IMG/VR virus record: IMGVR_UViG_3300027976_002493
Coordinates: 1 to 53,803 of that record
Direction: 5' to 3' (one strand)
DNA from: a virus
Lineage: Duplodnaviria; Caudoviricetes
Length of the DNA stretch: 53,803 nucleotides
The notes under the pieces were generated by a model that did no database searches, was not told the origin of the DNA, and saw only the letters and a list, made by a program, of their open reading frames with translations. This document shows, one piece after another, positions 1 through 53,803 of this stretch (positions are counted from its first letter, which is position 1; every line of letters begins with the position of its first letter). Position numbers and translations under genes: made by a program.

Positions 1-1044
1 CAACAGCTATTCTTAGCAGAACCAGCATCCCAGACCATAAACGACTGGACTATATTACCAGACTTTAGGAAGAAGATAAGCTTAGGAGATGTTCATAAAC
101 ATGTAGGGGTATCCGGAGAGACAGGCTCTGTAGATTATACTAACCTTTTAGTCAATAAGATAAACAGAGTAGGATTAGGAGACCCAGGTAGAAGGTACCG
201 GGATAGAAGCAACCTGTATACCTCGGACCTGCAAAGTATAGACAAGGTAGCAGCTATGCCCCTATACAGAGGTTCTATAGCAGCGAAAGAAGGATACACT
301 AGAGACTTTATAAGATTTAGATTCGAAGTATTGGATAACGATAACGATGATACCACAGCATCGTTATCCAAATCTACCAATATACATTTTAGAGCTTTTC
401 TAGGAGCGATAACAGATAATTTCGGGGGAGAGTGGGCCGCTACTAAATTCGTAGGTAGAGGAGACAACTTCTATAGCTACACAGGCTTCACCCGAACTAT
501 AAGCCTAAGTTTTAGAGTCCATCCACAGACCCGAGACGAGATGAAGGCAATGTATCAAAAACTCACCTACCTTGCATCAACACTGGCACCTGACTACAGT
601 TCAAAAGGCGGTTACATGAGAGGTAATATAGTAAGACTGGTTGTAGGAAGTTACCTCTACAGGATACCCGGATTTATAACAAGTTTATCCTACACGGTAC
701 CCGAAGATGCTTCCTGGGAGATAGCATATAACGAACCGGAGTCCGGTGAAGAAATTACTCAACTGGAAACACCAAGGCACTTTGATGTACAGTTAAGATT
801 CACTCCTATACACGACTTCGCACCGCAGTTAATGGACGGTACCCGCGACTATGCGTTATTTACACCAGCAGGTACCCCAGAAACAGTATCTCAGAGGAAT
901 CCATATCTTCCTCGAGCTAGAGACGTTACCAATGCCGATGGGAAAGTTCTTCATAAAATGGGAGAAAATATTATACAAAGTAGTGTAGCACTTGCAGAAG
1001 AGGTAGTAGGAGTAGAAGAAAGTACCAAAAGTGAGAAACAGTAA
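1..1044 (+). CDS. Tail tube/baseplate-type virion protein, 5'-truncated by window edge
   Basis: Frame of ORF 256..1044 is open back to base 1. Has tube-like motifs (F.GR.D.FY.Y.GFTRTISLSF, PGFITSLSY) and sits upstream of a LysM gene as in contractile-tail modules. Confidence 0.6.
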   Translation, partial: QQLFLAEPASQTINDWTILPDFRKKISLGDVHKHVGVSGETGSVDYTNLLVNKINRVGLGDPGRRYRDRSNLYTSDLQSIDKVAAMPLYRGSIAAKEGYTRDFIRFRFEVLDNDNDDTTASLSKSTNIHFRAFLGAITDNFGGEWAATKFVGRGDNFYSYTGFTRTISLSFRVHPQTRDEMKAMYQKLTYLASTLAPDYSSKGGYMRGNIVRLVVGSYLYRIPGFITSLSYTVPEDASWEIAYNEPESGEEITQLETPRHFDVQLRFTPIHDFAPQLMDGTRDYALFTPAGTPETVSQRNPYLPRARDVTNADGKVLHKMGENIIQSSVALAEEVVGVEESTKSEKQ

Positions 1045-1349
1045 TGAGAAGCAGATACACAGATACAGAGACATATAAACAAAAGGAAGGACCGACCTAT
1101 CAGGGAGTTACCAGGTACCCGGAAATACCGGAGACTGAGAACGATACATACGTGATTACAACTTACGGTGATAGGTTAGACTTATTAGCAAACCAATATT
1201 ATAAAGACTGGAGACTTTACTGGATAATAGCATCAGCTAACCCTAGCTTGCCTTCTAACTCATTATACCCTACATTAGGAGTACAAATAAGAATACCAGG
1301 TAATCCTGAGGATGTTATAAACAGTTTTAATAATATAAATAATGGCTAA
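1044..1349 (+). CDS. LysM/gp53-like baseplate wedge (tail X-like) protein
   Basis: GDRLDLLANQYY.D..LYWIIA.AN...G.QIRIP LysM signature. Confidence 0.8.
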   Translation: MRSRYTDTETYKQKEGPTYQGVTRYPEIPETENDTYVITTYGDRLDLLANQYYKDWRLYWIIASANPSLPSNSLYPTLGVQIRIPGNPEDVINSFNNINNG

Positions 1350-3216
1350 TTCAAAAATACTAGGAGAACCGTTCGATGAATATGTAAGTAAACAAATCGA
1401 AGTAAGACAGAACCGTCTCGGTACCTCTCAGAAGACTGCAGACGACCTAAAAGTCTTTAATGTAAGCACACCGTGGATAAGATTAAGCTCATCAGTAAGT
1501 ATAGACGTTGAACGAGCTGAAAAGTTAGCACAACGGTTAGGACCGAATGTAAACACTGGGCAAGTAGTAGGTCACAACTTAGCAAAAAACCTAGTATTAT
1601 TTGCAGGATCTTCAGAAGGTCTAGACAGTAAGATAAGAGGAGGGTTAACTCGTGGAGGTTTCAGCGGAGCATACGGTTTTCTATCAGATCCCAAGACTCA
1701 AGGCTATAAGCCGATGCCCGGGATAAGTAACATCAGCGTAAACTACAAGAATAACGGTTCATTAAAACAAGCACAGGTGAATATAAAATGCTTTAGTAAA
1801 GGGCAATTCGAAGCACTTGAAACTCTGTATTTAAGATTAGGGTACACCTTAATTCTAGAATGGGGTCATTCAATTTATTACAATAATGGTACTGAGAAGC
1901 AAAACATGAGTTCTTTAGAAATACCTAACACTCTTTTTACAACAGGTAAAAATGTAAAGAGTAAAACCCTTACAGAGAGTATAGCAAAGAATAAGAATAG
2001 AACAGGGGGTAACTACGATGCAATGATTGCTAAAGTTGGTAACTTTTCCTGGGAGTTAAATAATGACTTAAGTTACGACATAGTTTTAAACCTAGTATCG
2101 GTAGGGGATATTATAGACTCCTTAAAAATGAACCTAGGTGGAGCAAGTGGTGATATAAGAGCTTCCACAGGAGAAGTGGGGGAAGGCTTGCAAAACATAT
2201 TAAACATCGAGTTAGCAAAAGACACCTCACGGCTAAACTCTTTCCTTTTCGAACTAACAGAAGAATTAGATACACCTGAAGCAAAAAGACAGTTAGAGAA
2301 AGCTTCTTTAGAATTACAAAGAGACAAAAACAAAGTAACCGCAGCTAATGAAATAATCCCAGAAATAATAGACACCTATACAAGAATAATTAAAGAGCAA
2401 CAGAAAAAGTATATTGCACCGTATGACGATTTGATAACTTTTCTAGTAAGCCATCCAATAATACTAGAATACACAAACTCAGTCCCTATAGTCATAGCAA
2501 AGGCAATTTTAACTTCTATAGTAAGACAGATAGTTTCAAGTGATACAGAGGTTTTCACAGGAGACAACCTTACACCAATACCGGGGTACACCCCAACCGG
2601 ATCTTTTAAATTCGCAGGTGATAGTGAAGTCCTATTCGAGAGGTATCGCACCCTTATAAGTTCCTTAGACGGTAACAGCCCGCCTAGAATACTAAACGCA
2701 GGTACTATTAAAGGCATAAAGTACCTTGAACAAATAGGCCTTAAAATCGGCGATGTAGTTGACGTTGACACAGGGGTAAACCTTAGTAAAAACCCCGATA
2801 ATGAGGTATTTAAGGAATATAAAGAACTTAGAGAAACCCTTAACGGAGTAGAGAAGTACCTAAAGAATTTATCACCTAAAGTGAAGGTCGTACAAGCAAC
2901 CGATACTGAGGAAGAGAAAAAAGAAGATAATTCACAAGAAATACAATTCCTTTTTGATAGCATAAACCAAGCAAAAGAGATCTTAGGGAACTTATACTAC
3001 ACTGGGTTCTGGAAAGAACCACAGTATCCGCATGAAAATCTAAGAATACTGGCAAATTTAGAAGGACCAGGTTTTTTGCATAGAAATATAGACTTAAGAA
3101 TAAAGTACGGGGATTTAGGGTATGAAGAAGTAGCAAGAGGACTTAAGGAAAAATTTAACATACAAGATAGTAACAGGGAGCAGATACAAGATAGTAACAG
3201 GGAGCAGAAGATATAG
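1342..3216 (+). CDS. Putative baseplate hub/virion structural protein (N-terminal part)
   Basis: 624 aa between the LysM gene and the tail lysin; PMPGI..ISV and LYLRLGYTLILEWG blocks; call rests on context. Confidence 0.5.
   Translation: MANSKILGEPFDEYVSKQIEVRQNRLGTSQKTADDLKVFNVSTPWIRLSSSVSIDVERAEKLAQRLGPNVNTGQVVGHNLAKNLVLFAGSSEGLDSKIRGGLTRGGFSGAYGFLSDPKTQGYKPMPGISNISVNYKNNGSLKQAQVNIKCFSKGQFEALETLYLRLGYTLILEWGHSIYYNNGTEKQNMSSLEIPNTLFTTGKNVKSKTLTESIAKNKNRTGGNYDAMIAKVGNFSWELNNDLSYDIVLNLVSVGDIIDSLKMNLGGASGDIRASTGEVGEGLQNILNIELAKDTSRLNSFLFELTEELDTPEAKRQLEKASLELQRDKNKVTAANEIIPEIIDTYTRIIKEQQKKYIAPYDDLITFLVSHPIILEYTNSVPIVIAKAILTSIVRQIVSSDTEVFTGDNLTPIPGYTPTGSFKFAGDSEVLFERYRTLISSLDGNSPPRILNAGTIKGIKYLEQIGLKIGDVVDVDTGVNLSKNPDNEVFKEYKELRETLNGVEKYLKNLSPKVKVVQATDTEEEKKEDNSQEIQFLFDSINQAKEILGNLYYTGFWKEPQYPHENLRILANLEGPGFLHRNIDLRIKYGDLGYEEVARGLKEKFNIQDSNREQIQDSNREQKI
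3160..3207 (+). repeat. Perfect 24-nt tandem duplication (IQDSNREQ x2)
   Basis: atacaagatagtaacagggagcag twice, just before the TAG at 3214-3216. Confidence 0.95.
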
Positions 3217-5187
3217 ATGCAAGAAAATAACAAATCTTTCATAGAGAAAATAAAAAAAGACTCCTACAGGGGCTTCAACGCTATAGAATATGCAGACGGG
3301 GGTATGGAATTATACCTTTCATTCAAAGCCCTTCTAGAGTGGACAAACATAAATGTAAACCTATTCTCAGACGATACGGAAGTAATAAAAATAGATTTTG
3401 AATCAAACAAGCCTATGTTTATGTACTCCACTTCTATCTCTGCAAACCTGCAGAAGTGTTATATTCGAAACCAATACCTACACACAACACAAGGAACATT
3501 AAACTCATCCACTTCATCCCCATCACTTCCTTCATCCTTTGGGGATATAGATAAGTTTGATGGAACAGAATATAACAGTCTTAAGAGTGAGCTGACTAAG
3601 TCCGGGGAAAAAGCTTCCGGTACAGCAGCTTCAAAATACATATACCCTTATATCGGAAATATTAATAACATATACCTAAACGCAGCATTTATTTCCGAAC
3701 AACTACATAAGCTCTCTGACAACGAAAGTAATAAAGTATCAATACGTGAATTTCTACAAGGGTTATGTAATGGGGTAAACAAGGCATTAGGGAGCATCAA
3801 TGACCTACAAGTAATCGGAGACGTTGACGGAGAGCAGAATATATTAACTATAGTAGATTTCCAACAAGTACGAATAAAGAACCTAGTTAGCAACCTAAGT
3901 ATCGATAAGCGAAAAACTGCAACCATACAAGCTCAAGGATTAAAGAGCATGGTCACAAATATATCTGCACAATCTACGATCACTCCGGACCTAGCTACTG
4001 TAATATCTATAGGAGCACAGGCAAACGGAGAAGCTCTAGGAGAAGAAGCTGTGTCTTTTTCGAGACTGAGTAAAGGATTAACGGATAGAATATACCCCAC
4101 TAAGCAAATAAGTGTTGAAACAAAGGAAAAACAGGAAGAAAGGAGAGAAAAAAAAGCTGCTAAAACTGAAGAAAATTTTAGAGAGAGCTTAATAACCTAT
4201 GCAAAATTAGTTAAAAACCAACAACCAAACTCAACAGATTTTTTCGGTCCGGTTAAGTTGGAGACAGTGGATAAAGCAGGTATGGAGAATACACCAGTTG
4301 AGCTATATAAATACCTGCTAGGTAAATTCACACACTCAAACCAGACGAACACAGGATTCATACCTATCAAACTAGACATCTCCATATACGGTATGAGCGG
4401 AATAAAGATATTTCAGAAGTTTAAAATCACAGATGACGTATTACCTTTCTCATACGATCAGAAATATGATTTTACAATAACTGGGGTAAGCCACACTGTT
4501 GACAACTCAAAATGGGTAACAAACATCTCCTCCGTAATGGGGTTAGAGCCGCCGCCTGATAAGGGAGCAGAAGACCTTACTAACGAAACATTCGCTCCTG
4601 AACTGGTACTAGATGGAACTGGGGATAACGGAACCGGTACGGTAGTATATGTTAAACGTGTAGTAAAATTCACTGTAGGTACTGAAGAGATAGACGTTAC
4701 AAACGGAGAAGTACCTGATGAATACATGAGAGAGTTAAATCAAACGTTATTCCCTTATAGTAAATGGAAAAGTCCATCCTTGAAAAGTGACGGAGGAAGA
4801 GTGCGATTACTAAAGCCGGTAATGGCAAACCTGGAGAAAATGCTCACAGCATATGCTAAAGATAACCCGAACATACCTTTACTAATAAATTCCGCATTCC
4901 GAACTTACGCAAAGCAACTAGAACTGAAAAACCTCTGGACCAGAAAAGGAAAACCTACCAATGCAGCTACCCCCGGGCAATCAGAACATGGATTCGGTAG
5001 GGCAATAGACTTCGGTAATGCTAGTGGAGCAAAGCTGGAAGTAGCTATGTCGCAATATAAATGGCTTAAGGTAAATGCTGGGAAATACGGTTTTAAAAGG
5101 TTACCAAACTGGAAAGACAAAGGAGACCTTGAGAACTGGGAAGCCTGGCACTGGCAAGACGTAAGACCGACTACGATAGATGTATAA
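3217..5187 (+). CDS. Virion (baseplate hub) protein with C-terminal peptidase M15 (VanY/D,D-peptidase-like) domain
   Basis: SAFRT..Q, SEHGFGRAID (SxHxxGxAxD) and EAWHW zinc-peptidase motifs at the C-terminus. Confidence 0.8.
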   Translation: MQENNKSFIEKIKKDSYRGFNAIEYADGGMELYLSFKALLEWTNINVNLFSDDTEVIKIDFESNKPMFMYSTSISANLQKCYIRNQYLHTTQGTLNSSTSSPSLPSSFGDIDKFDGTEYNSLKSELTKSGEKASGTAASKYIYPYIGNINNIYLNAAFISEQLHKLSDNESNKVSIREFLQGLCNGVNKALGSINDLQVIGDVDGEQNILTIVDFQQVRIKNLVSNLSIDKRKTATIQAQGLKSMVTNISAQSTITPDLATVISIGAQANGEALGEEAVSFSRLSKGLTDRIYPTKQISVETKEKQEERREKKAAKTEENFRESLITYAKLVKNQQPNSTDFFGPVKLETVDKAGMENTPVELYKYLLGKFTHSNQTNTGFIPIKLDISIYGMSGIKIFQKFKITDDVLPFSYDQKYDFTITGVSHTVDNSKWVTNISSVMGLEPPPDKGAEDLTNETFAPELVLDGTGDNGTGTVVYVKRVVKFTVGTEEIDVTNGEVPDEYMRELNQTLFPYSKWKSPSLKSDGGRVRLLKPVMANLEKMLTAYAKDNPNIPLLINSAFRTYAKQLELKNLWTRKGKPTNAATPGQSEHGFGRAIDFGNASGAKLEVAMSQYKWLKVNAGKYGFKRLPNWKDKGDLENWEAWHWQDVRPTTIDV

Positions 5188-5205
5188 CTGAGAGATAAAT
5201 GTAAA

Positions 5206-5796
5206 ATGTATTACCCGAAATCTAAAATAATTACTAACCTGTATGCAAACGGAAATGACCTTGTCTACATAGATACAGAACAGCCGTATGTAGGTTATTA
5301 CCACATACTTTCGAACGGTAACATTACCACCGGTAAAACACCTAGTGATGGACAGCAACGTAGACTCAAACCTTCAAATGCTGCAATCTTTGTAGATAGT
5401 ACCGCTGATACATCGACAGTACAGGCAACAGATATACCTTCAAATACTACATACGATTTTGTTAGAGAAAGGCAGCAAATAAAAAGACCAAACCTTGAGC
5501 TTATAGAACCGCAATATACTAGACCACTAGGCAGCTTTCCCTCCTTTACCCGTTATTTCTTAAGGAGAACAAACAACGCAATATTTACAGAAGTGAGCGC
5601 AAAAGATTATATAAAAATACAGTCCAAAAACGCTTTATATAATTGGGGGATATACACTACCTTTCAAATGCCATGGACAACATCCGGTGTAGATGTAGAA
5701 GGTATCAATAGACGTATGGTAGAGTTGACAGAAAAAAGGTTTAAAGTATACGGTTTCTCAAAATACATCACAGACTATACTGAATTCACAGTCTAA
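5206..5796 (+). CDS. Hypothetical protein, probably virion-associated
   Basis: 196 aa ORF closing the structural block. Confidence 0.6.
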   Translation: MYYPKSKIITNLYANGNDLVYIDTEQPYVGYYHILSNGNITTGKTPSDGQQRRLKPSNAAIFVDSTADTSTVQATDIPSNTTYDFVRERQQIKRPNLELIEPQYTRPLGSFPSFTRYFLRRTNNAIFTEVSAKDYIKIQSKNALYNWGIYTTFQMPWTTSGVDVEGINRRMVELTEKRFKVYGFSKYITDYTEFTV

Positions 5797-5797
5797 G

Positions 5798-5826
5798 TTG
5801 ACTATCACATTTACTTTTCTTATATT
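5798..5826 (+). promoter_or_regulatory. Bacteroidota-type promoter (TTG-N20-TATATT) heading the replication operon
   Basis: TTG 5798-5800, TATATT 5821-5826; same geometry recurs about 20 times in the window. Confidence 0.75.
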
Positions 5827-5838
5827 AAAGAAAAGGTT

Positions 5839-7110
5839 ATGTTTTGGTTGGTAGAGACACAGGAACAGTTTGATGAGTTAAAAAGTCATAGGTTAACAGG
5901 TATAATAGGTATACTTGTTAATAGACACCCTGATGGCCACCCGGCTATTTACTCACCTTTGAGTCTTTATATAAAAGATGTAGTGACTCAAGAAGGATAC
6001 CTTATAAACTTCCTACACAGTGAAGCGATGAAGGTAGACCCTCTTCAAGTTAAGGAGTGGTTGGACAGCCTAGATAAGGTATATACACCGGACCGGAAAG
6101 CTTTTAATTACTTCCACTATAGTAAAAAGACGATTACTTTACCTACAATAAAAGAGGAAACCGTACAGGCACTAACTTACTTCTCTAGAAGATATTACAA
6201 CGACCCGGACCAAGGTAATATTGTACCGATAGTCAAGCACTACGAATACTGTGAGAAGATAGCAAACCAATATTTAGAAGTGATAGACTCACTTACACCG
6301 GACGATTTTCGAAAAAAGGTAGAAGATATATTCTGGGTTATAGAAAGAAACGGGTTAAAGGTGAGTGATTCACTAGAGGAGTACTTTAACATGGAGAGAC
6401 CCTTTATTTCCCTATATAACAACTATGTTTTAACCCAGTATCACCTCGATAATACAACAGGCAGACCCTCTAACAATTTTAATAGTATTAACTTCGCAGC
6501 ACTAAATAAAGAAAACGGTTGTAGAAGTGTATTTATCCCTAGAAACGAACTCTTAATGGAGATAGATTTAGTTGCCTACCACCCAACACTTATCTCTAAA
6601 CTGGTAAATTACGAATCACCTACAGGAGACATCTACGAAGACTTTGGAAAAATTTACGGAATGAATAGGGAGGAATCGAAGAACTTAGTATTTAAACAAC
6701 TATACGGAAACGTCTTCGAACAGTATCGAGATTTTACATTTTTTAAGTTAACAACCAAGTACATAGAGGAACTTTGGAGTAAGTATGAAAACCAGGGTTA
6801 TATAGATGGGGTAGACGGTAGGTATAGATTCTATAGCAAAGACCTACTGAATATGAGCCCTCAGAAACTATTTAATTACATAATACAAAACTATGAGACT
6901 GTAAATAATGTTGGTTTATTGGAAAAAATACTTTATCTCTTAGAAGGTAGGAAGTCTAAAGTAGTACTATATACCTACGACGCAATACTACTAGACCTAG
7001 CAAGAGAAGATAAAGATACCCTACGTGAAATAGTAGAAGTATTTAGAGATGAAAACTTAAAAATAACAATGAATGTTGGAAAAAACTACAACTCTTTACA
7101 GCCCTTCTGA
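5839..7110 (+). CDS. Small divergent family A DNA polymerase-like protein
   Basis: TTGRPS, motif A IDLVAYHP, motif B REESKNLVFKQLYG, NYIIQ, motif C LYTYDA; only 423 aa. Confidence 0.8.
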   Translation: MFWLVETQEQFDELKSHRLTGIIGILVNRHPDGHPAIYSPLSLYIKDVVTQEGYLINFLHSEAMKVDPLQVKEWLDSLDKVYTPDRKAFNYFHYSKKTITLPTIKEETVQALTYFSRRYYNDPDQGNIVPIVKHYEYCEKIANQYLEVIDSLTPDDFRKKVEDIFWVIERNGLKVSDSLEEYFNMERPFISLYNNYVLTQYHLDNTTGRPSNNFNSINFAALNKENGCRSVFIPRNELLMEIDLVAYHPTLISKLVNYESPTGDIYEDFGKIYGMNREESKNLVFKQLYGNVFEQYRDFTFFKLTTKYIEELWSKYENQGYIDGVDGRYRFYSKDLLNMSPQKLFNYIIQNYETVNNVGLLEKILYLLEGRKSKVVLYTYDAILLDLAREDKDTLREIVEVFRDENLKITMNVGKNYNSLQPF

Positions 7111-7144
7111 TATGTATGATAAAGAAATACTAGAAAATCAGGAA

Positions 7145-7534
7145 ATGCTGAAGAATAAATTACTATGTACCTTTGTACACCTTGATGACCTAGAAAACTT
7201 CATTCAAGACATTACCTCAAGACATTCTATACTCTACGGAAAGATATTCGTATTAGGTATAAAAGACTCAGAGGAACTAGCCTGTACCTACAACCTAGAA
7301 GAGCCTAATATAGATACCCTTCCGGATAATACGATACTGGTGCATAGAAAAAAAATCTCAAATTCGTTGTATACGATAAACGCTCTTAACGAACTTATAA
7401 AAAGTCTAAACGGAGGAGTAGTAGATACAGGATTTAGAGTAGATTGGAAGCATTATAGAAATACAATTCTACTGACAACTCAAGGAGAGTTAAAATTCCT
7501 ACGTACAACAATACACAAAATAATAAACGTGTAG
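7145..7534 (+). CDS. Phage hypothetical protein
   Basis: ORF 7073..7534; ATG 7145 (or 7112) preferred because it avoids overlap with the upstream gene. Confidence 0.6.
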   Translation: MLKNKLLCTFVHLDDLENFIQDITSRHSILYGKIFVLGIKDSEELACTYNLEEPNIDTLPDNTILVHRKKISNSLYTINALNELIKSLNGGVVDTGFRVDWKHYRNTILLTTQGELKFLRTTIHKIINV

Positions 7535-7540
7535 TAAAAG

Positions 7541-7569
7541 TTGCTTTTAGGCAACATAAGTTCTATATT
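7541..7569 (+). promoter_or_regulatory. TTG-N20-TATATT promoter
   Basis: TTG 7541-7543, TATATT 7564-7569, upstream of the SSB gene. Confidence 0.7.
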
Positions 7570-7589
7570 AAATTAAATAAGTTATACTA

Positions 7590-8417
7590 ATGAACATAAG
7601 TGAAATTAAGTCAAAGCTACAAGCTTTGCAAACTCAGAAAAATGCTAGCTCTTCAGGGGGCAGTACCAAAGACACATTCTATAGACCGGGTGTAGGTAAG
7701 GAAGTTATTAGAATGGTACCTTCTAAGTTCAACAAATCTAATCCATTCTCGGAATTGTACTTTCATTACGGTATACATAAGTTCCCTATGTTTTCGCCAA
7801 TTAACACAGGAGATAAAGATCCGATAGTTGAATTTGTTAAACAGTTACGTGAGACTAACGACAAAGACAACTGGAGACTTGCTAGGAAACTAGAACCTAA
7901 AATGAGAGTATTTGCACCAGTAATCGTAAGGGGTAAAGAAGACGAAGGAGTTAAGTTATGGGGCTTTGGAAAAGAGATTTACATGGAGCTTCTTTCTATG
8001 GTAGAAGATGAAGACATAGGAGACTATACTGATATTGTTACCGGGAGAGACTTAACACTAACCACCCTAGATTCATCTCAGACAGGTACAGGTTACAACA
8101 AGACAACAATAAGAGCAAGAACTGCAGAGACACCTTTAGCAGAGAACAATGAAATAGTTAAGAGTGTTTTAGAGAATCAACCTGATCCAATGGAATCTTT
8201 CACTATGATGGAGTTCGATAGGATGAAGGAAATATTACATGAGTACCTAGCACCAAGCGAAGAGGAGTCTGATAACCCTTCCCCCACAGTAGCATTCGAT
8301 ACCCCATCATCCCCTACGAATAAGTTCTCTTTAGAGAAGCAAGGTAAAGGTACAGAATCTAAGGTAGACAAGTTCGAGAGTCTTTTTAACGAAAAAGCCG
8401 ACGACTTACCCTTTTAA
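7590..8417 (+). CDS. Single-stranded DNA-binding protein (T4 gp32-like)
   Basis: gp32-like core (PF.ELYFHY, VKLWGFGK, TD..TGRDL), acidic tail ending DDLPF, adjacent to RecA. Confidence 0.8.
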   Translation: MNISEIKSKLQALQTQKNASSSGGSTKDTFYRPGVGKEVIRMVPSKFNKSNPFSELYFHYGIHKFPMFSPINTGDKDPIVEFVKQLRETNDKDNWRLARKLEPKMRVFAPVIVRGKEDEGVKLWGFGKEIYMELLSMVEDEDIGDYTDIVTGRDLTLTTLDSSQTGTGYNKTTIRARTAETPLAENNEIVKSVLENQPDPMESFTMMEFDRMKEILHEYLAPSEEESDNPSPTVAFDTPSSPTNKFSLEKQGKGTESKVDKFESLFNEKADDLPF

Positions 8418-8424
8418 GTAACAT

Positions 8425-9474
8425 ATGGCGAAGAAACAAAGTAAATCACTATCTGCAGCCGTATCCGCTGAGCTTAAAAAAGGCTTTGATTTAGAGAAAT
8501 TTAAAGATAGTAAGATGTTAAGTAAGAACGTCAGATTCAAGGACCAGAAATGGATACCTTTATCCCCAGCGTTTCAAGAAATAACCTCTATACCGGGTAT
8601 ACCGATGGGACATATAACTATGTTGAGAGGTCATTCCGACACCGGTAAAAGCACCGCATTACTAGAAGCAGCAATCTCTGCACAACAGGGAGGTATACTA
8701 CCTGTCTTTATCATTACAGAGATGAAATGGAACTGGGAACACGCCATACAAATGGGGTTACAGGTTGAAGAGTTAGTAGATGAGGATACAGGGGAAGTTT
8801 TAGACTACCAAGGATCTTTCATATATGTAGATAGGGAAACCGTAAACACCATAGAAGATGTAGCTAGTTTTATCTTAGATTTAATCGATGAGCAGAAGAA
8901 AGGAGCACTTCCTTATGACCTTCTATTCTTATGGGATTCCGTAGGATCTGTACCTTGCGAACTGTCAGTACGTTCAAATAAAAATAACAATGAATGGAAC
9001 GCAGGAGCAATGTCTACACAATTCGGAAACCAGGTAAATCAACGAATCGTAATGTCCAGGAAAGAGTCCTCTCCGTACACAAACTCATTAGTAGTAGTAA
9101 ACAAAGTATGGACAGCAAAACCAGAAATGCCAATGGGACAACCTAAGTTAGAGAATAAGGGAGGGAAAACCATGTGGTATGATGCCACCTTAATAATTAC
9201 GTTCGGGAACATATCTAATGCTGGAACTTCAAAGATTAAAGCAATCAAAAATGGTAAGCAAATAGAGTTCGCTAAGAGAACTAATCTACAGGTTGATAAG
9301 AATCACATCAACGGAATAACAACCCGGGGTAAAATTATCATGACACCTCATGGTTTCATTCTAGATGATGATAAGGCACTTAAGGACTATAAGGCAGATA
9401 ATCAAGAGAACTGGGAGAGAATTCTAGGAGGCGGAGACTTCGAGATAGTAGAGGAGTTAGAAGAAGGTATTTAG
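8425..9474 (+). CDS. RecA/UvsX-like recombinase
   Basis: Walker A GHSDTGKS, Walker B LFLWDSVG, VNKVW, KGG..MWY RecA-family motifs. Confidence 0.85.
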   Translation: MAKKQSKSLSAAVSAELKKGFDLEKFKDSKMLSKNVRFKDQKWIPLSPAFQEITSIPGIPMGHITMLRGHSDTGKSTALLEAAISAQQGGILPVFIITEMKWNWEHAIQMGLQVEELVDEDTGEVLDYQGSFIYVDRETVNTIEDVASFILDLIDEQKKGALPYDLLFLWDSVGSVPCELSVRSNKNNNEWNAGAMSTQFGNQVNQRIVMSRKESSPYTNSLVVVNKVWTAKPEMPMGQPKLENKGGKTMWYDATLIITFGNISNAGTSKIKAIKNGKQIEFAKRTNLQVDKNHINGITTRGKIIMTPHGFILDDDKALKDYKADNQENWERILGGGDFEIVEELEEGI

Positions 9475-9504
9475 AGTACCTTAAATACTGTAAAGTTTTA
9501 ATGG

Positions 9505-9528
9505 TCCTTGCTTCTGCGAGGGTTTTTT
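9505..9528 (+). terminator. Intrinsic terminator overlapping the next promoter
   Basis: ccttgc-ttct-gcgagg hairpin plus T-run; its TTG (9508-9510) lies 20 nt before TATATTT at 9531. Confidence 0.6.
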
Positions 9529-9543
9529 AATATATTTAAAAAT

Positions 9544-10584
9544 ATGTCACAGAACTTAAGAGCAATGCTCGCAAATATTACGGAGCAAGAAAGCGCACCC
9601 GTAATAGAGAAGAAATTCCATTCACGGGTCCTTATTATAGATGCACTAAACCTATTCTTCCGGAACTTTGCAACAATAAACTTTTTAAATAAGGAAGGAG
9701 TTCCAATCGGAGGAATGGCAGGCTTTATAAGATCTCTAGGTTCATTAATCCAACTAATACAACCAACCGGGGTCTATGTGATATTCGACGGAGTAGGTTC
9801 ATCGACCAACAGAAAGAACCTCCTACCCGAGTATAAATCAAATAGAGGTATAACTAGGGTAACCAACTGGGATACTTATGATAATATAGAAGAGGAGGGA
9901 GAATCTAAAGTAGATCAAATAACACGTCTTATACATTACCTTCAATGCCTACCGGTGAAGACCGGAATGATAGATAAAGCCGAAGCAGATGATATGATTG
10001 CATACATGGCTCTAGAATTACCGAAAAGAGAAAACTCAGATGTAGTGATAGTATCCTCAGATAAAGATTACTTACAACTAGTAAACGATAAAGTAACTGT
10101 CTACAGGCCTATAGGTAAGAAGTTCTATAAACAGAAAGAAGTAGCAGCGGAATTCGGAATACATTCAGATAATTTCATAATATATAAAACACTATTAGGA
10201 GATAGGTCAGATGCAATAAACGGAATAAGAGGATTAGGTCCAAAGACACTGTTAAAGAGATTCCCAGAACTAGTGGACCATTCTATAACATTGGAAGATA
10301 TATTTGAAATATCCGAAGCTAAACTTACCCAACATAAGGTTTACGCACAGGTACTCCAAGCTGAGAATATGTTAAGGAATTCCTATAAGCTTATGGATTT
10401 AAAAAATCCGATACTAGATCAAAGACAAAAAGAGTACATAGAGACACTCCTTGCAGAAGATAACAACCCGTTTCATAAGAAAGAGTTCCTACAGCTTTAT
10501 AAAATAGACGGAATCGATCATTTTATTAGGGATATAGAAGGCTGGGTAACTGATACTTTTTTTAAGCTAGGTAATTTAAAATAA
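9544..10584 (+). CDS. 5'-3' exonuclease / flap endonuclease (T4 RNase H, PolI N-terminal-like)
   Basis: LIIDALN, IFDG, YKSNR, EADD, SSDKD, GDRSDAINGIRGLGPKT; start moved to ATG 9544 behind the promoter. Confidence 0.92.
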   Translation: MSQNLRAMLANITEQESAPVIEKKFHSRVLIIDALNLFFRNFATINFLNKEGVPIGGMAGFIRSLGSLIQLIQPTGVYVIFDGVGSSTNRKNLLPEYKSNRGITRVTNWDTYDNIEEEGESKVDQITRLIHYLQCLPVKTGMIDKAEADDMIAYMALELPKRENSDVVIVSSDKDYLQLVNDKVTVYRPIGKKFYKQKEVAAEFGIHSDNFIIYKTLLGDRSDAINGIRGLGPKTLLKRFPELVDHSITLEDIFEISEAKLTQHKVYAQVLQAENMLRNSYKLMDLKNPILDQRQKEYIETLLAEDNNPFHKKEFLQLYKIDGIDHFIRDIEGWVTDTFFKLGNLK

Positions 10585-10628
10585 GTTCGTATATTAAAGT
10601 TAAATAAAGGTAGAATATAAAAATAGTT

Positions 10629-12017
10629 TTGGCAGCATTAAAAGTCTTATCAGACTACGGTCCGGTATTCCAAGTAAAAGCGATTGGAGCGCTCCTCTCA
10701 AAGAAGGAATTCATACAGAATATAAACGACATATTATCGGACGAACACTTCCCGAACCCGGCACACAAGTGGGTAATAAATCAAATACTCAGCTACTGGC
10801 ATAAGTATCACACAGTAATCTCTATGGAGATCTTATCCATAGAAGTTAAGAAATTACAGAATGAAATATTACAAACATCCATTAGAGAACAGTTAAAAGA
10901 AGCATACAGGCACTCTGATGCTGAGTTAGCATACGTAGAAGAGGAGTTTACCACCTTTTGCAAAAACCAAAAACTAAAAGGAGCTCTTCTAGATTCAGTA
11001 GATCTACTAAACTCAGGAGAGTATGACAGCATTAGATTCCTAATAGATAATGCACTAAAGGCAGGTACTGATAAGAATATCGGACATGAATACAATAAAG
11101 ATATAGAAACCCGGTATAGGGAAGATTCAAGACCTACTATTCCAACCCCTTGGCCAGATATTAATAAAATCATGCAAGGAGGCTTCGGACCAGGAGATTT
11201 AGGTATAGTTTTCGGAAACCCGGGAGGAGGAAAAAGCTGGCTCATGGTAGCCATGGCAGCTCACGCAGTACGGCTGGGGTATAACGTAGTGTACTACACT
11301 CTAGAACTTGGAGAAGACTATGTAGGTAAAAGGATTGACTGCTACCTTACAGGAGTGGATATTGAACATATAGGAGAACATAGAAAAAAAATAGAGGAAA
11401 TGGTCGAAACACTCCCCGGAAACCTCATAATAAAAGAATACCCGCCTAAAATGGCATCAGTAGCCACTATAAGAGCACACCTGCAGAAATGTACCGACTC
11501 AGAAGTAAAACCAGACCTAGTGATTATAGATTATATAGATTACTTAAGAGGTAGTGTAAGTAATAAATTTGCAGAGAGGAAAGATGAAATAGACGATGTA
11601 TATGTAGCATGTAAGGGATTAGCTAAAGAACTTAAAATACCTATAATATCACCTTCACAAGTAAACAGGATGGGAGCTAAGGACGATATAATAGAAGGAG
11701 ATAAGGCTGCAGGATCTTACGATAAGATAATGGTTTCTGATTTCTGTATGTCGTTGTCAAGGAAGAAAGAAGATAAGTTAAACGGAACCGGTAGAATTCA
11801 TATCATGAAAAACAGGTACGGAATGGACGGAATGACATTTGGAGCAAAGATGGATACCTCTAATGGACATGTTGAACTTACTGAAGATATTCCAACCTAT
11901 GATGATTTCCTACCTACACCCGGTAATGGTAACGCTAGGACTTTCAATCTTATGGACAGCTTCGATAAAAAAGAACTATCCAAAAAATTTACACAGCTTT
12001 CCACGTTTTCTAAGTAG
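10629..12017 (+). CDS. DnaB/gp41-like replicative helicase
   Basis: GNPGGGKS Walker A, TLE, IIDYID, SQVNR, KNRYG; TTG start. Confidence 0.92.
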   Translation: MAALKVLSDYGPVFQVKAIGALLSKKEFIQNINDILSDEHFPNPAHKWVINQILSYWHKYHTVISMEILSIEVKKLQNEILQTSIREQLKEAYRHSDAELAYVEEEFTTFCKNQKLKGALLDSVDLLNSGEYDSIRFLIDNALKAGTDKNIGHEYNKDIETRYREDSRPTIPTPWPDINKIMQGGFGPGDLGIVFGNPGGGKSWLMVAMAAHAVRLGYNVVYYTLELGEDYVGKRIDCYLTGVDIEHIGEHRKKIEEMVETLPGNLIIKEYPPKMASVATIRAHLQKCTDSEVKPDLVIIDYIDYLRGSVSNKFAERKDEIDDVYVACKGLAKELKIPIISPSQVNRMGAKDDIIEGDKAAGSYDKIMVSDFCMSLSRKKEDKLNGTGRIHIMKNRYGMDGMTFGAKMDTSNGHVELTEDIPTYDDFLPTPGNGNARTFNLMDSFDKKELSKKFTQLSTFSK

Positions 12018-12083
12018 AAGGTCTAATTTTCTTTAAAGGTTACATAGGTATTATATACAAGTAAAAAAAAATAAAAAACATTA

Positions 12084-14309
12084 ATGAGAGGATCAAAATT
12101 ACTATCAAACATAAAGTTTTACACTGACTATTCTAAATGGGATGAAAAGCTAGAAAGAAAACAATCCTGGGAAGAGAGGGTAGAAGATGTTATGAGAATG
12201 CATCAGGAAAACCCTAAATTTAAAGAAGCATTCAAAAACCCTTGGTTTGCTGACATGTTTGAAAAAACTAAGGACTTATATAAAAGAAAAATGATATCGG
12301 GCTCGCAAAGAGCTTTCCAATTCAATGAATATCATATAGGAAGACATAATTCTAAGATATACAACTGCACTGTAACGTACTGTGATAGGCCTAGGATGTT
12401 CCAAGAAGCAATGTATCAACTGCTATGCGGGTGTGGGGTTGGAGTGTCATTCTTAAAAAAGTTTACCAACCAACTCCCTAATATTTCTTCTAGAGATAGG
12501 GGGACTAAAACATTTACAATAGCGGATGACATAGAGGGTTGGGCAAATGCTGTAGGTGTATTAATGTCTTCTTATTTTGAAGGGGAAGTCCCCTTCCCTG
12601 AATACCAAAGGTATATAATTAACTTTGATTATTCTCAAATTAGACCAGAAGGTGCTTACATCTCAGGCGGTTTTAAAGCCCCGGGACATACCGGATTAAA
12701 GAGGAGTCTTGAGAAAATAGAAAACTTACTAAACAAAACTTTAAGTAGGGGTCAATTTAAAATAACACCTATCATACCTTATGATATTATCATGCACTGT
12801 GCTGATGCTGTTCTAAGTGGCGGAGTTAGAAGAAGTGCTACTATAGCCTTGTTTGATTTTGATGATGAGGAAATGATGAATGCTAAAGTAGGTAACTGGT
12901 TTAGTGAAAACCCACAGAGAGCAAGGAGTAACAACTCAGCTCTATTAATTAGAAGTCAAATTACTAAAGAACAATTTGATAATTTAATGGAAAGAACTAA
13001 GCAATTCGGTGAGCCGGGTTTTATCTTTTCTGAGAGTGAGGACTTTCTCTACAACCCCTGCGTTGAGATAGGTATGTTAGCTAAACTTAAAAGGCTAGAA
13101 GAGGAAATATCAGGGTGGCAGAGTTGTAATTTATCAGGTGTGATTGGGAAGTATTCTACTTCATTGGAGATATTTGTGGAACAGGCTGAGTGTGCTTCTT
13201 TTATAGGAACACTGCAAGCCTCTTATACTAATTTACGCTACTTGGGAGAAGTATCGGAAGAAATTCATAAAAAAGAGGCCTTAATTGGTGTTTCCATTAC
13301 AGGGTTTATGAATTCTCCTAAAGTACTACTAAACCCCGATTACCTTAGAACTGCTGCTTTAGCAGTTAAAGATGTTAACAGAAAAACAGCATTTATTATA
13401 GGAATAAATGTTGCAGCTAGAACTACTTGTGTAAAGCCATCGGGAAATGAAAGTACAATGTATGAAACTGCTTCCGGTATACATGGAGAACATTCTGAAG
13501 ATTATTTTAGAATAGTTCAATTGAATAAGGAAGATGATATTGCTAAAATGATAGCATCTAAAGTTCCTGATATGATAGAAGAAAGTGTTTGGAGTGCAAA
13601 TAAAACTGATTATGCTATCTTTGTCCCTATTAAAACTAAAAAAGGTTCAATATACAAAAAAGACCTATTAGGTGTAAAACAGCTAGAAATAGTAAAATTA
13701 GTACAGGAGAACTGGGTGGAGGTAGGTACAAATATTGAATTATGTTCCCACCCAAAGTTAAGACATAATGTTTCAAATACTATATCAGTGGATAACTGGG
13801 AACAAGTGGGTGATTTTATTTTTAATAATAAAGAAGTATTCGCAGGTATCTCATTATTATCTCATACGGGGGATAAAGTTTATAATCAAGCTCCATTTAC
13901 AGAGGTAATAGATTCAACAAAAATAGTTGAGAAGTATGGAGATGCCTCCATGTTTGTATCGGGGTTAATAGTTGATGGTTTAGAATTATTTAATAATAAC
14001 CTATGGCAAGCATGTGATTTTATATCCCAAGAAGATAGAAAATTAGAAGGTACCAACCAACAGATATTACTAAAACAAACCTGGATTAGTAGAGCAAAGA
14101 AATTTGCTAAACGTTACTTCAAAGACATTGAGGATTTGATATTCTGTATGAAGGATGTACACCTTTACCATAAATGGGTAAATATTGAACGTGTTCAAAG
14201 AAACCTAGATATTGAACCCTTATTATCTCAAACTAAACCCGAATACACTGCAATTGATACTCTAGGTGCTCAATCTTGTTATGGAGGAGCTTGTGAGATA
14301 GAATTTTAA
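12084..14309 (+). CDS. nrdJ: Class II (adenosylcobalamin-dependent) ribonucleotide reductase, monomeric RTPR-type
   Basis: YNC, GCGVG, GGVRRSA, RARSNNS, NPCVEI (thiyl Cys), CNL, VKPSG, C-terminal CYGGAC; no beta-subunit gene adjacent. Confidence 0.85.
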   Translation: MRGSKLLSNIKFYTDYSKWDEKLERKQSWEERVEDVMRMHQENPKFKEAFKNPWFADMFEKTKDLYKRKMISGSQRAFQFNEYHIGRHNSKIYNCTVTYCDRPRMFQEAMYQLLCGCGVGVSFLKKFTNQLPNISSRDRGTKTFTIADDIEGWANAVGVLMSSYFEGEVPFPEYQRYIINFDYSQIRPEGAYISGGFKAPGHTGLKRSLEKIENLLNKTLSRGQFKITPIIPYDIIMHCADAVLSGGVRRSATIALFDFDDEEMMNAKVGNWFSENPQRARSNNSALLIRSQITKEQFDNLMERTKQFGEPGFIFSESEDFLYNPCVEIGMLAKLKRLEEEISGWQSCNLSGVIGKYSTSLEIFVEQAECASFIGTLQASYTNLRYLGEVSEEIHKKEALIGVSITGFMNSPKVLLNPDYLRTAALAVKDVNRKTAFIIGINVAARTTCVKPSGNESTMYETASGIHGEHSEDYFRIVQLNKEDDIAKMIASKVPDMIEESVWSANKTDYAIFVPIKTKKGSIYKKDLLGVKQLEIVKLVQENWVEVGTNIELCSHPKLRHNVSNTISVDNWEQVGDFIFNNKEVFAGISLLSHTGDKVYNQAPFTEVIDSTKIVEKYGDASMFVSGLIVDGLELFNNNLWQACDFISQEDRKLEGTNQQILLKQTWISRAKKFAKRYFKDIEDLIFCMKDVHLYHKWVNIERVQRNLDIEPLLSQTKPEYTAIDTLGAQSCYGGACEIEF

Positions 14310-14380
14310 ATGTTGAGCGAAAATCCCCCACCCCTCTAGGTAGTGTTAATTCACAATACCTTTTAAAATATAGAAATAAG

Positions 14381-14401
14381 CAGGGGTATTACCTACCCCT
14401 G
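14381..14401 (+). terminator. Perfect 8-bp hairpin downstream of RNR
   Basis: caggggta-ttacc-tacccctg; only a weak T tract. Confidence 0.5.
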
Positions 14402-14472
14402 TCTCTATGTATAACAAAATAAACGTTGCCTAGAACAGTTACACTATGTTAGAATATATAAGAAAAATAATT

Positions 14473-14715
14473 ATGGGAACACTTAACTGGATAAAAGGAA
14501 CACTTAGGGATGAGAAGGGAAATCCATCATCTAAAAGAATCATGGGACTTGTTGCTGGTTTTTCTTTGTGTATTACAATGATAGCAAACAGTTTCACAGA
14601 TATTTCAGTTGCACCATCAACGCCATTAGTTAACGCAGTTGCTGCTTTAGCATTTGGAGCATTAGGTTTAACATCTATTGATAAAATATGGAGTAACAAG
14701 AAAGATCAAGAATAA
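14473..14715 (+). CDS. Small two-TM membrane protein (holin-like)
   Basis: PSSKR followed by two hydrophobic segments; located in the lysis region. Confidence 0.6.
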   Translation: MGTLNWIKGTLRDEKGNPSSKRIMGLVAGFSLCITMIANSFTDISVAPSTPLVNAVAALAFGALGLTSIDKIWSNKKDQE

Positions 14716-14736
14716 TCTTAAATATTACAATTAACT

Positions 14737-14763
14737 AAAAAAGATCATAAGGTCCTTTTTCTT
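14737..14763 (+). terminator. Probable intrinsic terminator
   Basis: aaaaaagatc-ataa-ggtcctttttctt. Confidence 0.45.
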
Positions 14764-14811
14764 GTTTAGAGATATAAGATATATAATATAATACAATACA
14801 ATAAGTCAATT

Positions 14812-15618
14812 ATGGAAAATCAAGGAGAAACTAGTAATACAGGAGCATCTGCTGATGCAAATATAGGAACTGAGGTAACCGATTCATCGGCAAGTGCTGG
14901 AATTGACGTAAGTGCAGAAGCAAACGCTAATATAGAAAACGAAGAAACTATTGGTGATGCAACATTAACACAAGAAGCACACGCAGAAGTTGAAGCACAT
15001 GCAGAAGCAGAATCATCTGCAGGATTTGATGGTAAAAATGCAACTGTTGATGCTCACGCAGAAGTTGGAGTATCGGCAGAAGTTGGAGCATCTAATACAG
15101 TAGAATCTGGTAATGTAACTAACACAACTGAAGCTCATGTTGGAGCAGACGCTGATGCATATGTTGGAGCAAGTGGGCAAGTTGGAGAAGACGGAGCAGA
15201 AGGACATGCGGGAGCAATGGCTGGAGCATCTGTTAATGCTGGAGTTTCAAATGGTACTTATGATGAAGATGGAAACGGTGCTGAAGTTGGTGCTGAAGTT
15301 TCAGCTGGAGCACAAGTTGGTGGTGAAGTTGGAGGCGGAGCTACAATGGATGACGGTGTTGCAACAATCGGTGTTGATGGTAAAGTAGCACTTATAGTAG
15401 GAGTTGATGTAGATCTTTCAGTGAGTGTAGATACTAAACCTACACAAGAAGAAATAAATAAGAAAGCAATAGAAGTAGCTGATGCTTTATCAGCTTCACA
15501 AGAAGCAGCGAGAGTTGCAAAGGCGACTCAAGATGCTGCAAATGCTGCACAATCAAAATTAGATGACGTGGCACATAAAGCAGAGAAAAGTAAAGCGAAT
15601 CCTAAAAACTGGTTTTAA
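14812..15618 (+). CDS. Acidic Ala/Gly/Val/Glu-rich repetitive protein of unknown function
   Basis: Repeating AEVG/GASA alternating pattern, helical C-terminal tail. Confidence 0.7.
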   Translation: MENQGETSNTGASADANIGTEVTDSSASAGIDVSAEANANIENEETIGDATLTQEAHAEVEAHAEAESSAGFDGKNATVDAHAEVGVSAEVGASNTVESGNVTNTTEAHVGADADAYVGASGQVGEDGAEGHAGAMAGASVNAGVSNGTYDEDGNGAEVGAEVSAGAQVGGEVGGGATMDDGVATIGVDGKVALIVGVDVDLSVSVDTKPTQEEINKKAIEVADALSASQEAARVAKATQDAANAAQSKLDDVAHKAEKSKANPKNWF

Positions 15619-15621
15619 ATT

Positions 15622-15915
15622 ATGGAAAAAGGAAAGAATTCTCATTTCTCACAGATAGTAAAAAGAATGCTTATTGGTAGAATTGTCATTACATCAGTTG
15701 TAATATTCTCTTTTATGGGTGTTATATTTGGAATTGGACATGCAATGCATACAGATACTGAAATATCGGGCGAATGGAAAGAGATCCTATTATTAATGTT
15801 AGGTGCTCTGATTGGATCGTTTGGTAAAGTAATTGATCACTGGTTTAAAGATAGTGATAAAGACAGACAATTAATAGACAAGATATCTGAGTTAGATAAA
15901 AATAACCCAGAATAA
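15622..15915 (+). CDS. Two-TM membrane protein (holin candidate)
   Basis: Two hydrophobic helices, charged C-terminus, directly upstream of the endolysin. Confidence 0.55.
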   Translation: MEKGKNSHFSQIVKRMLIGRIVITSVVIFSFMGVIFGIGHAMHTDTEISGEWKEILLLMLGALIGSFGKVIDHWFKDSDKDRQLIDKISELDKNNPE

Positions 15916-15932
15916 AAATAAATAAATTAATC

Positions 15933-16814
15933 ATGATTTTAAAAATTAATTCAAAAGGGAATGAAGTTAAAGAATTACAAGAGTTCTTGGGTGTGGGTGC
16001 AGATGGCACCTTTGGCAAAGGGACAGAAAATGCTGTTAAAACATGGCAGTCCAAAAATGGTCTTGTTGCTGATGGTATTGTGGGCCCTGCCACTTGGAAT
16101 GCTATGGGTTTGGCTACTACTGATGCTTCTGAAAAAACGTACACAACTAAAAATGGTCTAATTATAAATAGACATTTCTTACCGGTCGGCGAATATAAAC
16201 AAGGACCAATTAAAGCAGAATGGATATTTTTACACCACACTGCGGGTTGGCAAAACCCATATACTACAATAGATCAATGGGGTAAAGATGATCGTGGTGC
16301 TATTGCTACTGAATTTGTTTTAGGTGGAACCAAAGTAACTGATGGTAGTAATGACTATGATGGTGTTATGGTTCAAGCATTTCCTAAAGGAAATTGGGGT
16401 TATCATTTAGGTAAAAACGGTTCTGATAAAATGCATAAAAATTCAGTTGGAATTGAGGTTTGTAATTTCGGTTATATTAAAGATGGAAAAACGTATGCTG
16501 GATCTATAGCAAATCAATCAGAAATAGTTACATTAGCAAAACCATTTAAAGGATTCAAAACATGGCACAGATATTCTAACGCACAAATATCATCTCTTTG
16601 TAAATGGATCAAATTCATAGGAGAAAGAGATGGAATCGATATTAGAGCAGGTTTACCAGCTTTAGTTAAGAAGATAGGTGCAGATGCTTTCGAATTTAAC
16701 GAAGATGCATATTATGGAAAGGTAAAGGGTATATGGACACATACAAATACCCGTAAAGACAAGTTTGATATGTTCCCACAGCCGGAACTGATGGACATGC
16801 TTGTAAGTTTATAG
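15933..16814 (+). CDS. Endolysin: peptidoglycan-binding domain plus N-acetylmuramoyl-L-alanine amidase
   Basis: ADGTFG..T..AV..WQ...GL.ADGIVGPATW (PG_binding_1); IFLHHTAG, SVGIE, H....KDK.D (Amidase_2). Confidence 0.9.
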   Translation: MILKINSKGNEVKELQEFLGVGADGTFGKGTENAVKTWQSKNGLVADGIVGPATWNAMGLATTDASEKTYTTKNGLIINRHFLPVGEYKQGPIKAEWIFLHHTAGWQNPYTTIDQWGKDDRGAIATEFVLGGTKVTDGSNDYDGVMVQAFPKGNWGYHLGKNGSDKMHKNSVGIEVCNFGYIKDGKTYAGSIANQSEIVTLAKPFKGFKTWHRYSNAQISSLCKWIKFIGERDGIDIRAGLPALVKKIGADAFEFNEDAYYGKVKGIWTHTNTRKDKFDMFPQPELMDMLVSL

Positions 16815-16851
16815 CGGAAGAAATAAGGAAAAATACAATAACTAATAAAAC

Positions 16852-17457
16852 ATGGATAGTATAGTAATGATTACCACCATTGCAGTCGCCTTAATAACAG
16901 CAGTGTTAGGTCCTGTAGTAGTTGCCTGGGCTAAGAGTAAGATGGAACCTGTTAAAAAAGGAAGCCCACTAGGCGAAGCCATCGCACTAAATACAGTAGT
17001 AGATGAACAGTTAGCAGCTATAAGAGAGGAATTAGGAGCAGATAGGGTGTGGGTATCACAGTTTCACAACGGAGGACACTTCTACCCTACCAGTAAGTCA
17101 ATTCAAAAATTCTCCATCTTCTACGAACAAACCTCAATCGGTACCGCAGCCAGCCAAATGGTGTTCCAGAATATACCATGCTCTCTTTTTCCAAGATCAA
17201 TGTCAGAGATAATGAAAGAAGGTGAGATATCAGTACCGAGTCTAAGTAGTGAAAATTACGGACTTGGGCAGTTTGCTGAGCAGTACGGTACTAAGTCATT
17301 CTACATGGTAGCACTAAAAGATCTACAGGGACGTTTTATTGGAACACTATCAGTAGCTTATAACACAGAGTATAAATTTACTAAAGATGATTGGATTTAT
17401 ATAAGACAGAAAGCAGGTGTAGTTGGAACATTACTTGATGAATACTTAAATATTTAA
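16852..17457 (+). CDS. Single-TM protein with GAF-like domain (T4 gpT-type holin candidate)
   Basis: N-terminal TM helix; LGADRVWV.QFHNG and SFYMVALKD..GRFIGTLSV GAF pattern; next to the endolysin. Confidence 0.6.
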   Translation: MDSIVMITTIAVALITAVLGPVVVAWAKSKMEPVKKGSPLGEAIALNTVVDEQLAAIREELGADRVWVSQFHNGGHFYPTSKSIQKFSIFYEQTSIGTAASQMVFQNIPCSLFPRSMSEIMKEGEISVPSLSSENYGLGQFAEQYGTKSFYMVALKDLQGRFIGTLSVAYNTEYKFTKDDWIYIRQKAGVVGTLLDEYLNI

Positions 17458-17464
17458 AAATAAC

Positions 17465-17493
17465 TTGTATAGTTACATACTTGTTCGTATACT
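17465..17493 (+). promoter_or_regulatory. TTG-N20-TATACT promoter
   Basis: TTG 17465, ttcgTATACT 17488. Confidence 0.65.
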
Positions 17494-17519
17494 TAATAAT
17501 AATAATAAAGTAAATAAAC

Positions 17520-17723
17520 ATGAAAAAAGTATTAAATTTTATCAAAACAGGTTTTACAACTGTTAAGAGTTGGATCGTATCAAACGAAATTAAAGGAGTA
17601 TTAGTTTTATTAGCCGGAATCATACTATGGACCACAGGGTACCCTATCTATGCTGGCTTTGCATTCGGTGTATTCGCATCAAAGAACTGGGAGCTCCTTA
17701 AATCCAAACTTACAAAAAGATAA
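17520..17723 (+). CDS. Small membrane protein
   Basis: 67 aa, hydrophobic hairpin. Confidence 0.6.
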   Translation: MKKVLNFIKTGFTTVKSWIVSNEIKGVLVLLAGIILWTTGYPIYAGFAFGVFASKNWELLKSKLTKR

Positions 17724-17744
17724 CAAATACTTCAAATACTTCAA

Positions 17745-18839
17745 ATGTTACAGAAGATACAGGAAAGATTACTCCCATTTATAATAGCACTTTCAGCACT
17801 GTCTGTATCAGCTTCGGCCGCTTTCTACTCAGTCAGCGGTCTTAGTAAGTTATTTGCTGGAGCAGCATTTGCAGTTATAATAATGGCAACCTCCTTAGAA
17901 GTGGCTAAACTAGTTATTGCCACACTACTATATCAGTACCGAAAAACTATACCTCTAATACTAAAGACATACCTTTCGATAGCTTGTTTTATACTAATAC
18001 TAATTACAAGTATGGGTATTTATGGTTTCTTAGCAGGAGCATACCAGACAACAGCAACAAAATCAAAGATTGTAGATTCGCAGATTGCCTTAATTGAAAC
18101 TAGGAGAGACAATACTAAAGAACAATTAAACGTCTACACCGAAGAAAAAGAGAGTGTTAACAAGGCGGTAGCCGATTTAAGGTACGGGTTAGCGAATAAC
18201 ATCATACAGTATACAGATTCAAAAGGTCAATTAATAACAACTACCTCATCTTCAACTCGCAAAGCATTAGAAAAACAATTAGATCAATCAATTGACAGAC
18301 AAACTACTATTAACAGTAGGGTAGATGATTTAAACACCAAACTATTTGATTATGAAACTGAAATTGTAGAGGTATCAACTAATAGCGGTATAGCTGAAGA
18401 ATTAGGACCGTTAAAGTACCTATCAGGGCTTACTGGCATACCGATGGATAAGGTCATCAATTACCTTTTACTCACTATCGTTCTCGTATTTGATCCCCTT
18501 GCAATAGCTTTGGTACTAGCAGCTAACTTTGCTTTTGGTAAAATACGACCTAAGAAAGAATACCCCTTAGAGGAGCAATTAGAAGATATGCGAAACTTAG
18601 TTGAATCCTACGATAGCTTACAAGACTCGATAGAAGAGTTTAAGCAAGAAGAAGAAATAACAGAAGACGTGGAGGAGCCAGAAGAAGAAGAAATAACAGA
18701 AGACGTGGAGGAACCAGAAGAAGAAACGGTAACAGAGATATCAGCAGGTGTACCTTTGTTAGGTTATAAAGACATTTCGCAGCTATCTAGTTACCGGAAG
18801 CGGCAATTAGAAGAAGGTACTGGTAAGAGGTACTGGTAG
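17745..18839 (+). CDS. Multi-TM coiled-coil membrane protein
   Basis: Three N-terminal TMs, long coiled coil, ELGPLKY, TM with VFDPLA, acidic tail. Confidence 0.75.
   Translation: MLQKIQERLLPFIIALSALSVSASAAFYSVSGLSKLFAGAAFAVIIMATSLEVAKLVIATLLYQYRKTIPLILKTYLSIACFILILITSMGIYGFLAGAYQTTATKSKIVDSQIALIETRRDNTKEQLNVYTEEKESVNKAVADLRYGLANNIIQYTDSKGQLITTTSSSTRKALEKQLDQSIDRQTTINSRVDDLNTKLFDYETEIVEVSTNSGIAEELGPLKYLSGLTGIPMDKVINYLLLTIVLVFDPLAIALVLAANFAFGKIRPKKEYPLEEQLEDMRNLVESYDSLQDSIEEFKQEEEITEDVEEPEEEEITEDVEEPEEETVTEISAGVPLLGYKDISQLSSYRKRQLEEGTGKRYW
18648..18719 (+). repeat. 36-nt tandem duplication (EEEITEDVEEPE x2)
   Basis: Two copies differing at one synonymous base. Confidence 0.9.
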
Positions 18840-18844
18840 AGAAG

Positions 18845-18873
18845 TTGGAAAATATAAGAAAAGTTAGTATATT
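18845..18873 (+). promoter_or_regulatory. TTG-N20-TATATT promoter of queF
   Basis: TTG 18845, TATATT 18868. Confidence 0.7.
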
Positions 18874-18892
18874 AAAGTAATATAAAAAAATT

Positions 18893-19810
18893 ATGAGTTT
18901 TAAAGACAATCAAGAAGCATTAATTGCTACAGCCAGTAAACATTTAGGTAAAGTAGGCGGAGCCGGGTATAGTGACCAGTACGACCCTGGGTTACTAGTA
19001 GCTATTCCTAGAAACCTAAACAGAGAAGGTTACGGAATCGAAGAAGATAAACTTCCTTTCGTAGGAAGCGACGTATGGAATGCATACGAAGTATCAGCCA
19101 TCACACTAAAAGGCAGGCCCGTAGTAGGTATGATGAAAATAGTATACTCTTCTAGTTCACCGTTACACGTAGAGTCAAAGTCTATAAAGCTATACCTAAA
19201 CTCCTTTAATATGACAAGGATGGGAGATACTGCTGTTGAATGTATTAGTAAGTTCGAGGAGAGAGTTGTAAGAGACCTATCGATATGTCTTAAGACAGAA
19301 GTAGAAGTGAAGTTCTTCTTTAACGATCTTAACTTTGAAGGAGATTTCGGAAGAGGTTATACAAACCTCGACCGGGTAGTAGACTTAGATAGCGTAGAAT
19401 TTAACGTATTCAAATCAGATGCAAAACAGTTAAAAAGTCTCGATGAAGAAGTCTCAGACAAGGTAATAAAAATACAATCTAATCTCTTAAGATCTAATTG
19501 TAGAGTGACTAATCAGCCAGATTTTGGAGATGTCTACATCCACATGGAAGGAGTAAAAGAGCCGGATTATGCATCAATTGCAAAGTATATAGTATCACAC
19601 CGTCAAGTCTCCCATTTCCATGAGGAGATCGTAGAGATGGTATTCACACACCTTCATAAAGCATATCAACCGGACAAGTTGATGGTATGTGCATTGTATA
19701 CGAGAAGAGGCGGGTTGGATATTAACCCTATAAGAGCTACGCATCAAGATATGATACCAACAGAATTTGTAGGAGTAGAGTTTAGAAACAAAAAGACTCT
19801 TAGACAGTAA
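18893..19810 (+). CDS. queF: NADPH-dependent preQ0 reductase QueF (two-domain type)
   Basis: VESKSIKLYLNSF QueF motif, LRSNCRVTNQPDFG with catalytic Cys, FHEE, YTRRGGLDINP. Confidence 0.95.
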   Translation: MSFKDNQEALIATASKHLGKVGGAGYSDQYDPGLLVAIPRNLNREGYGIEEDKLPFVGSDVWNAYEVSAITLKGRPVVGMMKIVYSSSSPLHVESKSIKLYLNSFNMTRMGDTAVECISKFEERVVRDLSICLKTEVEVKFFFNDLNFEGDFGRGYTNLDRVVDLDSVEFNVFKSDAKQLKSLDEEVSDKVIKIQSNLLRSNCRVTNQPDFGDVYIHMEGVKEPDYASIAKYIVSHRQVSHFHEEIVEMVFTHLHKAYQPDKLMVCALYTRRGGLDINPIRATHQDMIPTEFVGVEFRNKKTLRQ

Positions 19811-19820
19811 AAACTTTTAG

Positions 19821-19850
19821 TTGCAAAGTCTTAAAATTATTCGTATCTTT
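19821..19850 (+). promoter_or_regulatory. TTG-N20-TATCTTT promoter
   Basis: TTG 19821, ttcgTATCTTT 19844; ATG only 5 nt later, so a near-leaderless mRNA. Confidence 0.75.
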
Positions 19851-19854
19851 AGGT

Positions 19855-20130
19855 ATGGAAGTAAAAGAGAAATACGTTTATGTCCCGAAAGTATATGAAG
19901 CCCGGTCTGTTTACACTTTAGAAATGGAAAACGAAGACGGAACAACAAGTGTATGGAAGTACGACAAGAAGAAGTATCCGTACGGGCCTTACTCTACAAC
20001 TACTAAATACCCACCGGGTTATAAATTTCACCGAGACGTGAAAGTACCAAAATCACAAAGAACATACTTAAATCCAAAAACAGGGAGGGAAGTCTCCTAT
20101 GCACGGGCTAGAAACCTAGGATTAGTATAA
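19855..20130 (+). CDS. Hypothetical basic protein
   Basis: ORF behind its own promoter. Confidence 0.65.
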   Translation: MEVKEKYVYVPKVYEARSVYTLEMENEDGTTSVWKYDKKKYPYGPYSTTTKYPPGYKFHRDVKVPKSQRTYLNPKTGREVSYARARNLGLV

Positions 20131-20140
20131 ATAGAAACAT

Positions 20141-20566
20141 ATGCAGTTAACATTGATAGCTATGCTTGTCATAGCAACGGTTTATTTAGGGTTCTCCCTA
20201 ATCAAAACAAAGAAGTATATACAAGTACAGGAGAGTAACTTTAACATAGAGAGAACCAAAATTCGAAAAGATGCACAATTTAGGTCCTCTGCAGTAAATT
20301 GGGGGCTTACAATAGAGAACTTTGCCCCTTTTCTAGACCAGTTCCCACTTAAACCAGAAGATGTTACCTTCTTAGGGAAACCGATAGACTTCGTAGGGTA
20401 CCAAGACACAGACTCACCTACAGAATGTTCTGTACACTTTGTAGAAGTGAAGAGCGGTAGGTCACAGTTACTTAAGCATCAACGTAATATTAAAAAAGCA
20501 ATCCAAGCAGGTCGAGTACACTGGCATGAAGTCAGAGTTGCAGGAAACACTGAAAGAGTAAGTTAA
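20141..20566 (+). CDS. Membrane-anchored PD-(D/E)xK nuclease related to archaeal Holliday junction resolvase
   Basis: N-terminal TM; E.FAPF, FLGKPIDF, FVEVKSG...L...Q..I. Confidence 0.8.
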   Translation: MQLTLIAMLVIATVYLGFSLIKTKKYIQVQESNFNIERTKIRKDAQFRSSAVNWGLTIENFAPFLDQFPLKPEDVTFLGKPIDFVGYQDTDSPTECSVHFVEVKSGRSQLLKHQRNIKKAIQAGRVHWHEVRVAGNTERVS

Positions 20567-20568
20567 AG

Positions 20569-20793
20569 ATGTTACTAAGAAAACAGAGCATTCGTAGAAT
20601 TCAAGAGGTAACACTAAACGGGAAGGTTACAACGAAAGAAGAGCTAGTAAGTCTAAGTAAATCCTGGGCGGATAAGGAAGTAACCCTCTTTAAGAAAGTA
20701 CTTTCCCAGGGAGGTACCTGTAGAATAAAAGAAGATACGCTTAAGGTAATTAAAGATGATTTGCCAAGACCAATAAGTGATAAAACTTTATAA
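20569..20793 (+). CDS. Hypothetical protein
   Basis: Tightly packed ORF. Confidence 0.6.
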   Translation: MLLRKQSIRRIQEVTLNGKVTTKEELVSLSKSWADKEVTLFKKVLSQGGTCRIKEDTLKVIKDDLPRPISDKTL

Positions 20794-20836
20794 ACGGAGC
20801 AGTTGCTTCTGCAGGTTTTTTTTCGTATTATAAGTT

Positions 20837-21064
20837 ATGAATATACGAAACATGTACGATTCTCTAACCTACGACGATGTAGAGAATTTGTTGGAGATCT
20901 TAAGACAGGAAGGGCATATCCCGGAAAGGGAAACTAGAAAGACACATCTTAACGTATTTGACGGAGAATGGTTAACTGCATTAGATAAACTTTACCCGGT
21001 AAGGATACAAGTATCAACAGAAGACGAGGAAGAAATTAAAAGAATAGCAGCAAAATACTCTTAA
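20837..21064 (+). CDS. Hypothetical protein
   Basis: ORF behind TTG(20803)-N20-TATTAT promoter. Confidence 0.65.
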   Translation: MNIRNMYDSLTYDDVENLLEILRQEGHIPERETRKTHLNVFDGEWLTALDKLYPVRIQVSTEDEEEIKRIAAKYS

Positions 21065-21083
21065 ACCTACCTAGCAAAAAAAA

Positions 21084-21992
21084 ATGCAATTAGAAATGAA
21101 TTTTAACAAAGAAAAACACGTAGTACTATCACTTTCAGGTGGTTTGGATTCAAGTACATTATTACTAAGATGCTTGAAAGAGTATGACAGCGTAACTGCT
21201 ATATCATTTGATTATGGTCAAAAACATAGGGTTGAATTAGATAGAGCTCAATCGTTAGTTGATTATATTAACAATGGGGTTGTAGATAACAGAGGTGCTA
21301 ATCCTTACCCTAACATTAAATACAAACAAATTAAATTAGATGGTTTAGCAGAACTACTTAACTCCACATTAGTAACAGGAGGAGAGGATGTACCTGAAGG
21401 ACATTATAAAGGAGATAACATGAAAGCAACAGTTGTGCCAAATAGAAATAAAATATTCTCATCCATAACTCAAGCAATAGCATTATCAGTAGTAGGTAAG
21501 ACAGGTGGAACTTGTGATATCGCTTTAGGTATCCACGCAGGTGACCATGACATATACCCGGACTGTAGGCAAGATTTCAGAGACGCTGATGTGAAAGCAT
21601 TTAGAGTAGGTAATTGGGATTCGGAGAAAGTAGGATTTTACACACCCTATCTTGAGGGAGATAAATTCACAATTTTACAAGATGGAGAAGTGCTATGTAA
21701 GGAATTAGGATTAGATTTTGATGAAGTTTATAAAAGAACAATGACATCTTACAAGCCTATATGCATACCGGAAAAACCCTCGAACTTACTAGATGAATTA
21801 GTTTGGAGAAACAATCACGAATGGTTCTCAGACCATAAATCTGCAAGCTCAGTTGAAAGGATAGAAGCTTTTATAAAACTAGGTAGGAAAGACCCAGCAC
21901 CTTATGCAGATGAATCCGGTGAAGTGGATTGGGAATACGTAGAAGCAGAAACCCGAAAAACAATCAACGATTTCCACGCTAAACAAAATTAG
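21084..21992 (+). CDS. queC: 7-cyano-7-deazaguanine synthase QueC
   Basis: SGGLDS PP-loop, FDYGQKH..E, TVVPNRN, YPDCR. Confidence 0.95.
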   Translation: MQLEMNFNKEKHVVLSLSGGLDSSTLLLRCLKEYDSVTAISFDYGQKHRVELDRAQSLVDYINNGVVDNRGANPYPNIKYKQIKLDGLAELLNSTLVTGGEDVPEGHYKGDNMKATVVPNRNKIFSSITQAIALSVVGKTGGTCDIALGIHAGDHDIYPDCRQDFRDADVKAFRVGNWDSEKVGFYTPYLEGDKFTILQDGEVLCKELGLDFDEVYKRTMTSYKPICIPEKPSNLLDELVWRNNHEWFSDHKSASSVERIEAFIKLGRKDPAPYADESGEVDWEYVEAETRKTINDFHAKQN

Positions 21993-22008
21993 TTAAGTAT
22001 AGAGTAAT

Positions 22009-22278
22009 ATGAGCGATAGAGAAATAATGAATAGTAAGAGTTATACCTTAGGCGGTAAAGAGGTGAAATCCACAATAAAACGACACACCCGGACCTCTCC
22101 GGGAATTGAACCGGTAGAAGAACAAACTCTACCGAATGCTAGGAAACATCAAATCATATCATTTATAAAATCGGGAATTAGAATTATAGGTTATGGTTTT
22201 ATAGTAACAGACCCGACAGTAGCAATTGTTATTTTAGTGATAAGTGAAGCAGTAGGGGTAATAGAGGAGTTAGTATAA
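22009..22278 (+). CDS. Small membrane protein
   Basis: Hydrophobic C-terminus ending EAVGVIEELV. Confidence 0.65.
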   Translation: MSDREIMNSKSYTLGGKEVKSTIKRHTRTSPGIEPVEEQTLPNARKHQIISFIKSGIRIIGYGFIVTDPTVAIVILVISEAVGVIEELV

Positions 22279-22281
22279 GCT

Positions 22282-22533
22282 ATGAAAAGACTAATATACA
22301 TATCAACTAGTAGCTGTGAACCCTGCAAAGCCTTCGCACCGGTAATGACAAAAGCAGCAGAGTCCGGCATACCGGTAATAAAAGTAAATGCCGACATACA
22401 AAAAACAGTGTTGTCTGAATACCAGGTAAGAAGTGTGCCAACAGTAGTGAAGGTGGACTCATTAGGCACTATGTTGGATAAGTTTGTAGGAGTAAGGACA
22501 CTCCAAGAGGTTATCAACTTCTATAATGCATAA
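22282..22533 (+). CDS. Thioredoxin
   Basis: CEPC active site, VRSVPT cis-Pro motif. Confidence 0.85.
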   Translation: MKRLIYISTSSCEPCKAFAPVMTKAAESGIPVIKVNADIQKTVLSEYQVRSVPTVVKVDSLGTMLDKFVGVRTLQEVINFYNA

Positions 22534-22562
22534 TGATAAGCTCTAGAGTATAGGCTAGGTAA

Positions 22563-22709
22563 ATGGGAGAGGAAGATGATTGGGAAATGTCCGAACCTAA
22601 AGACGGTTTCACAGAAGAAGAAGAGAGGATCGTATATAAGATGATGCAGAATATGCCAGTAGAGGATTTAAAAAAGATAATCAAAAATAACAAAGCAAAG
22701 AAGGTATGA
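22563..22709 (+). CDS. Small hypothetical protein (48 aa, not in ORF track)
   Basis: MGEEDDWEMSEP...; stop overlaps the queE start (ATGA). Confidence 0.5.
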   Translation: MGEEDDWEMSEPKDGFTEEEERIVYKMMQNMPVEDLKKIIKNNKAKKV

Positions 22710-23542
22710 AAATAAATTTAGTAGAGAATGGGATTTTCCCAATTAAAGGACAATTAACAAAAGATTCTACCGGCTATTCCGTACCGGGTACCTTCCAAGG
22801 AGAAGGTAAACTTACAGGAACCCCTTGCCTATTTGTAAGAACCTCAGGATGTAACTTAAGATGTTCTTGGGTTGGTCTAGATGGGAACGGCTCTCCTTGT
22901 GATACACCTTACTCCTCTCATAACCCAGAAAAGAATAAGATGGAGATTGATGACATAGTAAAAACTGTAATTGATAATACTTCAGAACAGAATATTAGGT
23001 ATGTTGTAGTTAGTGGAGGAGAGCCAACAATACAACATAAGGGTTTAGCAGAACTATTGCAAAAATTAAGAGCCCTAGGTTTACATACAACTATAGAAAC
23101 TAATGCTACTATCTATACAGATGAAATAGCTAAACACACTAGTCTAGTTTCAATGTCACCTAAACTCTCAAGTTCAACACCTTGGGTTAAAAATTTAAAA
23201 AATACAGGTATTGAGTATAATTTAAAATGGGCGGATAAGCACGAACTAACTAGGATTAATATAGAAGCAATGCAAAGCTATATTGACGCTAAAAAGATAT
23301 ATGGGAATGATTTTCAACTAAAATTCGTAGTTTTAGGTGATGATGATGTTGTAGAAATTGAAGAAATACTTACACAGCTAACAGGATGGGACCCTTCAGA
23401 CATATGCCTAATGCCAGAAGGTGTTGATGTAGATACACTGAATGAGAGAACTAAATGGGCTAGTGAAGAGGCTCTTAAAAGAGGGTGGAGGTTTACTCCG
23501 AGACTGCATATCATGATGTTCGGTAAAAATCGACTAGTTTAA
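22706..23542 (+). CDS. queE: 7-carboxy-7-deazaguanine synthase QueE (radical SAM)
   Basis: TFQGEG, FVRTSGCNLRC...CDTPYS, SGGEP, IETN, SMSPK, PRLH. Confidence 0.93.
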   Translation: MKINLVENGIFPIKGQLTKDSTGYSVPGTFQGEGKLTGTPCLFVRTSGCNLRCSWVGLDGNGSPCDTPYSSHNPEKNKMEIDDIVKTVIDNTSEQNIRYVVVSGGEPTIQHKGLAELLQKLRALGLHTTIETNATIYTDEIAKHTSLVSMSPKLSSSTPWVKNLKNTGIEYNLKWADKHELTRINIEAMQSYIDAKKIYGNDFQLKFVVLGDDDVVEIEEILTQLTGWDPSDICLMPEGVDVDTLNERTKWASEEALKRGWRFTPRLHIMMFGKNRLV

Positions 23543-23566
23543 GTATTATGGAAGATTCACATAATA

Positions 23567-23722
23567 ATGAGTAAAGCACTTGAATTACTATCAGAGATAA
23601 GGGAAAACATAAACACCTGCTGCGCTATAACAATGGAACCAGAAGAAGTACTAACACTCATAGATGAGCTACAAGCTATACTAGAAACGAAAGAAAATCC
23701 GGAAACAAAATGCAAGAGTTGA
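23567..23722 (+). CDS. Small hypothetical protein (51 aa, not in ORF track)
   Basis: MSKALELLSEIRENINTCCAITM...; fills the gap between queE and the PRTase. Confidence 0.5.
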   Translation: MSKALELLSEIRENINTCCAITMEPEEVLTLIDELQAILETKENPETKCKS

Positions 23723-24240
23723 TTAAGCGAAAGGATATAGACCTTAAAACTAAAATACTCGCTAAACAAATAGCAGACGAACATAGGGGTGATAAAACAC
23801 CAGTCGTGATGGTCGGCCTACTCAACGGATGCTTTATGTTTTACTCAGACCTTGTACGTGCAATGGATATCGATATTGAATGTGACTTCATGAGAGTTAA
23901 GTCCTATGTAAGTAAGCGGAAACAGGGGGATATCCAAATTACGAAAGATTTAGAGACTGCAGTAAAGGGTAAACACATATACCTTGTAGATGATATCTAC
24001 GACACGGGCAATACTATGAAAGCAGTATCAGAGTACCTACAAGTTAAAAAACCAGCATCCATAAACATCGTAACGTTAGTTAAGAGGTTGAAAAGTGAAT
24101 GGGACCCGCTCAACACAGAAACAAGCTCTATTAGAAATTTTACCTGGGGATTTACTATTAAAGATGAGTGGATTGTAGGAATGGGATGTGATGATGAACA
24201 TGGACACAGTCGAAACCTCTCCTCTATATTTTCACTATAA
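23710..24240 (+). CDS. hpt: Purine phosphoribosyltransferase (HPRT family)
   Basis: GLLNGCFMFYSDL, SY loop, PRPP motif YLVDDIYDTGNT, WIVGMGCD...RNL. Confidence 0.88.
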   Translation: MQELIKRKDIDLKTKILAKQIADEHRGDKTPVVMVGLLNGCFMFYSDLVRAMDIDIECDFMRVKSYVSKRKQGDIQITKDLETAVKGKHIYLVDDIYDTGNTMKAVSEYLQVKKPASINIVTLVKRLKSEWDPLNTETSSIRNFTWGFTIKDEWIVGMGCDDEHGHSRNLSSIFSL

Positions 24241-24276
24241 GTAGCACCCTCGAGAAAGTTTCATTATATTACAGTT

Positions 24277-24786
24277 ATGATATTAAATAGCAGGCAGATT
24301 ATAGAGAAGGGAATAATTATCCCCTCCGAACATTCAAAAGAAGCTCAAGTAGGTATTGACTTAAGTCTAGGAAAGGTCGAAAAAATTACCGGAGGGTCAG
24401 TAGTTTATAAAGAGACAACAATAATTAACCCAGACTTCTTTATAAATGTAGAGACTTCAAAAGTAGACGGTAGAGACTGCTGGATACTAGAACCAGGAAC
24501 ATATGCAATATCCTTTAACGAAGGGTGTAATATTCCGGAAAACTATACCGGTCTTATACTACATAGAAGCTCTCTATATAGAACAGGTACGCAAATAATA
24601 TCTCCTGTATGGGATCCCGGTTACCGCACAGAGAAAATGGGCACAGTAATGGTGGTAACAGTAAAGCTTATTGTTGAACGAAACGCCCGAGTATGTCAAA
24701 TACTCTTTCATGAAAATTACCCAGTAGATGCACTATACGACGGACAGTTCCAAGGAGGTATAACAGGTTTCCAGAAAACTGAATGA
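24277..24786 (+). CDS. Trimeric dUTPase / dCTP deaminase family protein
   Basis: GIDL, HRSSL.R.G, VWDPGY, RVCQ, YDGQFQ. Confidence 0.85.
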   Translation: MILNSRQIIEKGIIIPSEHSKEAQVGIDLSLGKVEKITGGSVVYKETTIINPDFFINVETSKVDGRDCWILEPGTYAISFNEGCNIPENYTGLILHRSSLYRTGTQIISPVWDPGYRTEKMGTVMVVTVKLIVERNARVCQILFHENYPVDALYDGQFQGGITGFQKTE

Positions 24787-24791
24787 CCTTC

Positions 24792-24799
24792 TATTTATA
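24792..24799 (+). promoter_or_regulatory. Putative late promoter TATTTATA
   Basis: Same octamer just upstream of five ORFs. Confidence 0.55.
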
Positions 24800-24805
24800 A
24801 ACGGA

Positions 24806-24982
24806 ATGAAAAGAGCAGAATTTAAAAAGTTAATCAAGCAAGGGTTAAGTGAGATTAAGAAGCTAAAGGCTATAGAAACTAAACACGTCGTAGCTGAATC
24901 AAAGACAAAACCGGTTTATAAGGGAGCGAAAGCTATCATTGCGGAGGCAGATTTAATCGTAGAGACGTACAAGAAGAATTAA
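24806..24982 (+). CDS. Small basic protein (58 aa, not in ORF track), possible head-internal protein
   Basis: MKRAEFKKLIKQGLSE...; preceded by TATTTATA, followed by a terminator. Confidence 0.6.
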   Translation: MKRAEFKKLIKQGLSEIKKLKAIETKHVVAESKTKPVYKGAKAIIAEADLIVETYKKN

Positions 24983-25006
24983 TAAACTCTAAACTTACGA
25001 GAGAAT

Positions 25007-25031
25007 AAGCTTGCTTCGGCAGGCTTTTTTT
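25007..25031 (+). terminator. Intrinsic terminator with C(UUCG)G loop overlapping the polA promoter
   Basis: aagcttgc-ttcg-gcaggctt plus T-run; TTG 25011 lies 20 nt before TATCTTT 25034. Confidence 0.8.
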
Positions 25032-25047
25032 CGTATCTTTAAAGTCA

Positions 25048-27387
25048 ATGGTAAAGGTTATACAAAAAGAATATATTAACGTCAGGACACGAGAGGAACT
25101 GCTAGTACTCTGGAAGGAATTAGAAAGTCATGATAAGATCGCAATAGATACTGAGACTACCTCATTAAACACTCGGAAGGGTGAGATAATAGGTGTTTCC
25201 TTCTCTACAGAAGAAGGTAACGGTTGGTATGTACCTTCTAGGGTATGGAATAAAGAGACGGAGACGTTAGATGAGGTATTTATAGATGGAGTAGGTGTAG
25301 ACAGTATAACGGTTAAGTTACTAAAGACTTTAAAAGGTAAGAAGTTAATCGGACACAATCTTGCATTTGATTGCAAATTCATTATGTATTTCTACGGTGT
25401 TAACTTAATACCGGATATATGGGTAGACACAGCACTACTAGTACACACAGTAAAAGAAGAAGGGGCCTTTGGTTATGGAAATCCTTTCGGGTTGAAATCG
25501 ATAGCAATAATGATTCAAGATGAAATCGGATTAGATATAAAAGAATCAGCAAATCAGGAACAGTTAGAACTTAAAGCCTCCATTAAGGAGAACGGTGGAG
25601 TTACTACAAGAGTAAACTATGAAATCTACAAAGCAGATATAGGTGTATTATCAAAATACGCAGCAGCGGATACTGATCTAACTCTAAGAGTATGTAACCA
25701 CTTCCTAAAAGTACTAAAAGAGGAGAGGTTAGAGAAGTTTTTCTTTGAGGATGAGGTAATGCCCCTGTATAGAGAAGTAACTATACCTATGGAGATAGAA
25801 GGTATAGCATTAGATATACCACTTATAGAACAAACCAGGGAAGATATAACTAAAGATCAAACTAAATACAGAAGTTCAGTAATGACAGAACTACTAAAGC
25901 TAAGCGCAGTTAAGGAGTGGGTAATGGACTCAGCCTTAAAAGCTTTCCCACCCTCACCGAGAGGTAAATGGGCATCAACTTTAGTAGAACTGTACGGACT
26001 TCCAATGCCTAAAACTGCTAGAGGTTATTCGCTCAAACAATCTAACGTTGAAGCATTAGAAGAGCACCCGGTCCGGGAATACTTACTGAGTGGAGATTTA
26101 GAGCATTTAGAAGAGGAAGTCGTACTTAGAGTCTCGATGAAACTTTGGAAGGAGTCTAACGACGGGGTGTTGATTAATATACAATCTAAAAAGCAATTAG
26201 CAGAAATAACGTTCAACTACTTAAAAGAGAAGCCTCTGTCAAGAACTGCAAAAGGACAAGCACAGTTTGACGATAATACAATTCAGGCATTATCCGACAA
26301 GTATGAATGGTTACAGAATCTACGACTATACAATAAACTACTCAAGATTAAATCAACCTATATAGATAGATTTTACGCTGCTGCAGAAGATGGGAGGTTC
26401 TACCCATACTTTAAACAACACGGAACTGTGTCCGGAAGGTATGGATCTGACCTACAACAACTACCTAAACCGAAAGAAGAGGGAGAGGCAGATCCAATAA
26501 TCGTAAAGTATACAAATACAATTAGATCTTTCTTTATTTCAGATCCCGGCACTATCTTCATCGATAGCGACTACACTTCCTTAGAGCCCCATCTATTCGC
26601 ATCAGTATCAGATGATAAAGCACTGCAGGAGATTTTTAATAAGGAGCATGACTTCTACTCTACCGTAGCAATACGAACCGAGAAGTTAAACGAACAGACA
26701 GAAAAGTACCCTAATGGAGTATCTGCCGATACCAAAGCACCTAACTACCTTAAGAACTTAGATGCACCTAAGAGAAACACAGCTAAAGGGTATTCATTAG
26801 GTATAGCATACGGAATGTCTGCATATGCCTTAGCAATGTCCCTTGGAGTATCTCAGGCAGAGGGTAAGAGGTTACATCAAGGTTATCTTGATGGATTCCC
26901 CGGAGTTGCTAAATGGATCAATGATTCGAGAGATTCCTTCAAAAGAGACGGTTACATCAGGAACGAAGTAGGGCGTATCAGACATTTAGAGAAAGGTAAA
27001 GCAGTTTACGATATATTCGGAGAGTCTATTATGGATTGGAAGGTACGAGGGGACTTAGGTAGAGACTACGGAAAAGAACAAGTACTACAATGGTACAGGG
27101 ATTATAAGAACGCTTTAAACAATTCGCTTAACTTCCAGTTGCAGAGTCTCGCAGCATCTGTAGTAAATAGAGCAGCTCTAGTAATTAATAGAAGGTTTAA
27201 AGAGTTAGGAATAGACGGAGTAGTAGTAGCACAGATACACGATCAGTTGATAATGCGAGTACCGGAGGATAAAGCAGAAGAATGCTTACCGTGGATCCAG
27301 GACCTAATGGAGAATACTACGCAGATGAAAGGTGTAACATTAAAAGCACCTCCAGCCATAGGAAGGAATTTTTCTGAAGCCCATTAG
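25048..27387 (+). CDS. polA: Family A DNA polymerase with 3'-5' exonuclease domain
   Basis: ExoI IDTET, ExoII HNLAFD, ExoIII YAAAD; GTVSGR; motif A DYTSLE; motif B RNTAKGYSLGIAYG; motif C QIHD. Confidence 0.95.
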   Translation: MVKVIQKEYINVRTREELLVLWKELESHDKIAIDTETTSLNTRKGEIIGVSFSTEEGNGWYVPSRVWNKETETLDEVFIDGVGVDSITVKLLKTLKGKKLIGHNLAFDCKFIMYFYGVNLIPDIWVDTALLVHTVKEEGAFGYGNPFGLKSIAIMIQDEIGLDIKESANQEQLELKASIKENGGVTTRVNYEIYKADIGVLSKYAAADTDLTLRVCNHFLKVLKEERLEKFFFEDEVMPLYREVTIPMEIEGIALDIPLIEQTREDITKDQTKYRSSVMTELLKLSAVKEWVMDSALKAFPPSPRGKWASTLVELYGLPMPKTARGYSLKQSNVEALEEHPVREYLLSGDLEHLEEEVVLRVSMKLWKESNDGVLINIQSKKQLAEITFNYLKEKPLSRTAKGQAQFDDNTIQALSDKYEWLQNLRLYNKLLKIKSTYIDRFYAAAEDGRFYPYFKQHGTVSGRYGSDLQQLPKPKEEGEADPIIVKYTNTIRSFFISDPGTIFIDSDYTSLEPHLFASVSDDKALQEIFNKEHDFYSTVAIRTEKLNEQTEKYPNGVSADTKAPNYLKNLDAPKRNTAKGYSLGIAYGMSAYALAMSLGVSQAEGKRLHQGYLDGFPGVAKWINDSRDSFKRDGYIRNEVGRIRHLEKGKAVYDIFGESIMDWKVRGDLGRDYGKEQVLQWYRDYKNALNNSLNFQLQSLAASVVNRAALVINRRFKELGIDGVVVAQIHDQLIMRVPEDKAEECLPWIQDLMENTTQMKGVTLKAPPAIGRNFSEAH

Positions 27388-27455
27388 TGAGGTAGGTACT
27401 TAAAACTAACAACTTAAGTTGGATAATAGTTAAAGAAGTATTATATTAAAGGTAT

Positions 27456-27740
27456 ATGAATAAGATAGTAGATACTAATATTAAGGTTTTAACAGACCCT
27501 AGGTTACATCCGTATAGCTTGCAGATGGATCAATACTGTTATGCAGTGTTTAAAGAGGTGAAAGCTAGAGGGACAGGTAAGAGCCGGAAAGTTTCCCTAG
27601 GGTATACTACGGATATAGAAAAATGCTTTCAGATGATAAAACAAGACGCAATCAGAGATAAAGACTATAACAACTTACATGAATATATAGACGAAATGAC
27701 AATAATAATAGACAACTTAAATTCAATACAATTAACATGA
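27456..27740 (+). CDS. Hypothetical protein
   Basis: ORF behind TTG(27419)-N20-TATATT promoter, coupled to groES. Confidence 0.65.
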   Translation: MNKIVDTNIKVLTDPRLHPYSLQMDQYCYAVFKEVKARGTGKSRKVSLGYTTDIEKCFQMIKQDAIRDKDYNNLHEYIDEMTIIIDNLNSIQLT

Positions 27741-28036
27741 GATTAAAAGCAATTTACAATGCAGTTATCGTTAAACCTATAGAGATAGGTGATGAGTACC
27801 ACGGAAACATTATCATACCAGACTTAGGCAGCGAAAAAAATAAGATGGGAGAAGTAACAAGTGTAGGAGATGGGCATAATATGCCAGGTGTAGGTTTTAT
27901 ACCTACCTTCCTAAAAGTAGGAGATCGAGTAGTACTACCTGCAATGGGATTCACTAGGTTTGAATTCAAAGGTGAAGAGTACTTCATAGGAGCAGAAAAC
28001 CAAATACTAGCCCTCTTAGAGGATCAAGAAGACTAA
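27737..28036 (+). CDS. groES: Co-chaperonin GroES
   Basis: GNIIIPD mobile loop, G.V.SVG.G, LKVGDRV, E..ILA. Confidence 0.92.
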   Translation: MRLKAIYNAVIVKPIEIGDEYHGNIIIPDLGSEKNKMGEVTSVGDGHNMPGVGFIPTFLKVGDRVVLPAMGFTRFEFKGEEYFIGAENQILALLEDQED

Positions 28037-28039
28037 ATC

Positions 28040-29653
28040 ATGAGCAAACACATAGAATATTCAAACGAAGCTAGAAAGAGACTCCTCGACGGTATCGACT
28101 TATTAGCAAATGCAGTAACTGCTACCCTAGGACCAAACGGCCGAAACGTAGTGTATAGAGACGAAACCGGTGAAGTGAGGTCTACCAAAGACGGAGTGAC
28201 AGTAGCAAAAGTTATATCCTTCAGCGACCCTATTAAATCTATAGCAATAGATATGATAAAACAAGCAGCAATTAACACCGCTAATACTGCAGGAGATGGA
28301 ACCACTACTTCAACACTACTAGCTCAAGTAATAACCACAAGAGGACTAAACGCTTTAGATGCAAAGGAAAATGCAGTACAGGTTAAGAGAGAGGTAGATG
28401 AAGCAGTAAAACAAGTTATAAAATACATTAAGGATAATATCGTTGAAGAGATAACATCAGAAGAGCAGTTAAAGCAGGTTGCTACAGTGTCTGCCAACAA
28501 CGACGAGATGGTAGGTAACCTTATTACATCTGCTTTAGAAGCAGTAGGGAGAGACGGTATTGTAACTATTGAAGAATCTAGAACAGGAGAAACTTATCTC
28601 GAAACTGTAGAAGGTATTCAATTTGATAGAGGTTACAAATCACCGTACTTTGTTAGTGATAACGCAACAATGTCTGCAATACTAGATTCACCGTACGTCT
28701 TAATATACGACGGAAAGCTGTCTCAAGCTAAAGACCTACTCCCGGTACTAGAATATGTATCATCAGAGAATAAGTCACTATTAATAGTATGTGAGGATAT
28801 CGACAATGAAGCATTAGCAACACTAATCGTAAATAAGATGAGAGGAACACTTAAAGTAGTAGCTGTTAAAGCTCCTGATTTCGGAGACCGTAGAAAACTT
28901 ATTATGGAGGATATAGCTATACTAACAGGAGGGCAGGTGATAAGCCCAGATAAAGCAATGAAGTTATCTAGATTGGATAAGACGTGGTTTGGCGAAGCTA
29001 GAAAAGCAAACGTAATGAAAGAGAATACTATTATTATTGACGGTAAAGGGGATAGCGAAGCTATAGGTAAGAGGATAGAGGAGCTAAAAGCACAGATAAA
29101 CAATGCTAAGTCACCTTTTGAAATTGAGAAGCTACAGGAGAGATTAGGTAAATTCACAGGTGGAGTATCTATTATTCACGTAGGTGGAAATTCTGAAATA
29201 GAAATGAAAGAAGTTAAGGATAGAGTTGAAGACTCTCTACATGCTACTAGGGCAGCGATCGAACAAGGTATAGTACCTGGTGGAGGAGCAGCATTATTAC
29301 ATGCAAGTAGGAATATTACTGAGACTACTATCGGGGCAGGTATAGTTAAACAAGCATGTGCAGCACCATTTATTACGATACTGTCCAATGCAGGATATGA
29401 ACCGAGCGAGATTGAAGTGATAATAGACGATGTACTACTCGCAGGAACCTGGAGTGGTTACCATGTATATGATAGAAAAGTTGTTGATATGAAACTAGCA
29501 GGTATTATTGACCCTTTTAAAGTAACAAGGACAGCACTAGAGAATGCAGCATCAGTAGCAGGTACAATAATGCTAACTGAAGCAGTAGTAGCAGATGAAG
29601 TAGTTACTGTAACACCTTCTATGGAACCCGTAGAGCAACTGATGTTAGGGTAG
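28040..29653 (+). CDS. groEL: Chaperonin GroEL
   Basis: TLGPNGRNV, TKDGVTVA, AGDGTTT, FDRGY.SPYF, KAP.FGDRRK, GIVPGGG, GIIDP.KV. Confidence 0.97.
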   Translation: MSKHIEYSNEARKRLLDGIDLLANAVTATLGPNGRNVVYRDETGEVRSTKDGVTVAKVISFSDPIKSIAIDMIKQAAINTANTAGDGTTTSTLLAQVITTRGLNALDAKENAVQVKREVDEAVKQVIKYIKDNIVEEITSEEQLKQVATVSANNDEMVGNLITSALEAVGRDGIVTIEESRTGETYLETVEGIQFDRGYKSPYFVSDNATMSAILDSPYVLIYDGKLSQAKDLLPVLEYVSSENKSLLIVCEDIDNEALATLIVNKMRGTLKVVAVKAPDFGDRRKLIMEDIAILTGGQVISPDKAMKLSRLDKTWFGEARKANVMKENTIIIDGKGDSEAIGKRIEELKAQINNAKSPFEIEKLQERLGKFTGGVSIIHVGGNSEIEMKEVKDRVEDSLHATRAAIEQGIVPGGGAALLHASRNITETTIGAGIVKQACAAPFITILSNAGYEPSEIEVIIDDVLLAGTWSGYHVYDRKVVDMKLAGIIDPFKVTRTALENAASVAGTIMLTEAVVADEVVTVTPSMEPVEQLMLG

Positions 29654-29660
29654 TGAAGAG

Positions 29661-29924
29661 ATGACTGAAAATAAGGAAATACTGACGTTAATAGCCAAGA
29701 GAGTTCCACCTGGTGATAAGTGGGTATTAGAAGGAGAAAGCACTACCCGTAACGGAATAGCAGACACTCTCCAGGCATGGTTCGAGAAAACCGGTTTAAA
29801 ATCAGATTTCCGTCTTGAACCCCTTAAAGGTAAACTCTACGCTATTACAACAGAGGAAGTAGAAATACCAGAAAAGAAACCAAAAACTTACTCTATCTAC
29901 GGAGACTATTCTCTAGAAAAGTAG
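29661..29924 (+). CDS. Hypothetical protein
   Basis: Tightly packed ORF. Confidence 0.65.
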   Translation: MTENKEILTLIAKRVPPGDKWVLEGESTTRNGIADTLQAWFEKTGLKSDFRLEPLKGKLYAITTEEVEIPEKKPKTYSIYGDYSLEK

Positions 29925-29968
29925 AATACACAACTATATTAAAGAACAAAGAAGAAAATAAAAAACAT

Positions 29969-30220
29969 ATGAATCAATCAAACACTCAACCGAACATTGA
30001 TCTCCAGAACACCACTGCGATAATATCACCAGACGGTAATCAATTATTTGCTGAAGGAGTAATACTTAGAAAAGTTTCTAAATTCGTTACAGGAACAGCA
30101 GAAAACGGAATACTTCCAATACCGGTATTTTATGACGTAAAGACTGGGGAGATCCTAATAGATACACTCCCTAAGGCTCTAAGAGGTGAATTCACAGACG
30201 AAGACGTAGATGCAGAATAA
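29969..30220 (+). CDS. Hypothetical protein
   Basis: ORF with A-rich translation start. Confidence 0.65.
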   Translation: MNQSNTQPNIDLQNTTAIISPDGNQLFAEGVILRKVSKFVTGTAENGILPIPVFYDVKTGEILIDTLPKALRGEFTDEDVDAE

Positions 30221-30434
30221 AATAACCTATGAAGGCTTCCAGCCGGATTCAATAGTAAAAGCTATAAACGCAGAATTAGTAGCAAGAGCAGAAGTGGGTT
30301 ATAAAAAGTACGGACATACTATGGACAGGGAGGACCTCTCCCCTGAGGATTGGCTAACCCACGCTATTGAAGAGGTGATGGACCAACTACTCTATATGCA
30401 GAAGTTAAAAGCAGAATTGGAGAAGCAAAAGTAG
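30210..30434 (+). CDS. Small all-alpha NTP pyrophosphatase (MazG-like) candidate
   Basis: R...G.KKYG followed by HAIEEVMD..LY (EExxD acidic helix). Confidence 0.5.
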   Translation: MQNKITYEGFQPDSIVKAINAELVARAEVGYKKYGHTMDREDLSPEDWLTHAIEEVMDQLLYMQKLKAELEKQK

Positions 30435-30446
30435 ATAATTGCGAGT

Positions 30447-31400
30447 ATGAAAAAAATACCAAGTATACTAAAAGAGATAAGAGACTTCATTCCAACCCCA
30501 CTTGACCATGGAAAAGGGCAGAAGAACATCTCTTACTCACAAATGTCTATGTTTCATAGATGCCCACACCAGTGGGAACTTTCTTACAAAGAAAACCTAC
30601 GAGAGTACACTGAATCAATTTTCACTCTTTTCGGGAGTTCTCTCCACGAGGTAATACAAGACTACTACGAAACGTTCTATAACAACTCCGTAAAAGCAGC
30701 AGACGAAATGGACCTGGCGCTTTTACTAGGAGACCAGATGAAAACTAACTACGCCGAAAGCAAAGAGAAGAATAATGAAGAACATTTCTCAACAGCTAAG
30801 GAATTAGCAGAATTCTACGAAGACGGAGTAGAGATTTTTAAGGAGTTTAAGAAGAGGAGAGGGAACTACTTAACTAAAAGTGGATGGCACCTTGCCGGAA
30901 TTGAAATACCTATAATGATAACACCGGAGAAGGATTATGAGAATACTTTATTCAAAGGGTTTATAGATGCAGTACTGTACCATGAACCCACAGAATCTTT
31001 CGTCATTGTAGATTTTAAAACCTCCACCAGGTCTTGGAGTGCAGATAAGAAGAAAGACGTAATGACGCAGAATCAACTTATCCTATACAAAGAATTCTTC
31101 TCACGACAGTTTAACGTACCTGCGGAAAAGATAGACGTAAAGTTCATGATACTAAAACGTAAAATCTACGCTCAAAGTGACTTCCCTCAACCAAGGATAT
31201 CAGAATTCAGACCTCTCTCCGGACCTATAAAAACAAAAAAAGCAGTTAACCTGGTTAAGAGTTTTATAACAGGATGTTTCAATAAAGACGGTAGTTACCA
31301 AGATAAAACATACCCAAAGGTACCTTCCCAGTCAAACTGTAAGTACTGCATCTTCACAGATCGTCCAGACCTATGCGACAAAAGGAAGGGGGCCGCATAA
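30447..31400 (+). CDS. PD-(D/E)xK exonuclease (Cas4/RecB-like)
   Basis: ISYSQ...CP, FGSSLH, E, GFID, VDFKT, QL.LY, C-terminal CKYC...C. Confidence 0.88.
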   Translation: MKKIPSILKEIRDFIPTPLDHGKGQKNISYSQMSMFHRCPHQWELSYKENLREYTESIFTLFGSSLHEVIQDYYETFYNNSVKAADEMDLALLLGDQMKTNYAESKEKNNEEHFSTAKELAEFYEDGVEIFKEFKKRRGNYLTKSGWHLAGIEIPIMITPEKDYENTLFKGFIDAVLYHEPTESFVIVDFKTSTRSWSADKKKDVMTQNQLILYKEFFSRQFNVPAEKIDVKFMILKRKIYAQSDFPQPRISEFRPLSGPIKTKKAVNLVKSFITGCFNKDGSYQDKTYPKVPSQSNCKYCIFTDRPDLCDKRKGAA

Positions 31401-31609
31401 AAAAAATAATGTCTCGCGAAAGTATCTCGATATATATCCTGCTAGAAACCACTAGAAACCACTAACACCTGCCAGTAATCCTTCAAGTCAGCAGGAACCA
31501 TCAAGAGTCACAATGAATCATAAATGACCTGCCCCCCCTAAAAAAAGAGAACGTACTGAAACCACCCACAGGTCCCCCGTAGTTAAGGAGTAAAAACTAA
31601 AGTAAGGTA

Positions 31610-31617
31610 TATTTATA
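31610..31617 (+). promoter_or_regulatory. Putative late promoter TATTTATA
   Basis: Octamer 11 nt upstream of ATG 31629. Confidence 0.55.
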
Positions 31618-31628
31618 TATAAACAAGT

Positions 31629-31805
31629 ATGAATAAAGTAGACAGAGTACTAACATCGGTTAAAGTAGACCGAGTTAAATTTGAAGATTTTAAAGTAGAG
31701 TGTGTAAGAGATAAGTTCTCACTAACAGATTTAGTAGACCTCTGCATGACCGAGTACCTGGTCAGCGATGAATTTAAGGCAAAGATCCTTTCACGTCACA
31801 GGTAA
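31629..31805 (+). CDS. Small ribbon-helix-helix-like DNA-binding protein (58 aa, not in ORF track)
   Basis: VLTSVKV beta strand followed by two amphipathic helices (FEDFKVEC; SLTDLVDLCMTEYL). Confidence 0.55.
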   Translation: MNKVDRVLTSVKVDRVKFEDFKVECVRDKFSLTDLVDLCMTEYLVSDEFKAKILSRHR

Positions 31806-31866
31806 GTAAAAGATCAGTGAGGGTTGCTACTACCTTAAAGTAGGCTTATATTAGAGTTATATAAAA

Positions 31867-33309
31867 ATGGAAAAACAAAGTTATATTAAAAAAGAGGATA
31901 GGAAGAAGATACTCCTACTCTGTGATGACATACGCGCTCATTCCGGGGTAGCTCACATGGGTAGAGAGATAGTAACAGAGACCTGTCATCGGTATAATTG
32001 GGTAAATGTTGGAGGTTCGGTAAAACATCCGGAGGCAGGTCAGAGGTTCGATGTATCCGGTGATACTAATACTAGGGCAGGTATAGATGATTCGTCTGTC
32101 TTTATTTATCCGATAACGGGGTACGGGTCACCGGAATTTCTTCGTGCTTTACTGGTCAATGAGAAGCCGGATGCAATATTCATCATTACTGATCCTAGGT
32201 ATTGGATGTGGTTGTTTGACATGGAGGCAGAGATTAGAAAGCATGTTCCTATTATATACTTAAATATATGGGATAACTACCCTGCACCTCTTTACAATAA
32301 GACCTTCTATGAAAGTTGTGATGCACTTCTAGGCATTTCTAAACAGACTGTTAACATTAACAAGTTAGTCTTAGCAGACAAAGGGGATAACAAAGTCATT
32401 GAATACATTCCACACGGTGTTAGTGAACAGACATTCTATCCATTAACTGTAAGTGAGAAACAACAGGAGGATTATACTTCTTTTGTCACTAAGTTAAAGC
32501 AGGGTAAGGATATAGATTTTGTAGTACTTTTCAATTCGCGTAACATTAGACGTAAGCAGATACCGGATACTATATTAGCTTTTAAACATTTCGTGGACCG
32601 TCTACCAGAACCGGCTAAGAAAAAAGCCATGTTACTATTACATACCCAGGAGGTAGATGCTAACGGTACTGATTTACCGGTTGTTATTGACTTATTAACT
32701 CCTCAATCACAGGGTTATAATGTACACTTTACACCTGGGCCTCTAGAGGTTAAGGAGATGAATTACCTTTATAATCTTGCAGATACTACTATACTGCTAT
32801 CCTCTAACGAAGGTTGGGGATTGGCATTGACTGAATCTATGTTAACCGGTACACCTTTTATTGCTAATGTAACAGGAGGTATGCAGGATCAGATGAGATT
32901 TATTAAGGATGGTAAGTGGATGGAGTTAGATGCTGAGTTTCCTTCTAACCATAACAAGACTGTTACGGAGTGTGGTAGGTGGGCATTTCCGGTATATCCA
33001 ACCTCTATATCACTGGTAGGTTCTCCTACTACTCCTTATATATGGGATGATCGTTGCGATCCAATGCATGCTGCAGATAGGTTAAATGAGATTTACAACC
33101 TATCGATTGAAGAGAGAGTATCAAGGGGAATGGAAGGCTGTGAATGGGCCACTGGTCCGGAGGCTGGTTTTACTTCAACTACTATGGGTTGGAGAGTAGT
33201 TGAGGGGGTAGATAGGCTGTTTCGAGAATGGAAACCTAGAGAGAATTTTGAATTGATCCTGGCCGGAGAGGTAGAGGACGGAGCTGTTAAGCATAAACTA
33301 ATTTATTAA
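31867..33309 (+). CDS. GT-B (GT4-like) glycosyltransferase
   Basis: SGVA, YIPHG, RNIRRKQ, SSNEGWGLALTES (EX7E); promoter TTG 31824-N20-TATATT. Confidence 0.88.
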   Translation: MEKQSYIKKEDRKKILLLCDDIRAHSGVAHMGREIVTETCHRYNWVNVGGSVKHPEAGQRFDVSGDTNTRAGIDDSSVFIYPITGYGSPEFLRALLVNEKPDAIFIITDPRYWMWLFDMEAEIRKHVPIIYLNIWDNYPAPLYNKTFYESCDALLGISKQTVNINKLVLADKGDNKVIEYIPHGVSEQTFYPLTVSEKQQEDYTSFVTKLKQGKDIDFVVLFNSRNIRRKQIPDTILAFKHFVDRLPEPAKKKAMLLLHTQEVDANGTDLPVVIDLLTPQSQGYNVHFTPGPLEVKEMNYLYNLADTTILLSSNEGWGLALTESMLTGTPFIANVTGGMQDQMRFIKDGKWMELDAEFPSNHNKTVTECGRWAFPVYPTSISLVGSPTTPYIWDDRCDPMHAADRLNEIYNLSIEERVSRGMEGCEWATGPEAGFTSTTMGWRVVEGVDRLFREWKPRENFELILAGEVEDGAVKHKLIY

Positions 33310-33315
33310 AGTATA

Positions 33316-34620
33316 ATGAAAAAATCAAGACCCACGTTTTACATAAGTTGCCCGGTTTCGACCTACAGCGGATATGGAGCTAGATCAAGAGACCTAATAA
33401 GTGCTCTAATTGACATCGATAAGTATGATATCAAGATTGTACCTCAAAAGTGGGGCTCTACCCCTTGGGGATTTATAGAAGCTAACCCGGAATGGATGCC
33501 TCTTAAAGATTTGTTCGTAAGCCAGATCACGGAGAAGCCGGATATATGGTGCCAAGTTACTATACCAAGTGAATTTAATCCCATCGGAAAATTTAATATT
33601 GGGTTTACTGCCGGTATAGAGTCTACTGTATGCTCACCTGATTGGGTAGAGGGTTTGAATAGAATGGATGTAAACTTTGTATCCTCTCAACACTCAAAAG
33701 ATATATTTAAAAGTTTAAGGTTTGAAAAGAAGCATAATCAAACCCAACAAGTCGTAGAGGTAGTAGAAGTTAAAAAGCCTGTTGAAGTGCTTTTCGAAGG
33801 GGTAGACACCGATACGTACAGGATGAAGAGCGATGTGCCTGACGACTTCCTAAACCTAGGAGACATTAAGGAGGACTTCGTCTTCCTACACTGCGGTATG
33901 TGGTTAGAAGGTATAATGGGGGAAGATAGAAAGAATATAGGTCTAACTGTAAAAGCTTTCTATGAAACCTTTAAAAATAAATCAAAGAAACCAGCGTTAC
34001 TATTAAAGGTCTCTGCAGGCAGTAGCTCTTATATGAGTAGGGATAAGGTGTTAGCTAAGATAGCAGCGGTTAAGAAGACAGTTAAGTCAAAGAACTTACC
34101 TAATGTCTACCTATTAAATGGAGACCTTACCGATGAGGAAATGAATAACTTATATAACCACCCTAAAGTAAAAGCTATGATTAGTTTAACTAAGGGAGAA
34201 GGGTTCGGTAGACCGTTACTAGAGTTTACTACATCACAGAAACCACTTATAACAACTAACTGGTCCGGACAACTAGATTATCTTAACCCAGAGTTTACTA
34301 CATTACTTAAAGGAGAGTTAACCCCTATACACCCTTCAGCAGCTAATCAATGGTTACTAAAAGAAGGTCAATGGTTTAGTGTTGACTTCATGCAAGCCGG
34401 GGGATACTTCAGAGATGTCTTCGAAAATTATAAAAAGTATAAAACAATGGCTAAGCGACAATCTTACATATCAACAAATCAATTCAGTTGGAATAAGATG
34501 AAAGAGTTATTAGAGCAGAGATTAGAAGAACTTATACCGGAGTTCTCTCAAAAGGTAGAATTAAAGCTACCGACACTTAAGATGCCTAAGCTAGAATTAC
34601 CGAAATTAAAGAAAATATGA
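33316..34620 (+). CDS. GT-B (GT4-like) glycosyltransferase
   Basis: SGYG, EGVD, DRKN, TKGEGFGRPLLE (EX7E). Confidence 0.88.
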   Translation: MKKSRPTFYISCPVSTYSGYGARSRDLISALIDIDKYDIKIVPQKWGSTPWGFIEANPEWMPLKDLFVSQITEKPDIWCQVTIPSEFNPIGKFNIGFTAGIESTVCSPDWVEGLNRMDVNFVSSQHSKDIFKSLRFEKKHNQTQQVVEVVEVKKPVEVLFEGVDTDTYRMKSDVPDDFLNLGDIKEDFVFLHCGMWLEGIMGEDRKNIGLTVKAFYETFKNKSKKPALLLKVSAGSSSYMSRDKVLAKIAAVKKTVKSKNLPNVYLLNGDLTDEEMNNLYNHPKVKAMISLTKGEGFGRPLLEFTTSQKPLITTNWSGQLDYLNPEFTTLLKGELTPIHPSAANQWLLKEGQWFSVDFMQAGGYFRDVFENYKKYKTMAKRQSYISTNQFSWNKMKELLEQRLEELIPEFSQKVELKLPTLKMPKLELPKLKKI

Positions 34621-35102
34621 TAATAGACGATAAAGATTCACTTGGAATATGCACCCGGTGTAAAGGAGATGCCTGCTACACTCAACGAGTCACAGCAGAT
34701 GTAGTTATTAGACAGTGTCTGAGCTGCGGATTTCAAACCACTTCTATAATGATAGTAGGGAATGAATTCTACGATCTACAAATGGAATCCTTACCTGAAC
34801 TATATAAAGACTTAATGTGGACAGATCCTGAAACAAGGGAGATATGGATGCCACAAACGGTAAATCTACCTCAAAAAGGTATGGTTTTCGCAAACGGACC
34901 TAGCAAAGACAACTGGAAATGGTCAGCAGTTAAGGCTGTACCGGTTACTGAAGAGGATAAAAAGAAATACCCTATCCCCGGAAAGAAAGATCAATACTAT
35001 GAATTTAGAATGGATATGACGACACGTAAGGATTTTGAAGAAAAGGATTTTATTGAAGGCTTAGACCATATTGGAATATTTCAGCAAGCAGTAGTTGCCT
35101 AA
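34617..35102 (+). CDS. Hypothetical protein with N-terminal zinc ribbon
   Basis: CTRC...CLSCG. Confidence 0.65.
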   Translation: MIIDDKDSLGICTRCKGDACYTQRVTADVVIRQCLSCGFQTTSIMIVGNEFYDLQMESLPELYKDLMWTDPETREIWMPQTVNLPQKGMVFANGPSKDNWKWSAVKAVPVTEEDKKKYPIPGKKDQYYEFRMDMTTRKDFEEKDFIEGLDHIGIFQQAVVA

Positions 35103-35129
35103 ACGAGATAAAGTTCATATATTATAGTT

Positions 35130-35783
35130 ATGGAAATAAGTTATGCTATCACAGTAAAGGATGAGATTGAGGAAATAAGCAACCTTATACCTTTCCTGCT
35201 TAAACATAAACAAGCTGGGGATGAAGTGGTTGTTCTCTACGATAATATGAATGGATCGCCTGAAGTAGAGTGGTTTTTAAGAACTTCTTCAATTAACAAC
35301 CCTGGACTTAGGTGGCACAATTACCCGTTTGACGGTCATTTTGATAGATTTAAAAACCACCTTACGGCTTTATGCAAAGGAGACTTCGTTATAAATATTG
35401 ATGCAGATGAAATACCCACAGAGGTATTTATGGAGAATATAAACAAGATACTGGAAAGCAATAATGTAGATATGATAAGAGTTCCTAGGATCAACACGGT
35501 CAAAGGTCTAACTGAGGAACATATCCAAAAATGGGGTTGGTCTGTTAACGAGAGGGGATGGGTAAACTTCCCCGATTTACAGAGTCGCATATACGCTAAT
35601 AACGGAAAGATAAGGTGGAAGAATAAAGTACATGAGGTTCTAGAAGGTTACTTGCAGGAAAGTACACTCCCTCTCACAGAGGAATACGCCTTTATACATA
35701 ATAAGACTATAGGTAGACAAGAGAAGCAGAATAGATTTTACGCTAAGATTGAAACCAATGGTAGAGTGAAGTACAAAGTATGA
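35130..35783 (+). CDS. GT-A (GT2) glycosyltransferase
   Basis: ISYAIT..DE, NIDADE (DXD), PD.Q.R, VHE; promoter TTG 35095-N20-TATATT. Confidence 0.88.
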   Translation: MEISYAITVKDEIEEISNLIPFLLKHKQAGDEVVVLYDNMNGSPEVEWFLRTSSINNPGLRWHNYPFDGHFDRFKNHLTALCKGDFVINIDADEIPTEVFMENINKILESNNVDMIRVPRINTVKGLTEEHIQKWGWSVNERGWVNFPDLQSRIYANNGKIRWKNKVHEVLEGYLQESTLPLTEEYAFIHNKTIGRQEKQNRFYAKIETNGRVKYKV

Positions 35784-36562
35784 TACTAACAGTAATAATT
35801 CCTACATATAAAGAACCAGAATACCTAGACCTATGCTTAGAATCAGCTATAAAAGGTCAAGTGAACAAGAATGAAATTATAGTTGTAGTAGATGGTTTTT
35901 ACGAATTAAATAAACCCATTCTAGACAAGTATAAAGACAATATACAAGTATTGAATCTTGAAGCAAACCAAGGACTATCAGTAGCAACCAATTGGGGAGT
36001 GTATAATGCAACATCAGACTACATTTTAGTTGTGAATGATGATAATGTATTCCCTTCAAAATGGGACCACCACTTAACTCCTCACCTAAGAAAAGGAAGT
36101 GTTGTTACCCCTAACGAAATGGAACCCGGTCCTTCTATGTTTAAACAGAAACATATTAAAAATTTAGGACAGCACCCTAGAGAATTTAGTTTAGAGTCCT
36201 TTTGGAAATATGAAGAATCCATCCAAACCACATCCCCTGACTTAACAGGTTCTACTTTGCCTTTTGCTATGTACAAAGCTGATTATTTAGCTGTTGGAGG
36301 ATGGGATATTATGTACCCTTCCCCTCACGTAGTAGATTGGGATTTCTTTTTAAAATGTGAATACTTCGGGATGGAGATGGTTCGCATCTATAAACACTTT
36401 TACCATTTCTGTGGAGCTGCCACCCGTCAAACACTAGAGCAAAGTAATGAATCATCTAGAAAAGAAACATTAGCACATGAATTTTTTGCAGGAAAGTGGG
36501 GACAGTATGCTGAACATAATACTATTAGTAATTCAAAGATGATAAAAATACTTAAAAATTAA
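35780..36562 (+). CDS. GT-A (GT2) glycosyltransferase
   Basis: VIIPTY, VVVDG, NQG, VNDD, VGGWD, DWD. Confidence 0.9.
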   Translation: MILTVIIPTYKEPEYLDLCLESAIKGQVNKNEIIVVVDGFYELNKPILDKYKDNIQVLNLEANQGLSVATNWGVYNATSDYILVVNDDNVFPSKWDHHLTPHLRKGSVVTPNEMEPGPSMFKQKHIKNLGQHPREFSLESFWKYEESIQTTSPDLTGSTLPFAMYKADYLAVGGWDIMYPSPHVVDWDFFLKCEYFGMEMVRIYKHFYHFCGAATRQTLEQSNESSRKETLAHEFFAGKWGQYAEHNTISNSKMIKILKN

Positions 36563-36567
36563 TAACC

Positions 36568-37206
36568 ATGGCTAACGGAATCTATAAAATAACTGAAGAA
36601 TTTGAAGGGGAATTATCTAAATATACAGGAGCTCCTTATGTTATAACAGTGGATAATATGAGTAATGCTTTGTTCTTAGCTTTAATGTATGAGAATATAA
36701 AAAACCAGGAGGTTACAATCCCCAACAGGACATATCCAAGTGTACCTTGTGAAATCATTCATGCAGGAGGAAAGGTTAATTTCGAAAAAGTAAGAGGTAG
36801 TACGTTGACAGGGGCTTACCAACTTAAACCAACTAACGTATATGACTCTGCTTTGAGATTCACAGCGGATATGTACATACCTAAGACGCACATGTGTATA
36901 TCGTTTACTGGGCCGTATAAGCATTTTAAATTATCAAAAGGTGGAGCGATACTGACCGATAACCACGAAGCATACCTATGGTTTAAAAGAGCTAGATACT
37001 CAGGTCGTAGGGAGTGTTCATACCACGATGATAATTTAGATATGTTAGGTTGGAACTTTTACATGATGCCTGAGTTAGCAGCTAGAGGCTTACTACTAAT
37101 GGGACAGTTCTACGATACAAACGGACATAAGAAGAGTAACCCCGACCTAACATTACCATACCCAGACCTGTCTAAATTTAACGTCTATAGTAAAGCAAAC
37201 AGATGA
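36568..37206 (+). CDS. DegT/DnrJ/EryC1/StrS-family PLP sugar aminotransferase (short form)
   Basis: FE..L..Y.G, ALFLAL, P..TY.SV, DSA, SF...K (PLP Lys), GGAILT, GWNFYM. Confidence 0.8.
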   Translation: MANGIYKITEEFEGELSKYTGAPYVITVDNMSNALFLALMYENIKNQEVTIPNRTYPSVPCEIIHAGGKVNFEKVRGSTLTGAYQLKPTNVYDSALRFTADMYIPKTHMCISFTGPYKHFKLSKGGAILTDNHEAYLWFKRARYSGRRECSYHDDNLDMLGWNFYMMPELAARGLLLMGQFYDTNGHKKSNPDLTLPYPDLSKFNVYSKANR

Positions 37207-37802
37207 AAAGAGCATTAATAGGAGCAGGCGGATTCGCTAGAGAGGTTAAGGCACATATGTTAGATCACACAATGGAGTGTTTTGTGGATGATGTTTACTG
37301 GGACGGTAGTGACGAGTACATCCTACCCCTATCTCGCTTTAATCCCGGTGATTATAAGGTGTTCGTTGCTGTAGGAGACCCCAAAGCAAGGCGTAAGATG
37401 ATACAAAGCTTACCGGAGAATACGGAATATTTTAGTTTTGTACATCCTTCTGCTCAACTTCTCGGCAATGACATAAACATTGGTGAAGGTAGTTTTGTAT
37501 GTGCCGGCTGTATATTAACTACCAATGTTAATATAGGTAAGCACGCTCATCTAAACCTATACACAACAATAGGCCATGATTGTAAGATAGGAGATTTCTT
37601 CACGACAGCACCTGGTGCTAAGGTATCCGGCAACTGTTCTATCGGAGATTGCGTCTACGTAGGTACAAACGCTTCGGTAAAAGAGAAGGTAAAAATACAC
37701 TCTCATGTTATAGTAGGACTTAACGCAGGAGTGGTGAAGGACATAGTAACACCGGGAATTTACATAGGGACACCTGCAGAAAATTTAATAGTAGTAAAAT
37801 GA
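37203..37802 (+). CDS. NeuD/PglD-family sugar N/O-acetyltransferase
   Basis: IGAGGFAREV, AVGDP..R, VHPSA, hexapeptide repeats, IGHD, G.PA. Confidence 0.92.
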   Translation: MKRALIGAGGFAREVKAHMLDHTMECFVDDVYWDGSDEYILPLSRFNPGDYKVFVAVGDPKARRKMIQSLPENTEYFSFVHPSAQLLGNDINIGEGSFVCAGCILTTNVNIGKHAHLNLYTTIGHDCKIGDFFTTAPGAKVSGNCSIGDCVYVGTNASVKEKVKIHSHVIVGLNAGVVKDIVTPGIYIGTPAENLIVVK

Positions 37803-38707
37803 ATAGTAAACCTGCCGATTTTAAGATAAACTTTATAGTGTATTCTCAATTTCCCCAATACATGGATTACATAGGATCCCCTATAGTATGCCACTCCTTA
37901 GCTAATAACCTTAAAACATTAGGGGAGAATTCATACATATATGCTAATCAAACACATCCGAAATTTTCAACAACATGTATACCGTGGGGAACAGATATTA
38001 TATACGATGAAGAAAACACAGTACTAGTAATGCCTGCAGGAGCAGGGGAACATACATTTGAATATCTAATACCAGATAACATAAGAAGTATTCCGAATGT
38101 AGTTAGACTAATGGTAAATCACCAGGTAAAACCATACCCCCCGTCTGATAAAGTCTATGAGTTATTCCCCTACTTTAGTACTTTATCAAACACCAACATA
38201 GACGGTAAACTACCTAACCTCTACATTGATCTTGAAGTATTCTACGACAGAGGACTACCTAGAGAAGGTTCTTGCTACCTAGTTAAAGGAGGTCATGATG
38301 ATAACTGGGGGTTAGAGACAGAGAAGTACCACACAGTCGATGACTTATGCTTAGATAACTATTGGGCATATGATGGAGATCGTATGGAGTATTTAGCTGA
38401 GGTCTTTAATAAAAAGGAATCCTTTGTAACATATAATGCTCAAACAGGGATGTCAATTTTAGCAGCTTTATGCGGCTGTAGATCGATTGTAATACCTAAA
38501 CCTTCTATTAAGAAAGAACATTGGCTCGCTAAGTTCGAATCAATGAAATACGGTATAGCGTTCGGGGTAGAAGACATGCAAAGAGCTGAAGAGACTTTAC
38601 ACCTGTTAAGACCTCATATAGAACACCAGTTAAATATGTACCTCGACAGGCAGCAGATATTCATTGATGACTGTTATACGTGGATGAGAGATAAATACAA
38701 ACTATGA
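37799..38707 (+). CDS. Putative glycosyltransferase-fold protein
   Basis: LAEVFN...F..Y...T...LAALCGC.SIVIP GT-B-like C-terminus; inside the sugar operon. Confidence 0.5.
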   Translation: MNSKPADFKINFIVYSQFPQYMDYIGSPIVCHSLANNLKTLGENSYIYANQTHPKFSTTCIPWGTDIIYDEENTVLVMPAGAGEHTFEYLIPDNIRSIPNVVRLMVNHQVKPYPPSDKVYELFPYFSTLSNTNIDGKLPNLYIDLEVFYDRGLPREGSCYLVKGGHDDNWGLETEKYHTVDDLCLDNYWAYDGDRMEYLAEVFNKKESFVTYNAQTGMSILAALCGCRSIVIPKPSIKKEHWLAKFESMKYGIAFGVEDMQRAEETLHLLRPHIEHQLNMYLDRQQIFIDDCYTWMRDKYKL

Positions 38708-39378
38708 AAATACACATATACTACAGGCACTACAACGTAAATGACTCAGATGGGCCGAAAAGGCCAAAGGGGTTTGATTACGAGAAATGCTTTTTAAACC
38801 TGCTAGAAACACTTAAAGGTACTTCAAACTACATACTTAATGTAGTTTTTGACGGTAACCCGGACAACAATTGGATCACTAAATACAGCAGCCATTACAC
38901 TCTACACACTATTCAAGAGGGAAGTGATGCAGGGTCTTATTTTAAGACAGCTGACATTATTAAAAATAATAAACTCGTCAAGACGGGTGATTTGATCTAT
39001 TTCTTAGAAAACGACTATCTACATGTTGATGGATGGTTAGGTAAAGTTGAAGAATTATTCACAACTTACAACGGGTTAGATTACGTATCTCTATACGACC
39101 ATAAAGATAAATACTTCCTACCAATGTACGATAACCTAGTCTCTAAGATATTCATTACAGACTCACATCATTGGAGATCAACACCATCTACCTGCGGTTC
39201 TTTTACTATTACTAAGGAGAGATTCGATGAGGATTATGACATTCTGTCTACAGTGAGAGGTGACCATAATAAATTCCTATGGTTAAATAAGAACAGAGGA
39301 AGGTCAGTAGTATCACCAATACCCGGCCTGTCGACCCACTGTATGGAAGGTTTAATGTCCCCTACACTAGAATGGTGA
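38704..39378 (+). CDS. Putative GT-A glycosyltransferase
   Basis: IYFLENDYLH (DXD-like), VSLYDH.DKY, PIPGLSTH. Confidence 0.65.
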   Translation: MKIHIYYRHYNVNDSDGPKRPKGFDYEKCFLNLLETLKGTSNYILNVVFDGNPDNNWITKYSSHYTLHTIQEGSDAGSYFKTADIIKNNKLVKTGDLIYFLENDYLHVDGWLGKVEELFTTYNGLDYVSLYDHKDKYFLPMYDNLVSKIFITDSHHWRSTPSTCGSFTITKERFDEDYDILSTVRGDHNKFLWLNKNRGRSVVSPIPGLSTHCMEGLMSPTLEW

Positions 39379-39438
39379 CTTTCGAAACTATTAAAGGAAT
39401 AGCTGCACCAGACTAAAAAAAGACCTATATTTATAGAC

Positions 39439-39762
39439 ATGAAAGAAGAGACATCTATAATATACCTAGATATCGAGCTATTGGGAGAAGAAGACCAGGA
39501 GGTAAGAGAAGCAGTTCGCACCTCTCTATACGGTGAGTCTTTTAGACAGGTACTAACCGGTACTCTGTATAAAAACCTACTAGAAGCTATTACAAAAGGG
39601 AAAGACAGGTTTACTGCATTTAGAGTACCTTACCACAACCAGGACTTCATAATAAAGAAGAACCAGTACAGAGCCCTTTTAGACACTATGCTAAAGTACG
39701 CAGAAGAGGATGAAGACTATAAGAGATGTAGCAGTATTAAAAAAATAACAGATAAATTATGA
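39439..39762 (+). CDS. Hypothetical protein with UVR-like C-terminal helix pair
   Basis: Y.EEDEDYKRC..IK; TATTTATA at 39428-39435. Confidence 0.6.
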   Translation: MKEETSIIYLDIELLGEEDQEVREAVRTSLYGESFRQVLTGTLYKNLLEAITKGKDRFTAFRVPYHNQDFIIKKNQYRALLDTMLKYAEEDEDYKRCSSIKKITDKL

Positions 39763-39920
39763 AAATTGGATTTTACATAAAAGGATCGGAAAAAACAGAG
39801 TTAATAACAATTAAGGAGTTTTGCAACATGACTGATGCCATAGAGACATTTGCACAAATGAAAAACTTACCTGTGACATGTTTTCTAGAACTGTTTAACC
39901 TCCACGTAATCAAAGACTAG
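39759..39920 (+). CDS. Small hypothetical protein (53 aa, not in ORF track)
   Basis: MKIGFYIKGSEK...; ATGA overlap with the upstream stop, ends 1 nt before the next ATG. Confidence 0.6.
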   Translation: MKIGFYIKGSEKTELITIKEFCNMTDAIETFAQMKNLPVTCFLELFNLHVIKD

Positions 39921-39921
39921 G

Positions 39922-40311
39922 ATGACAAACGATAACTTCATAAAGAGTAGCTTAGAGACTCTCCTCGGTATAAGGTTAACTAACCAGACAATACAAGAAA
40001 ATACCGAGGGTGATAGGAAAGGGTTCTGTAAGCTTGTAGATCAGTTAGAGAAACTAGTAGATGCAGAACGAGCTATGTATCAGGACTATGGGGTAGATAC
40101 AAATTCCTTAGTTGAACCGTATTGGAATGCTATCGAAGACATAATAGACTTCACATGTGAGCCGGATGTTGCAGAAGTACTTTGGTGGTATCTACATAGC
40201 AGAAAAGGTAAAAAAGGCGAGGTAATAGCATGGGAAGATGTCGATGGGGACGGTAAGACATACATATTTAAGAAATCCTCAGAACTCTTTGACTATATAA
40301 ACCGCAAATAA
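39922..40311 (+). CDS. Hypothetical protein
   Basis: Tightly packed ORF. Confidence 0.65.
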   Translation: MTNDNFIKSSLETLLGIRLTNQTIQENTEGDRKGFCKLVDQLEKLVDAERAMYQDYGVDTNSLVEPYWNAIEDIIDFTCEPDVAEVLWWYLHSRKGKKGEVIAWEDVDGDGKTYIFKKSSELFDYINRK

Positions 40312-40366
40312 TAACTGTAAGGTGTTAGGTATAGTAATAAAATAGAATTAAATTAAAGAAATAATT

Positions 40367-40588
40367 ATGCAAAGTTGTAACGGATGTGGTGTAGAGATAG
40401 CACCAGGGAGACTTAAAGCACTACCGGATACTAAGGTATGCGTAGAATGTTCCTCAGCAAAACCAAAAAGACCGGTAACTGTGACTAGGGGAACAGGTGA
40501 TAACACATATCAGGAGACAGTAATACTGAATCATGATGAGTATAAACATATCTTCAAAGGGGAAGGTAAAGGTGAAACGTTAAATTAA
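40367..40588 (+). CDS. DksA/TraR C4 zinc-finger protein
   Basis: CNGCGVEI..GRLKALP.T..CVEC. Confidence 0.85.
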   Translation: MQSCNGCGVEIAPGRLKALPDTKVCVECSSAKPKRPVTVTRGTGDNTYQETVILNHDEYKHIFKGEGKGETLN

Positions 40589-40591
40589 GAC

Positions 40592-41248
40592 ATGTCACGC
40601 GACGGACGGCCACGTAAGGACCTAAGCAAAGAGCAGATATTAACTGCCATGAGTAAAACACAGTCTAATCGAGCTGGGGCTAGGTATCTATCTGTCTCGT
40701 ACCCCCACTATAAGAAGTGGGCAGAGGTTTATGAAGCTACAGAAGACGGATACTCTAATTTGTTTGAGCAGCATTTGAATCAATTCGGAGTAGGTATTCC
40801 TAAGTTCCTGGATGCTAAGAAAAGGAATGATGTTATAAGTCTGATGGATATTATAGAAGGGAGAGCCACCCCCCATTCTTTTACACCTGAGAAGATAAAG
40901 CATAGACTAATTGCTGAGGGTTATTTAGCAGAGGAGTGTGGGATGTGTGGGATGGCAGAGAGGAGAGTTACAGATTATAAAATGCCGCTGCTTCTAAACT
41001 TCTTAGATAACAATAAAAAGAATTACAAGTTAGATAATATAAAGCTTGTATGTTACAATTGTTATTTTCTAACTGTAGGTAATATCTTCACTAAGCATGA
41101 GATTATACATATAGAAGACTATGCCGCAAAGGGCAATCACGGGGTTGAGCCGAAGTGGGAACTCGATGAGTATCAGCAAGAAATGCTCCAGAAGTTAGGG
41201 TTAGCAGAGGAGGATGTAGTAGAAGATTATGTAAGCCGGCCGGATTAA
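40592..41248 (+). CDS. HTH plus HNH-like (zinc-finger) protein
   Basis: N-terminal HTH (SNRAGARYLSVSY..YKKWA); CGMC...D.N..NY.L.N..LVCYNC; canonical catalytic His not evident. Confidence 0.7.
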   Translation: MSRDGRPRKDLSKEQILTAMSKTQSNRAGARYLSVSYPHYKKWAEVYEATEDGYSNLFEQHLNQFGVGIPKFLDAKKRNDVISLMDIIEGRATPHSFTPEKIKHRLIAEGYLAEECGMCGMAERRVTDYKMPLLLNFLDNNKKNYKLDNIKLVCYNCYFLTVGNIFTKHEIIHIEDYAAKGNHGVEPKWELDEYQQEMLQKLGLAEEDVVEDYVSRPD

Positions 41249-41264
41249 AGACCTAACCTAATGT

Positions 41265-41417
41265 ATGCAGAAGAGAAATAAGAAAGAGGAGAAAATACGG
41301 AAAGTGAAGTCTAAGAAATTAGAAAAGATTGCAGACAAGCTGCTAGCTCAAGACGAGAAGAACCAATCGTTGAGGAAGTTTACAACTTTAAATAGTAGTA
41401 TCTTCAATTCGTTTTAA
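41265..41417 (+). CDS. Small basic hypothetical protein (50 aa, not in ORF track)
   Basis: MQKRNKKEEKIRK...; fills an intergenic gap. Confidence 0.45.
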   Translation: MQKRNKKEEKIRKVKSKKLEKIADKLLAQDEKNQSLRKFTTLNSSIFNSF

Positions 41418-41479
41418 ACCAGACTTTCTCTTGCTTAACACCTCCTTTATTCGTATCTTTAGTAATAAGAAAGGGTATT

Positions 41480-41788
41480 ATGAAATTTAAACCAAGAGAA
41501 ATGCATGTGAGTTCATTAAAGGAATTCGAAGAGATGATATACTCAGCTGATATAAGGATATCAGAAGCTATCATTGAAGGTATACTTTCTAACCTCGACA
41601 CTAAAAAAGTAGAGGTGTTAGTGCTGTCTGTGATCTGCAAGGATGACGGCGACATGTTGAATATTATAGCTGAGACTAAGAATTTCATACCGACCTTAGA
41701 GGAAAATATGCAACACTACTTACGTGAGGAACGCTATGAAGACTGTCAACGCATATCAGAAGTAATTAAGAAGCTAAAGGAACAATAG
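41480..41788 (+). CDS. Hypothetical protein with UVR-like C-terminus
   Basis: Y.REERYEDC..I; promoter TTG 41431-N20-TATCTTT. Confidence 0.65.
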   Translation: MKFKPREMHVSSLKEFEEMIYSADIRISEAIIEGILSNLDTKKVEVLVLSVICKDDGDMLNIIAETKNFIPTLEENMQHYLREERYEDCQRISEVIKKLKEQ

Positions 41789-41794
41789 AGATTT

Positions 41795-42352
41795 ATGTTA
41801 TATAAGATAGACAAAAACAACGTCCGCTATGAAGAAGCTAAGAGGCCTAAAGCACCTCTCATTATAGGAGCAATACTTATAATCAGTACCACAGTTGGAA
41901 TATGCCAGATGTTCGGAAGTGTACCGGCATATGGTCCAACCCAGTACCAGACCGTATACAATGACAGCGATACTTTTAACCAGGAGAACCTAATACAGAT
42001 GTTAAAGGACTTACATGTACGGTTCCCGTCGATAGTATTAGCACAGTCTATATTGGAGACTGGCCACTGGACGAGTAAAATGTATAAGGTTAACCATAAC
42101 CTCTTCGGAATGCGTGAAGCGTATGCAAGAATAAGAACTGCTCAAGGAACAAGATATAAGCATGCATACTATAGTAGTTGGAGAGAGTCAGTATACGACT
42201 ACGCATTCTACCAGGCCCGGTACATGAATAAGGCTAAGACAGAAGAACAGTACTATGCAGCTTTAGAAGCATCATACGCAGAAAACCCGGCATACGTAGA
42301 GAACTTAAAGAAATTAGTGATAAGGGAAAATCTAGAGAAACACTTTAGATAG
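41795..42352 (+). CDS. Membrane-anchored glucosaminidase (GH73/FlgJ-like) peptidoglycan hydrolase
   Basis: TM helix, AQSILETG, NLFGM, Y.SWRESV.DY, YAE.P.Y. Confidence 0.85.
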   Translation: MLYKIDKNNVRYEEAKRPKAPLIIGAILIISTTVGICQMFGSVPAYGPTQYQTVYNDSDTFNQENLIQMLKDLHVRFPSIVLAQSILETGHWTSKMYKVNHNLFGMREAYARIRTAQGTRYKHAYYSSWRESVYDYAFYQARYMNKAKTEEQYYAALEASYAENPAYVENLKKLVIRENLEKHFR

Positions 42353-42354
42353 TT

Positions 42355-42507
42355 ATGAAATTAAAGAATATGCTTGATATCATATCTGACGAAGATTTAA
42401 TGGGTATATACGGAAACAACCCAGAGGATCTCCGTAGAATGTGCATACTGTTGACTGTGGACTTTCAAATAGAAGAAGAGGATGCAGTTAAGAATATGGT
42501 TAATTAA
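42355..42507 (+). CDS. Small hypothetical protein (50 aa, not in ORF track)
   Basis: MKLKNMLDII...; agttATG start context. Confidence 0.5.
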   Translation: MKLKNMLDIISDEDLMGIYGNNPEDLRRMCILLTVDFQIEEEDAVKNMVN

Positions 42508-42547
42508 AAGACGTAAGTTAAAAACAACAGTAAAGTAATAATAAAAA

Positions 42548-43018
42548 ATGGGAAAGTTTCAATCAAGTAAAGTATTCGACGGTTTTAGTACAGTATTCCG
42601 TCAGTGGAGAGCAGTGGATACACACTGTTCAAGAATTCATGGATATGGCGTTTCATTTAAAGTATACTTTGAAGGTGAATTAGATGATCGTAACTGGGTT
42701 TTTGATTTTGGAGGTATGAAAAGAGCCAAATGTTTAATAGACGGTATGCAACCTAAAGTATGGATGGACTATATGTTCGACCACACTCATATCGTAGCAG
42801 AAGATGACCCGTACCTGGAAGAATTCCTTAAGCTAAATGACTTAGGAGTTTCCCAAGTCAGAGTAATTCCTAGAACAGGAGCTGAGAGTTTTGCAGAGTT
42901 TATCTTTAAGAAGCTTAATCCTTTCGTAAAAGAAGAAACTAAAGATAGAATCAGAGTAACTAAAGTTACGTTTATGGAGCATGGTAAGAACGCTGCATCA
43001 TACCAGGAAATAGTTTAG
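42548..43018 (+). CDS. queD: 6-carboxy-5,6,7,8-tetrahydropterin synthase QueD
   Basis: HCSRIHGY, WVFDFG, FDH, AE, FMEH..N.A. Confidence 0.88.
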   Translation: MGKFQSSKVFDGFSTVFRQWRAVDTHCSRIHGYGVSFKVYFEGELDDRNWVFDFGGMKRAKCLIDGMQPKVWMDYMFDHTHIVAEDDPYLEEFLKLNDLGVSQVRVIPRTGAESFAEFIFKKLNPFVKEETKDRIRVTKVTFMEHGKNAASYQEIV

Positions 43019-43088
43019 ATATTAACTGAGTGAACGCTCGGTACATACATTAAAAGTTCGTATCTTTAGGTATAGAGAAAGATCAGAG

Positions 43089-43577
43089 ATGAAAAAGAAA
43101 GTATTGTATTTACACGGTCTCGAAAGCAAACAAGGAGGTGAGAAAGTAAGCTACCTAGCCGGAAAGTGTTTCGTACACGCTCCGGAGATGGACTACACCC
43201 GGAAAGATATATTCCCAATGTTAACCTTTCTAGTCGAATACTACAAACCGGACCTAATTATAGGTTCTAGCATGGGCGGTTATACAGCTTACATACTTGG
43301 AGCACTTTACGACATGCCCGTAATTATCTTTAACCCAGCCCTCCATAGTAGAAGCTTCACACCTAATTACCCAGATTATGTAATGAACCTAGCAGCTCAA
43401 AATGTTAAAGTTGTACTAGGTGAAGATGATACAGTTATTGACCCTCGCTTAACATTGGAGTATTTAAAAGAATATGGGGGAGGTACGTCTTCTCTCCTAA
43501 ACATTGAAGAGGTCAAGGGGATGGGTCACAAAATACCTCTCGACATATTTATATCTAAAACAATAGATGAACTTTAA
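43089..43577 (+). CDS. Alpha/beta hydrolase (YqiA-like esterase)
   Basis: LYLHGLES, GSSMGG nucleophile elbow, NPA, D.VID, GH. Confidence 0.88.
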   Translation: MKKKVLYLHGLESKQGGEKVSYLAGKCFVHAPEMDYTRKDIFPMLTFLVEYYKPDLIIGSSMGGYTAYILGALYDMPVIIFNPALHSRSFTPNYPDYVMNLAAQNVKVVLGEDDTVIDPRLTLEYLKEYGGGTSSLLNIEEVKGMGHKIPLDIFISKTIDEL

Positions 43578-44130
43578 CATACAGAACTGGTTAAAAAAGC
43601 AACGCCTTTTAGAGAATAATGTAGGTGCAAAAGGCACTTGGGTTTATCTCACAGATTCCGAGAAGGAAGAATTTGCTGATGAGATATTTGATCTAATAGA
43701 TAACGCATATTCTGATATCGGAGGAAACCCTAACTATAAATCAGAAGAGGATGTTACAGGTGAGGAGAGAGAAGCGAACTACATGGTGATTGATTTAGAC
43801 GGCGATGAGGATTGGGATGCTGTTAAGGTTTCTAAAAATAGGCCTGGCGGTCAAAAATCAGCAGCAATGGGACACGATAGTACAAGGCCGGCTAAATCTG
43901 CAGTAGTTAATATTACATCTCTAATGCTTAAAGAACCTGGGCATTATATTGAAGTATCAGGTAAGCTGAAGGACATATTACAAGCCAAAGGTGTACCGGT
44001 AGTATCAGACATTGAGTTAATTAAAAGGATACTTAAGGGTAAGTCTATTAAGGTGAATGATGACGGTACATATAGACGTTTTATTGGTGGGGTAGAACAT
44101 ACTAAGACCATGATGGGAAACCCAATGTAA
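43567..44130 (+). CDS. Hypothetical protein with putative capsid-targeting leader
   Basis: MNFNIQNWLKKQRLLE leader; TATTTATA at 43546-43553. Confidence 0.6.
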   Translation: MNFNIQNWLKKQRLLENNVGAKGTWVYLTDSEKEEFADEIFDLIDNAYSDIGGNPNYKSEEDVTGEEREANYMVIDLDGDEDWDAVKVSKNRPGGQKSAAMGHDSTRPAKSAVVNITSLMLKEPGHYIEVSGKLKDILQAKGVPVVSDIELIKRILKGKSIKVNDDGTYRRFIGGVEHTKTMMGNPM

Positions 44131-44555
44131 TGTTAAAGTATCTTTCAAGAATTAAGGAAACACTTCTATACTTTGATTTCCAACCCTTACTATTCTTCTG
44201 GGTATCGAGTGATATATTGAACAACCAGGTATTATGGACTAGTTTAAAGTACTGGGAAGATGCAGGTCAACCGTACACCTACTGGCTTTACTTTGCTTAT
44301 TTGGTAAGCAGTGTCGGTATGTTAATAACCCTCAACAATGTAAAATGGCTAGCCAGGTTCGTCACTTACCATTTAACTTTAACCTTGTTCGCAACTATCC
44401 GATATATTATTGACATTTACTTAACTGTAGATACCGAACCTCTCACACTTATAGATGCCAAAAATTTATTAATAACTTGCTGGTATGCATTTATGTGGTC
44501 TTGGATTCTATTTAAACTAAAACGAGAAATATTATACAAGTCTTTAAAAAAATGA
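44130..44555 (+). CDS. Four-TM membrane protein
   Basis: Four hydrophobic segments. Confidence 0.7.
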   Translation: MLKYLSRIKETLLYFDFQPLLFFWVSSDILNNQVLWTSLKYWEDAGQPYTYWLYFAYLVSSVGMLITLNNVKWLARFVTYHLTLTLFATIRYIIDIYLTVDTEPLTLIDAKNLLITCWYAFMWSWILFKLKREILYKSLKK

Positions 44556-44839
44556 CAGAAAATATAACTACAATAATAATCACAGCCGTTACCGTATTAG
44601 GTGGTGGGGCAGCTTGGAAATTCTACGAGTTTCTTATTAAAAACAAGCGTGAAAAAGAAAAAGAAACACTTAAAGAATCAACCATTTACCGGGATGATTT
44701 AAAGTCTAGAGTTGAAAAACTTGAGGGAGATAAGGACGAATGTATGCATTCACTGGTAGATGTTAAAAGTGAACTATCTGCTCTTAGAGTTAAAGTTGAA
44801 TTTCTAGAAAAGGAAAATGAAAGGTTAAAATACCGTTAA
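44552..44839 (+). CDS. Single-TM coiled-coil protein
   Basis: IITAVTVLGGGAAW TM followed by a heptad coiled coil. Confidence 0.7.
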   Translation: MTENITTIIITAVTVLGGGAAWKFYEFLIKNKREKEKETLKESTIYRDDLKSRVEKLEGDKDECMHSLVDVKSELSALRVKVEFLEKENERLKYR

Positions 44840-44845
44840 AAGGGC

Positions 44846-44875
44846 TTGTTTCACAAGTTAAAAGTTCGTATCTTT
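44846..44875 (+). promoter_or_regulatory. TTG-N20-TATCTTT promoter
   Basis: TTG 44846, aagttcgTATCTTTaggtatag; near-identical to 43054-43075 and 50708-50729. Confidence 0.8.
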
Positions 44876-44900
44876 AGGTATAGAAAAAGAAATAAGAGTT

Positions 44901-45137
44901 ATGACAGAATTAGAAAATTACGAAGCGTTACAAGAGTACAACAATTTCCGAAGATTAGTTTATACAAAAGAATATCTTACTAAAGATGAGTATGACTTCT
45001 GTATAACCTACGATGAGTCTGTTGAGGATAATTTCCTATACATCGGAAACTACTCTCCCACTAGAGGATACTTGAATTTAAACGTTTACACCGAACACGA
45101 TCATGAGAAACGTGGTTACGAACTGGAAATAGGTTAA
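44901..45137 (+). CDS. Hypothetical protein
   Basis: ORF behind a near-consensus promoter. Confidence 0.65.
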   Translation: MTELENYEALQEYNNFRRLVYTKEYLTKDEYDFCITYDESVEDNFLYIGNYSPTRGYLNLNVYTEHDHEKRGYELEIG

Positions 45138-45277
45138 TGAATTTAAAGAAGTTAATCATTATACTAGCAAGCATTGCCTTGCTTGCAGTATGTCTAAGAT
45201 GGGGAGTACATAAAGTAGTTAACGAACTACCTCCGAATATAACAATACCAGAAACAATAGAAGAAATAAACATATGA
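45137..45277 (+). CDS. Small single-TM protein (46 aa, not in ORF track)
   Basis: MNLKKLIIILASIALLAVC...; overlaps both neighbours by TAATG/ATGA. Confidence 0.55.
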   Translation: MNLKKLIIILASIALLAVCLRWGVHKVVNELPPNITIPETIEEINI

Positions 45278-45486
45278 TAAGTACAATACAGAAAACATTT
45301 AAAGAAGGGAAAGAGTTTGTAAGACTAGGTAAATTAGAGAAAGCAGATGAAAGTTTTGATATATGCATAGCACAACTTGCAGAATGTACCATAAGAGGTA
45401 TTACAGAGGTGGAAGGAGCTAGTACGGATTTATGGAAGTCCAGAATTTGGACGAAAATTGAACTCTCGGGGCTTTTACCTGATTAG
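45274..45486 (+). CDS. Hypothetical protein
   Basis: Translationally coupled ORF. Confidence 0.6.
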   Translation: MISTIQKTFKEGKEFVRLGKLEKADESFDICIAQLAECTIRGITEVEGASTDLWKSRIWTKIELSGLLPD

Positions 45487-45559
45487 TATACTATATTAAA
45501 AAATCTTGCTTTAGAGAGTAAGAGTTCGTATATTTAAGTAAGATAAAGAAATAAAAGTT

Positions 45560-45742
45560 ATGTTAAAAAAAATCAATATTACAATGCTGCTTAGCACTAT
45601 CATCTGCTTCTCACTAACTGTGGGTATACTTGCAGGAAGTGTTCAAAACTACATACACTTTGCAGGGGTAGAGAATGAAATGGGGTTCGGTATACTATCA
45701 ACTTTCGGAGGCGTAATGTTTTGCTTAGGTATTAAGAAGTAA
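45560..45742 (+). CDS. Small two-TM protein
   Basis: Promoter TTG 45506-N20-TATATTT; hydrophobic. Confidence 0.65.
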   Translation: MLKKINITMLLSTIICFSLTVGILAGSVQNYIHFAGVENEMGFGILSTFGGVMFCLGIKK

Positions 45743-45743
45743 G

Positions 45744-46001
45744 ATGTCGGAGAAAAAAGGTAAGACTGGAAAGTTAGAGCATTGGGGTTATGAAGTAAGT
45801 AACGTGTTAGAGGTGCAGATACCATCAGGTCGTTGGTGTAGAGTAACAGAAAGAGATTTTAGGTCCTATAATGGAAAACGCAGAAAAAGCTACCCAGACC
45901 CTTCTCAGACGGGAGAGATCTTTGAGGAGATAATTAGAGTAGACTACTACGGACCTTTTTACTACTACGAAGAAAATACAACGTACGACCCTGAGAATTA
46001 G
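45744..46001 (+). CDS. Hypothetical protein
   Basis: Packed ORF with W.RVT.RDFRSYNG.RR block. Confidence 0.65.
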   Translation: MSEKKGKTGKLEHWGYEVSNVLEVQIPSGRWCRVTERDFRSYNGKRRKSYPDPSQTGEIFEEIIRVDYYGPFYYYEENTTYDPEN

Positions 46002-46113
46002 AGAAAACATACCGTTGTATATAGACCTGGAGATGATCGAGCATTAACAGAAAGAACTTCGGTAGCTGGTATTTAAGTTTGCTATTTAGAAAAAAAGTAT
46101 TATATTAAAGTAA

Positions 46114-46821
46114 ATGAAAAGGTTTATAACAGGAACTGAATTAGTTCAGGCGGGCTTTGCTAACGGAATATCTACTCAATTAGCTGCCAAGCAATTGAAA
46201 GATGGACCAGAGGCAAGGTTAACAGTGGAGGAGAAGGAAGAGATAATAGTCGAAGCTTCTGAGCATTTTGGTAGGTTCTTAACCTCGCTAGGTGTAGATT
46301 GGGAGAAAGACCCGAACTCATCAGACACCCCAATGAGGGTATCTAAAGCATATATGGAAAAGTGGAAAGGTAGGTTCGACCCGTTAGATAAGGTGACATC
46401 ATTCCCTTCCGATGGATACTCAGGCATAGTACAGGAGTCGAATATACCCCTTACATCTATGTGCTCTCACCACCACGAATCAATTAACGGAACTGTCAGT
46501 ATAGCTTACATTGCATCAGCAGACGGTAAAGTCGTAGGTCTATCTAAACTAAATAGAATTGTAGAGCAATTTGGCAGAAGGGGTCAAATACAAGAACAGT
46601 TAACAGTTGCTATACATAATGCCGTGGATAAGATATGTGAAGAGAATCTAGGAGTGGCCGTGCAAATAAACGCAACTCATAACTGTGTTAGTTGCAGAGG
46701 TGTTAAACACACAGGAGCATCAATGCAAACAGCAGTATTAACAGGAGCTTTTCTAGATGAAGATTCAACTAAAGCAGAGTTTTATAAAAATATTGAATTG
46801 GCGAGTATATACTGCCGATAG
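46114..46821 (+). CDS. folE: GTP cyclohydrolase I FolE
   Basis: DTPMRV, SMCSHH, VVGLSKLNR, QIQEQLT, ATHNCVSCRGV. Confidence 0.96.
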   Translation: MKRFITGTELVQAGFANGISTQLAAKQLKDGPEARLTVEEKEEIIVEASEHFGRFLTSLGVDWEKDPNSSDTPMRVSKAYMEKWKGRFDPLDKVTSFPSDGYSGIVQESNIPLTSMCSHHHESINGTVSIAYIASADGKVVGLSKLNRIVEQFGRRGQIQEQLTVAIHNAVDKICEENLGVAVQINATHNCVSCRGVKHTGASMQTAVLTGAFLDEDSTKAEFYKNIELASIYCR

Positions 46822-46838
46822 TTACAGAGAAATATCTA

Positions 46839-47057
46839 ATGGGAATAATTCAACTACTAGGTGTATATGGCCTTATCGGAATAATACTCTCTTTGTTAGT
46901 AGAGTGGGCAGGTAGACAAAGTGCTCCTTCGCATGTAGAGACTGGAACATGGGGATCTAGGTTTCAAATGATTATAGGATGGCCTCTCCTAATATGGCTG
47001 TTTATTATAATACTGGTGGATGCAGTGAGAACTATTATAAACAAGAGAAAGAAGTAA
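46839..47057 (+). CDS. Small two-TM protein
   Basis: Two hydrophobic helices, WP motif. Confidence 0.65.
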   Translation: MGIIQLLGVYGLIGIILSLLVEWAGRQSAPSHVETGTWGSRFQMIIGWPLLIWLFIIILVDAVRTIINKRKK

Positions 47058-47873
47058 ATGATAAATAGAATCCGCATAGCCCATGAGGCACCAATTTCAA
47101 TCTTTAAAGAAGTAGATAAGCTTACGGATTATTCCTACGCGTTAGTGAACCTGATGGAAGATCCCGAATACCTAGGTCTTTTTAAAGGTGTGATAGCGGA
47201 AGGGAGAGAGGTAATTTTAGATAATGCTATTTTCGAAACAGGTGAAGCATTCAAAGGAGAAGACTTTTACAAGTGGGTAAATGAACTTAAACCGGACTGG
47301 TATATAATACCGGACGTATTGGAGGATTGTCACGGGACTATTAGACAAGCCGAAGAGTGGTTGTTCGAATACAGCAGTAAGATACCAAAAGGTACTAGAT
47401 CAATAGGTGTCGTTCAAGGTAAGACCCTGGAGGAAATTATTACCTGCTACCGAGCACTAGATAGACTAGGTGTTGACATGATAGCAATATCATTCGACTA
47501 CTCTCTATATGAGAAGATGTGTCCTCACCCTAATCAAAAAGTAAGTTGGATGCTAGGAAGAGTGCAACTCCTAGGTATATTGTATCAGGAAGGAATCTTA
47601 AACTTAGATAAGCCACACCATCTTTTAGGAAATTCCTTGCCCGTTGAGGGGAAGTTTTACGGGAACTATGGTTTTATCTATTCTATGGATACATCAAACC
47701 CGGTTGTACACGGAATTAAAGGTATTAAATACCAGGAGAACTTCGGACTGTACCATAAAGAAAGTCAAAAGTTACATGAAATGATAAACTACCCAGAAGA
47801 GCAGATTGATATGGAGATAGTGGAGTATAATATAAAGGAGTTTAGAAAGTACTGGGCTGGGGAGAGTTTTTAA
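47058..47873 (+). CDS. TGT-fold 7-deazaguanine transglycosylase-like protein (DpdA-like, possibly DpdA3 clade)
   Basis: ILDN, IPDV, GVVQG, HHLLG and SMDTS in the same order as TGT/DpdA barrel motifs; two genes downstream of folE. Confidence 0.7.
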   Translation: MINRIRIAHEAPISIFKEVDKLTDYSYALVNLMEDPEYLGLFKGVIAEGREVILDNAIFETGEAFKGEDFYKWVNELKPDWYIIPDVLEDCHGTIRQAEEWLFEYSSKIPKGTRSIGVVQGKTLEEIITCYRALDRLGVDMIAISFDYSLYEKMCPHPNQKVSWMLGRVQLLGILYQEGILNLDKPHHLLGNSLPVEGKFYGNYGFIYSMDTSNPVVHGIKGIKYQENFGLYHKESQKLHEMINYPEEQIDMEIVEYNIKEFRKYWAGESF

Positions 47874-48043
47874 GAAAGTGTATTAAGAATTAAAGAAAAA
47901 TATGATAAAACAATTAAAAGAAATGTGTACTTGGTTCTATACCAGCACAAAAGTAGACCTTAAACTGAAGAAGAAGCAGTTAGGGAGTATCAAAGAGGAC
48001 ATAAGTCAAAAACAGTTAAAAAATAAATTAAAAAAGTAAAATT

Positions 48044-48232
48044 ATGAGTGAAACAACAACAACAACAACCGCAGAATTATTTGAAGAGATTAAAAACCTC
48101 TTTTTAGTATTTGAAAATGGACACAATGCTACCACTAAATCCGGGAAGTCAAAAGCTAGAAAAGCTATTGGAGAGATTAAGAAACTAGTTACAGAGTACC
48201 GTAAAGCTAGCGTACAGGAGAATAAGAAATGA
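48044..48232 (+). CDS. Histone H1-like (Hc1-type) small basic protein
   Basis: K.....ARKA..EIKKL..EYRK.SV pattern of Bacteroidota Hc1-like proteins. Confidence 0.7.
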   Translation: MSETTTTTTAELFEEIKNLFLVFENGHNATTKSGKSKARKAIGEIKKLVTEYRKASVQENKK

Positions 48233-48429
48233 AGTACTGGTTAGTGAACGTATTGTTCATAATAGACAGCGATTCAGGGAGAGTTCAAAAAATTAAAGAG
48301 CAGTACCTAGTAGAGGCAGTAAGCGCTACAGATGCTGAGGCTAAAATTTACAAGAACTTTGAAGGGGAGAGTAATTTTTCCGTAATCAAAGCTGAACAGT
48401 CAAGGGTCGTAGAAGTCATAGCGGGATAG
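48229..48429 (+). CDS. DUF4494-like protein
   Basis: G...KIKEQYLVEAVS.TDAEA.I. Confidence 0.7.
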   Translation: MKYWLVNVLFIIDSDSGRVQKIKEQYLVEAVSATDAEAKIYKNFEGESNFSVIKAEQSRVVEVIAG

Positions 48430-48487
48430 AAGAGGTAGAAAACTCGGAGGGAGCAAGTCACTTGCCGGAAAATCCTCCACCACTAAT

Positions 48488-48517
48488 AAAGAGCTGCTCG
48501 AAAGAGTGGCTCTTTTT
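48488..48517 (+). terminator. Intrinsic terminator with GAAA tetraloop
   Basis: aaagagctgctc-gaaa-gagtggctcttt plus T-run, immediately followed by promoter TTG 48520-N20-TATCTTT. Confidence 0.8.
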
Positions 48518-48553
48518 AGTTGCTTAAGTAGTATATCTTACTTATCTTTAATT

Positions 48554-49306
48554 ATGATAAAAAAAGAAAGGGTTATGCTCTGTGGAACCAGTAGTACAGG
48601 TAAGAGCACTGCTTCAGAGCTTCTAAAGAAAGAATTACCAAACTATACATTCATATCAGAGTCAACAAGGACTGTAAAGTCTTACGGTCTAGAGATAAAC
48701 GAAGAGGGTGGTGAAGCGACACAGTTGGCAATTGCCTGCTTCCACTTAGAAGCGCTACTGAGCGAAGATAATTTAATTCTCGATAGAGGCTTCCTAGACT
48801 TAATAGTCTACTCAAGACTATTACCTAATCTTAACCCAGACGTATTAGCTTACATAGAAGATATGTGGAGACGGATTGCTCCCCAGTACACTAAGATATG
48901 TTACTTCCCTATAGAGTTTAGAAGTACTGATGACGGGGTAAGATCTTTATCAGATGCTTGGAGAGAGGAAGTGGATAGAGAATTCCGTAGGGAGTTAAGG
49001 AGAGTGGATGTAGAGTATATGACGGTGAGGGGTTCAAAAGAAGAGAGGGTAACGAAAATTAAAAATTATATAATGAACAAGGAAGAAGTTTTAGAAGAGG
49101 AGGTAGTAGTGGAGGATCCGTTTTTAAGTTTGTATGACTTTTTAGGTTATGCTGCAGGGTTGGTGAGGGGTAGAGAAGTACTGCTAGCGGCACAAGTACA
49201 GGGGGTAAGTTACCGAACCAGGCAGGTGTCAACGAAGACGTATAAAGGACCAGTCACACTCTACCCTAAATCTTTTTTAAACCAATATTTCAATACAACT
49301 AAATAG
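48554..49306 (+). CDS. P-loop nucleotide kinase (AAA_28/NadR/dNMP-kinase-like) with extra C-terminal domain
   Basis: GTSSTGKST, E..R, LDR..LD...Y, DDGVR, V.GS.EER; start moved to ATG 48554 behind the promoter. Confidence 0.75.
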   Translation: MIKKERVMLCGTSSTGKSTASELLKKELPNYTFISESTRTVKSYGLEINEEGGEATQLAIACFHLEALLSEDNLILDRGFLDLIVYSRLLPNLNPDVLAYIEDMWRRIAPQYTKICYFPIEFRSTDDGVRSLSDAWREEVDREFRRELRRVDVEYMTVRGSKEERVTKIKNYIMNKEEVLEEEVVVEDPFLSLYDFLGYAAGLVRGREVLLAAQVQGVSYRTRQVSTKTYKGPVTLYPKSFLNQYFNTTK

Positions 49307-49312
49307 AACACT

Positions 49313-49507
49313 ATGGTAAAGCTAAAGGAAGAAGAAACTTACCTACTAGACCGAGGGGTGATGGTAACTGTTAAAGAAGTGGAGTTAGACAAAGGCACAG
49401 AGTGGCTTGTTGAGGAAATGGATATTAACACCGGTGAAACACATAAGATGAAATATGAAGACTTATCAGAACTATTACAACTACTAGAAGTCAACCCATG
49501 GAGATAG
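49313..49507 (+). CDS. Hypothetical protein
   Basis: Packed ORF. Confidence 0.55.
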   Translation: MVKLKEEETYLLDRGVMVTVKEVELDKGTEWLVEEMDINTGETHKMKYEDLSELLQLLEVNPWR

Positions 49508-50055
49508 TAACAGTACCACCGCACTTTACCTACTTAGACTCGTTTGTAGTGCCTATAACATTACAGCAAAGTAAACGAGCGTTAGACGAACATATAACAG
49601 AAGAGAATAGGTTTAAGTATTACCTAGAGTTAAAGCTCAGGAGAGAGGTTGTTAAAAGGGTCTCTTATATTAAAGAGGACTTCCCGGTAGAGAGTTTAAT
49701 ATACATACTGGTATGGAAATCTCCTACCGGTAGTACCTCCTTCTTTAAGGTAGGACAGTCTCAACACTGCTGGCAGAGGATAGGTAGGAACTATCTTTCC
49801 GGAAGTGGAGCTAATACAGGTTGGCTCTCTCCGGCCATGTACGAGTTCTTAAAACAAAAAGGAGGTGAGTTTAAAATATATGCGAGAGGTTTTGATAATA
49901 TGCTTAAGAAAGTAGATAAAGACATCGAAGTAGATTATGTACCTAGGTTAGATAGGATAGAAAAACACTATCAGGATAAACTCAACATTAAAGACGGAAA
50001 AGAAGCAGTTGCAGAATTCTTTAAACAAGCATCCTTCGAGTACGTTTTAAAATAG
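49498..50055 (+). CDS. GIY-YIG-like nuclease candidate
   Basis: LIYI...FFKVGQS....RI..NY..G and late IE helix. Confidence 0.5.
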   Translation: MEIVTVPPHFTYLDSFVVPITLQQSKRALDEHITEENRFKYYLELKLRREVVKRVSYIKEDFPVESLIYILVWKSPTGSTSFFKVGQSQHCWQRIGRNYLSGSGANTGWLSPAMYEFLKQKGGEFKIYARGFDNMLKKVDKDIEVDYVPRLDRIEKHYQDKLNIKDGKEAVAEFFKQASFEYVLK

Positions 50056-50083
50056 TCCCGGTATATTTATAATAAATAATAAA

Positions 50084-50647
50084 ATGAATAATTTGAACTT
50101 AAGAAAGTATCTAGCAGAAGGTAAAATGGTAAAGGAAACGGCTTCTCCCGACAAACTAACCACTGAGAATAATAACCCAGAGTTATACAGGTTAGTAAAT
50201 CGCTTTCTCTTAAACACTGCTAAAAAATACGGGTATACAGAACAAGATGCTGTTTATGCTATCATGTCAGTCTTAAGAGCAAGAGACTTTGAAGGAGTAG
50301 ACGAAGGAATAACTATAGAAACTTCACCGGAAGATTTAGCAAAAGTGAAAGACGTAGCTAAAGACGACGATGTTATAAAGGTGACTGAGGACGAGTCAAA
50401 AGTTCCAAATTCTGAAGTACTGGATGTTATAGACTCTATACAGAATCTAATTAAGAAGATAAAGAATGCTGACCCTGAGGGAGGGAGTAACTTATTCACA
50501 GCAGCTGGTCCATTGGTTAAGGAGTTACATAAGCTAGTTGACCTAACAGAGGCTGAGACGGAATCTGAAACTAGGTGTGAAGTTGGGGCTGTATACGAAA
50601 CTATCAAAGAATCTAAAAGATTACGACGTTCTATGAAGCGTCAATAG
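50084..50647 (+). CDS. Putative head-internal protein
   Basis: TATTTATA at 50064-50071; leader MNNLNLRKYLAEG..VKE; Glu-rich. Confidence 0.55.
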   Translation: MNNLNLRKYLAEGKMVKETASPDKLTTENNNPELYRLVNRFLLNTAKKYGYTEQDAVYAIMSVLRARDFEGVDEGITIETSPEDLAKVKDVAKDDDVIKVTEDESKVPNSEVLDVIDSIQNLIKKIKNADPEGGSNLFTAAGPLVKELHKLVDLTEAETESETRCEVGAVYETIKESKRLRRSMKRQ

Positions 50648-50692
50648 TACTGCGTTATATAGTTTAAAAAAATAACATTTAAAAACTTTTAG

Positions 50693-50722
50693 TTGCCTAG
50701 GAACTAGAAGGTTCGTATCTTT
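50693..50722 (+). promoter_or_regulatory. TTG-N20-TATCTTT promoter
   Basis: TTG 50693, gttcgTATCTTT 50716. Confidence 0.8.
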
Positions 50723-50747
50723 AGGTATAATAAAAAAGATAAAAGTT

Positions 50748-51545
50748 ATGATAGATTTAAAAAACCAAACACCACTAACCTTGGAGCAAATCGCTAAAGC
50801 AGCTCCAGCAGTTGTGGAGCAGCATGCTTCACCTAGAGTTTCTAAACACTACATCCACATTCCAACGACAAGAATACTTGACGACATGGAGAAATTAGGA
50901 TGGAGAGCCATAGGAGTAGATCAACAGAAATCAGGAGATTTAAGTAAAGATCGATTTGCAAAGCATCTCATTGCTTTTAGGAATGAGAATGTAGTACTTC
51001 GGACAGAGGATGGAGAGACTGTATGGCCTCAAGTGTTGATTCAAAACTCCCATAACGCTTTAGGAGCTTTTTCGTTCAACGCAGGCTTACATAGATTGGC
51101 TTGTAGTAATGGACTAGTAGTATCTACTAAGAGTTTCGGAGCACTTCGAATCAGACATAGAGGATACTCCTTTGAAGAGTTACAGGTTACAATAATGAAA
51201 ATGATGGAAGAATTACCAGGCACAGTGGAGGTATTGAATCGATTTAGAGAGGTTCAACTAACCGAAGAGCAAAAGATAGAATTTGCTTTAAGTGCTATGG
51301 GTATACGTTTTGCAGGAGATGAAGCAGCTGTAGAGGCTAAGCTACTACTTGCTCCTTTAAGGGAAGCTGATAAGGGTAGTAGTCTCTGGGCAACTTACAA
51401 TGTACTGCAGGAGAAAGTAATAAAAGGCAACTTTACATACACGACACCTGACGGTAAATCAAGAACAGCTAAACCGATAATAGCATTTCAGAGAAGCATA
51501 AAGATGAATAAGGAACTATACGCTTTAGCAGAGCAATACACATAG
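50748..51545 (+). CDS. DUF932/DUF945 family protein
   Basis: S..Y.HIPT, KH...FR, NSH, AGL.RLACSNGL, R..D.G.SLW..YN..QE. Confidence 0.88.
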   Translation: MIDLKNQTPLTLEQIAKAAPAVVEQHASPRVSKHYIHIPTTRILDDMEKLGWRAIGVDQQKSGDLSKDRFAKHLIAFRNENVVLRTEDGETVWPQVLIQNSHNALGAFSFNAGLHRLACSNGLVVSTKSFGALRIRHRGYSFEELQVTIMKMMEELPGTVEVLNRFREVQLTEEQKIEFALSAMGIRFAGDEAAVEAKLLLAPLREADKGSSLWATYNVLQEKVIKGNFTYTTPDGKSRTAKPIIAFQRSIKMNKELYALAEQYT

Positions 51546-51548
51546 GGT

Positions 51549-52094
51549 ATGAAGAAACTTAAAAGCAATTGGATAGCTTTATTCTCCCAAACCGGATCCG
51601 AAATAGCCTCTATATCAGAGGCTCTCGGCCGTTGGCCGGATAAGATTATAACGAACTACCGCCCATCAGGAAGGAGAACCATCAGCCCTAAACTAACCGG
51701 AAAGAAGATCACATACGTGAAGAATAAACCAGCAGCAAGTGATTACTTTGAGGTATTGGAAGATGAAAACAACTTTATAACCTTACACGGGTGGTTACGT
51801 ATTATACCCCACGAAGTTATCCTTAAATACCCTAACATTTTAAACGGTCATCCAGGCATGCTTCCACTACTAGCCGGAAAGGACCCACAAGAGAAAGCAT
51901 TCTCCTTGAATCTAGATGTCTCAGCTTGTGTTATACACAGGGTCACAGTGGGAGTGGATGAAGGACCTATCTTAAAGGAGAGACTGGTGCATATAAAGGA
52001 TTTGAATTTAGAAGAGGTATACCAGAAACTTCATAAAAACTCTATAGAACTATGGGTGAGTTATCTTCAAAGTTTAGACCTTTTAGTTGCTTAA
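51549..52094 (+). CDS. Formyltransferase, PurN paralog (DpdN-like preQ1 formyltransferase candidate)
   Basis: FSQTGSE, LHGWLRII, LNGHPG.LP...G, IHRVT.GVDEGPIL. Confidence 0.85.
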   Translation: MKKLKSNWIALFSQTGSEIASISEALGRWPDKIITNYRPSGRRTISPKLTGKKITYVKNKPAASDYFEVLEDENNFITLHGWLRIIPHEVILKYPNILNGHPGMLPLLAGKDPQEKAFSLNLDVSACVIHRVTVGVDEGPILKERLVHIKDLNLEEVYQKLHKNSIELWVSYLQSLDLLVA

Positions 52095-52141
52095 TACAAA
52101 TACTATTCGTATATTTAAGTATAATAAAAGAAATAGAAGTT

Positions 52142-52405
52142 ATGAAAAAATTTGATGATATAAAGTGGAAAGCCCACTCAGTAATACCTGGAGGGGTTCA
52201 AGGAGTTTTAACTCTTGATAATGGTACGTTTTTCTTAATAGTTGCAGGCCCCGGTCTGTACTCAACACCAAAAGCAAAGGGTAAATCACATAATGATTTT
52301 GATTCATTTGAAGTTGCTGTTTTTATTGATGATGAAATGTCTGGTGAACCTGGAGGGTGGCAAGATAGAGGTGAAATTAATAAGTTAATCGAAGAGCATT
52401 CATAG
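52142..52405 (+). CDS. Hypothetical protein
   Basis: ATG 52142 behind promoter TTG 52087-N20-TATATTT; YS.P...FEVA...GWQ.R.EI. Confidence 0.7.
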   Translation: MKKFDDIKWKAHSVIPGGVQGVLTLDNGTFFLIVAGPGLYSTPKAKGKSHNDFDSFEVAVFIDDEMSGEPGGWQDRGEINKLIEEHS

Positions 52406-52407
52406 TT

Positions 52408-52974
52408 ATGGCAATATTAGAAGTTAACAACGATCAATTAAGATTGATCCAAAGATCATTGGATTTATACTCAAGAATTGGCACTGGTCAATTTAGTGTA
52501 ATAAAAGAACACCCAACATTTGAAAAACATTTGTATAATGAATGTACACCTGTTAAAGATATCGAGGTTGGAGATTCAACACCACAAGGTAGAGTACTTG
52601 AGATTAAAGATGGTAAAGCACTAATTGACGGTTGTGTAAAGAACGGTATGTGGGACAAGGCAACTGAGTGGAAGAAATTAAAAGACGTTAAGTTATCTAC
52701 TGATTATTCAAAATATCATACAATAAGAAATTCAGTAGATGAAATGTTAATTAAACCACGAAACATGTTATATAATGATAATTCAATGGGAAGAAATGGT
52801 AGCTGGGGTATTCATAATCCAAAAGTAGATGAATCTTGTAGAGAAGCATTCGATATAATTCAAGTAATCCGCCATGAGTTTTGGAAATCTAATGAAAACC
52901 GAAGCGATATCACAGTTGATTCGCATATCATGCTAACTACTAAAGATTCAAACAATATAAAAATAAAATTATGA
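52408..52974 (+). CDS. Hypothetical protein
   Basis: 188 aa packed ORF. Confidence 0.7.
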   Translation: MAILEVNNDQLRLIQRSLDLYSRIGTGQFSVIKEHPTFEKHLYNECTPVKDIEVGDSTPQGRVLEIKDGKALIDGCVKNGMWDKATEWKKLKDVKLSTDYSKYHTIRNSVDEMLIKPRNMLYNDNSMGRNGSWGIHNPKVDESCREAFDIIQVIRHEFWKSNENRSDITVDSHIMLTTKDSNNIKIKL

Positions 52975-53342
52975 AAAGATTACCTTTACTATTTATCAAA
53001 TGGATTACAAATAAATTAGGATTTAAGATTGTAATGCTTAAAGCAAAATCAGGAAATACCATTATAGAGGGAGATAAAGAACTTCTTCGATATGTGGATA
53101 TAACAGGATATTTCTTTAAGAAAGATTCACTAAAAAGAGAATATCCTAAACAACATCAACCCTCACTCGTAAAACCATTAACACCGGAACAATTAAAGGA
53201 GTTAGGAATACACATTAATGTAGATGTAGCGGATTGTAAAAACTACAAAGAAGCGTCTATAGTACAGGATTTAATTATAAACAAAAAAGTGAAAATCAAT
53301 ATACTTCAAAATAAGAAAATTGAAAAAAAGTCTGGAAAGTAG
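52971..53342 (+). CDS. Hypothetical protein
   Basis: ATGA-coupled ORF. Confidence 0.55.
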   Translation: MKRLPLLFIKWITNKLGFKIVMLKAKSGNTIIEGDKELLRYVDITGYFFKKDSLKREYPKQHQPSLVKPLTPEQLKELGIHINVDVADCKNYKEASIVQDLIINKKVKINILQNKKIEKKSGK

Positions 53343-53446
53343 CACACTTATTAACATAGTTTATATAAAACAAATAAGAATAGATGTCAGTCTATTAAAC
53401 TAAAAACAATAAAGAATATCACATATCAATAAAAATAAATAAAATC

Positions 53447-53803
53447 ATGAAATCAAATTTAACAGAAAAACTACTAGACATTTGCGGTCACTCTATGGTC
53501 GCCTTGGGTATTAACAATTTAACCGAAGAACAACTCATACAAGTAGAAGCAGAACTTATCAAACACTTTGAGTTTGATAAAATTATTTGGATGGAACATC
53601 CGAGTGTATTAGCAGAAGATAACACAACCCCACTGATCGCTAAATCAATAAAAATATCAGATACCGATAACCCAACTTATAAACATAAAGTAGGATACAT
53701 TCATAGTATAATGTTTACTCCAAAAATGTATGAGCCAGGTACATCGCATACCCCAGTAAAAGATGGATGTGTATTTGCACCCACCACTTACAATCCAGAA
53801 ACA
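53447..53803 (+). CDS. Hypothetical protein, 3'-truncated by window edge
   Basis: ATG 53447 (MKSNLTEKLLDICG...) open for 119 codons to the window end. Confidence 0.6.
   Translation, partial: MKSNLTEKLLDICGHSMVALGINNLTEEQLIQVEAELIKHFEFDKIIWMEHPSVLAEDNTTPLIAKSIKISDTDNPTYKHKVGYIHSIMFTPKMYEPGTSHTPVKDGCVFAPTTYNPET

Follow-up and report, generated by a model that had tools for sequence, protein, structure and literature searches.

The window analysed here is a freshwater metagenome fragment of 53,803 nucleotides; it makes up a whole IMG/VR record, is estimated to be 33% complete and contains no tRNA genes. The sequencing runs listed for it are four DNA metagenomes and no RNA. Two family A DNA polymerases are encoded in it (Table 1). 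For the shorter one, an earlier note on this DNA had described a 423-aa ORF with particular motif strings, and both are present, the translation of codons 6565-6591 being in agreement. The same note had placed this polymerase at the head of a block for SSB, RecA, exonuclease, helicase and RNR, which we recovered as gp32-like, RecA/UvsX-like, 5'-3' exonuclease, DnaB-like and RNR matches. The complete PolA that it had put 18 kb away starts 17.9 kb downstream. This regular enzyme has an intact ExoI motif and a Glu at the steric gate, matches Klenow at E 3.4e-33 with DYTSLE on DYSQIE, and adjoins GroES and GroEL amid chaperonin and nucleotide-metabolism genes. The short gap before the shorter polymerase holds a sigma-70-like site. 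Seven such sites occur in the region, which is not above the number in shuffles (10.2 +/- 3.8), and a promoter at this position is suggestive only.

Exonuclease-dead, thumb-truncated PolAs of ~160-kb phages that also encode a regular polymerase have been described computationally as divPolA1 (Yutin, Tolstoy, Mutz, Wolf, Krupovic and Koonin 2024, Virol J 21:200, PMC11348598). Flavobacterium phage vB_FspM_immuto is a divPolA1 genome named in that paper, which describes the context of divPolA1 as conserved and that of the regular polymerase as variable; in its abstract, the role of main polymerase is given to the regular enzyme. We found the same replication gene order in the window, in immuto, in Mel-JY01 and in IMG/VR loci, so that the order of the module is kept from Flavobacterium phages to a Microcystis phage. 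A regular polymerase is present in all five large divPolA1 genomes, as a PolA in two and a PolB in three.

Table 1. Features of the window, in window positions.
Feature	Position	Strand	Evidence and remarks
Candidate sigma-70-like promoter match TTGACT, 17 nt spacer, TATATT	5798..5826	+	in 42-nt gap before polymerase start; 10/12 positions
divPolA1-type family A DNA polymerase	5839..7110	+	423 aa; 3'-5' exonuclease-fold domain, predicted dead (~1-170), thumb stump, palm, fingers
Motif A DLVAYHPTL, residues 243-251	6565..6591	+	catalytic D243; H248 codon 6580-6582 at steric gate
Motif B (O-helix) REESKNLVFKQLYG, residues 277-290	6667..6708	+	R277, K281, F285, Y289
Motif C YTYDAILLD	6970..6996	+	Y380-D381-A382; TYDA = residues 379-382
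Conserved small partner gene	7073..7534	+	153 aa from first ATG; overlaps polymerase 3' end by 38 nt
gp32-like single-stranded-DNA-binding protein	7590..8417	+	PF08804 E 7.3e-14; phrog_1192
UvsX/RecA-like recombinase	8425..9474	+	phrog_97 E 1.9e-17; RecA E 1.3e-5, just under Pfam cut-off
5'-3' exonuclease (FEN / Pol I N-terminal type)	9508..10584	+	PF02739 E 5.9e-33
DnaB-like replicative helicase	10629..12017	+	PF03796 E 5.4e-23
Ribonucleotide reductase	12084..14309	+	phrog_367 E 2e-78; no Pfam family at E<=0.001
Regular full-length PolA	25048..27387	+	779 aa; PF00476 E 4.6e-59; PF01612 (exonuclease domain) E 9e-14

Fold, active site and family of the short polymerase

The short polymerase escapes most searches that start from its single sequence. 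It matched no Pfam family at E<=0.1 and did not reach the gathering score of PF00476, NCBIfam assigned no family, PHROGs gave only weak DNA-polymerase matches to the C-terminal part (5.2e-7 and 6.4e-4), and phmmer against the PDB returned Taq alone, at E 0.57. A 26-sequence profile (A1) found no PDB match at E<=1, and its hhalign comparison with the window's full PolA was uninformative (probability 0.86, 29 columns); a match to the PDB needed a divPolA1 profile of 148 members, which hit the Klenow fragment at E 8.6e-9. Since the family profile finds Klenow and the immuto homologue passes PF00476 (42.7 bits against a cut-off of 34.3), the Pfam miss of the window protein reflects a failure of sensitivity and not a different fold.

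Structure prediction and alignment against Klenow, which the earlier note had suggested, gave a Pol I large-fragment fold. The predicted model (pLDDT 96.7, pTM 0.93) shares its two-domain scaffold with the large fragments of Klenow, Bst and KlenTaq: VIA-align paired model residues 1..421 with 300..876 of the 576-residue Bst chain (Z 26.6, rmsd 3.5, 393 of 423 residues aligned), and Klenow aligned over 406 residues at Z 22.1. Each of the 42 Foldseek matches listed among the top 50 is a family A DNA polymerase (Klenow E 1.4e-15), as are ranks 1-15 of a structure search independent of Foldseek, with Z from 23.4 to 11.1. The single-subunit RNA polymerases of yeast mitochondria (Z 8.7), T7 (Z 7.7) and human mitochondria (Z 7.1) score far lower, and the N-terminal domain has an exonuclease fold and is no promoter-binding domain, so that a T7-type RNA polymerase fold was rejected.

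Residues 1 to ~170 of the model match stand-alone DEDD 3'-5' exonucleases with Z from 10.6 to 8.1, ExnV1 and RNase D both reaching 10.6. The earlier note, which had recognised no exonuclease motifs, was thus right for the sequence (no Pfam match at E<=0.1) but not for the modelled structure, in which the DEDD fold is kept. At the position of the first ExoI Asp the window protein has Leu, and 130 of 145 family representatives have Ile, Leu or Val; the ExoII and ExoIII positions were assigned by eye, without residue-level superposition. Judged by these residues, the domain is an exonuclease kept as a fold and catalytically dead. An inactive exonuclease domain is also found in Bst and Taq. For divPolA1, replacement of all three catalytic exonuclease Asp has been described (PMC11348598). 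The thumb is reduced as well: from E169 of the ERNG motif to R209, the TGR arginine, the window protein has 41 residues (family median 42), compared to 128 in the matching Klenow span E541..R668, so that ~86 thumb residues are missing.

In the palm and fingers, the 148-member profile alignment sets the family pattern D-y-d-a-Y-H-l-r-L onto Klenow DYSQIELRI and thereby D243 onto D705 and H248 onto E710 (Klenow numbering derived with a chain offset of 323). The claim of a His at the E710 position is confirmed by this alignment and by pairwise alignments of the immuto homologue, which put His on the same Glu of Aquifex Pol I (8jrb, E 3.3e-5) and, with a weaker match (E 0.2), of Taq. In motif B, R277, K281, F285 and Y289 correspond to R754, K758, F762 and Y766, and in motif C, Y380-D381-A382 correspond to H881-D882-E883; the notion that both catalytic Asp and the motif B R/K/F/Y are kept while motif C reads YDA for HDE is therefore correct. 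R209, N346 and Q350 are the equivalents of R668, N845 and Q849. Hence divPolA1 shares with Pol I large fragments the Asp pair, the O-helix Lys/Phe/Tyr and the minor-groove readers R668/N845/Q849, and differs in having His for Glu710, Tyr for His881, Ala or Ser for Glu883 and mostly Tyr for Arg754. Also in contrast to Pol I, it has no fused 5'-3' exonuclease, which is encoded by a separate gene three genes downstream.

We show that the ORF is a divPolA1. It matches the immuto gene annotated as 'DNA polymerase family A' (tblastn E 6e-54, 99% coverage) and is 32% identical to immuto gp001 end to end (BLASTP E 1e-63). It further shares with divPolA1 the palm catalytic residues, the truncated thumb, the dead exonuclease, the position in the module and the co-resident regular polymerase, and no difference in kind was found. 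Almost certainly it is another member of this family and not a new kind of enzyme. The family is large: at least 590 IMG/VR contigs carry a relative and, with a threshold of E<=1e-3, 1566 clusters (50% identity) were counted. The related-loci search with alignment A1 found six MAG contigs, and megablast of 5000-12000 against the phage collection gave no match. Among six module proteins, divPolA1 is the least conserved, with a median identity to the window of 39% versus 47-74% for the others.

Across the 145 representatives, the catalytic residues D243 (145) and D381 (144) are conserved along with R209 (145), K281 (144), Q350 (144), Y289 (140) and F285 (133), which suggests a competent active site. 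The steric gate is His in 142 and Gln in three, never Glu. The His being this prevalent, the exchange of Glu for His at the gate is real and under selection. Three further changes in the nucleotide pocket accompany it, at the equivalents of R754 (Tyr in 90, Arg in only 16), H881 (Y380 in 142) and E883 (Ser in 107, Ala in 35). The combination His-Tyr-Tyr-Ser occurs in 65 representatives and His-Tyr-Tyr-Ala in 21.

divPolA1 does not fit the TV-Pols. These minimal PolA-like enzymes, which viruses and mobile elements encode and which are predicted to prime and extend, keep an RxxxK finger motif and a two-helix thumb and are linked to D5-type helicases or integrases, never to nuclease domains (Iyer, Abhiman and Aravind 2008, PMC2579912). 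Both groups are without working proofreading, but divPolA1 has mostly lost the Arg (kept in 16 of 145, Tyr in 90), has a stump for a thumb, retains an exonuclease-fold domain and is linked to a DnaB-type helicase.

The small partner gene

Besides its separate exonuclease, divPolA1 differs from Pol I large fragments in having an obligatory small neighbour gene. Of 84 divPolA1 loci, 80 carry a homologue of this gene downstream of the polymerase; three of the rest leave no room for it and one has it at +1507, so that it is found in 81 of the 81 loci with room. Its start overlaps the polymerase end in 65 of these, lies within 30 nt in 11 and farther away in five. In the window, additional in-frame ATGs occur at 7112 and 7145. 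Conservation is higher in the partner than in the polymerase (medians of 56% versus 39% identity to the window, 34 loci), and the invariant basic and aromatic residues of the partner include H91-R92-K93-K94, Y55, Y100 and W125. The partner search yielded at least 8000 clusters at 90% identity. Ten longer proteins in which the partner is fused to assorted neighbour domains, nine of them single-member clusters and one with seven members, are taken as read-through or assembly artefacts.

The partner belongs to no Pfam, PHROG or NCBIfam family. Across 71 aligned members Pfam returned DUF5866 alone (17 of 71, best E 0.01), the partner profile reached a best E of 0.4 against the PDB, and a search of the ESM Atlas gave no usable match. 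Its model (pLDDT 83.7, residues 1-21 below 50) has an alpha/beta order of elements, mostly strands. Foldseek found no PDB match for this model at E<=0.001, and the one real match in BFVD (E 3.9e-12) is itself a family member without characterisation, all others lying above E 0.03. The wide VIA search reached a best Z of 6.2 and none >=8, which is below the noise level stated for the tool; at this level the best matches are ferredoxin-like, ACT or RRM-type domains, and no OB-fold chain is among the best 50. The only matches that span the whole partner core, likewise below noise, are viral origin-binding/Rep domains (SV40 T-antigen, Z 5.6 and 5.2; smacovirus Rep, Z 5.4), and CRESS-virus Rep proteins recur among the weak BFVD matches. 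We regard this possible likeness as a lead only. The partner was also considered as a substitute for the missing thumb and rejected, as its model consists mostly of strands whereas the Pol I thumb is helical. From the gene linkage, we propose that it may be a subunit of the polymerase.

Possible roles of divPolA1

In our interpretation, divPolA1 is an accessory DNA polymerase for short patches, devoid of proofreading and working with a small partner, a reading to which we give about an even chance. It would be a DNA-templated DNA polymerase on the Pol I large-fragment scaffold, would act as a two-subunit enzyme with the ~150-aa protein from the overlapping downstream gene and would work inside the phage gp32/UvsX/FEN/DnaB module. 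Its short, non-proofread synthesis could fill gaps at the ends of Okazaki fragments together with the separate 5'-3' exonuclease or, alternatively, extend primers or recombination intermediates, while copying most of the ~160-kb genome would fall to the regular polymerase with its proficient exonuclease. His248 would pack against C2' of the incoming sugar, keep the preference for dNTPs and alter the charge of the pocket. We infer an accessory rather than a main role from the regular polymerase in five of five large genomes and from divPolA1 being the least conserved protein of the module. The earlier note had called the enzyme specialised, for primer synthesis, repair or the handling of modified G; a second, specialised family A polymerase does head the module, but the arguments for primer synthesis and modified G did not hold up, and repair or short-patch synthesis is the most plausible of the three roles.

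In regard to the chemistry of the enzyme, R754 is a triphosphate ligand in Klenow. With its equivalent mostly Tyr and that of E883 Ser or Ala, the activity of divPolA1 could be low or different in kind. Taken further, the loss of the R754, H881 and E883 equivalents in most members and the quick evolution of the protein would fit a pseudo-polymerase without catalytic activity, retained as a scaffold that binds protein or DNA. Given that the metal-binding Asp pair and the equivalents of K758, R668, Q849 and Y766 persist among lineages with only ~30% identity, in 140 to 145 of the 145 representatives, we consider this extremely improbable. The pocket changes could instead make divPolA1 tolerant to rNTPs or even RNA-synthesising, if replacement of Glu710 and Glu883 opened the pocket: the gate Glu is absent from all 145 representatives, Glu is also gone from motif C, and four pocket positions have changed together. 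The earlier note had argued in this direction from the effect of losing E710. The study of rNTP use by Klenow reportedly concerned E710A, that is, loss of the side chain. [quoted passage not shown] 2021, PMC8485763), although Pol III alpha has an unrelated fold (family C) and serves as an analogy only. Use of rNTPs therefore does not follow from the substitution, and His248 probably still blocks them. In addition, the F762 and Y766 equivalents are kept and, as outlined above, the fold is far nearer to DNA polymerases than to single-subunit RNA polymerases and has an exonuclease fold in place of a promoter-binding domain, so that we rate this explanation as distinctly improbable. An adaptation to 7-deazaguanine DNA, either copying it or building it with a preQ1 derivative for G, would agree with the QueF, QueC, QueE, QueD, FolE, DpdA-like and DpdN-like genes of the window and with immuto, in which all G is replaced by fdPreQ1 according to the preprint of Hutinet et al. 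Yet the link between divPolA1 and these genes is loose, as QueC occurs in three of five divPolA1 genomes and is absent from Mel-JY01 and LR756508. The DpdA-like transglycosylase of the window is 59% identical to that of immuto, and enzymes of this type are held to insert the base into DNA (Hutinet et al. preprint); the one in the window would do so after replication. The changed residues, moreover, would face the sugar and triphosphate and not the major-groove edge that bears the 7-substituent. The modified-G idea is thus weak and such an adaptation very improbable.

Other alternatives assign divPolA1 a different place in replication. Together with its partner it could be a PolA-derived primase or primase-polymerase that, on a single-stranded template held by the partner, begins chains de novo (of DNA, or mixed) and so serves the neighbouring DnaB-type helicase. 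CCPol-MP of SCCmec, one of the PolA-SSB primases known from mobile elements of Bacillota, works in a similar way (Bebel et al. 2020, PMC7581432; Rice 2023, PMC10061031). Both systems have a family A polymerase without a working exonuclease followed by a gene for a small protein and later a helicase gene, an order seen in all 81 loci with room, with the partner overlapping or within 30 nt in 76 of them. The thumb is shortened in both; in CCPol and in RNA polymerases of the T7 type the final helix of the thumb is shortened, presumably giving room to the initiating triphosphate (PMC7581432, PMC10061031). The invariant basic and aromatic residues of the divPolA1 partner would also suit template binding. 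Nevertheless, CCPol keeps the steric-gate Glu (E174) and uses dNTPs only, so that the His is no mark of its class; MP is an OB-fold SSB, whereas the divPolA1 partner is predicted to be alpha/beta without an OB match among its best 50 (weak scores, all Z <=6.2) and has no detected sequence similarity to CCPol-MP-type partners; and MP and the other PolA-SSB partners stem from mobile elements of Bacillota, not from large lytic phages (PMC10061031). The remark that no primase is visible is true of the window but lends no support to priming: immuto, which is syntenic and complete, has a DnaG-like primase at 104446..105366, DNAG_N is matched at E<=0.01 in four of five large relatives (above the family cut-off in three), and with the record only 33% complete the lack of a primase is an artefact of the fragment. 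The co-occurrence with DnaG that had been proposed as a check hence counts against a primase, a role that we regard as quite unlikely. No less doubtful is a role of divPolA1 with its partner, as a processivity or DNA-clamping subunit, as the main replicative polymerase, the regular enzyme being left with repair or late functions. The conserved context of divPolA1 as opposed to the variable one of the regular polymerase (PMC11348598) means that it could be the core polymerase of the replisome; it comes first in a module of conserved order, and the regular polymerase varies in family among relatives and sits amid chaperonin and nucleotide-metabolism genes, in the window as in that paper. Against this stand the lack of proofreading and of nearly the whole thumb in a phage of ~160 kb, the fastest evolution among the module proteins (median identity 39%), the retention of a proofreading polymerase in five of five complete genomes examined, and the abstract of PMC11348598, which names the regular enzyme the main polymerase. 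A last and bolder proposal, which we hold to be unlikely, sees in divPolA1 and its invariably linked ~150-aa partner the two subunits of an initiator polymerase that has so far gone unrecognised in large aquatic phages. By means of the missing thumb and a pocket that appears remodelled (His for Glu710, Tyr for Arg754 and His881, Ser/Ala for Glu883), it would start chains or extend RNA primers with mixed use of rNTPs and dNTPs and hand over to the proofreading polymerase. If so, phages would have an equivalent of the Pol alpha step in which the template is supplied by the partner.

Apart from these roles, including the accessory one that we prefer, the findings bear on the divPolA1 family as a whole. 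The near-invariant gate His, the accompanying pocket changes, the very large family size and the fixed small partner gene are added here to the description of the family; sections 13-14 of PMC11348598 mention neither a His at the steric gate nor a linked small gene, nor a family size beyond 14 phages. The questions raised can be tested, since phage immuto is in culture on Flavobacterium sp. LMO8. The fixed pairing with a very conserved, family-less small protein suggests an undescribed holoenzyme. In conclusion, divPolA1 is abundant, and in large phages of Bacteroidota and cyanobacteria, both from fresh water and from the sea, it heads the replication module. Going by sequence and model, its steric gate is non-acidic and its thumb is missing, in a family A polymerase that occurs naturally. 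It would thus lend itself directly to testing how the family A fold selects sugars and grips DNA, and polymerases that tolerate unusual substrates might be obtained from it.

Family membership and gene neighbourhood

We identify the window polymerase as a new member of divPolA1, a family of phage polymerases described computationally in 2024. As set out in the text of Yutin et al., divPolA1 occurs in 14 phages with genome sizes of 155-190 kb, including the immuto phages; the enzyme combines conserved palm residues with a truncated thumb and an inactivated exonuclease, the downstream replication genes keep their order, and a regular polymerase of family A, B or C adjoins chaperonin genes (PMC11348598). 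The window protein has all of these features. [quoted passage not shown] The window is the entire IMG/VR record (53.8 kb, estimated completeness 33%) and carries nearly all of its genes on the + strand. Tail and baseplate genes and then a gap of 42 nt precede the polymerase ORF; the gap holds a sigma-70-like match, and such matches are no commoner in the polymerase region than in shuffled sequence. Downstream of the small partner ORF, genes for a gp32-like SSB, a UvsX/RecA-like recombinase, a 5'-3' exonuclease, a DnaB-like helicase and a ribonucleotide reductase follow in this order.

Coordinates of the features discussed
Feature	Position	Strand	Remarks
Tail/baseplate-region protein	3217-5187		656 aa
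divPolA1-type polymerase	5839..7110	+	423 aa ORF
Dead exonuclease domain of divPolA1	5839-6350		
Partner ORF	7073..7534	+	153 aa; overlaps polymerase 3' end by 38 nt
Ribonucleotide reductase	12084-14309		741 aa
7-deazaguanine modification genes	18893-24786, 42548-43018, 46114-47873, 51549-52094		
Phosphoribosyltransferase and dCTP-deaminase/dUTPase-like gene	23710-24786		Between Que genes and regular PolA
Regular PolA	25048..27387	+	779 aa, exonuclease domain included; then GroES and GroEL
GroES and GroEL	27737-29653		Immediately 3' of regular PolA
Glycosyltransferase/aminotransferase/acetyltransferase block	31867-39378		~8 kb

The reductase matches PHROG 367 at E 2e-78 and no Pfam family at E<=0.001. 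At its position immuto encodes class I NrdA and NrdF and Microcystis phage Mel-JY01 a B12-type (class II) enzyme, so the reductase has been swapped within a conserved module. The chaperonin genes are followed by a PD-(D/E)XK nuclease and the block of glycosyltransferase, aminotransferase and acetyltransferase genes, and this arrangement, starting with PolA, is also present in immuto. The tail/baseplate-region protein has a C-terminal VanY-type D-Ala-D-Ala carboxypeptidase domain (E 5.3e-16) and is probably a virion-borne cell-wall hydrolase.

Judged by sequence similarity, the divPolA1 family extends far beyond 14 phages. Relatives of the window protein, about 420 aa long, number in the thousands: at E<=1e-3 we found 3886 of 7339 candidates as clusters at 90% identity and 1566 clusters at 50% identity, 674 of the latter at E<=1e-30. 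Relatives are encoded on at least 590 IMG/VR contigs and on six MAG contigs, the latter mostly in Bacteroidota bins. Of the proteins in the replication module divPolA1 evolves fastest: it has a median identity of 39% to the window, compared with 48% (gp32), 51% (5'-3' exonuclease), 59% (DnaB) and 74% (UvsX).

Active site and predicted structure

Alone, the window protein is too divergent to match any Pfam family at E<=0.1, and among PDB sequences it reaches only Taq (E 0.57). A profile built from 148 relatives reaches E 8.6e-9 with the Klenow fragment, about 2e-7 with Bacillus fragments and about 1e-5 with KlenTaq; its alignment to Klenow (chain offset 323) gave the equivalences tabulated below. 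In pairwise alignments the immuto homologue likewise places its His on the gate Glu of Aquifex Pol I (E 3.3e-5) and, at lower significance (E 0.2), of Taq, and codons 6565-6591 translate as DLVAYHPTL. On this evidence, the residues assigned in the earlier note are correct: His248 occupies the E710 position, and the small PolA with a His gate described there is confirmed.

Klenow equivalences and conservation among 145 sequences (the window protein and the best 150 representatives of 50%-identity clusters, minus six shorter than 380 aa)
Window	Klenow	Conservation
R209	R668	Arg 145/145
D243	D705	Asp 145/145
H248	E710 (steric gate)	His 142, Gln 3, Glu 0
R277	R754	Tyr 90, Arg 16
K281	K758	Lys 144/145
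F285	F762	Phe 133/145
Y289	Y766	Tyr 140/145
N346	N845	
Q350	Q849	Gln 144/145
Y380	H881	Tyr 142/145
D381	D882	Asp 144/145
A382	E883	Ser 107, Ala 35

By these counts, the surroundings of the incoming sugar and triphosphate have been remodelled at four positions together, and the residues for chemistry and for reading the minor groove have been retained. Arg at the R754 position is a minority trait kept in the window's subclade. The His gate and its three companion changes are thus family-wide and add to the published description of divPolA1.

The structural model is very confident (pLDDT 96.7, pTM 0.93), and predicts a DNA polymerase fold rather than an RNA polymerase one. All 42 Foldseek matches listed among the first 50 ranks are family A DNA polymerases (Klenow, E 1.4e-15), and VIA-align superposes residues 1..421 on chain positions 300..876 of the Bacillus large fragment (Z 26.6, rmsd 3.5 A, 393 residues). 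In a Foldseek-independent search, family A DNA polymerases occupy ranks 1-15, with M. smegmatis Pol1 at Z 23.4, phage DpoZ at 23.1 and Pol gamma lowest (12.0 and 11.1); Klenow and T7 DNA polymerase, the comparison proposed in the earlier note, score 22.1 and 20.5. Single-subunit RNA polymerases reach only 8.7, 7.7 and 7.1. Because residues 1 to ~170 match stand-alone DEDD exonucleases (ExnV1, RNase D, Z 10.6; WRN, 8.7), the N-terminal third is predicted to be a proofreading-type domain. The window protein has Leu at the position aligned with the first ExoI Asp, where 130 of the 145 representatives have Ile, Leu or Val. The dead domain also has near-invariant polar residues (H34, 137/145; H60, 144/145; K87, 136/145; E169, 140/145) and Glu or Asp at position 62 in all 145. 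From the ERNG motif to the TGR arginine the window protein has 41 residues and Klenow 128, a loss of about 86 residues from the thumb.

The downstream partner

Partner loci were collected from the best 80 of the 590 loci plus three more distant phages, a sample tilted to close relatives. A homologue lies within 1.5 kb downstream in 80 of 84 loci with a + strand polymerase; of the others, two stop at the polymerase, a third runs on for 369 nt, and in the 484-kb phage LR756508 the homologue lies at +1507. By this linkage, the downstream ORF of ~150 aa is an obligate companion of divPolA1. The 81 copies represent 74 distinct sequences. In 65 loci the longest-ORF start of the partner overlaps the polymerase end; in 11 the gap is at most 30 nt, and in five it is wider. 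Five of the 81 loci (L082 (G002), L043, L056, L079, L090) contain one or more extra ORFs in between, with offsets of 100 to 1506 nt, so the pair tolerates separation in some lineages.

Over 34 loci, the partner has a median identity of 56% to the window and the polymerase one of 39%, so the partner is the more conserved of the two; an HRKK motif and many aromatic residues and Asn are invariant in it. It matches no family in Pfam, PHROG or NCBIfam, and its relatives form at least 8000 clusters. The model is alpha/beta (pLDDT 83.7) with the first 21 residues disordered; structural searches returned nothing above noise, the top matches, to ferredoxin-like, ACT or RRM-type domains, reaching Z 6.2.

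Two features, the His gate as a conserved trait and the obligate partner, were not found in the literature. 'Steric gate', 'ribonucleotide' and 'translesion' are absent from the text of PMC11348598, whose Fig. 5 alignment or supplements may show the His; the name divPolA1 is confined to versions of that one work, and broader literature searches returned nothing on the family. Both features deserve a bench test.

Possible functions of divPolA1

The earlier note read the enzyme as specialised for primer synthesis, repair or handling of modified G, an interpretation that is partly supported. Its statement that loss of E710 allows rNTP incorporation refers to a Klenow result in which, reportedly, the gate side chain was removed. 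Unlike that removal, His retains bulk at the gate. Gln is its sole alternative among the 145 representatives, and the gate modelled for Pol III alpha is a His (PMC8485763); together with the predicted DNA polymerase fold these points argue against rNTP use. The case for a role with modified G is weak. QueF, QueC, QueE, QueD and FolE form a full 7-deazaguanine DNA-modification set, and the window also has DpdA-like and DpdN-like genes (59% and 51% identical to those of immuto, the latter a formyltransferase), so the window DNA is probably modified with fdPreQ1, as measured for immuto (Hutinet et al., preprint). However, QueC occurs in only three of five large divPolA1 genomes (immuto, two complete IMG/VR genomes with terminal repeats, Mel-JY01 and LR756508), and DpdA acts on DNA. 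The phosphoribosyltransferase beside the preQ synthesis genes could convert a free base to a nucleotide, which, if true, bears on whether the modification enters DNA via the dNTP pool.

As the earlier note stated, no primase was found in the window, which is a fragment. This does not extend to its relatives, as DNAG_N is matched at E<=0.01 in four of the five large genomes (above the family cut-off in three); in immuto the DnaG-like gene sits far from the replication module. The closest functional precedent is the CCPol-MP primase, which combines a PolA without exonuclease, a small neighbour and a helicase (PMC7581432, PMC10061031), and this precedent keeps a primase-polymerase reading of divPolA1 and its partner alive. 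CCPol differs in that it keeps the steric-gate Glu, whereas divPolA1 has His, and its partner is an OB-fold SSB; moreover, divPolA1 phages encode their own DnaG-like primase.

A regular polymerase is kept in all five large genomes (PolA in two, PolB in three), and the regular PolA of the window has the gate Glu and an intact ExoI motif (Asp-x-Glu). Its residue equivalent to Klenow F762 is Leu, and its motif C reads His-Asp-Gln in place of His-Asp-Glu. Overall, divPolA1 is most likely an accessory, non-proofreading, low-grip DNA polymerase that, judging by gene linkage, would work as a pair with the small protein. Both would operate within the gp32, UvsX, FEN and DnaB module, where divPolA1 may fill gaps or extend primers and recombination intermediates, and genome copying would be left to the regular polymerase.

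Follow-up and report, generated by a model that had tools for sequence, protein, structure and literature searches.

Gene neighbourhood of the phosphoribosyltransferase

The DNA analysed here (the window, 53,803 nucleotides) is a 53.8-kb viral piece from a metagenome, estimated to be 33% complete, with every gene on the plus strand. Among 50,697 phage records, its only nucleotide-level relatives are the immuto phages of Flavobacterium, recognized through PolA (~65% identity), and the window is a fragment from an uncultured relative of Flavobacterium phage immuto. The gene of interest, which encodes a phosphoribosyltransferase (PRTase), is accompanied by the following genes:

12084–14309, +, class II (B12) ribonucleotide reductase-like (phrog_367, E 2e-78; TIGR02505, E 3.6e-38, below its cut-off)
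18893–19810, +, QueF, bimodular, preQ0 to preQ1 (PF14819 and PF14489)
21084–21992, +, QueC, preQ0 synthase (PF06508, E 3.4e-34)
22009–22278, +, conserved ORF of 89 aa inside the que run, no Pfam match
22282–22533, +, thioredoxin, which in relatives, too, sits between QueC and QueD/QueE
22706–23542, +, QueE, radical-SAM CDG synthase, directly 5' of the PRTase gene
23710–24240, +, HPRT-family PRTase, 176 aa (P0001), phage-specific subfamily; DD 94–95, D98, R126, W154, D161, R168
24277–24786, +, dCTP-deaminase/dUTPase-superfamily protein, directly 3' of the PRTase gene (PF22769, E 2.6e-18)
25048–27387, +, PolA, a DNA polymerase of family A that includes a 3'-5' exonuclease domain (nucleotide identity to its immuto counterpart, ~65%)
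42548–43018, +, QueD, PTPS family (PF01242, E 6.7e-16)
46114–46821, +, FolE, GTP cyclohydrolase I, the GTP-consuming entry step (PF01227, E 3.4e-42)
47058–47873, +, DpdA3, TGT-fold guanine/7-deazaguanine transglycosylase (59% identity to immuto DpdA3, E 4e-105; phrog_19058, E 1.4e-35)
48506–49306, +, P-loop kinase, AAA_28 (51% identity to immuto gp68, 31% to CP220 gp057)
51549–52094, +, DpdN-like PurN-family formyltransferase (PF00551, E 2.4e-15; 51% identity to immuto DpdN)

The initial annotation had recognized an HPRT-family gene at 23710–24240 in the order queC-trx-queE-PRTase, ahead of dUTPase and polA, and had pointed to a PurN-like gene, a P-loop kinase and a class II RNR. The order agrees with our annotation, the three additional genes are all present, and the family assignment was borne out by an HPRT fold and by a match to PF00156 (Pribosyltran, E 4.2e-22, 78.6 bits). 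The DpdA3 gene at 47058–47873 was absent from that annotation. The dUTPase-like protein scored 89.6 bits against NF002598, below the cut-off of 130 bits.

The PRTase ORF begins with ATG, and the top NCBIfam match of its product is TIGR01203 (HGPRTase; 144.3 bits), the equivalog cut-off of which, 150 bits, is narrowly missed; the homologue in the 173-kb genome G001 scored 142.4 bits against the same model. By sequence, the nearest solved structure is the bacterial HPRT 3ohp (E 5e-27), and an AlphaFold model computed from 35 sequences (pLDDT 71.8) is closest to the E. coli HPRT 5knr (TM 0.74), with all top Foldseek matches being HPRT/HGPRT (TM 0.70–0.77). The PRPP-binding motif of type I PRTases is present (VDDIYDTGNT, residues 93–102). 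Relatives are numerous in a large protein collection (1004 clusters at E ≤ 1e-5), but no close HPRT-type match was found among cultured phages, where all 18 matches share at most 37% identity and are host-derived in appearance. Bacterial Hpt (TIGR01203; E. coli 1g9s, 1g9t and 5knr) has the same fold as the window PRTase at ~33%–37% identity, and both proteins have the PRPP motif, the Ser-Tyr of the loop, the Asp of the motif and the Mg/PPi-binding Asp and Arg. Unlike bacterial Hpt, the window PRTase is viral and located within que/dpd clusters, and in its clade Lys is replaced by Arg, Phe by Trp, ED by DD and the Arg/Lys of the LL[RK]G motif by Asn. The protein is probably a catalytically active 6-oxopurine PRTase from an HPRT subfamily peculiar to phages, and it is an accessory, dispensable part of a DpdA3-type 7-deazaguanine DNA-modification module.

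The DpdA3 product has no Pfam match. Its structural model (pLDDT 94) nevertheless finds its best PDB matches among tRNA-guanine transglycosylases (E 6.6e-9, TM 0.57–0.70), relative to which it is shorter by ~100 residues. The isoelectric point gave no hint as to whether DNA or a nucleotide is the substrate, the median for 34 DpdA3 proteins being 5.2 versus 5.06 for a Vibrio phage DpdA.

Phages known to replace every guanine are CP220, phiST and immuto. In immuto DNA all G is replaced by fdPreQ1, and the final bases differ between phages (dDG in phiST, dADG in CP220 and fdPreQ1 in immuto), as reported in PMC10516641, where the model put forward is a post-replicative exchange on DNA that rests on homology. 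With immuto, the window shares DpdA3 (59%), DpdN (51%), the kinase (51%), PolA and GroES/EL synteny. The immuto PRTase, gp60 (131 aa), is Gpt/XPRT-like, whereas that of the window is HPRT-like, and in the window the next genes are those for the dUTPase-like protein and PolA, not FolE as in immuto. According to the same account (PMC10516641), fdPreQ1 has been measured for immuto only, whereas the window is known from a metagenome contig. The term ‘phosphoribosyl’ is absent from the main text of Cui et al. (2023; PMC10516641), which describes the immuto system, and from Hutinet (2019; PMC6884629), and no paper linking a PRTase to DpdA in phages was found in the literature searched.

PRTases across deazaguanine modification clusters

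Starting from the PRTase, at least 108 relatives were recovered from IMG/VR, and 80 loci were kept (56%–89% identity to the window protein). The que or dpdA3 genes lie within 10 kb of the PRTase gene at 76 of these 80 loci; this co-occurrence, which the initial annotation had set beforehand as a test, is strongly positive and hence ties the PRTase functionally to the que/dpd genes. The four remaining loci comprise two genomes, G001 and G002, in which FolE-QueD-QueE are found elsewhere, and two fragments that are 13% and 22% complete. In the same set, QueE precedes the PRTase gene at 58 of 62 loci whose upstream sequence extends over 3 kb or more, and FolE follows it at 51 of 63 whose downstream sequence is of that length; the usual order in relatives is QueE-PRT-FolE. 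The PRTase stop codon and the FolE start are separated by a median of 80 nt, and by no more than 200 nt in 51 of 63 cases. The thioredoxin gene and the 89-aa ORF recur at 54 and 52, respectively, of the 80 loci kept out of at least 108. The window QueE itself is 86% identical to the copies in loci L003 and L065.

A second survey, which started from DpdA3, yielded at least 580 matching stretches in IMG/VR, of which 80 loci were kept. The common order at these loci is QueD-QueE-[PRT]-FolE-MazG-DpdA3-DpdN-Kin-QueF-PolA, with DpdN present in 72, Kin in 67 and MazG in 52 of the 80. At the 53 loci at which QueE, FolE and DpdA3 follow one another in this order, the PRTase gene is located between QueE and FolE in 42, elsewhere in two, and was not found in nine. 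Across the 80 DpdA3 loci kept from at least 580, the PRTase is of the HPRT type in nine and of the Gpt/XPRT type in 41; thus, two families fill one and the same slot in sister phages.

The Gpt-type PRTases are carried by phiST (142 aa, 30% identity to that of immuto), immuto, the phages of the CP220 group and cyanophage BUCT-ZZ01. When the phiST PRTase was used as a tblastn query, 34 of 50,697 phage records matched, including 24 DpdA3 phages, namely, 15 Campylobacter phages (CP220 group), five Cellulophaga phages and four Flavobacterium phages (immuto). The other 10 are two Brevundimonas phages, one cyanophage, two faecal contigs and five Vibrio phages, the matches in the last of which correspond to a short segment inside folE. 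In the Brevundimonas phages, the PRTase gene directly follows FolE, in BUCT-ZZ01 the order is QueE-PRT-x-QueD-FolE, and in CP220 a radical-SAM gene lies two genes from that for the PRTase. The empty result of a PF00156 search of CP220 was a false negative, since the tblastn search with the phiST protein located the gene. The motif Asp and both Trp residues of the Gpt type are kept in 40 of 40 sequences. A 6-oxopurine PRTase has entered these clusters on at least two occasions, from different families.

Two relatives possess the full pathway without the PRTase. The first, G006 (94% complete), is a near relative of the window (68%, 73% and 59% identity in QueE, FolE and PolA, respectively), and the second, G009 (100% complete), has terminal repeats; each of them carries QueE, FolE, DpdA3, DpdN, Kin, QueF and QueC. 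The sequence covered was all of G009 and all but the final 571 bases of G006. No PRTase was found in either genome in a PF00156 search at E ≤ 0.1, a Gpt-type protein query had no match in either, and hmmsearch --max with HPRT and Gpt profiles returned a best E-value of only 0.02. As positive controls, the Gpt-type genes of phiST, L176 and CP220 were all detected by the HPRT-type profile. The slot between QueE and FolE in G006 holds only ORFs of 71, 80 and 96 aa without a family match. Since the complete pathway is present in G006 and G009 without the PRTase, the latter is accessory.

The converse arrangement was considered for G001, a 173-kb genome (100% complete) that has the PRTase together with FolE-QueD-QueE and in which DpdA3 was found neither by tblastn nor with phrog_19058 or a DpdA3 HMM. 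Its status as a DpdA-less genome was rejected, for it carries a TGT-like frame; the counterpart in G002 is a frame of 431 aa that matches PF01702 (E 8.6e-5), and the G001 copy is 92% identical to it. Every relative studied in depth, like the window itself, encodes a DpdA-type protein with a TGT fold.

Neither the family of the enzyme nor the system of modification is new; what is new, with respect to the literature searched, is the constant association of a PRTase with clusters of the complete-replacement kind, the recruitment from two families and the R/W subfamily described below. The 7-deazaguanine clusters are almost always accompanied by a 6-oxopurine PRTase.

The base pocket and the R126/W154 signature

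For the analysis of the active site, 60 distinct members of the clade were aligned with the Hpt of Salmonella, Acinetobacter and S. aureus; they were drawn from the 74 of the 80 loci that yielded full-length ORFs and from the window, G001 and G002. The flexible-loop Ser-Tyr, D94-D95, I96, D98, G100, T102 and R168 are invariant in the 60 members, and D161 is kept in 58. In the alignment, D98 occupies the place of the Asp in the motif of bacterial Hpt, and this Asp is conserved in 143 of the best 150 of 8304 representatives. We take the equivalent residue of 6-oxopurine PRTases (human D137) to contact N7 of the purine, an atom that 7-substituted 7-deazapurines do not possess. The titles of the PDB matches include ‘invariant aspartic acid in HPRTs’.

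Two positions set the clade apart. Position 126 is Arg in 60 of 60 relatives where Hpt has Lys, so that the Lys expected for an HPRT (human K165), which presumably reads the purine O6, is missing; among the best 150 of 8304 representatives this position is Lys in 107, and in cellular relatives it is Lys in 78 of 78. At position 154, all 60 relatives have Trp instead of the Phe of Hpt, the residue that we assume to stack on the purine, and the aromatic character of the position is retained. The initial annotation had drawn attention to the base-binding loop WIVGMGCD (residues 154–161; FVVGYG[IL]D in bacterial Hpt) as atypical, which holds for the invariant W154 but not for M158 and C160, variable positions occupied by these residues in 15 and 12 of the 60 relatives, respectively. 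Additional deviations from Hpt include N39 in place of the Arg/Lys of LL[RK]G and DD in place of ED. The window protein also has an 8-residue insertion (about residues 136–143) that is missing from most relatives. The L170 protein, at 39% identity, retains N39, DD, R126 and W154.

The combination of residues at positions 126 and 154 among the best 150 of 8304 representatives is K/F in 90, R/W in 25, R/F in eight and K/W in seven. The genomic context of the pocket was analysed at 77 diverse viral HPRT-like loci, some of which lie on contigs already sampled, by scoring que genes within 8 kb:

R/W pocket: 36 loci with que genes, 7 without
K/W pocket: 11 loci with que genes, 3 without
R/F pocket: 8 loci with que genes, 2 without
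R/Y pocket: 1 locus with que genes, 0 without
K/F pocket: 2 loci with que genes, 7 without

Pockets other than K/F are found with que genes at 56 loci and without them at 12, compared with two and seven for K/F (Fisher p = 5e-4, a value that ignores relatedness and truncated contigs). In a FastTree phylogeny of 271 sequences, the window protein falls within a clade of 121 (support 0.92) composed of 96 R/W, 15 K/W, six R/F and four K/F sequences. A scan of cellular genomes (one for each of 185,579 species) showed housekeeping genes with a K/F pocket at 78 of its 80 best loci; the other two are R/W and reside in QueD-QueE-PRT-FolE-MazG contexts on MAG contigs. Within this 185,579-species scan, the R/W signature was found in none of the 78 cellular relatives, and neither a Streptomyces nor a BGC-type relative was encountered. 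By sequence, the R126/W154 pair is the mark of a que-associated HPRT subfamily. Such a pocket could be read in two ways, with the Arg either reaching the 7-substituent of a deazaguanine or reading the O6/N7 of guanine and thereby shutting out the deazaguanines, which are plentiful in an infected cell.

Proposed guanine recycling and its alternatives

The analysis points to a guanine-recycling loop. DpdA3 would exchange guanine for a deazaguanine base, with one guanine freed per swap; the PRTase would join the freed guanine with PRPP to give GMP; and host kinases would convert GMP to GTP, which FolE would use for the next deazaguanine base. If true, the loop would halve the guanine (purine) cost of the modification where all G is replaced and would also clear the competing product of the exchange. 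The return of excised guanine to GTP for FolE had been offered in the initial annotation as an alternative, and it is the reading that fits best; we put the chance that the PRTase sends the guanine released by DpdA3 back through GMP and GTP to FolE at about one in two. Family, fold, conserved residues, synteny, co-occurrence and dispensability were observed; from them we infer guanine as the substrate and the loop as closed. Recycling is favoured because a base-exchange enzyme is present in every relative examined in depth, because the PRTase is tightly coupled to FolE, because guanine is a substrate common to the two families that replace each other, because the Asp that we presume to contact N7 is kept, and because the gene can be lost. 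Guanine is, moreover, a purine common to phiST, CP220 and immuto despite their different final bases, which supports recycling; however, CDG is also common to these phages, so that the sharing of the slot does not single out guanine. Also counting against recycling are the changes from Lys to Arg and from Phe to Trp in the pocket, which are not obviously needed for ordinary guanine salvage, the adjacency of the PRTase to QueE and the que-linked non-canonical pockets, and the MazG, kinase and PurN-family enzyme around DpdA3, which hint at nucleotide chemistry.

The principal alternative takes up the proposal of the initial annotation that the PRTase acts on preQ0 or preQ1 in a nucleotide-pool route rather than by base swapping on DNA. 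The PRTase would phosphoribosylate CDG, preQ0 or preQ1, DpdN would tailor the product, the kinase would phosphorylate it, RNR would reduce it and the polymerase would incorporate it, in a pre-replicative route. A precedent is provided by TubE, a CDG-specific PRTase encoded within a FolE/QueD/QueE cluster, which joins CDG to PRPP (PMC6112128); in the Streptomyces clusters for tubercidin (TubE) and toyocamycin (ToyH), as in the window, a PF00156 PRTase stands beside FolE, QueD and QueE. This likeness is one of cluster content, and unlike the window, which has DpdA3, the TubE/ToyH clusters are without an enzyme for insertion into nucleic acid (bioRxiv 10.64898/2026.04.15.718813); the relatives of the window likewise carry DpdA3 or a 420-aa TGT-like gene. 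Such a role agrees with the position of the PRTase gene beside QueE in the window, in 58 of 62 relatives and in BUCT-ZZ01 and near the radical-SAM gene in CP220, with the R126/W154 pair, which does not vary within the clade, is restricted to viral que contexts and is kept at 39% identity in L170, with the association of PRTases with lineages that replace all G, and with the conservation of MazG, Kin and DpdN around DpdA3. A modified-dGTP route was, furthermore, once proposed for Campylobacter phages (Crippen et al., 2019, via Hutinet, 2019, PMC6884629, and PMC10516641). Nevertheless, deazaguanine phosphoribosylation would leave the TGT-fold DpdA-type gene without a role, although it is present in all relatives examined in depth, would place the retained D98 opposite the 7-substituent, where it would repel a carboxylate, and would require a change of substrate in two different PRTase families. 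Two near-complete phages have the pathway without any PRTase. Arg and Trp are also bulkier than Lys and Phe, which is not an obvious way to fit a larger base. We therefore consider this role for the PRTase unlikely, albeit a stronger contender than either of the following two.

Plain salvage, in which the enzyme would recover hypoxanthine and guanine from the breakdown of host nucleic acid and so enlarge the nucleotide pools, independently of the modification, would suit the ordinary HPRT sequence and fold, the location in a region of replication and nucleotide metabolism (RNR, dUTPase-like protein, polymerase) and the dispensability of the PRTase in relatives. It is poorly compatible with que/dpdA3 genes lying within 10 kb in 76 of 80 relatives, with a QueE-FolE slot that is kept even when the type of PRTase switches, with 24 of the 34 Gpt-type records (50,697 searched) being DpdA3 phages and five more being matches inside folE, and with the absence of close HPRT-type matches in cultured phages, and we regard it as improbable. 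A non-catalytic or regulatory protein, for instance, an HPRT-derived binder of PRPP or (p)ppGpp, could be imagined from the score just below the HGPRTase equivalog cut-off and from N39 at the Arg position of LLRG, yet all recognizable catalytic and PRPP/PPi-binding positions are invariant in a large, diverged clade, which makes such a function very improbable indeed.

Pre-replicative replacement of a base is known in phages, with the hm-dC of T4 (dCTPase, dCMP hydroxymethylase and dNMP kinase) and the Z-genome (PurZ, MazZ and DatZ) as examples. The relatives of the window resemble these systems in that a MazG-type NTP pyrophosphohydrolase, a base-changing enzyme and a P-loop kinase adjoin each other (FolE-MazG-DpdA3-DpdN-Kin); unlike for T4 and the Z-genome phages, the published model is a post-replicative exchange on DNA, and action on mononucleotides in the window and its relatives is a conjecture from gene order. 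Following this order, MazG would convert dGTP to dGMP, the short DpdA3 would swap the base on dGMP, DpdN would formylate the nucleotide, the kinase would begin the phosphorylation toward a triphosphate for the phage polymerase, and the R/W-type PRTase would send the freed guanine back to GTP for FolE. That complete G replacement is pre-replicative and takes place on mononucleotides, whether in this version or through phosphoribosylation of a deazaguanine, is possible but doubtful, and slightly more credible than the latter version taken by itself. In both versions, the R/W pocket would be a specificity switch that excludes or admits 7-deazaguanines. The choice between pre- and post-replicative replacement is thus reduced to a few simple enzyme assays, and a PRTase that accepts deazaguanines would be a useful catalyst for the synthesis of deazapurine nucleotides.

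DpdA3, its partner kinase and MazG

The genes for the TGT-fold transglycosylase DpdA3 and for a P-loop kinase of the 7-deazaguanine DNA-modification module form a pair that is kept across phages, from those of the Flavobacterium type through to Campylobacter phage CP220. Representative positions are:

window 47058-47873, DpdA3; window 48506-49306, P-loop kinase
locus L100, 11995-13355, DpdA3/P-loop kinase pair
locus L001, 15916-17920, DpdA3/P-loop kinase pair

The window's kinase shares 51% identity with immuto gp68 and 31% with CP220 gp057, and a P-loop kinase is encoded in 67 of the 80 loci retained from the DpdA3 search. The usual gene order at these loci is DpdA3, DpdN (the PurN-family formyltransferase) and kinase, with a MazG-type pyrophosphohydrolase immediately upstream; in phiST, MazG is followed by an AAA_18 kinase-like protein and then by DpdA3. 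The published model (PMC10516641) assigns no role to this group of kinase and MazG genes neighbouring DpdA3.

A staphylococcal-nuclease-like gene (PF00565) recurs within the cluster, in either the QueE/PRT or the Kin/QueF gap; it is present in 15/80 DpdA3 loci and also at L013 (9647-9997).

A TGT-like protein in PolB phages

A subgroup of PolB phages carries RNR-FolE-QueD-QueE together with an HPRT-type phosphoribosyltransferase (PRT) and is devoid of QueC. DpdA3 is replaced here by a TGT-like protein of ~420 aa, which matches PF01702 weakly (E 8.6e-5):

viral record G001, 115754-117004
viral record G002, about 65982-67270
loci L076 and L078, about 5.5 kb downstream of PRT

This protein may represent a further DpdA subfamily, inserting CDG or a CDG derivative.

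The phosphoribosyltransferase and its surroundings

Close matches to the PRTase in the genome collection were restricted to phage-like que clusters on two MAG contigs, binned as Lacinutrix sp. (L281) and Microbacteriaceae (L282). Both are probably phage DNA placed in the wrong bin, and the Lacinutrix label agrees with a Flavobacteriaceae host.

In some Queuovirinae Vibrio phages, FolE is 300 aa long and bears an N-terminal extension (Vibrio phage 033B, L106 5821-6723). Within this extension, 46-55 aa are similar to the C-terminal region of the Gpt-type PRTase from phiST, at 36-40% identity (E about 1e-3), and may be the remnant of a PRT-FolE fusion.

Further genes lie around QueE and PRT:

window 22009-22533, an 89-aa ORF without family and thioredoxin, between QueC and QueD/QueE
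window 23568-23717, ORF of ~49 aa in the QueE-PRT spacer
window 24277-24786, dCTP-deaminase/dUTPase-like gene adjoining the PRTase

The 89-aa ORF and thioredoxin, found at this position in 52 and 54 of the 80 PRT loci, respectively, may be a source of reducing equivalents for QueE or RNR. The spacer ORF, read by eye, overlaps the PRT start codon in a different frame. The dCTP-deaminase/dUTPase-like gene, scoring below the cut-offs of both families, reappears between QueC and QueD in other DpdA3 phages (L173 14537-15031).

Chaperonin and glycosyltransferase genes

PolA is followed by phage-encoded GroES and GroEL (window 27737-29653), an arrangement shared with immuto and most relatives (GroES in 48/80 PRT loci). 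A glycosyltransferase run (window 31867-39378), syntenic with immuto gp90-gp100 and with the virion, DNA or host surface as candidate targets, comprises two GT1, two GT2, a PglD-like acetyltransferase and a short stretch of a DegT-family aminotransferase (212 aa, matching positions 24-97 of the 360-position profile).
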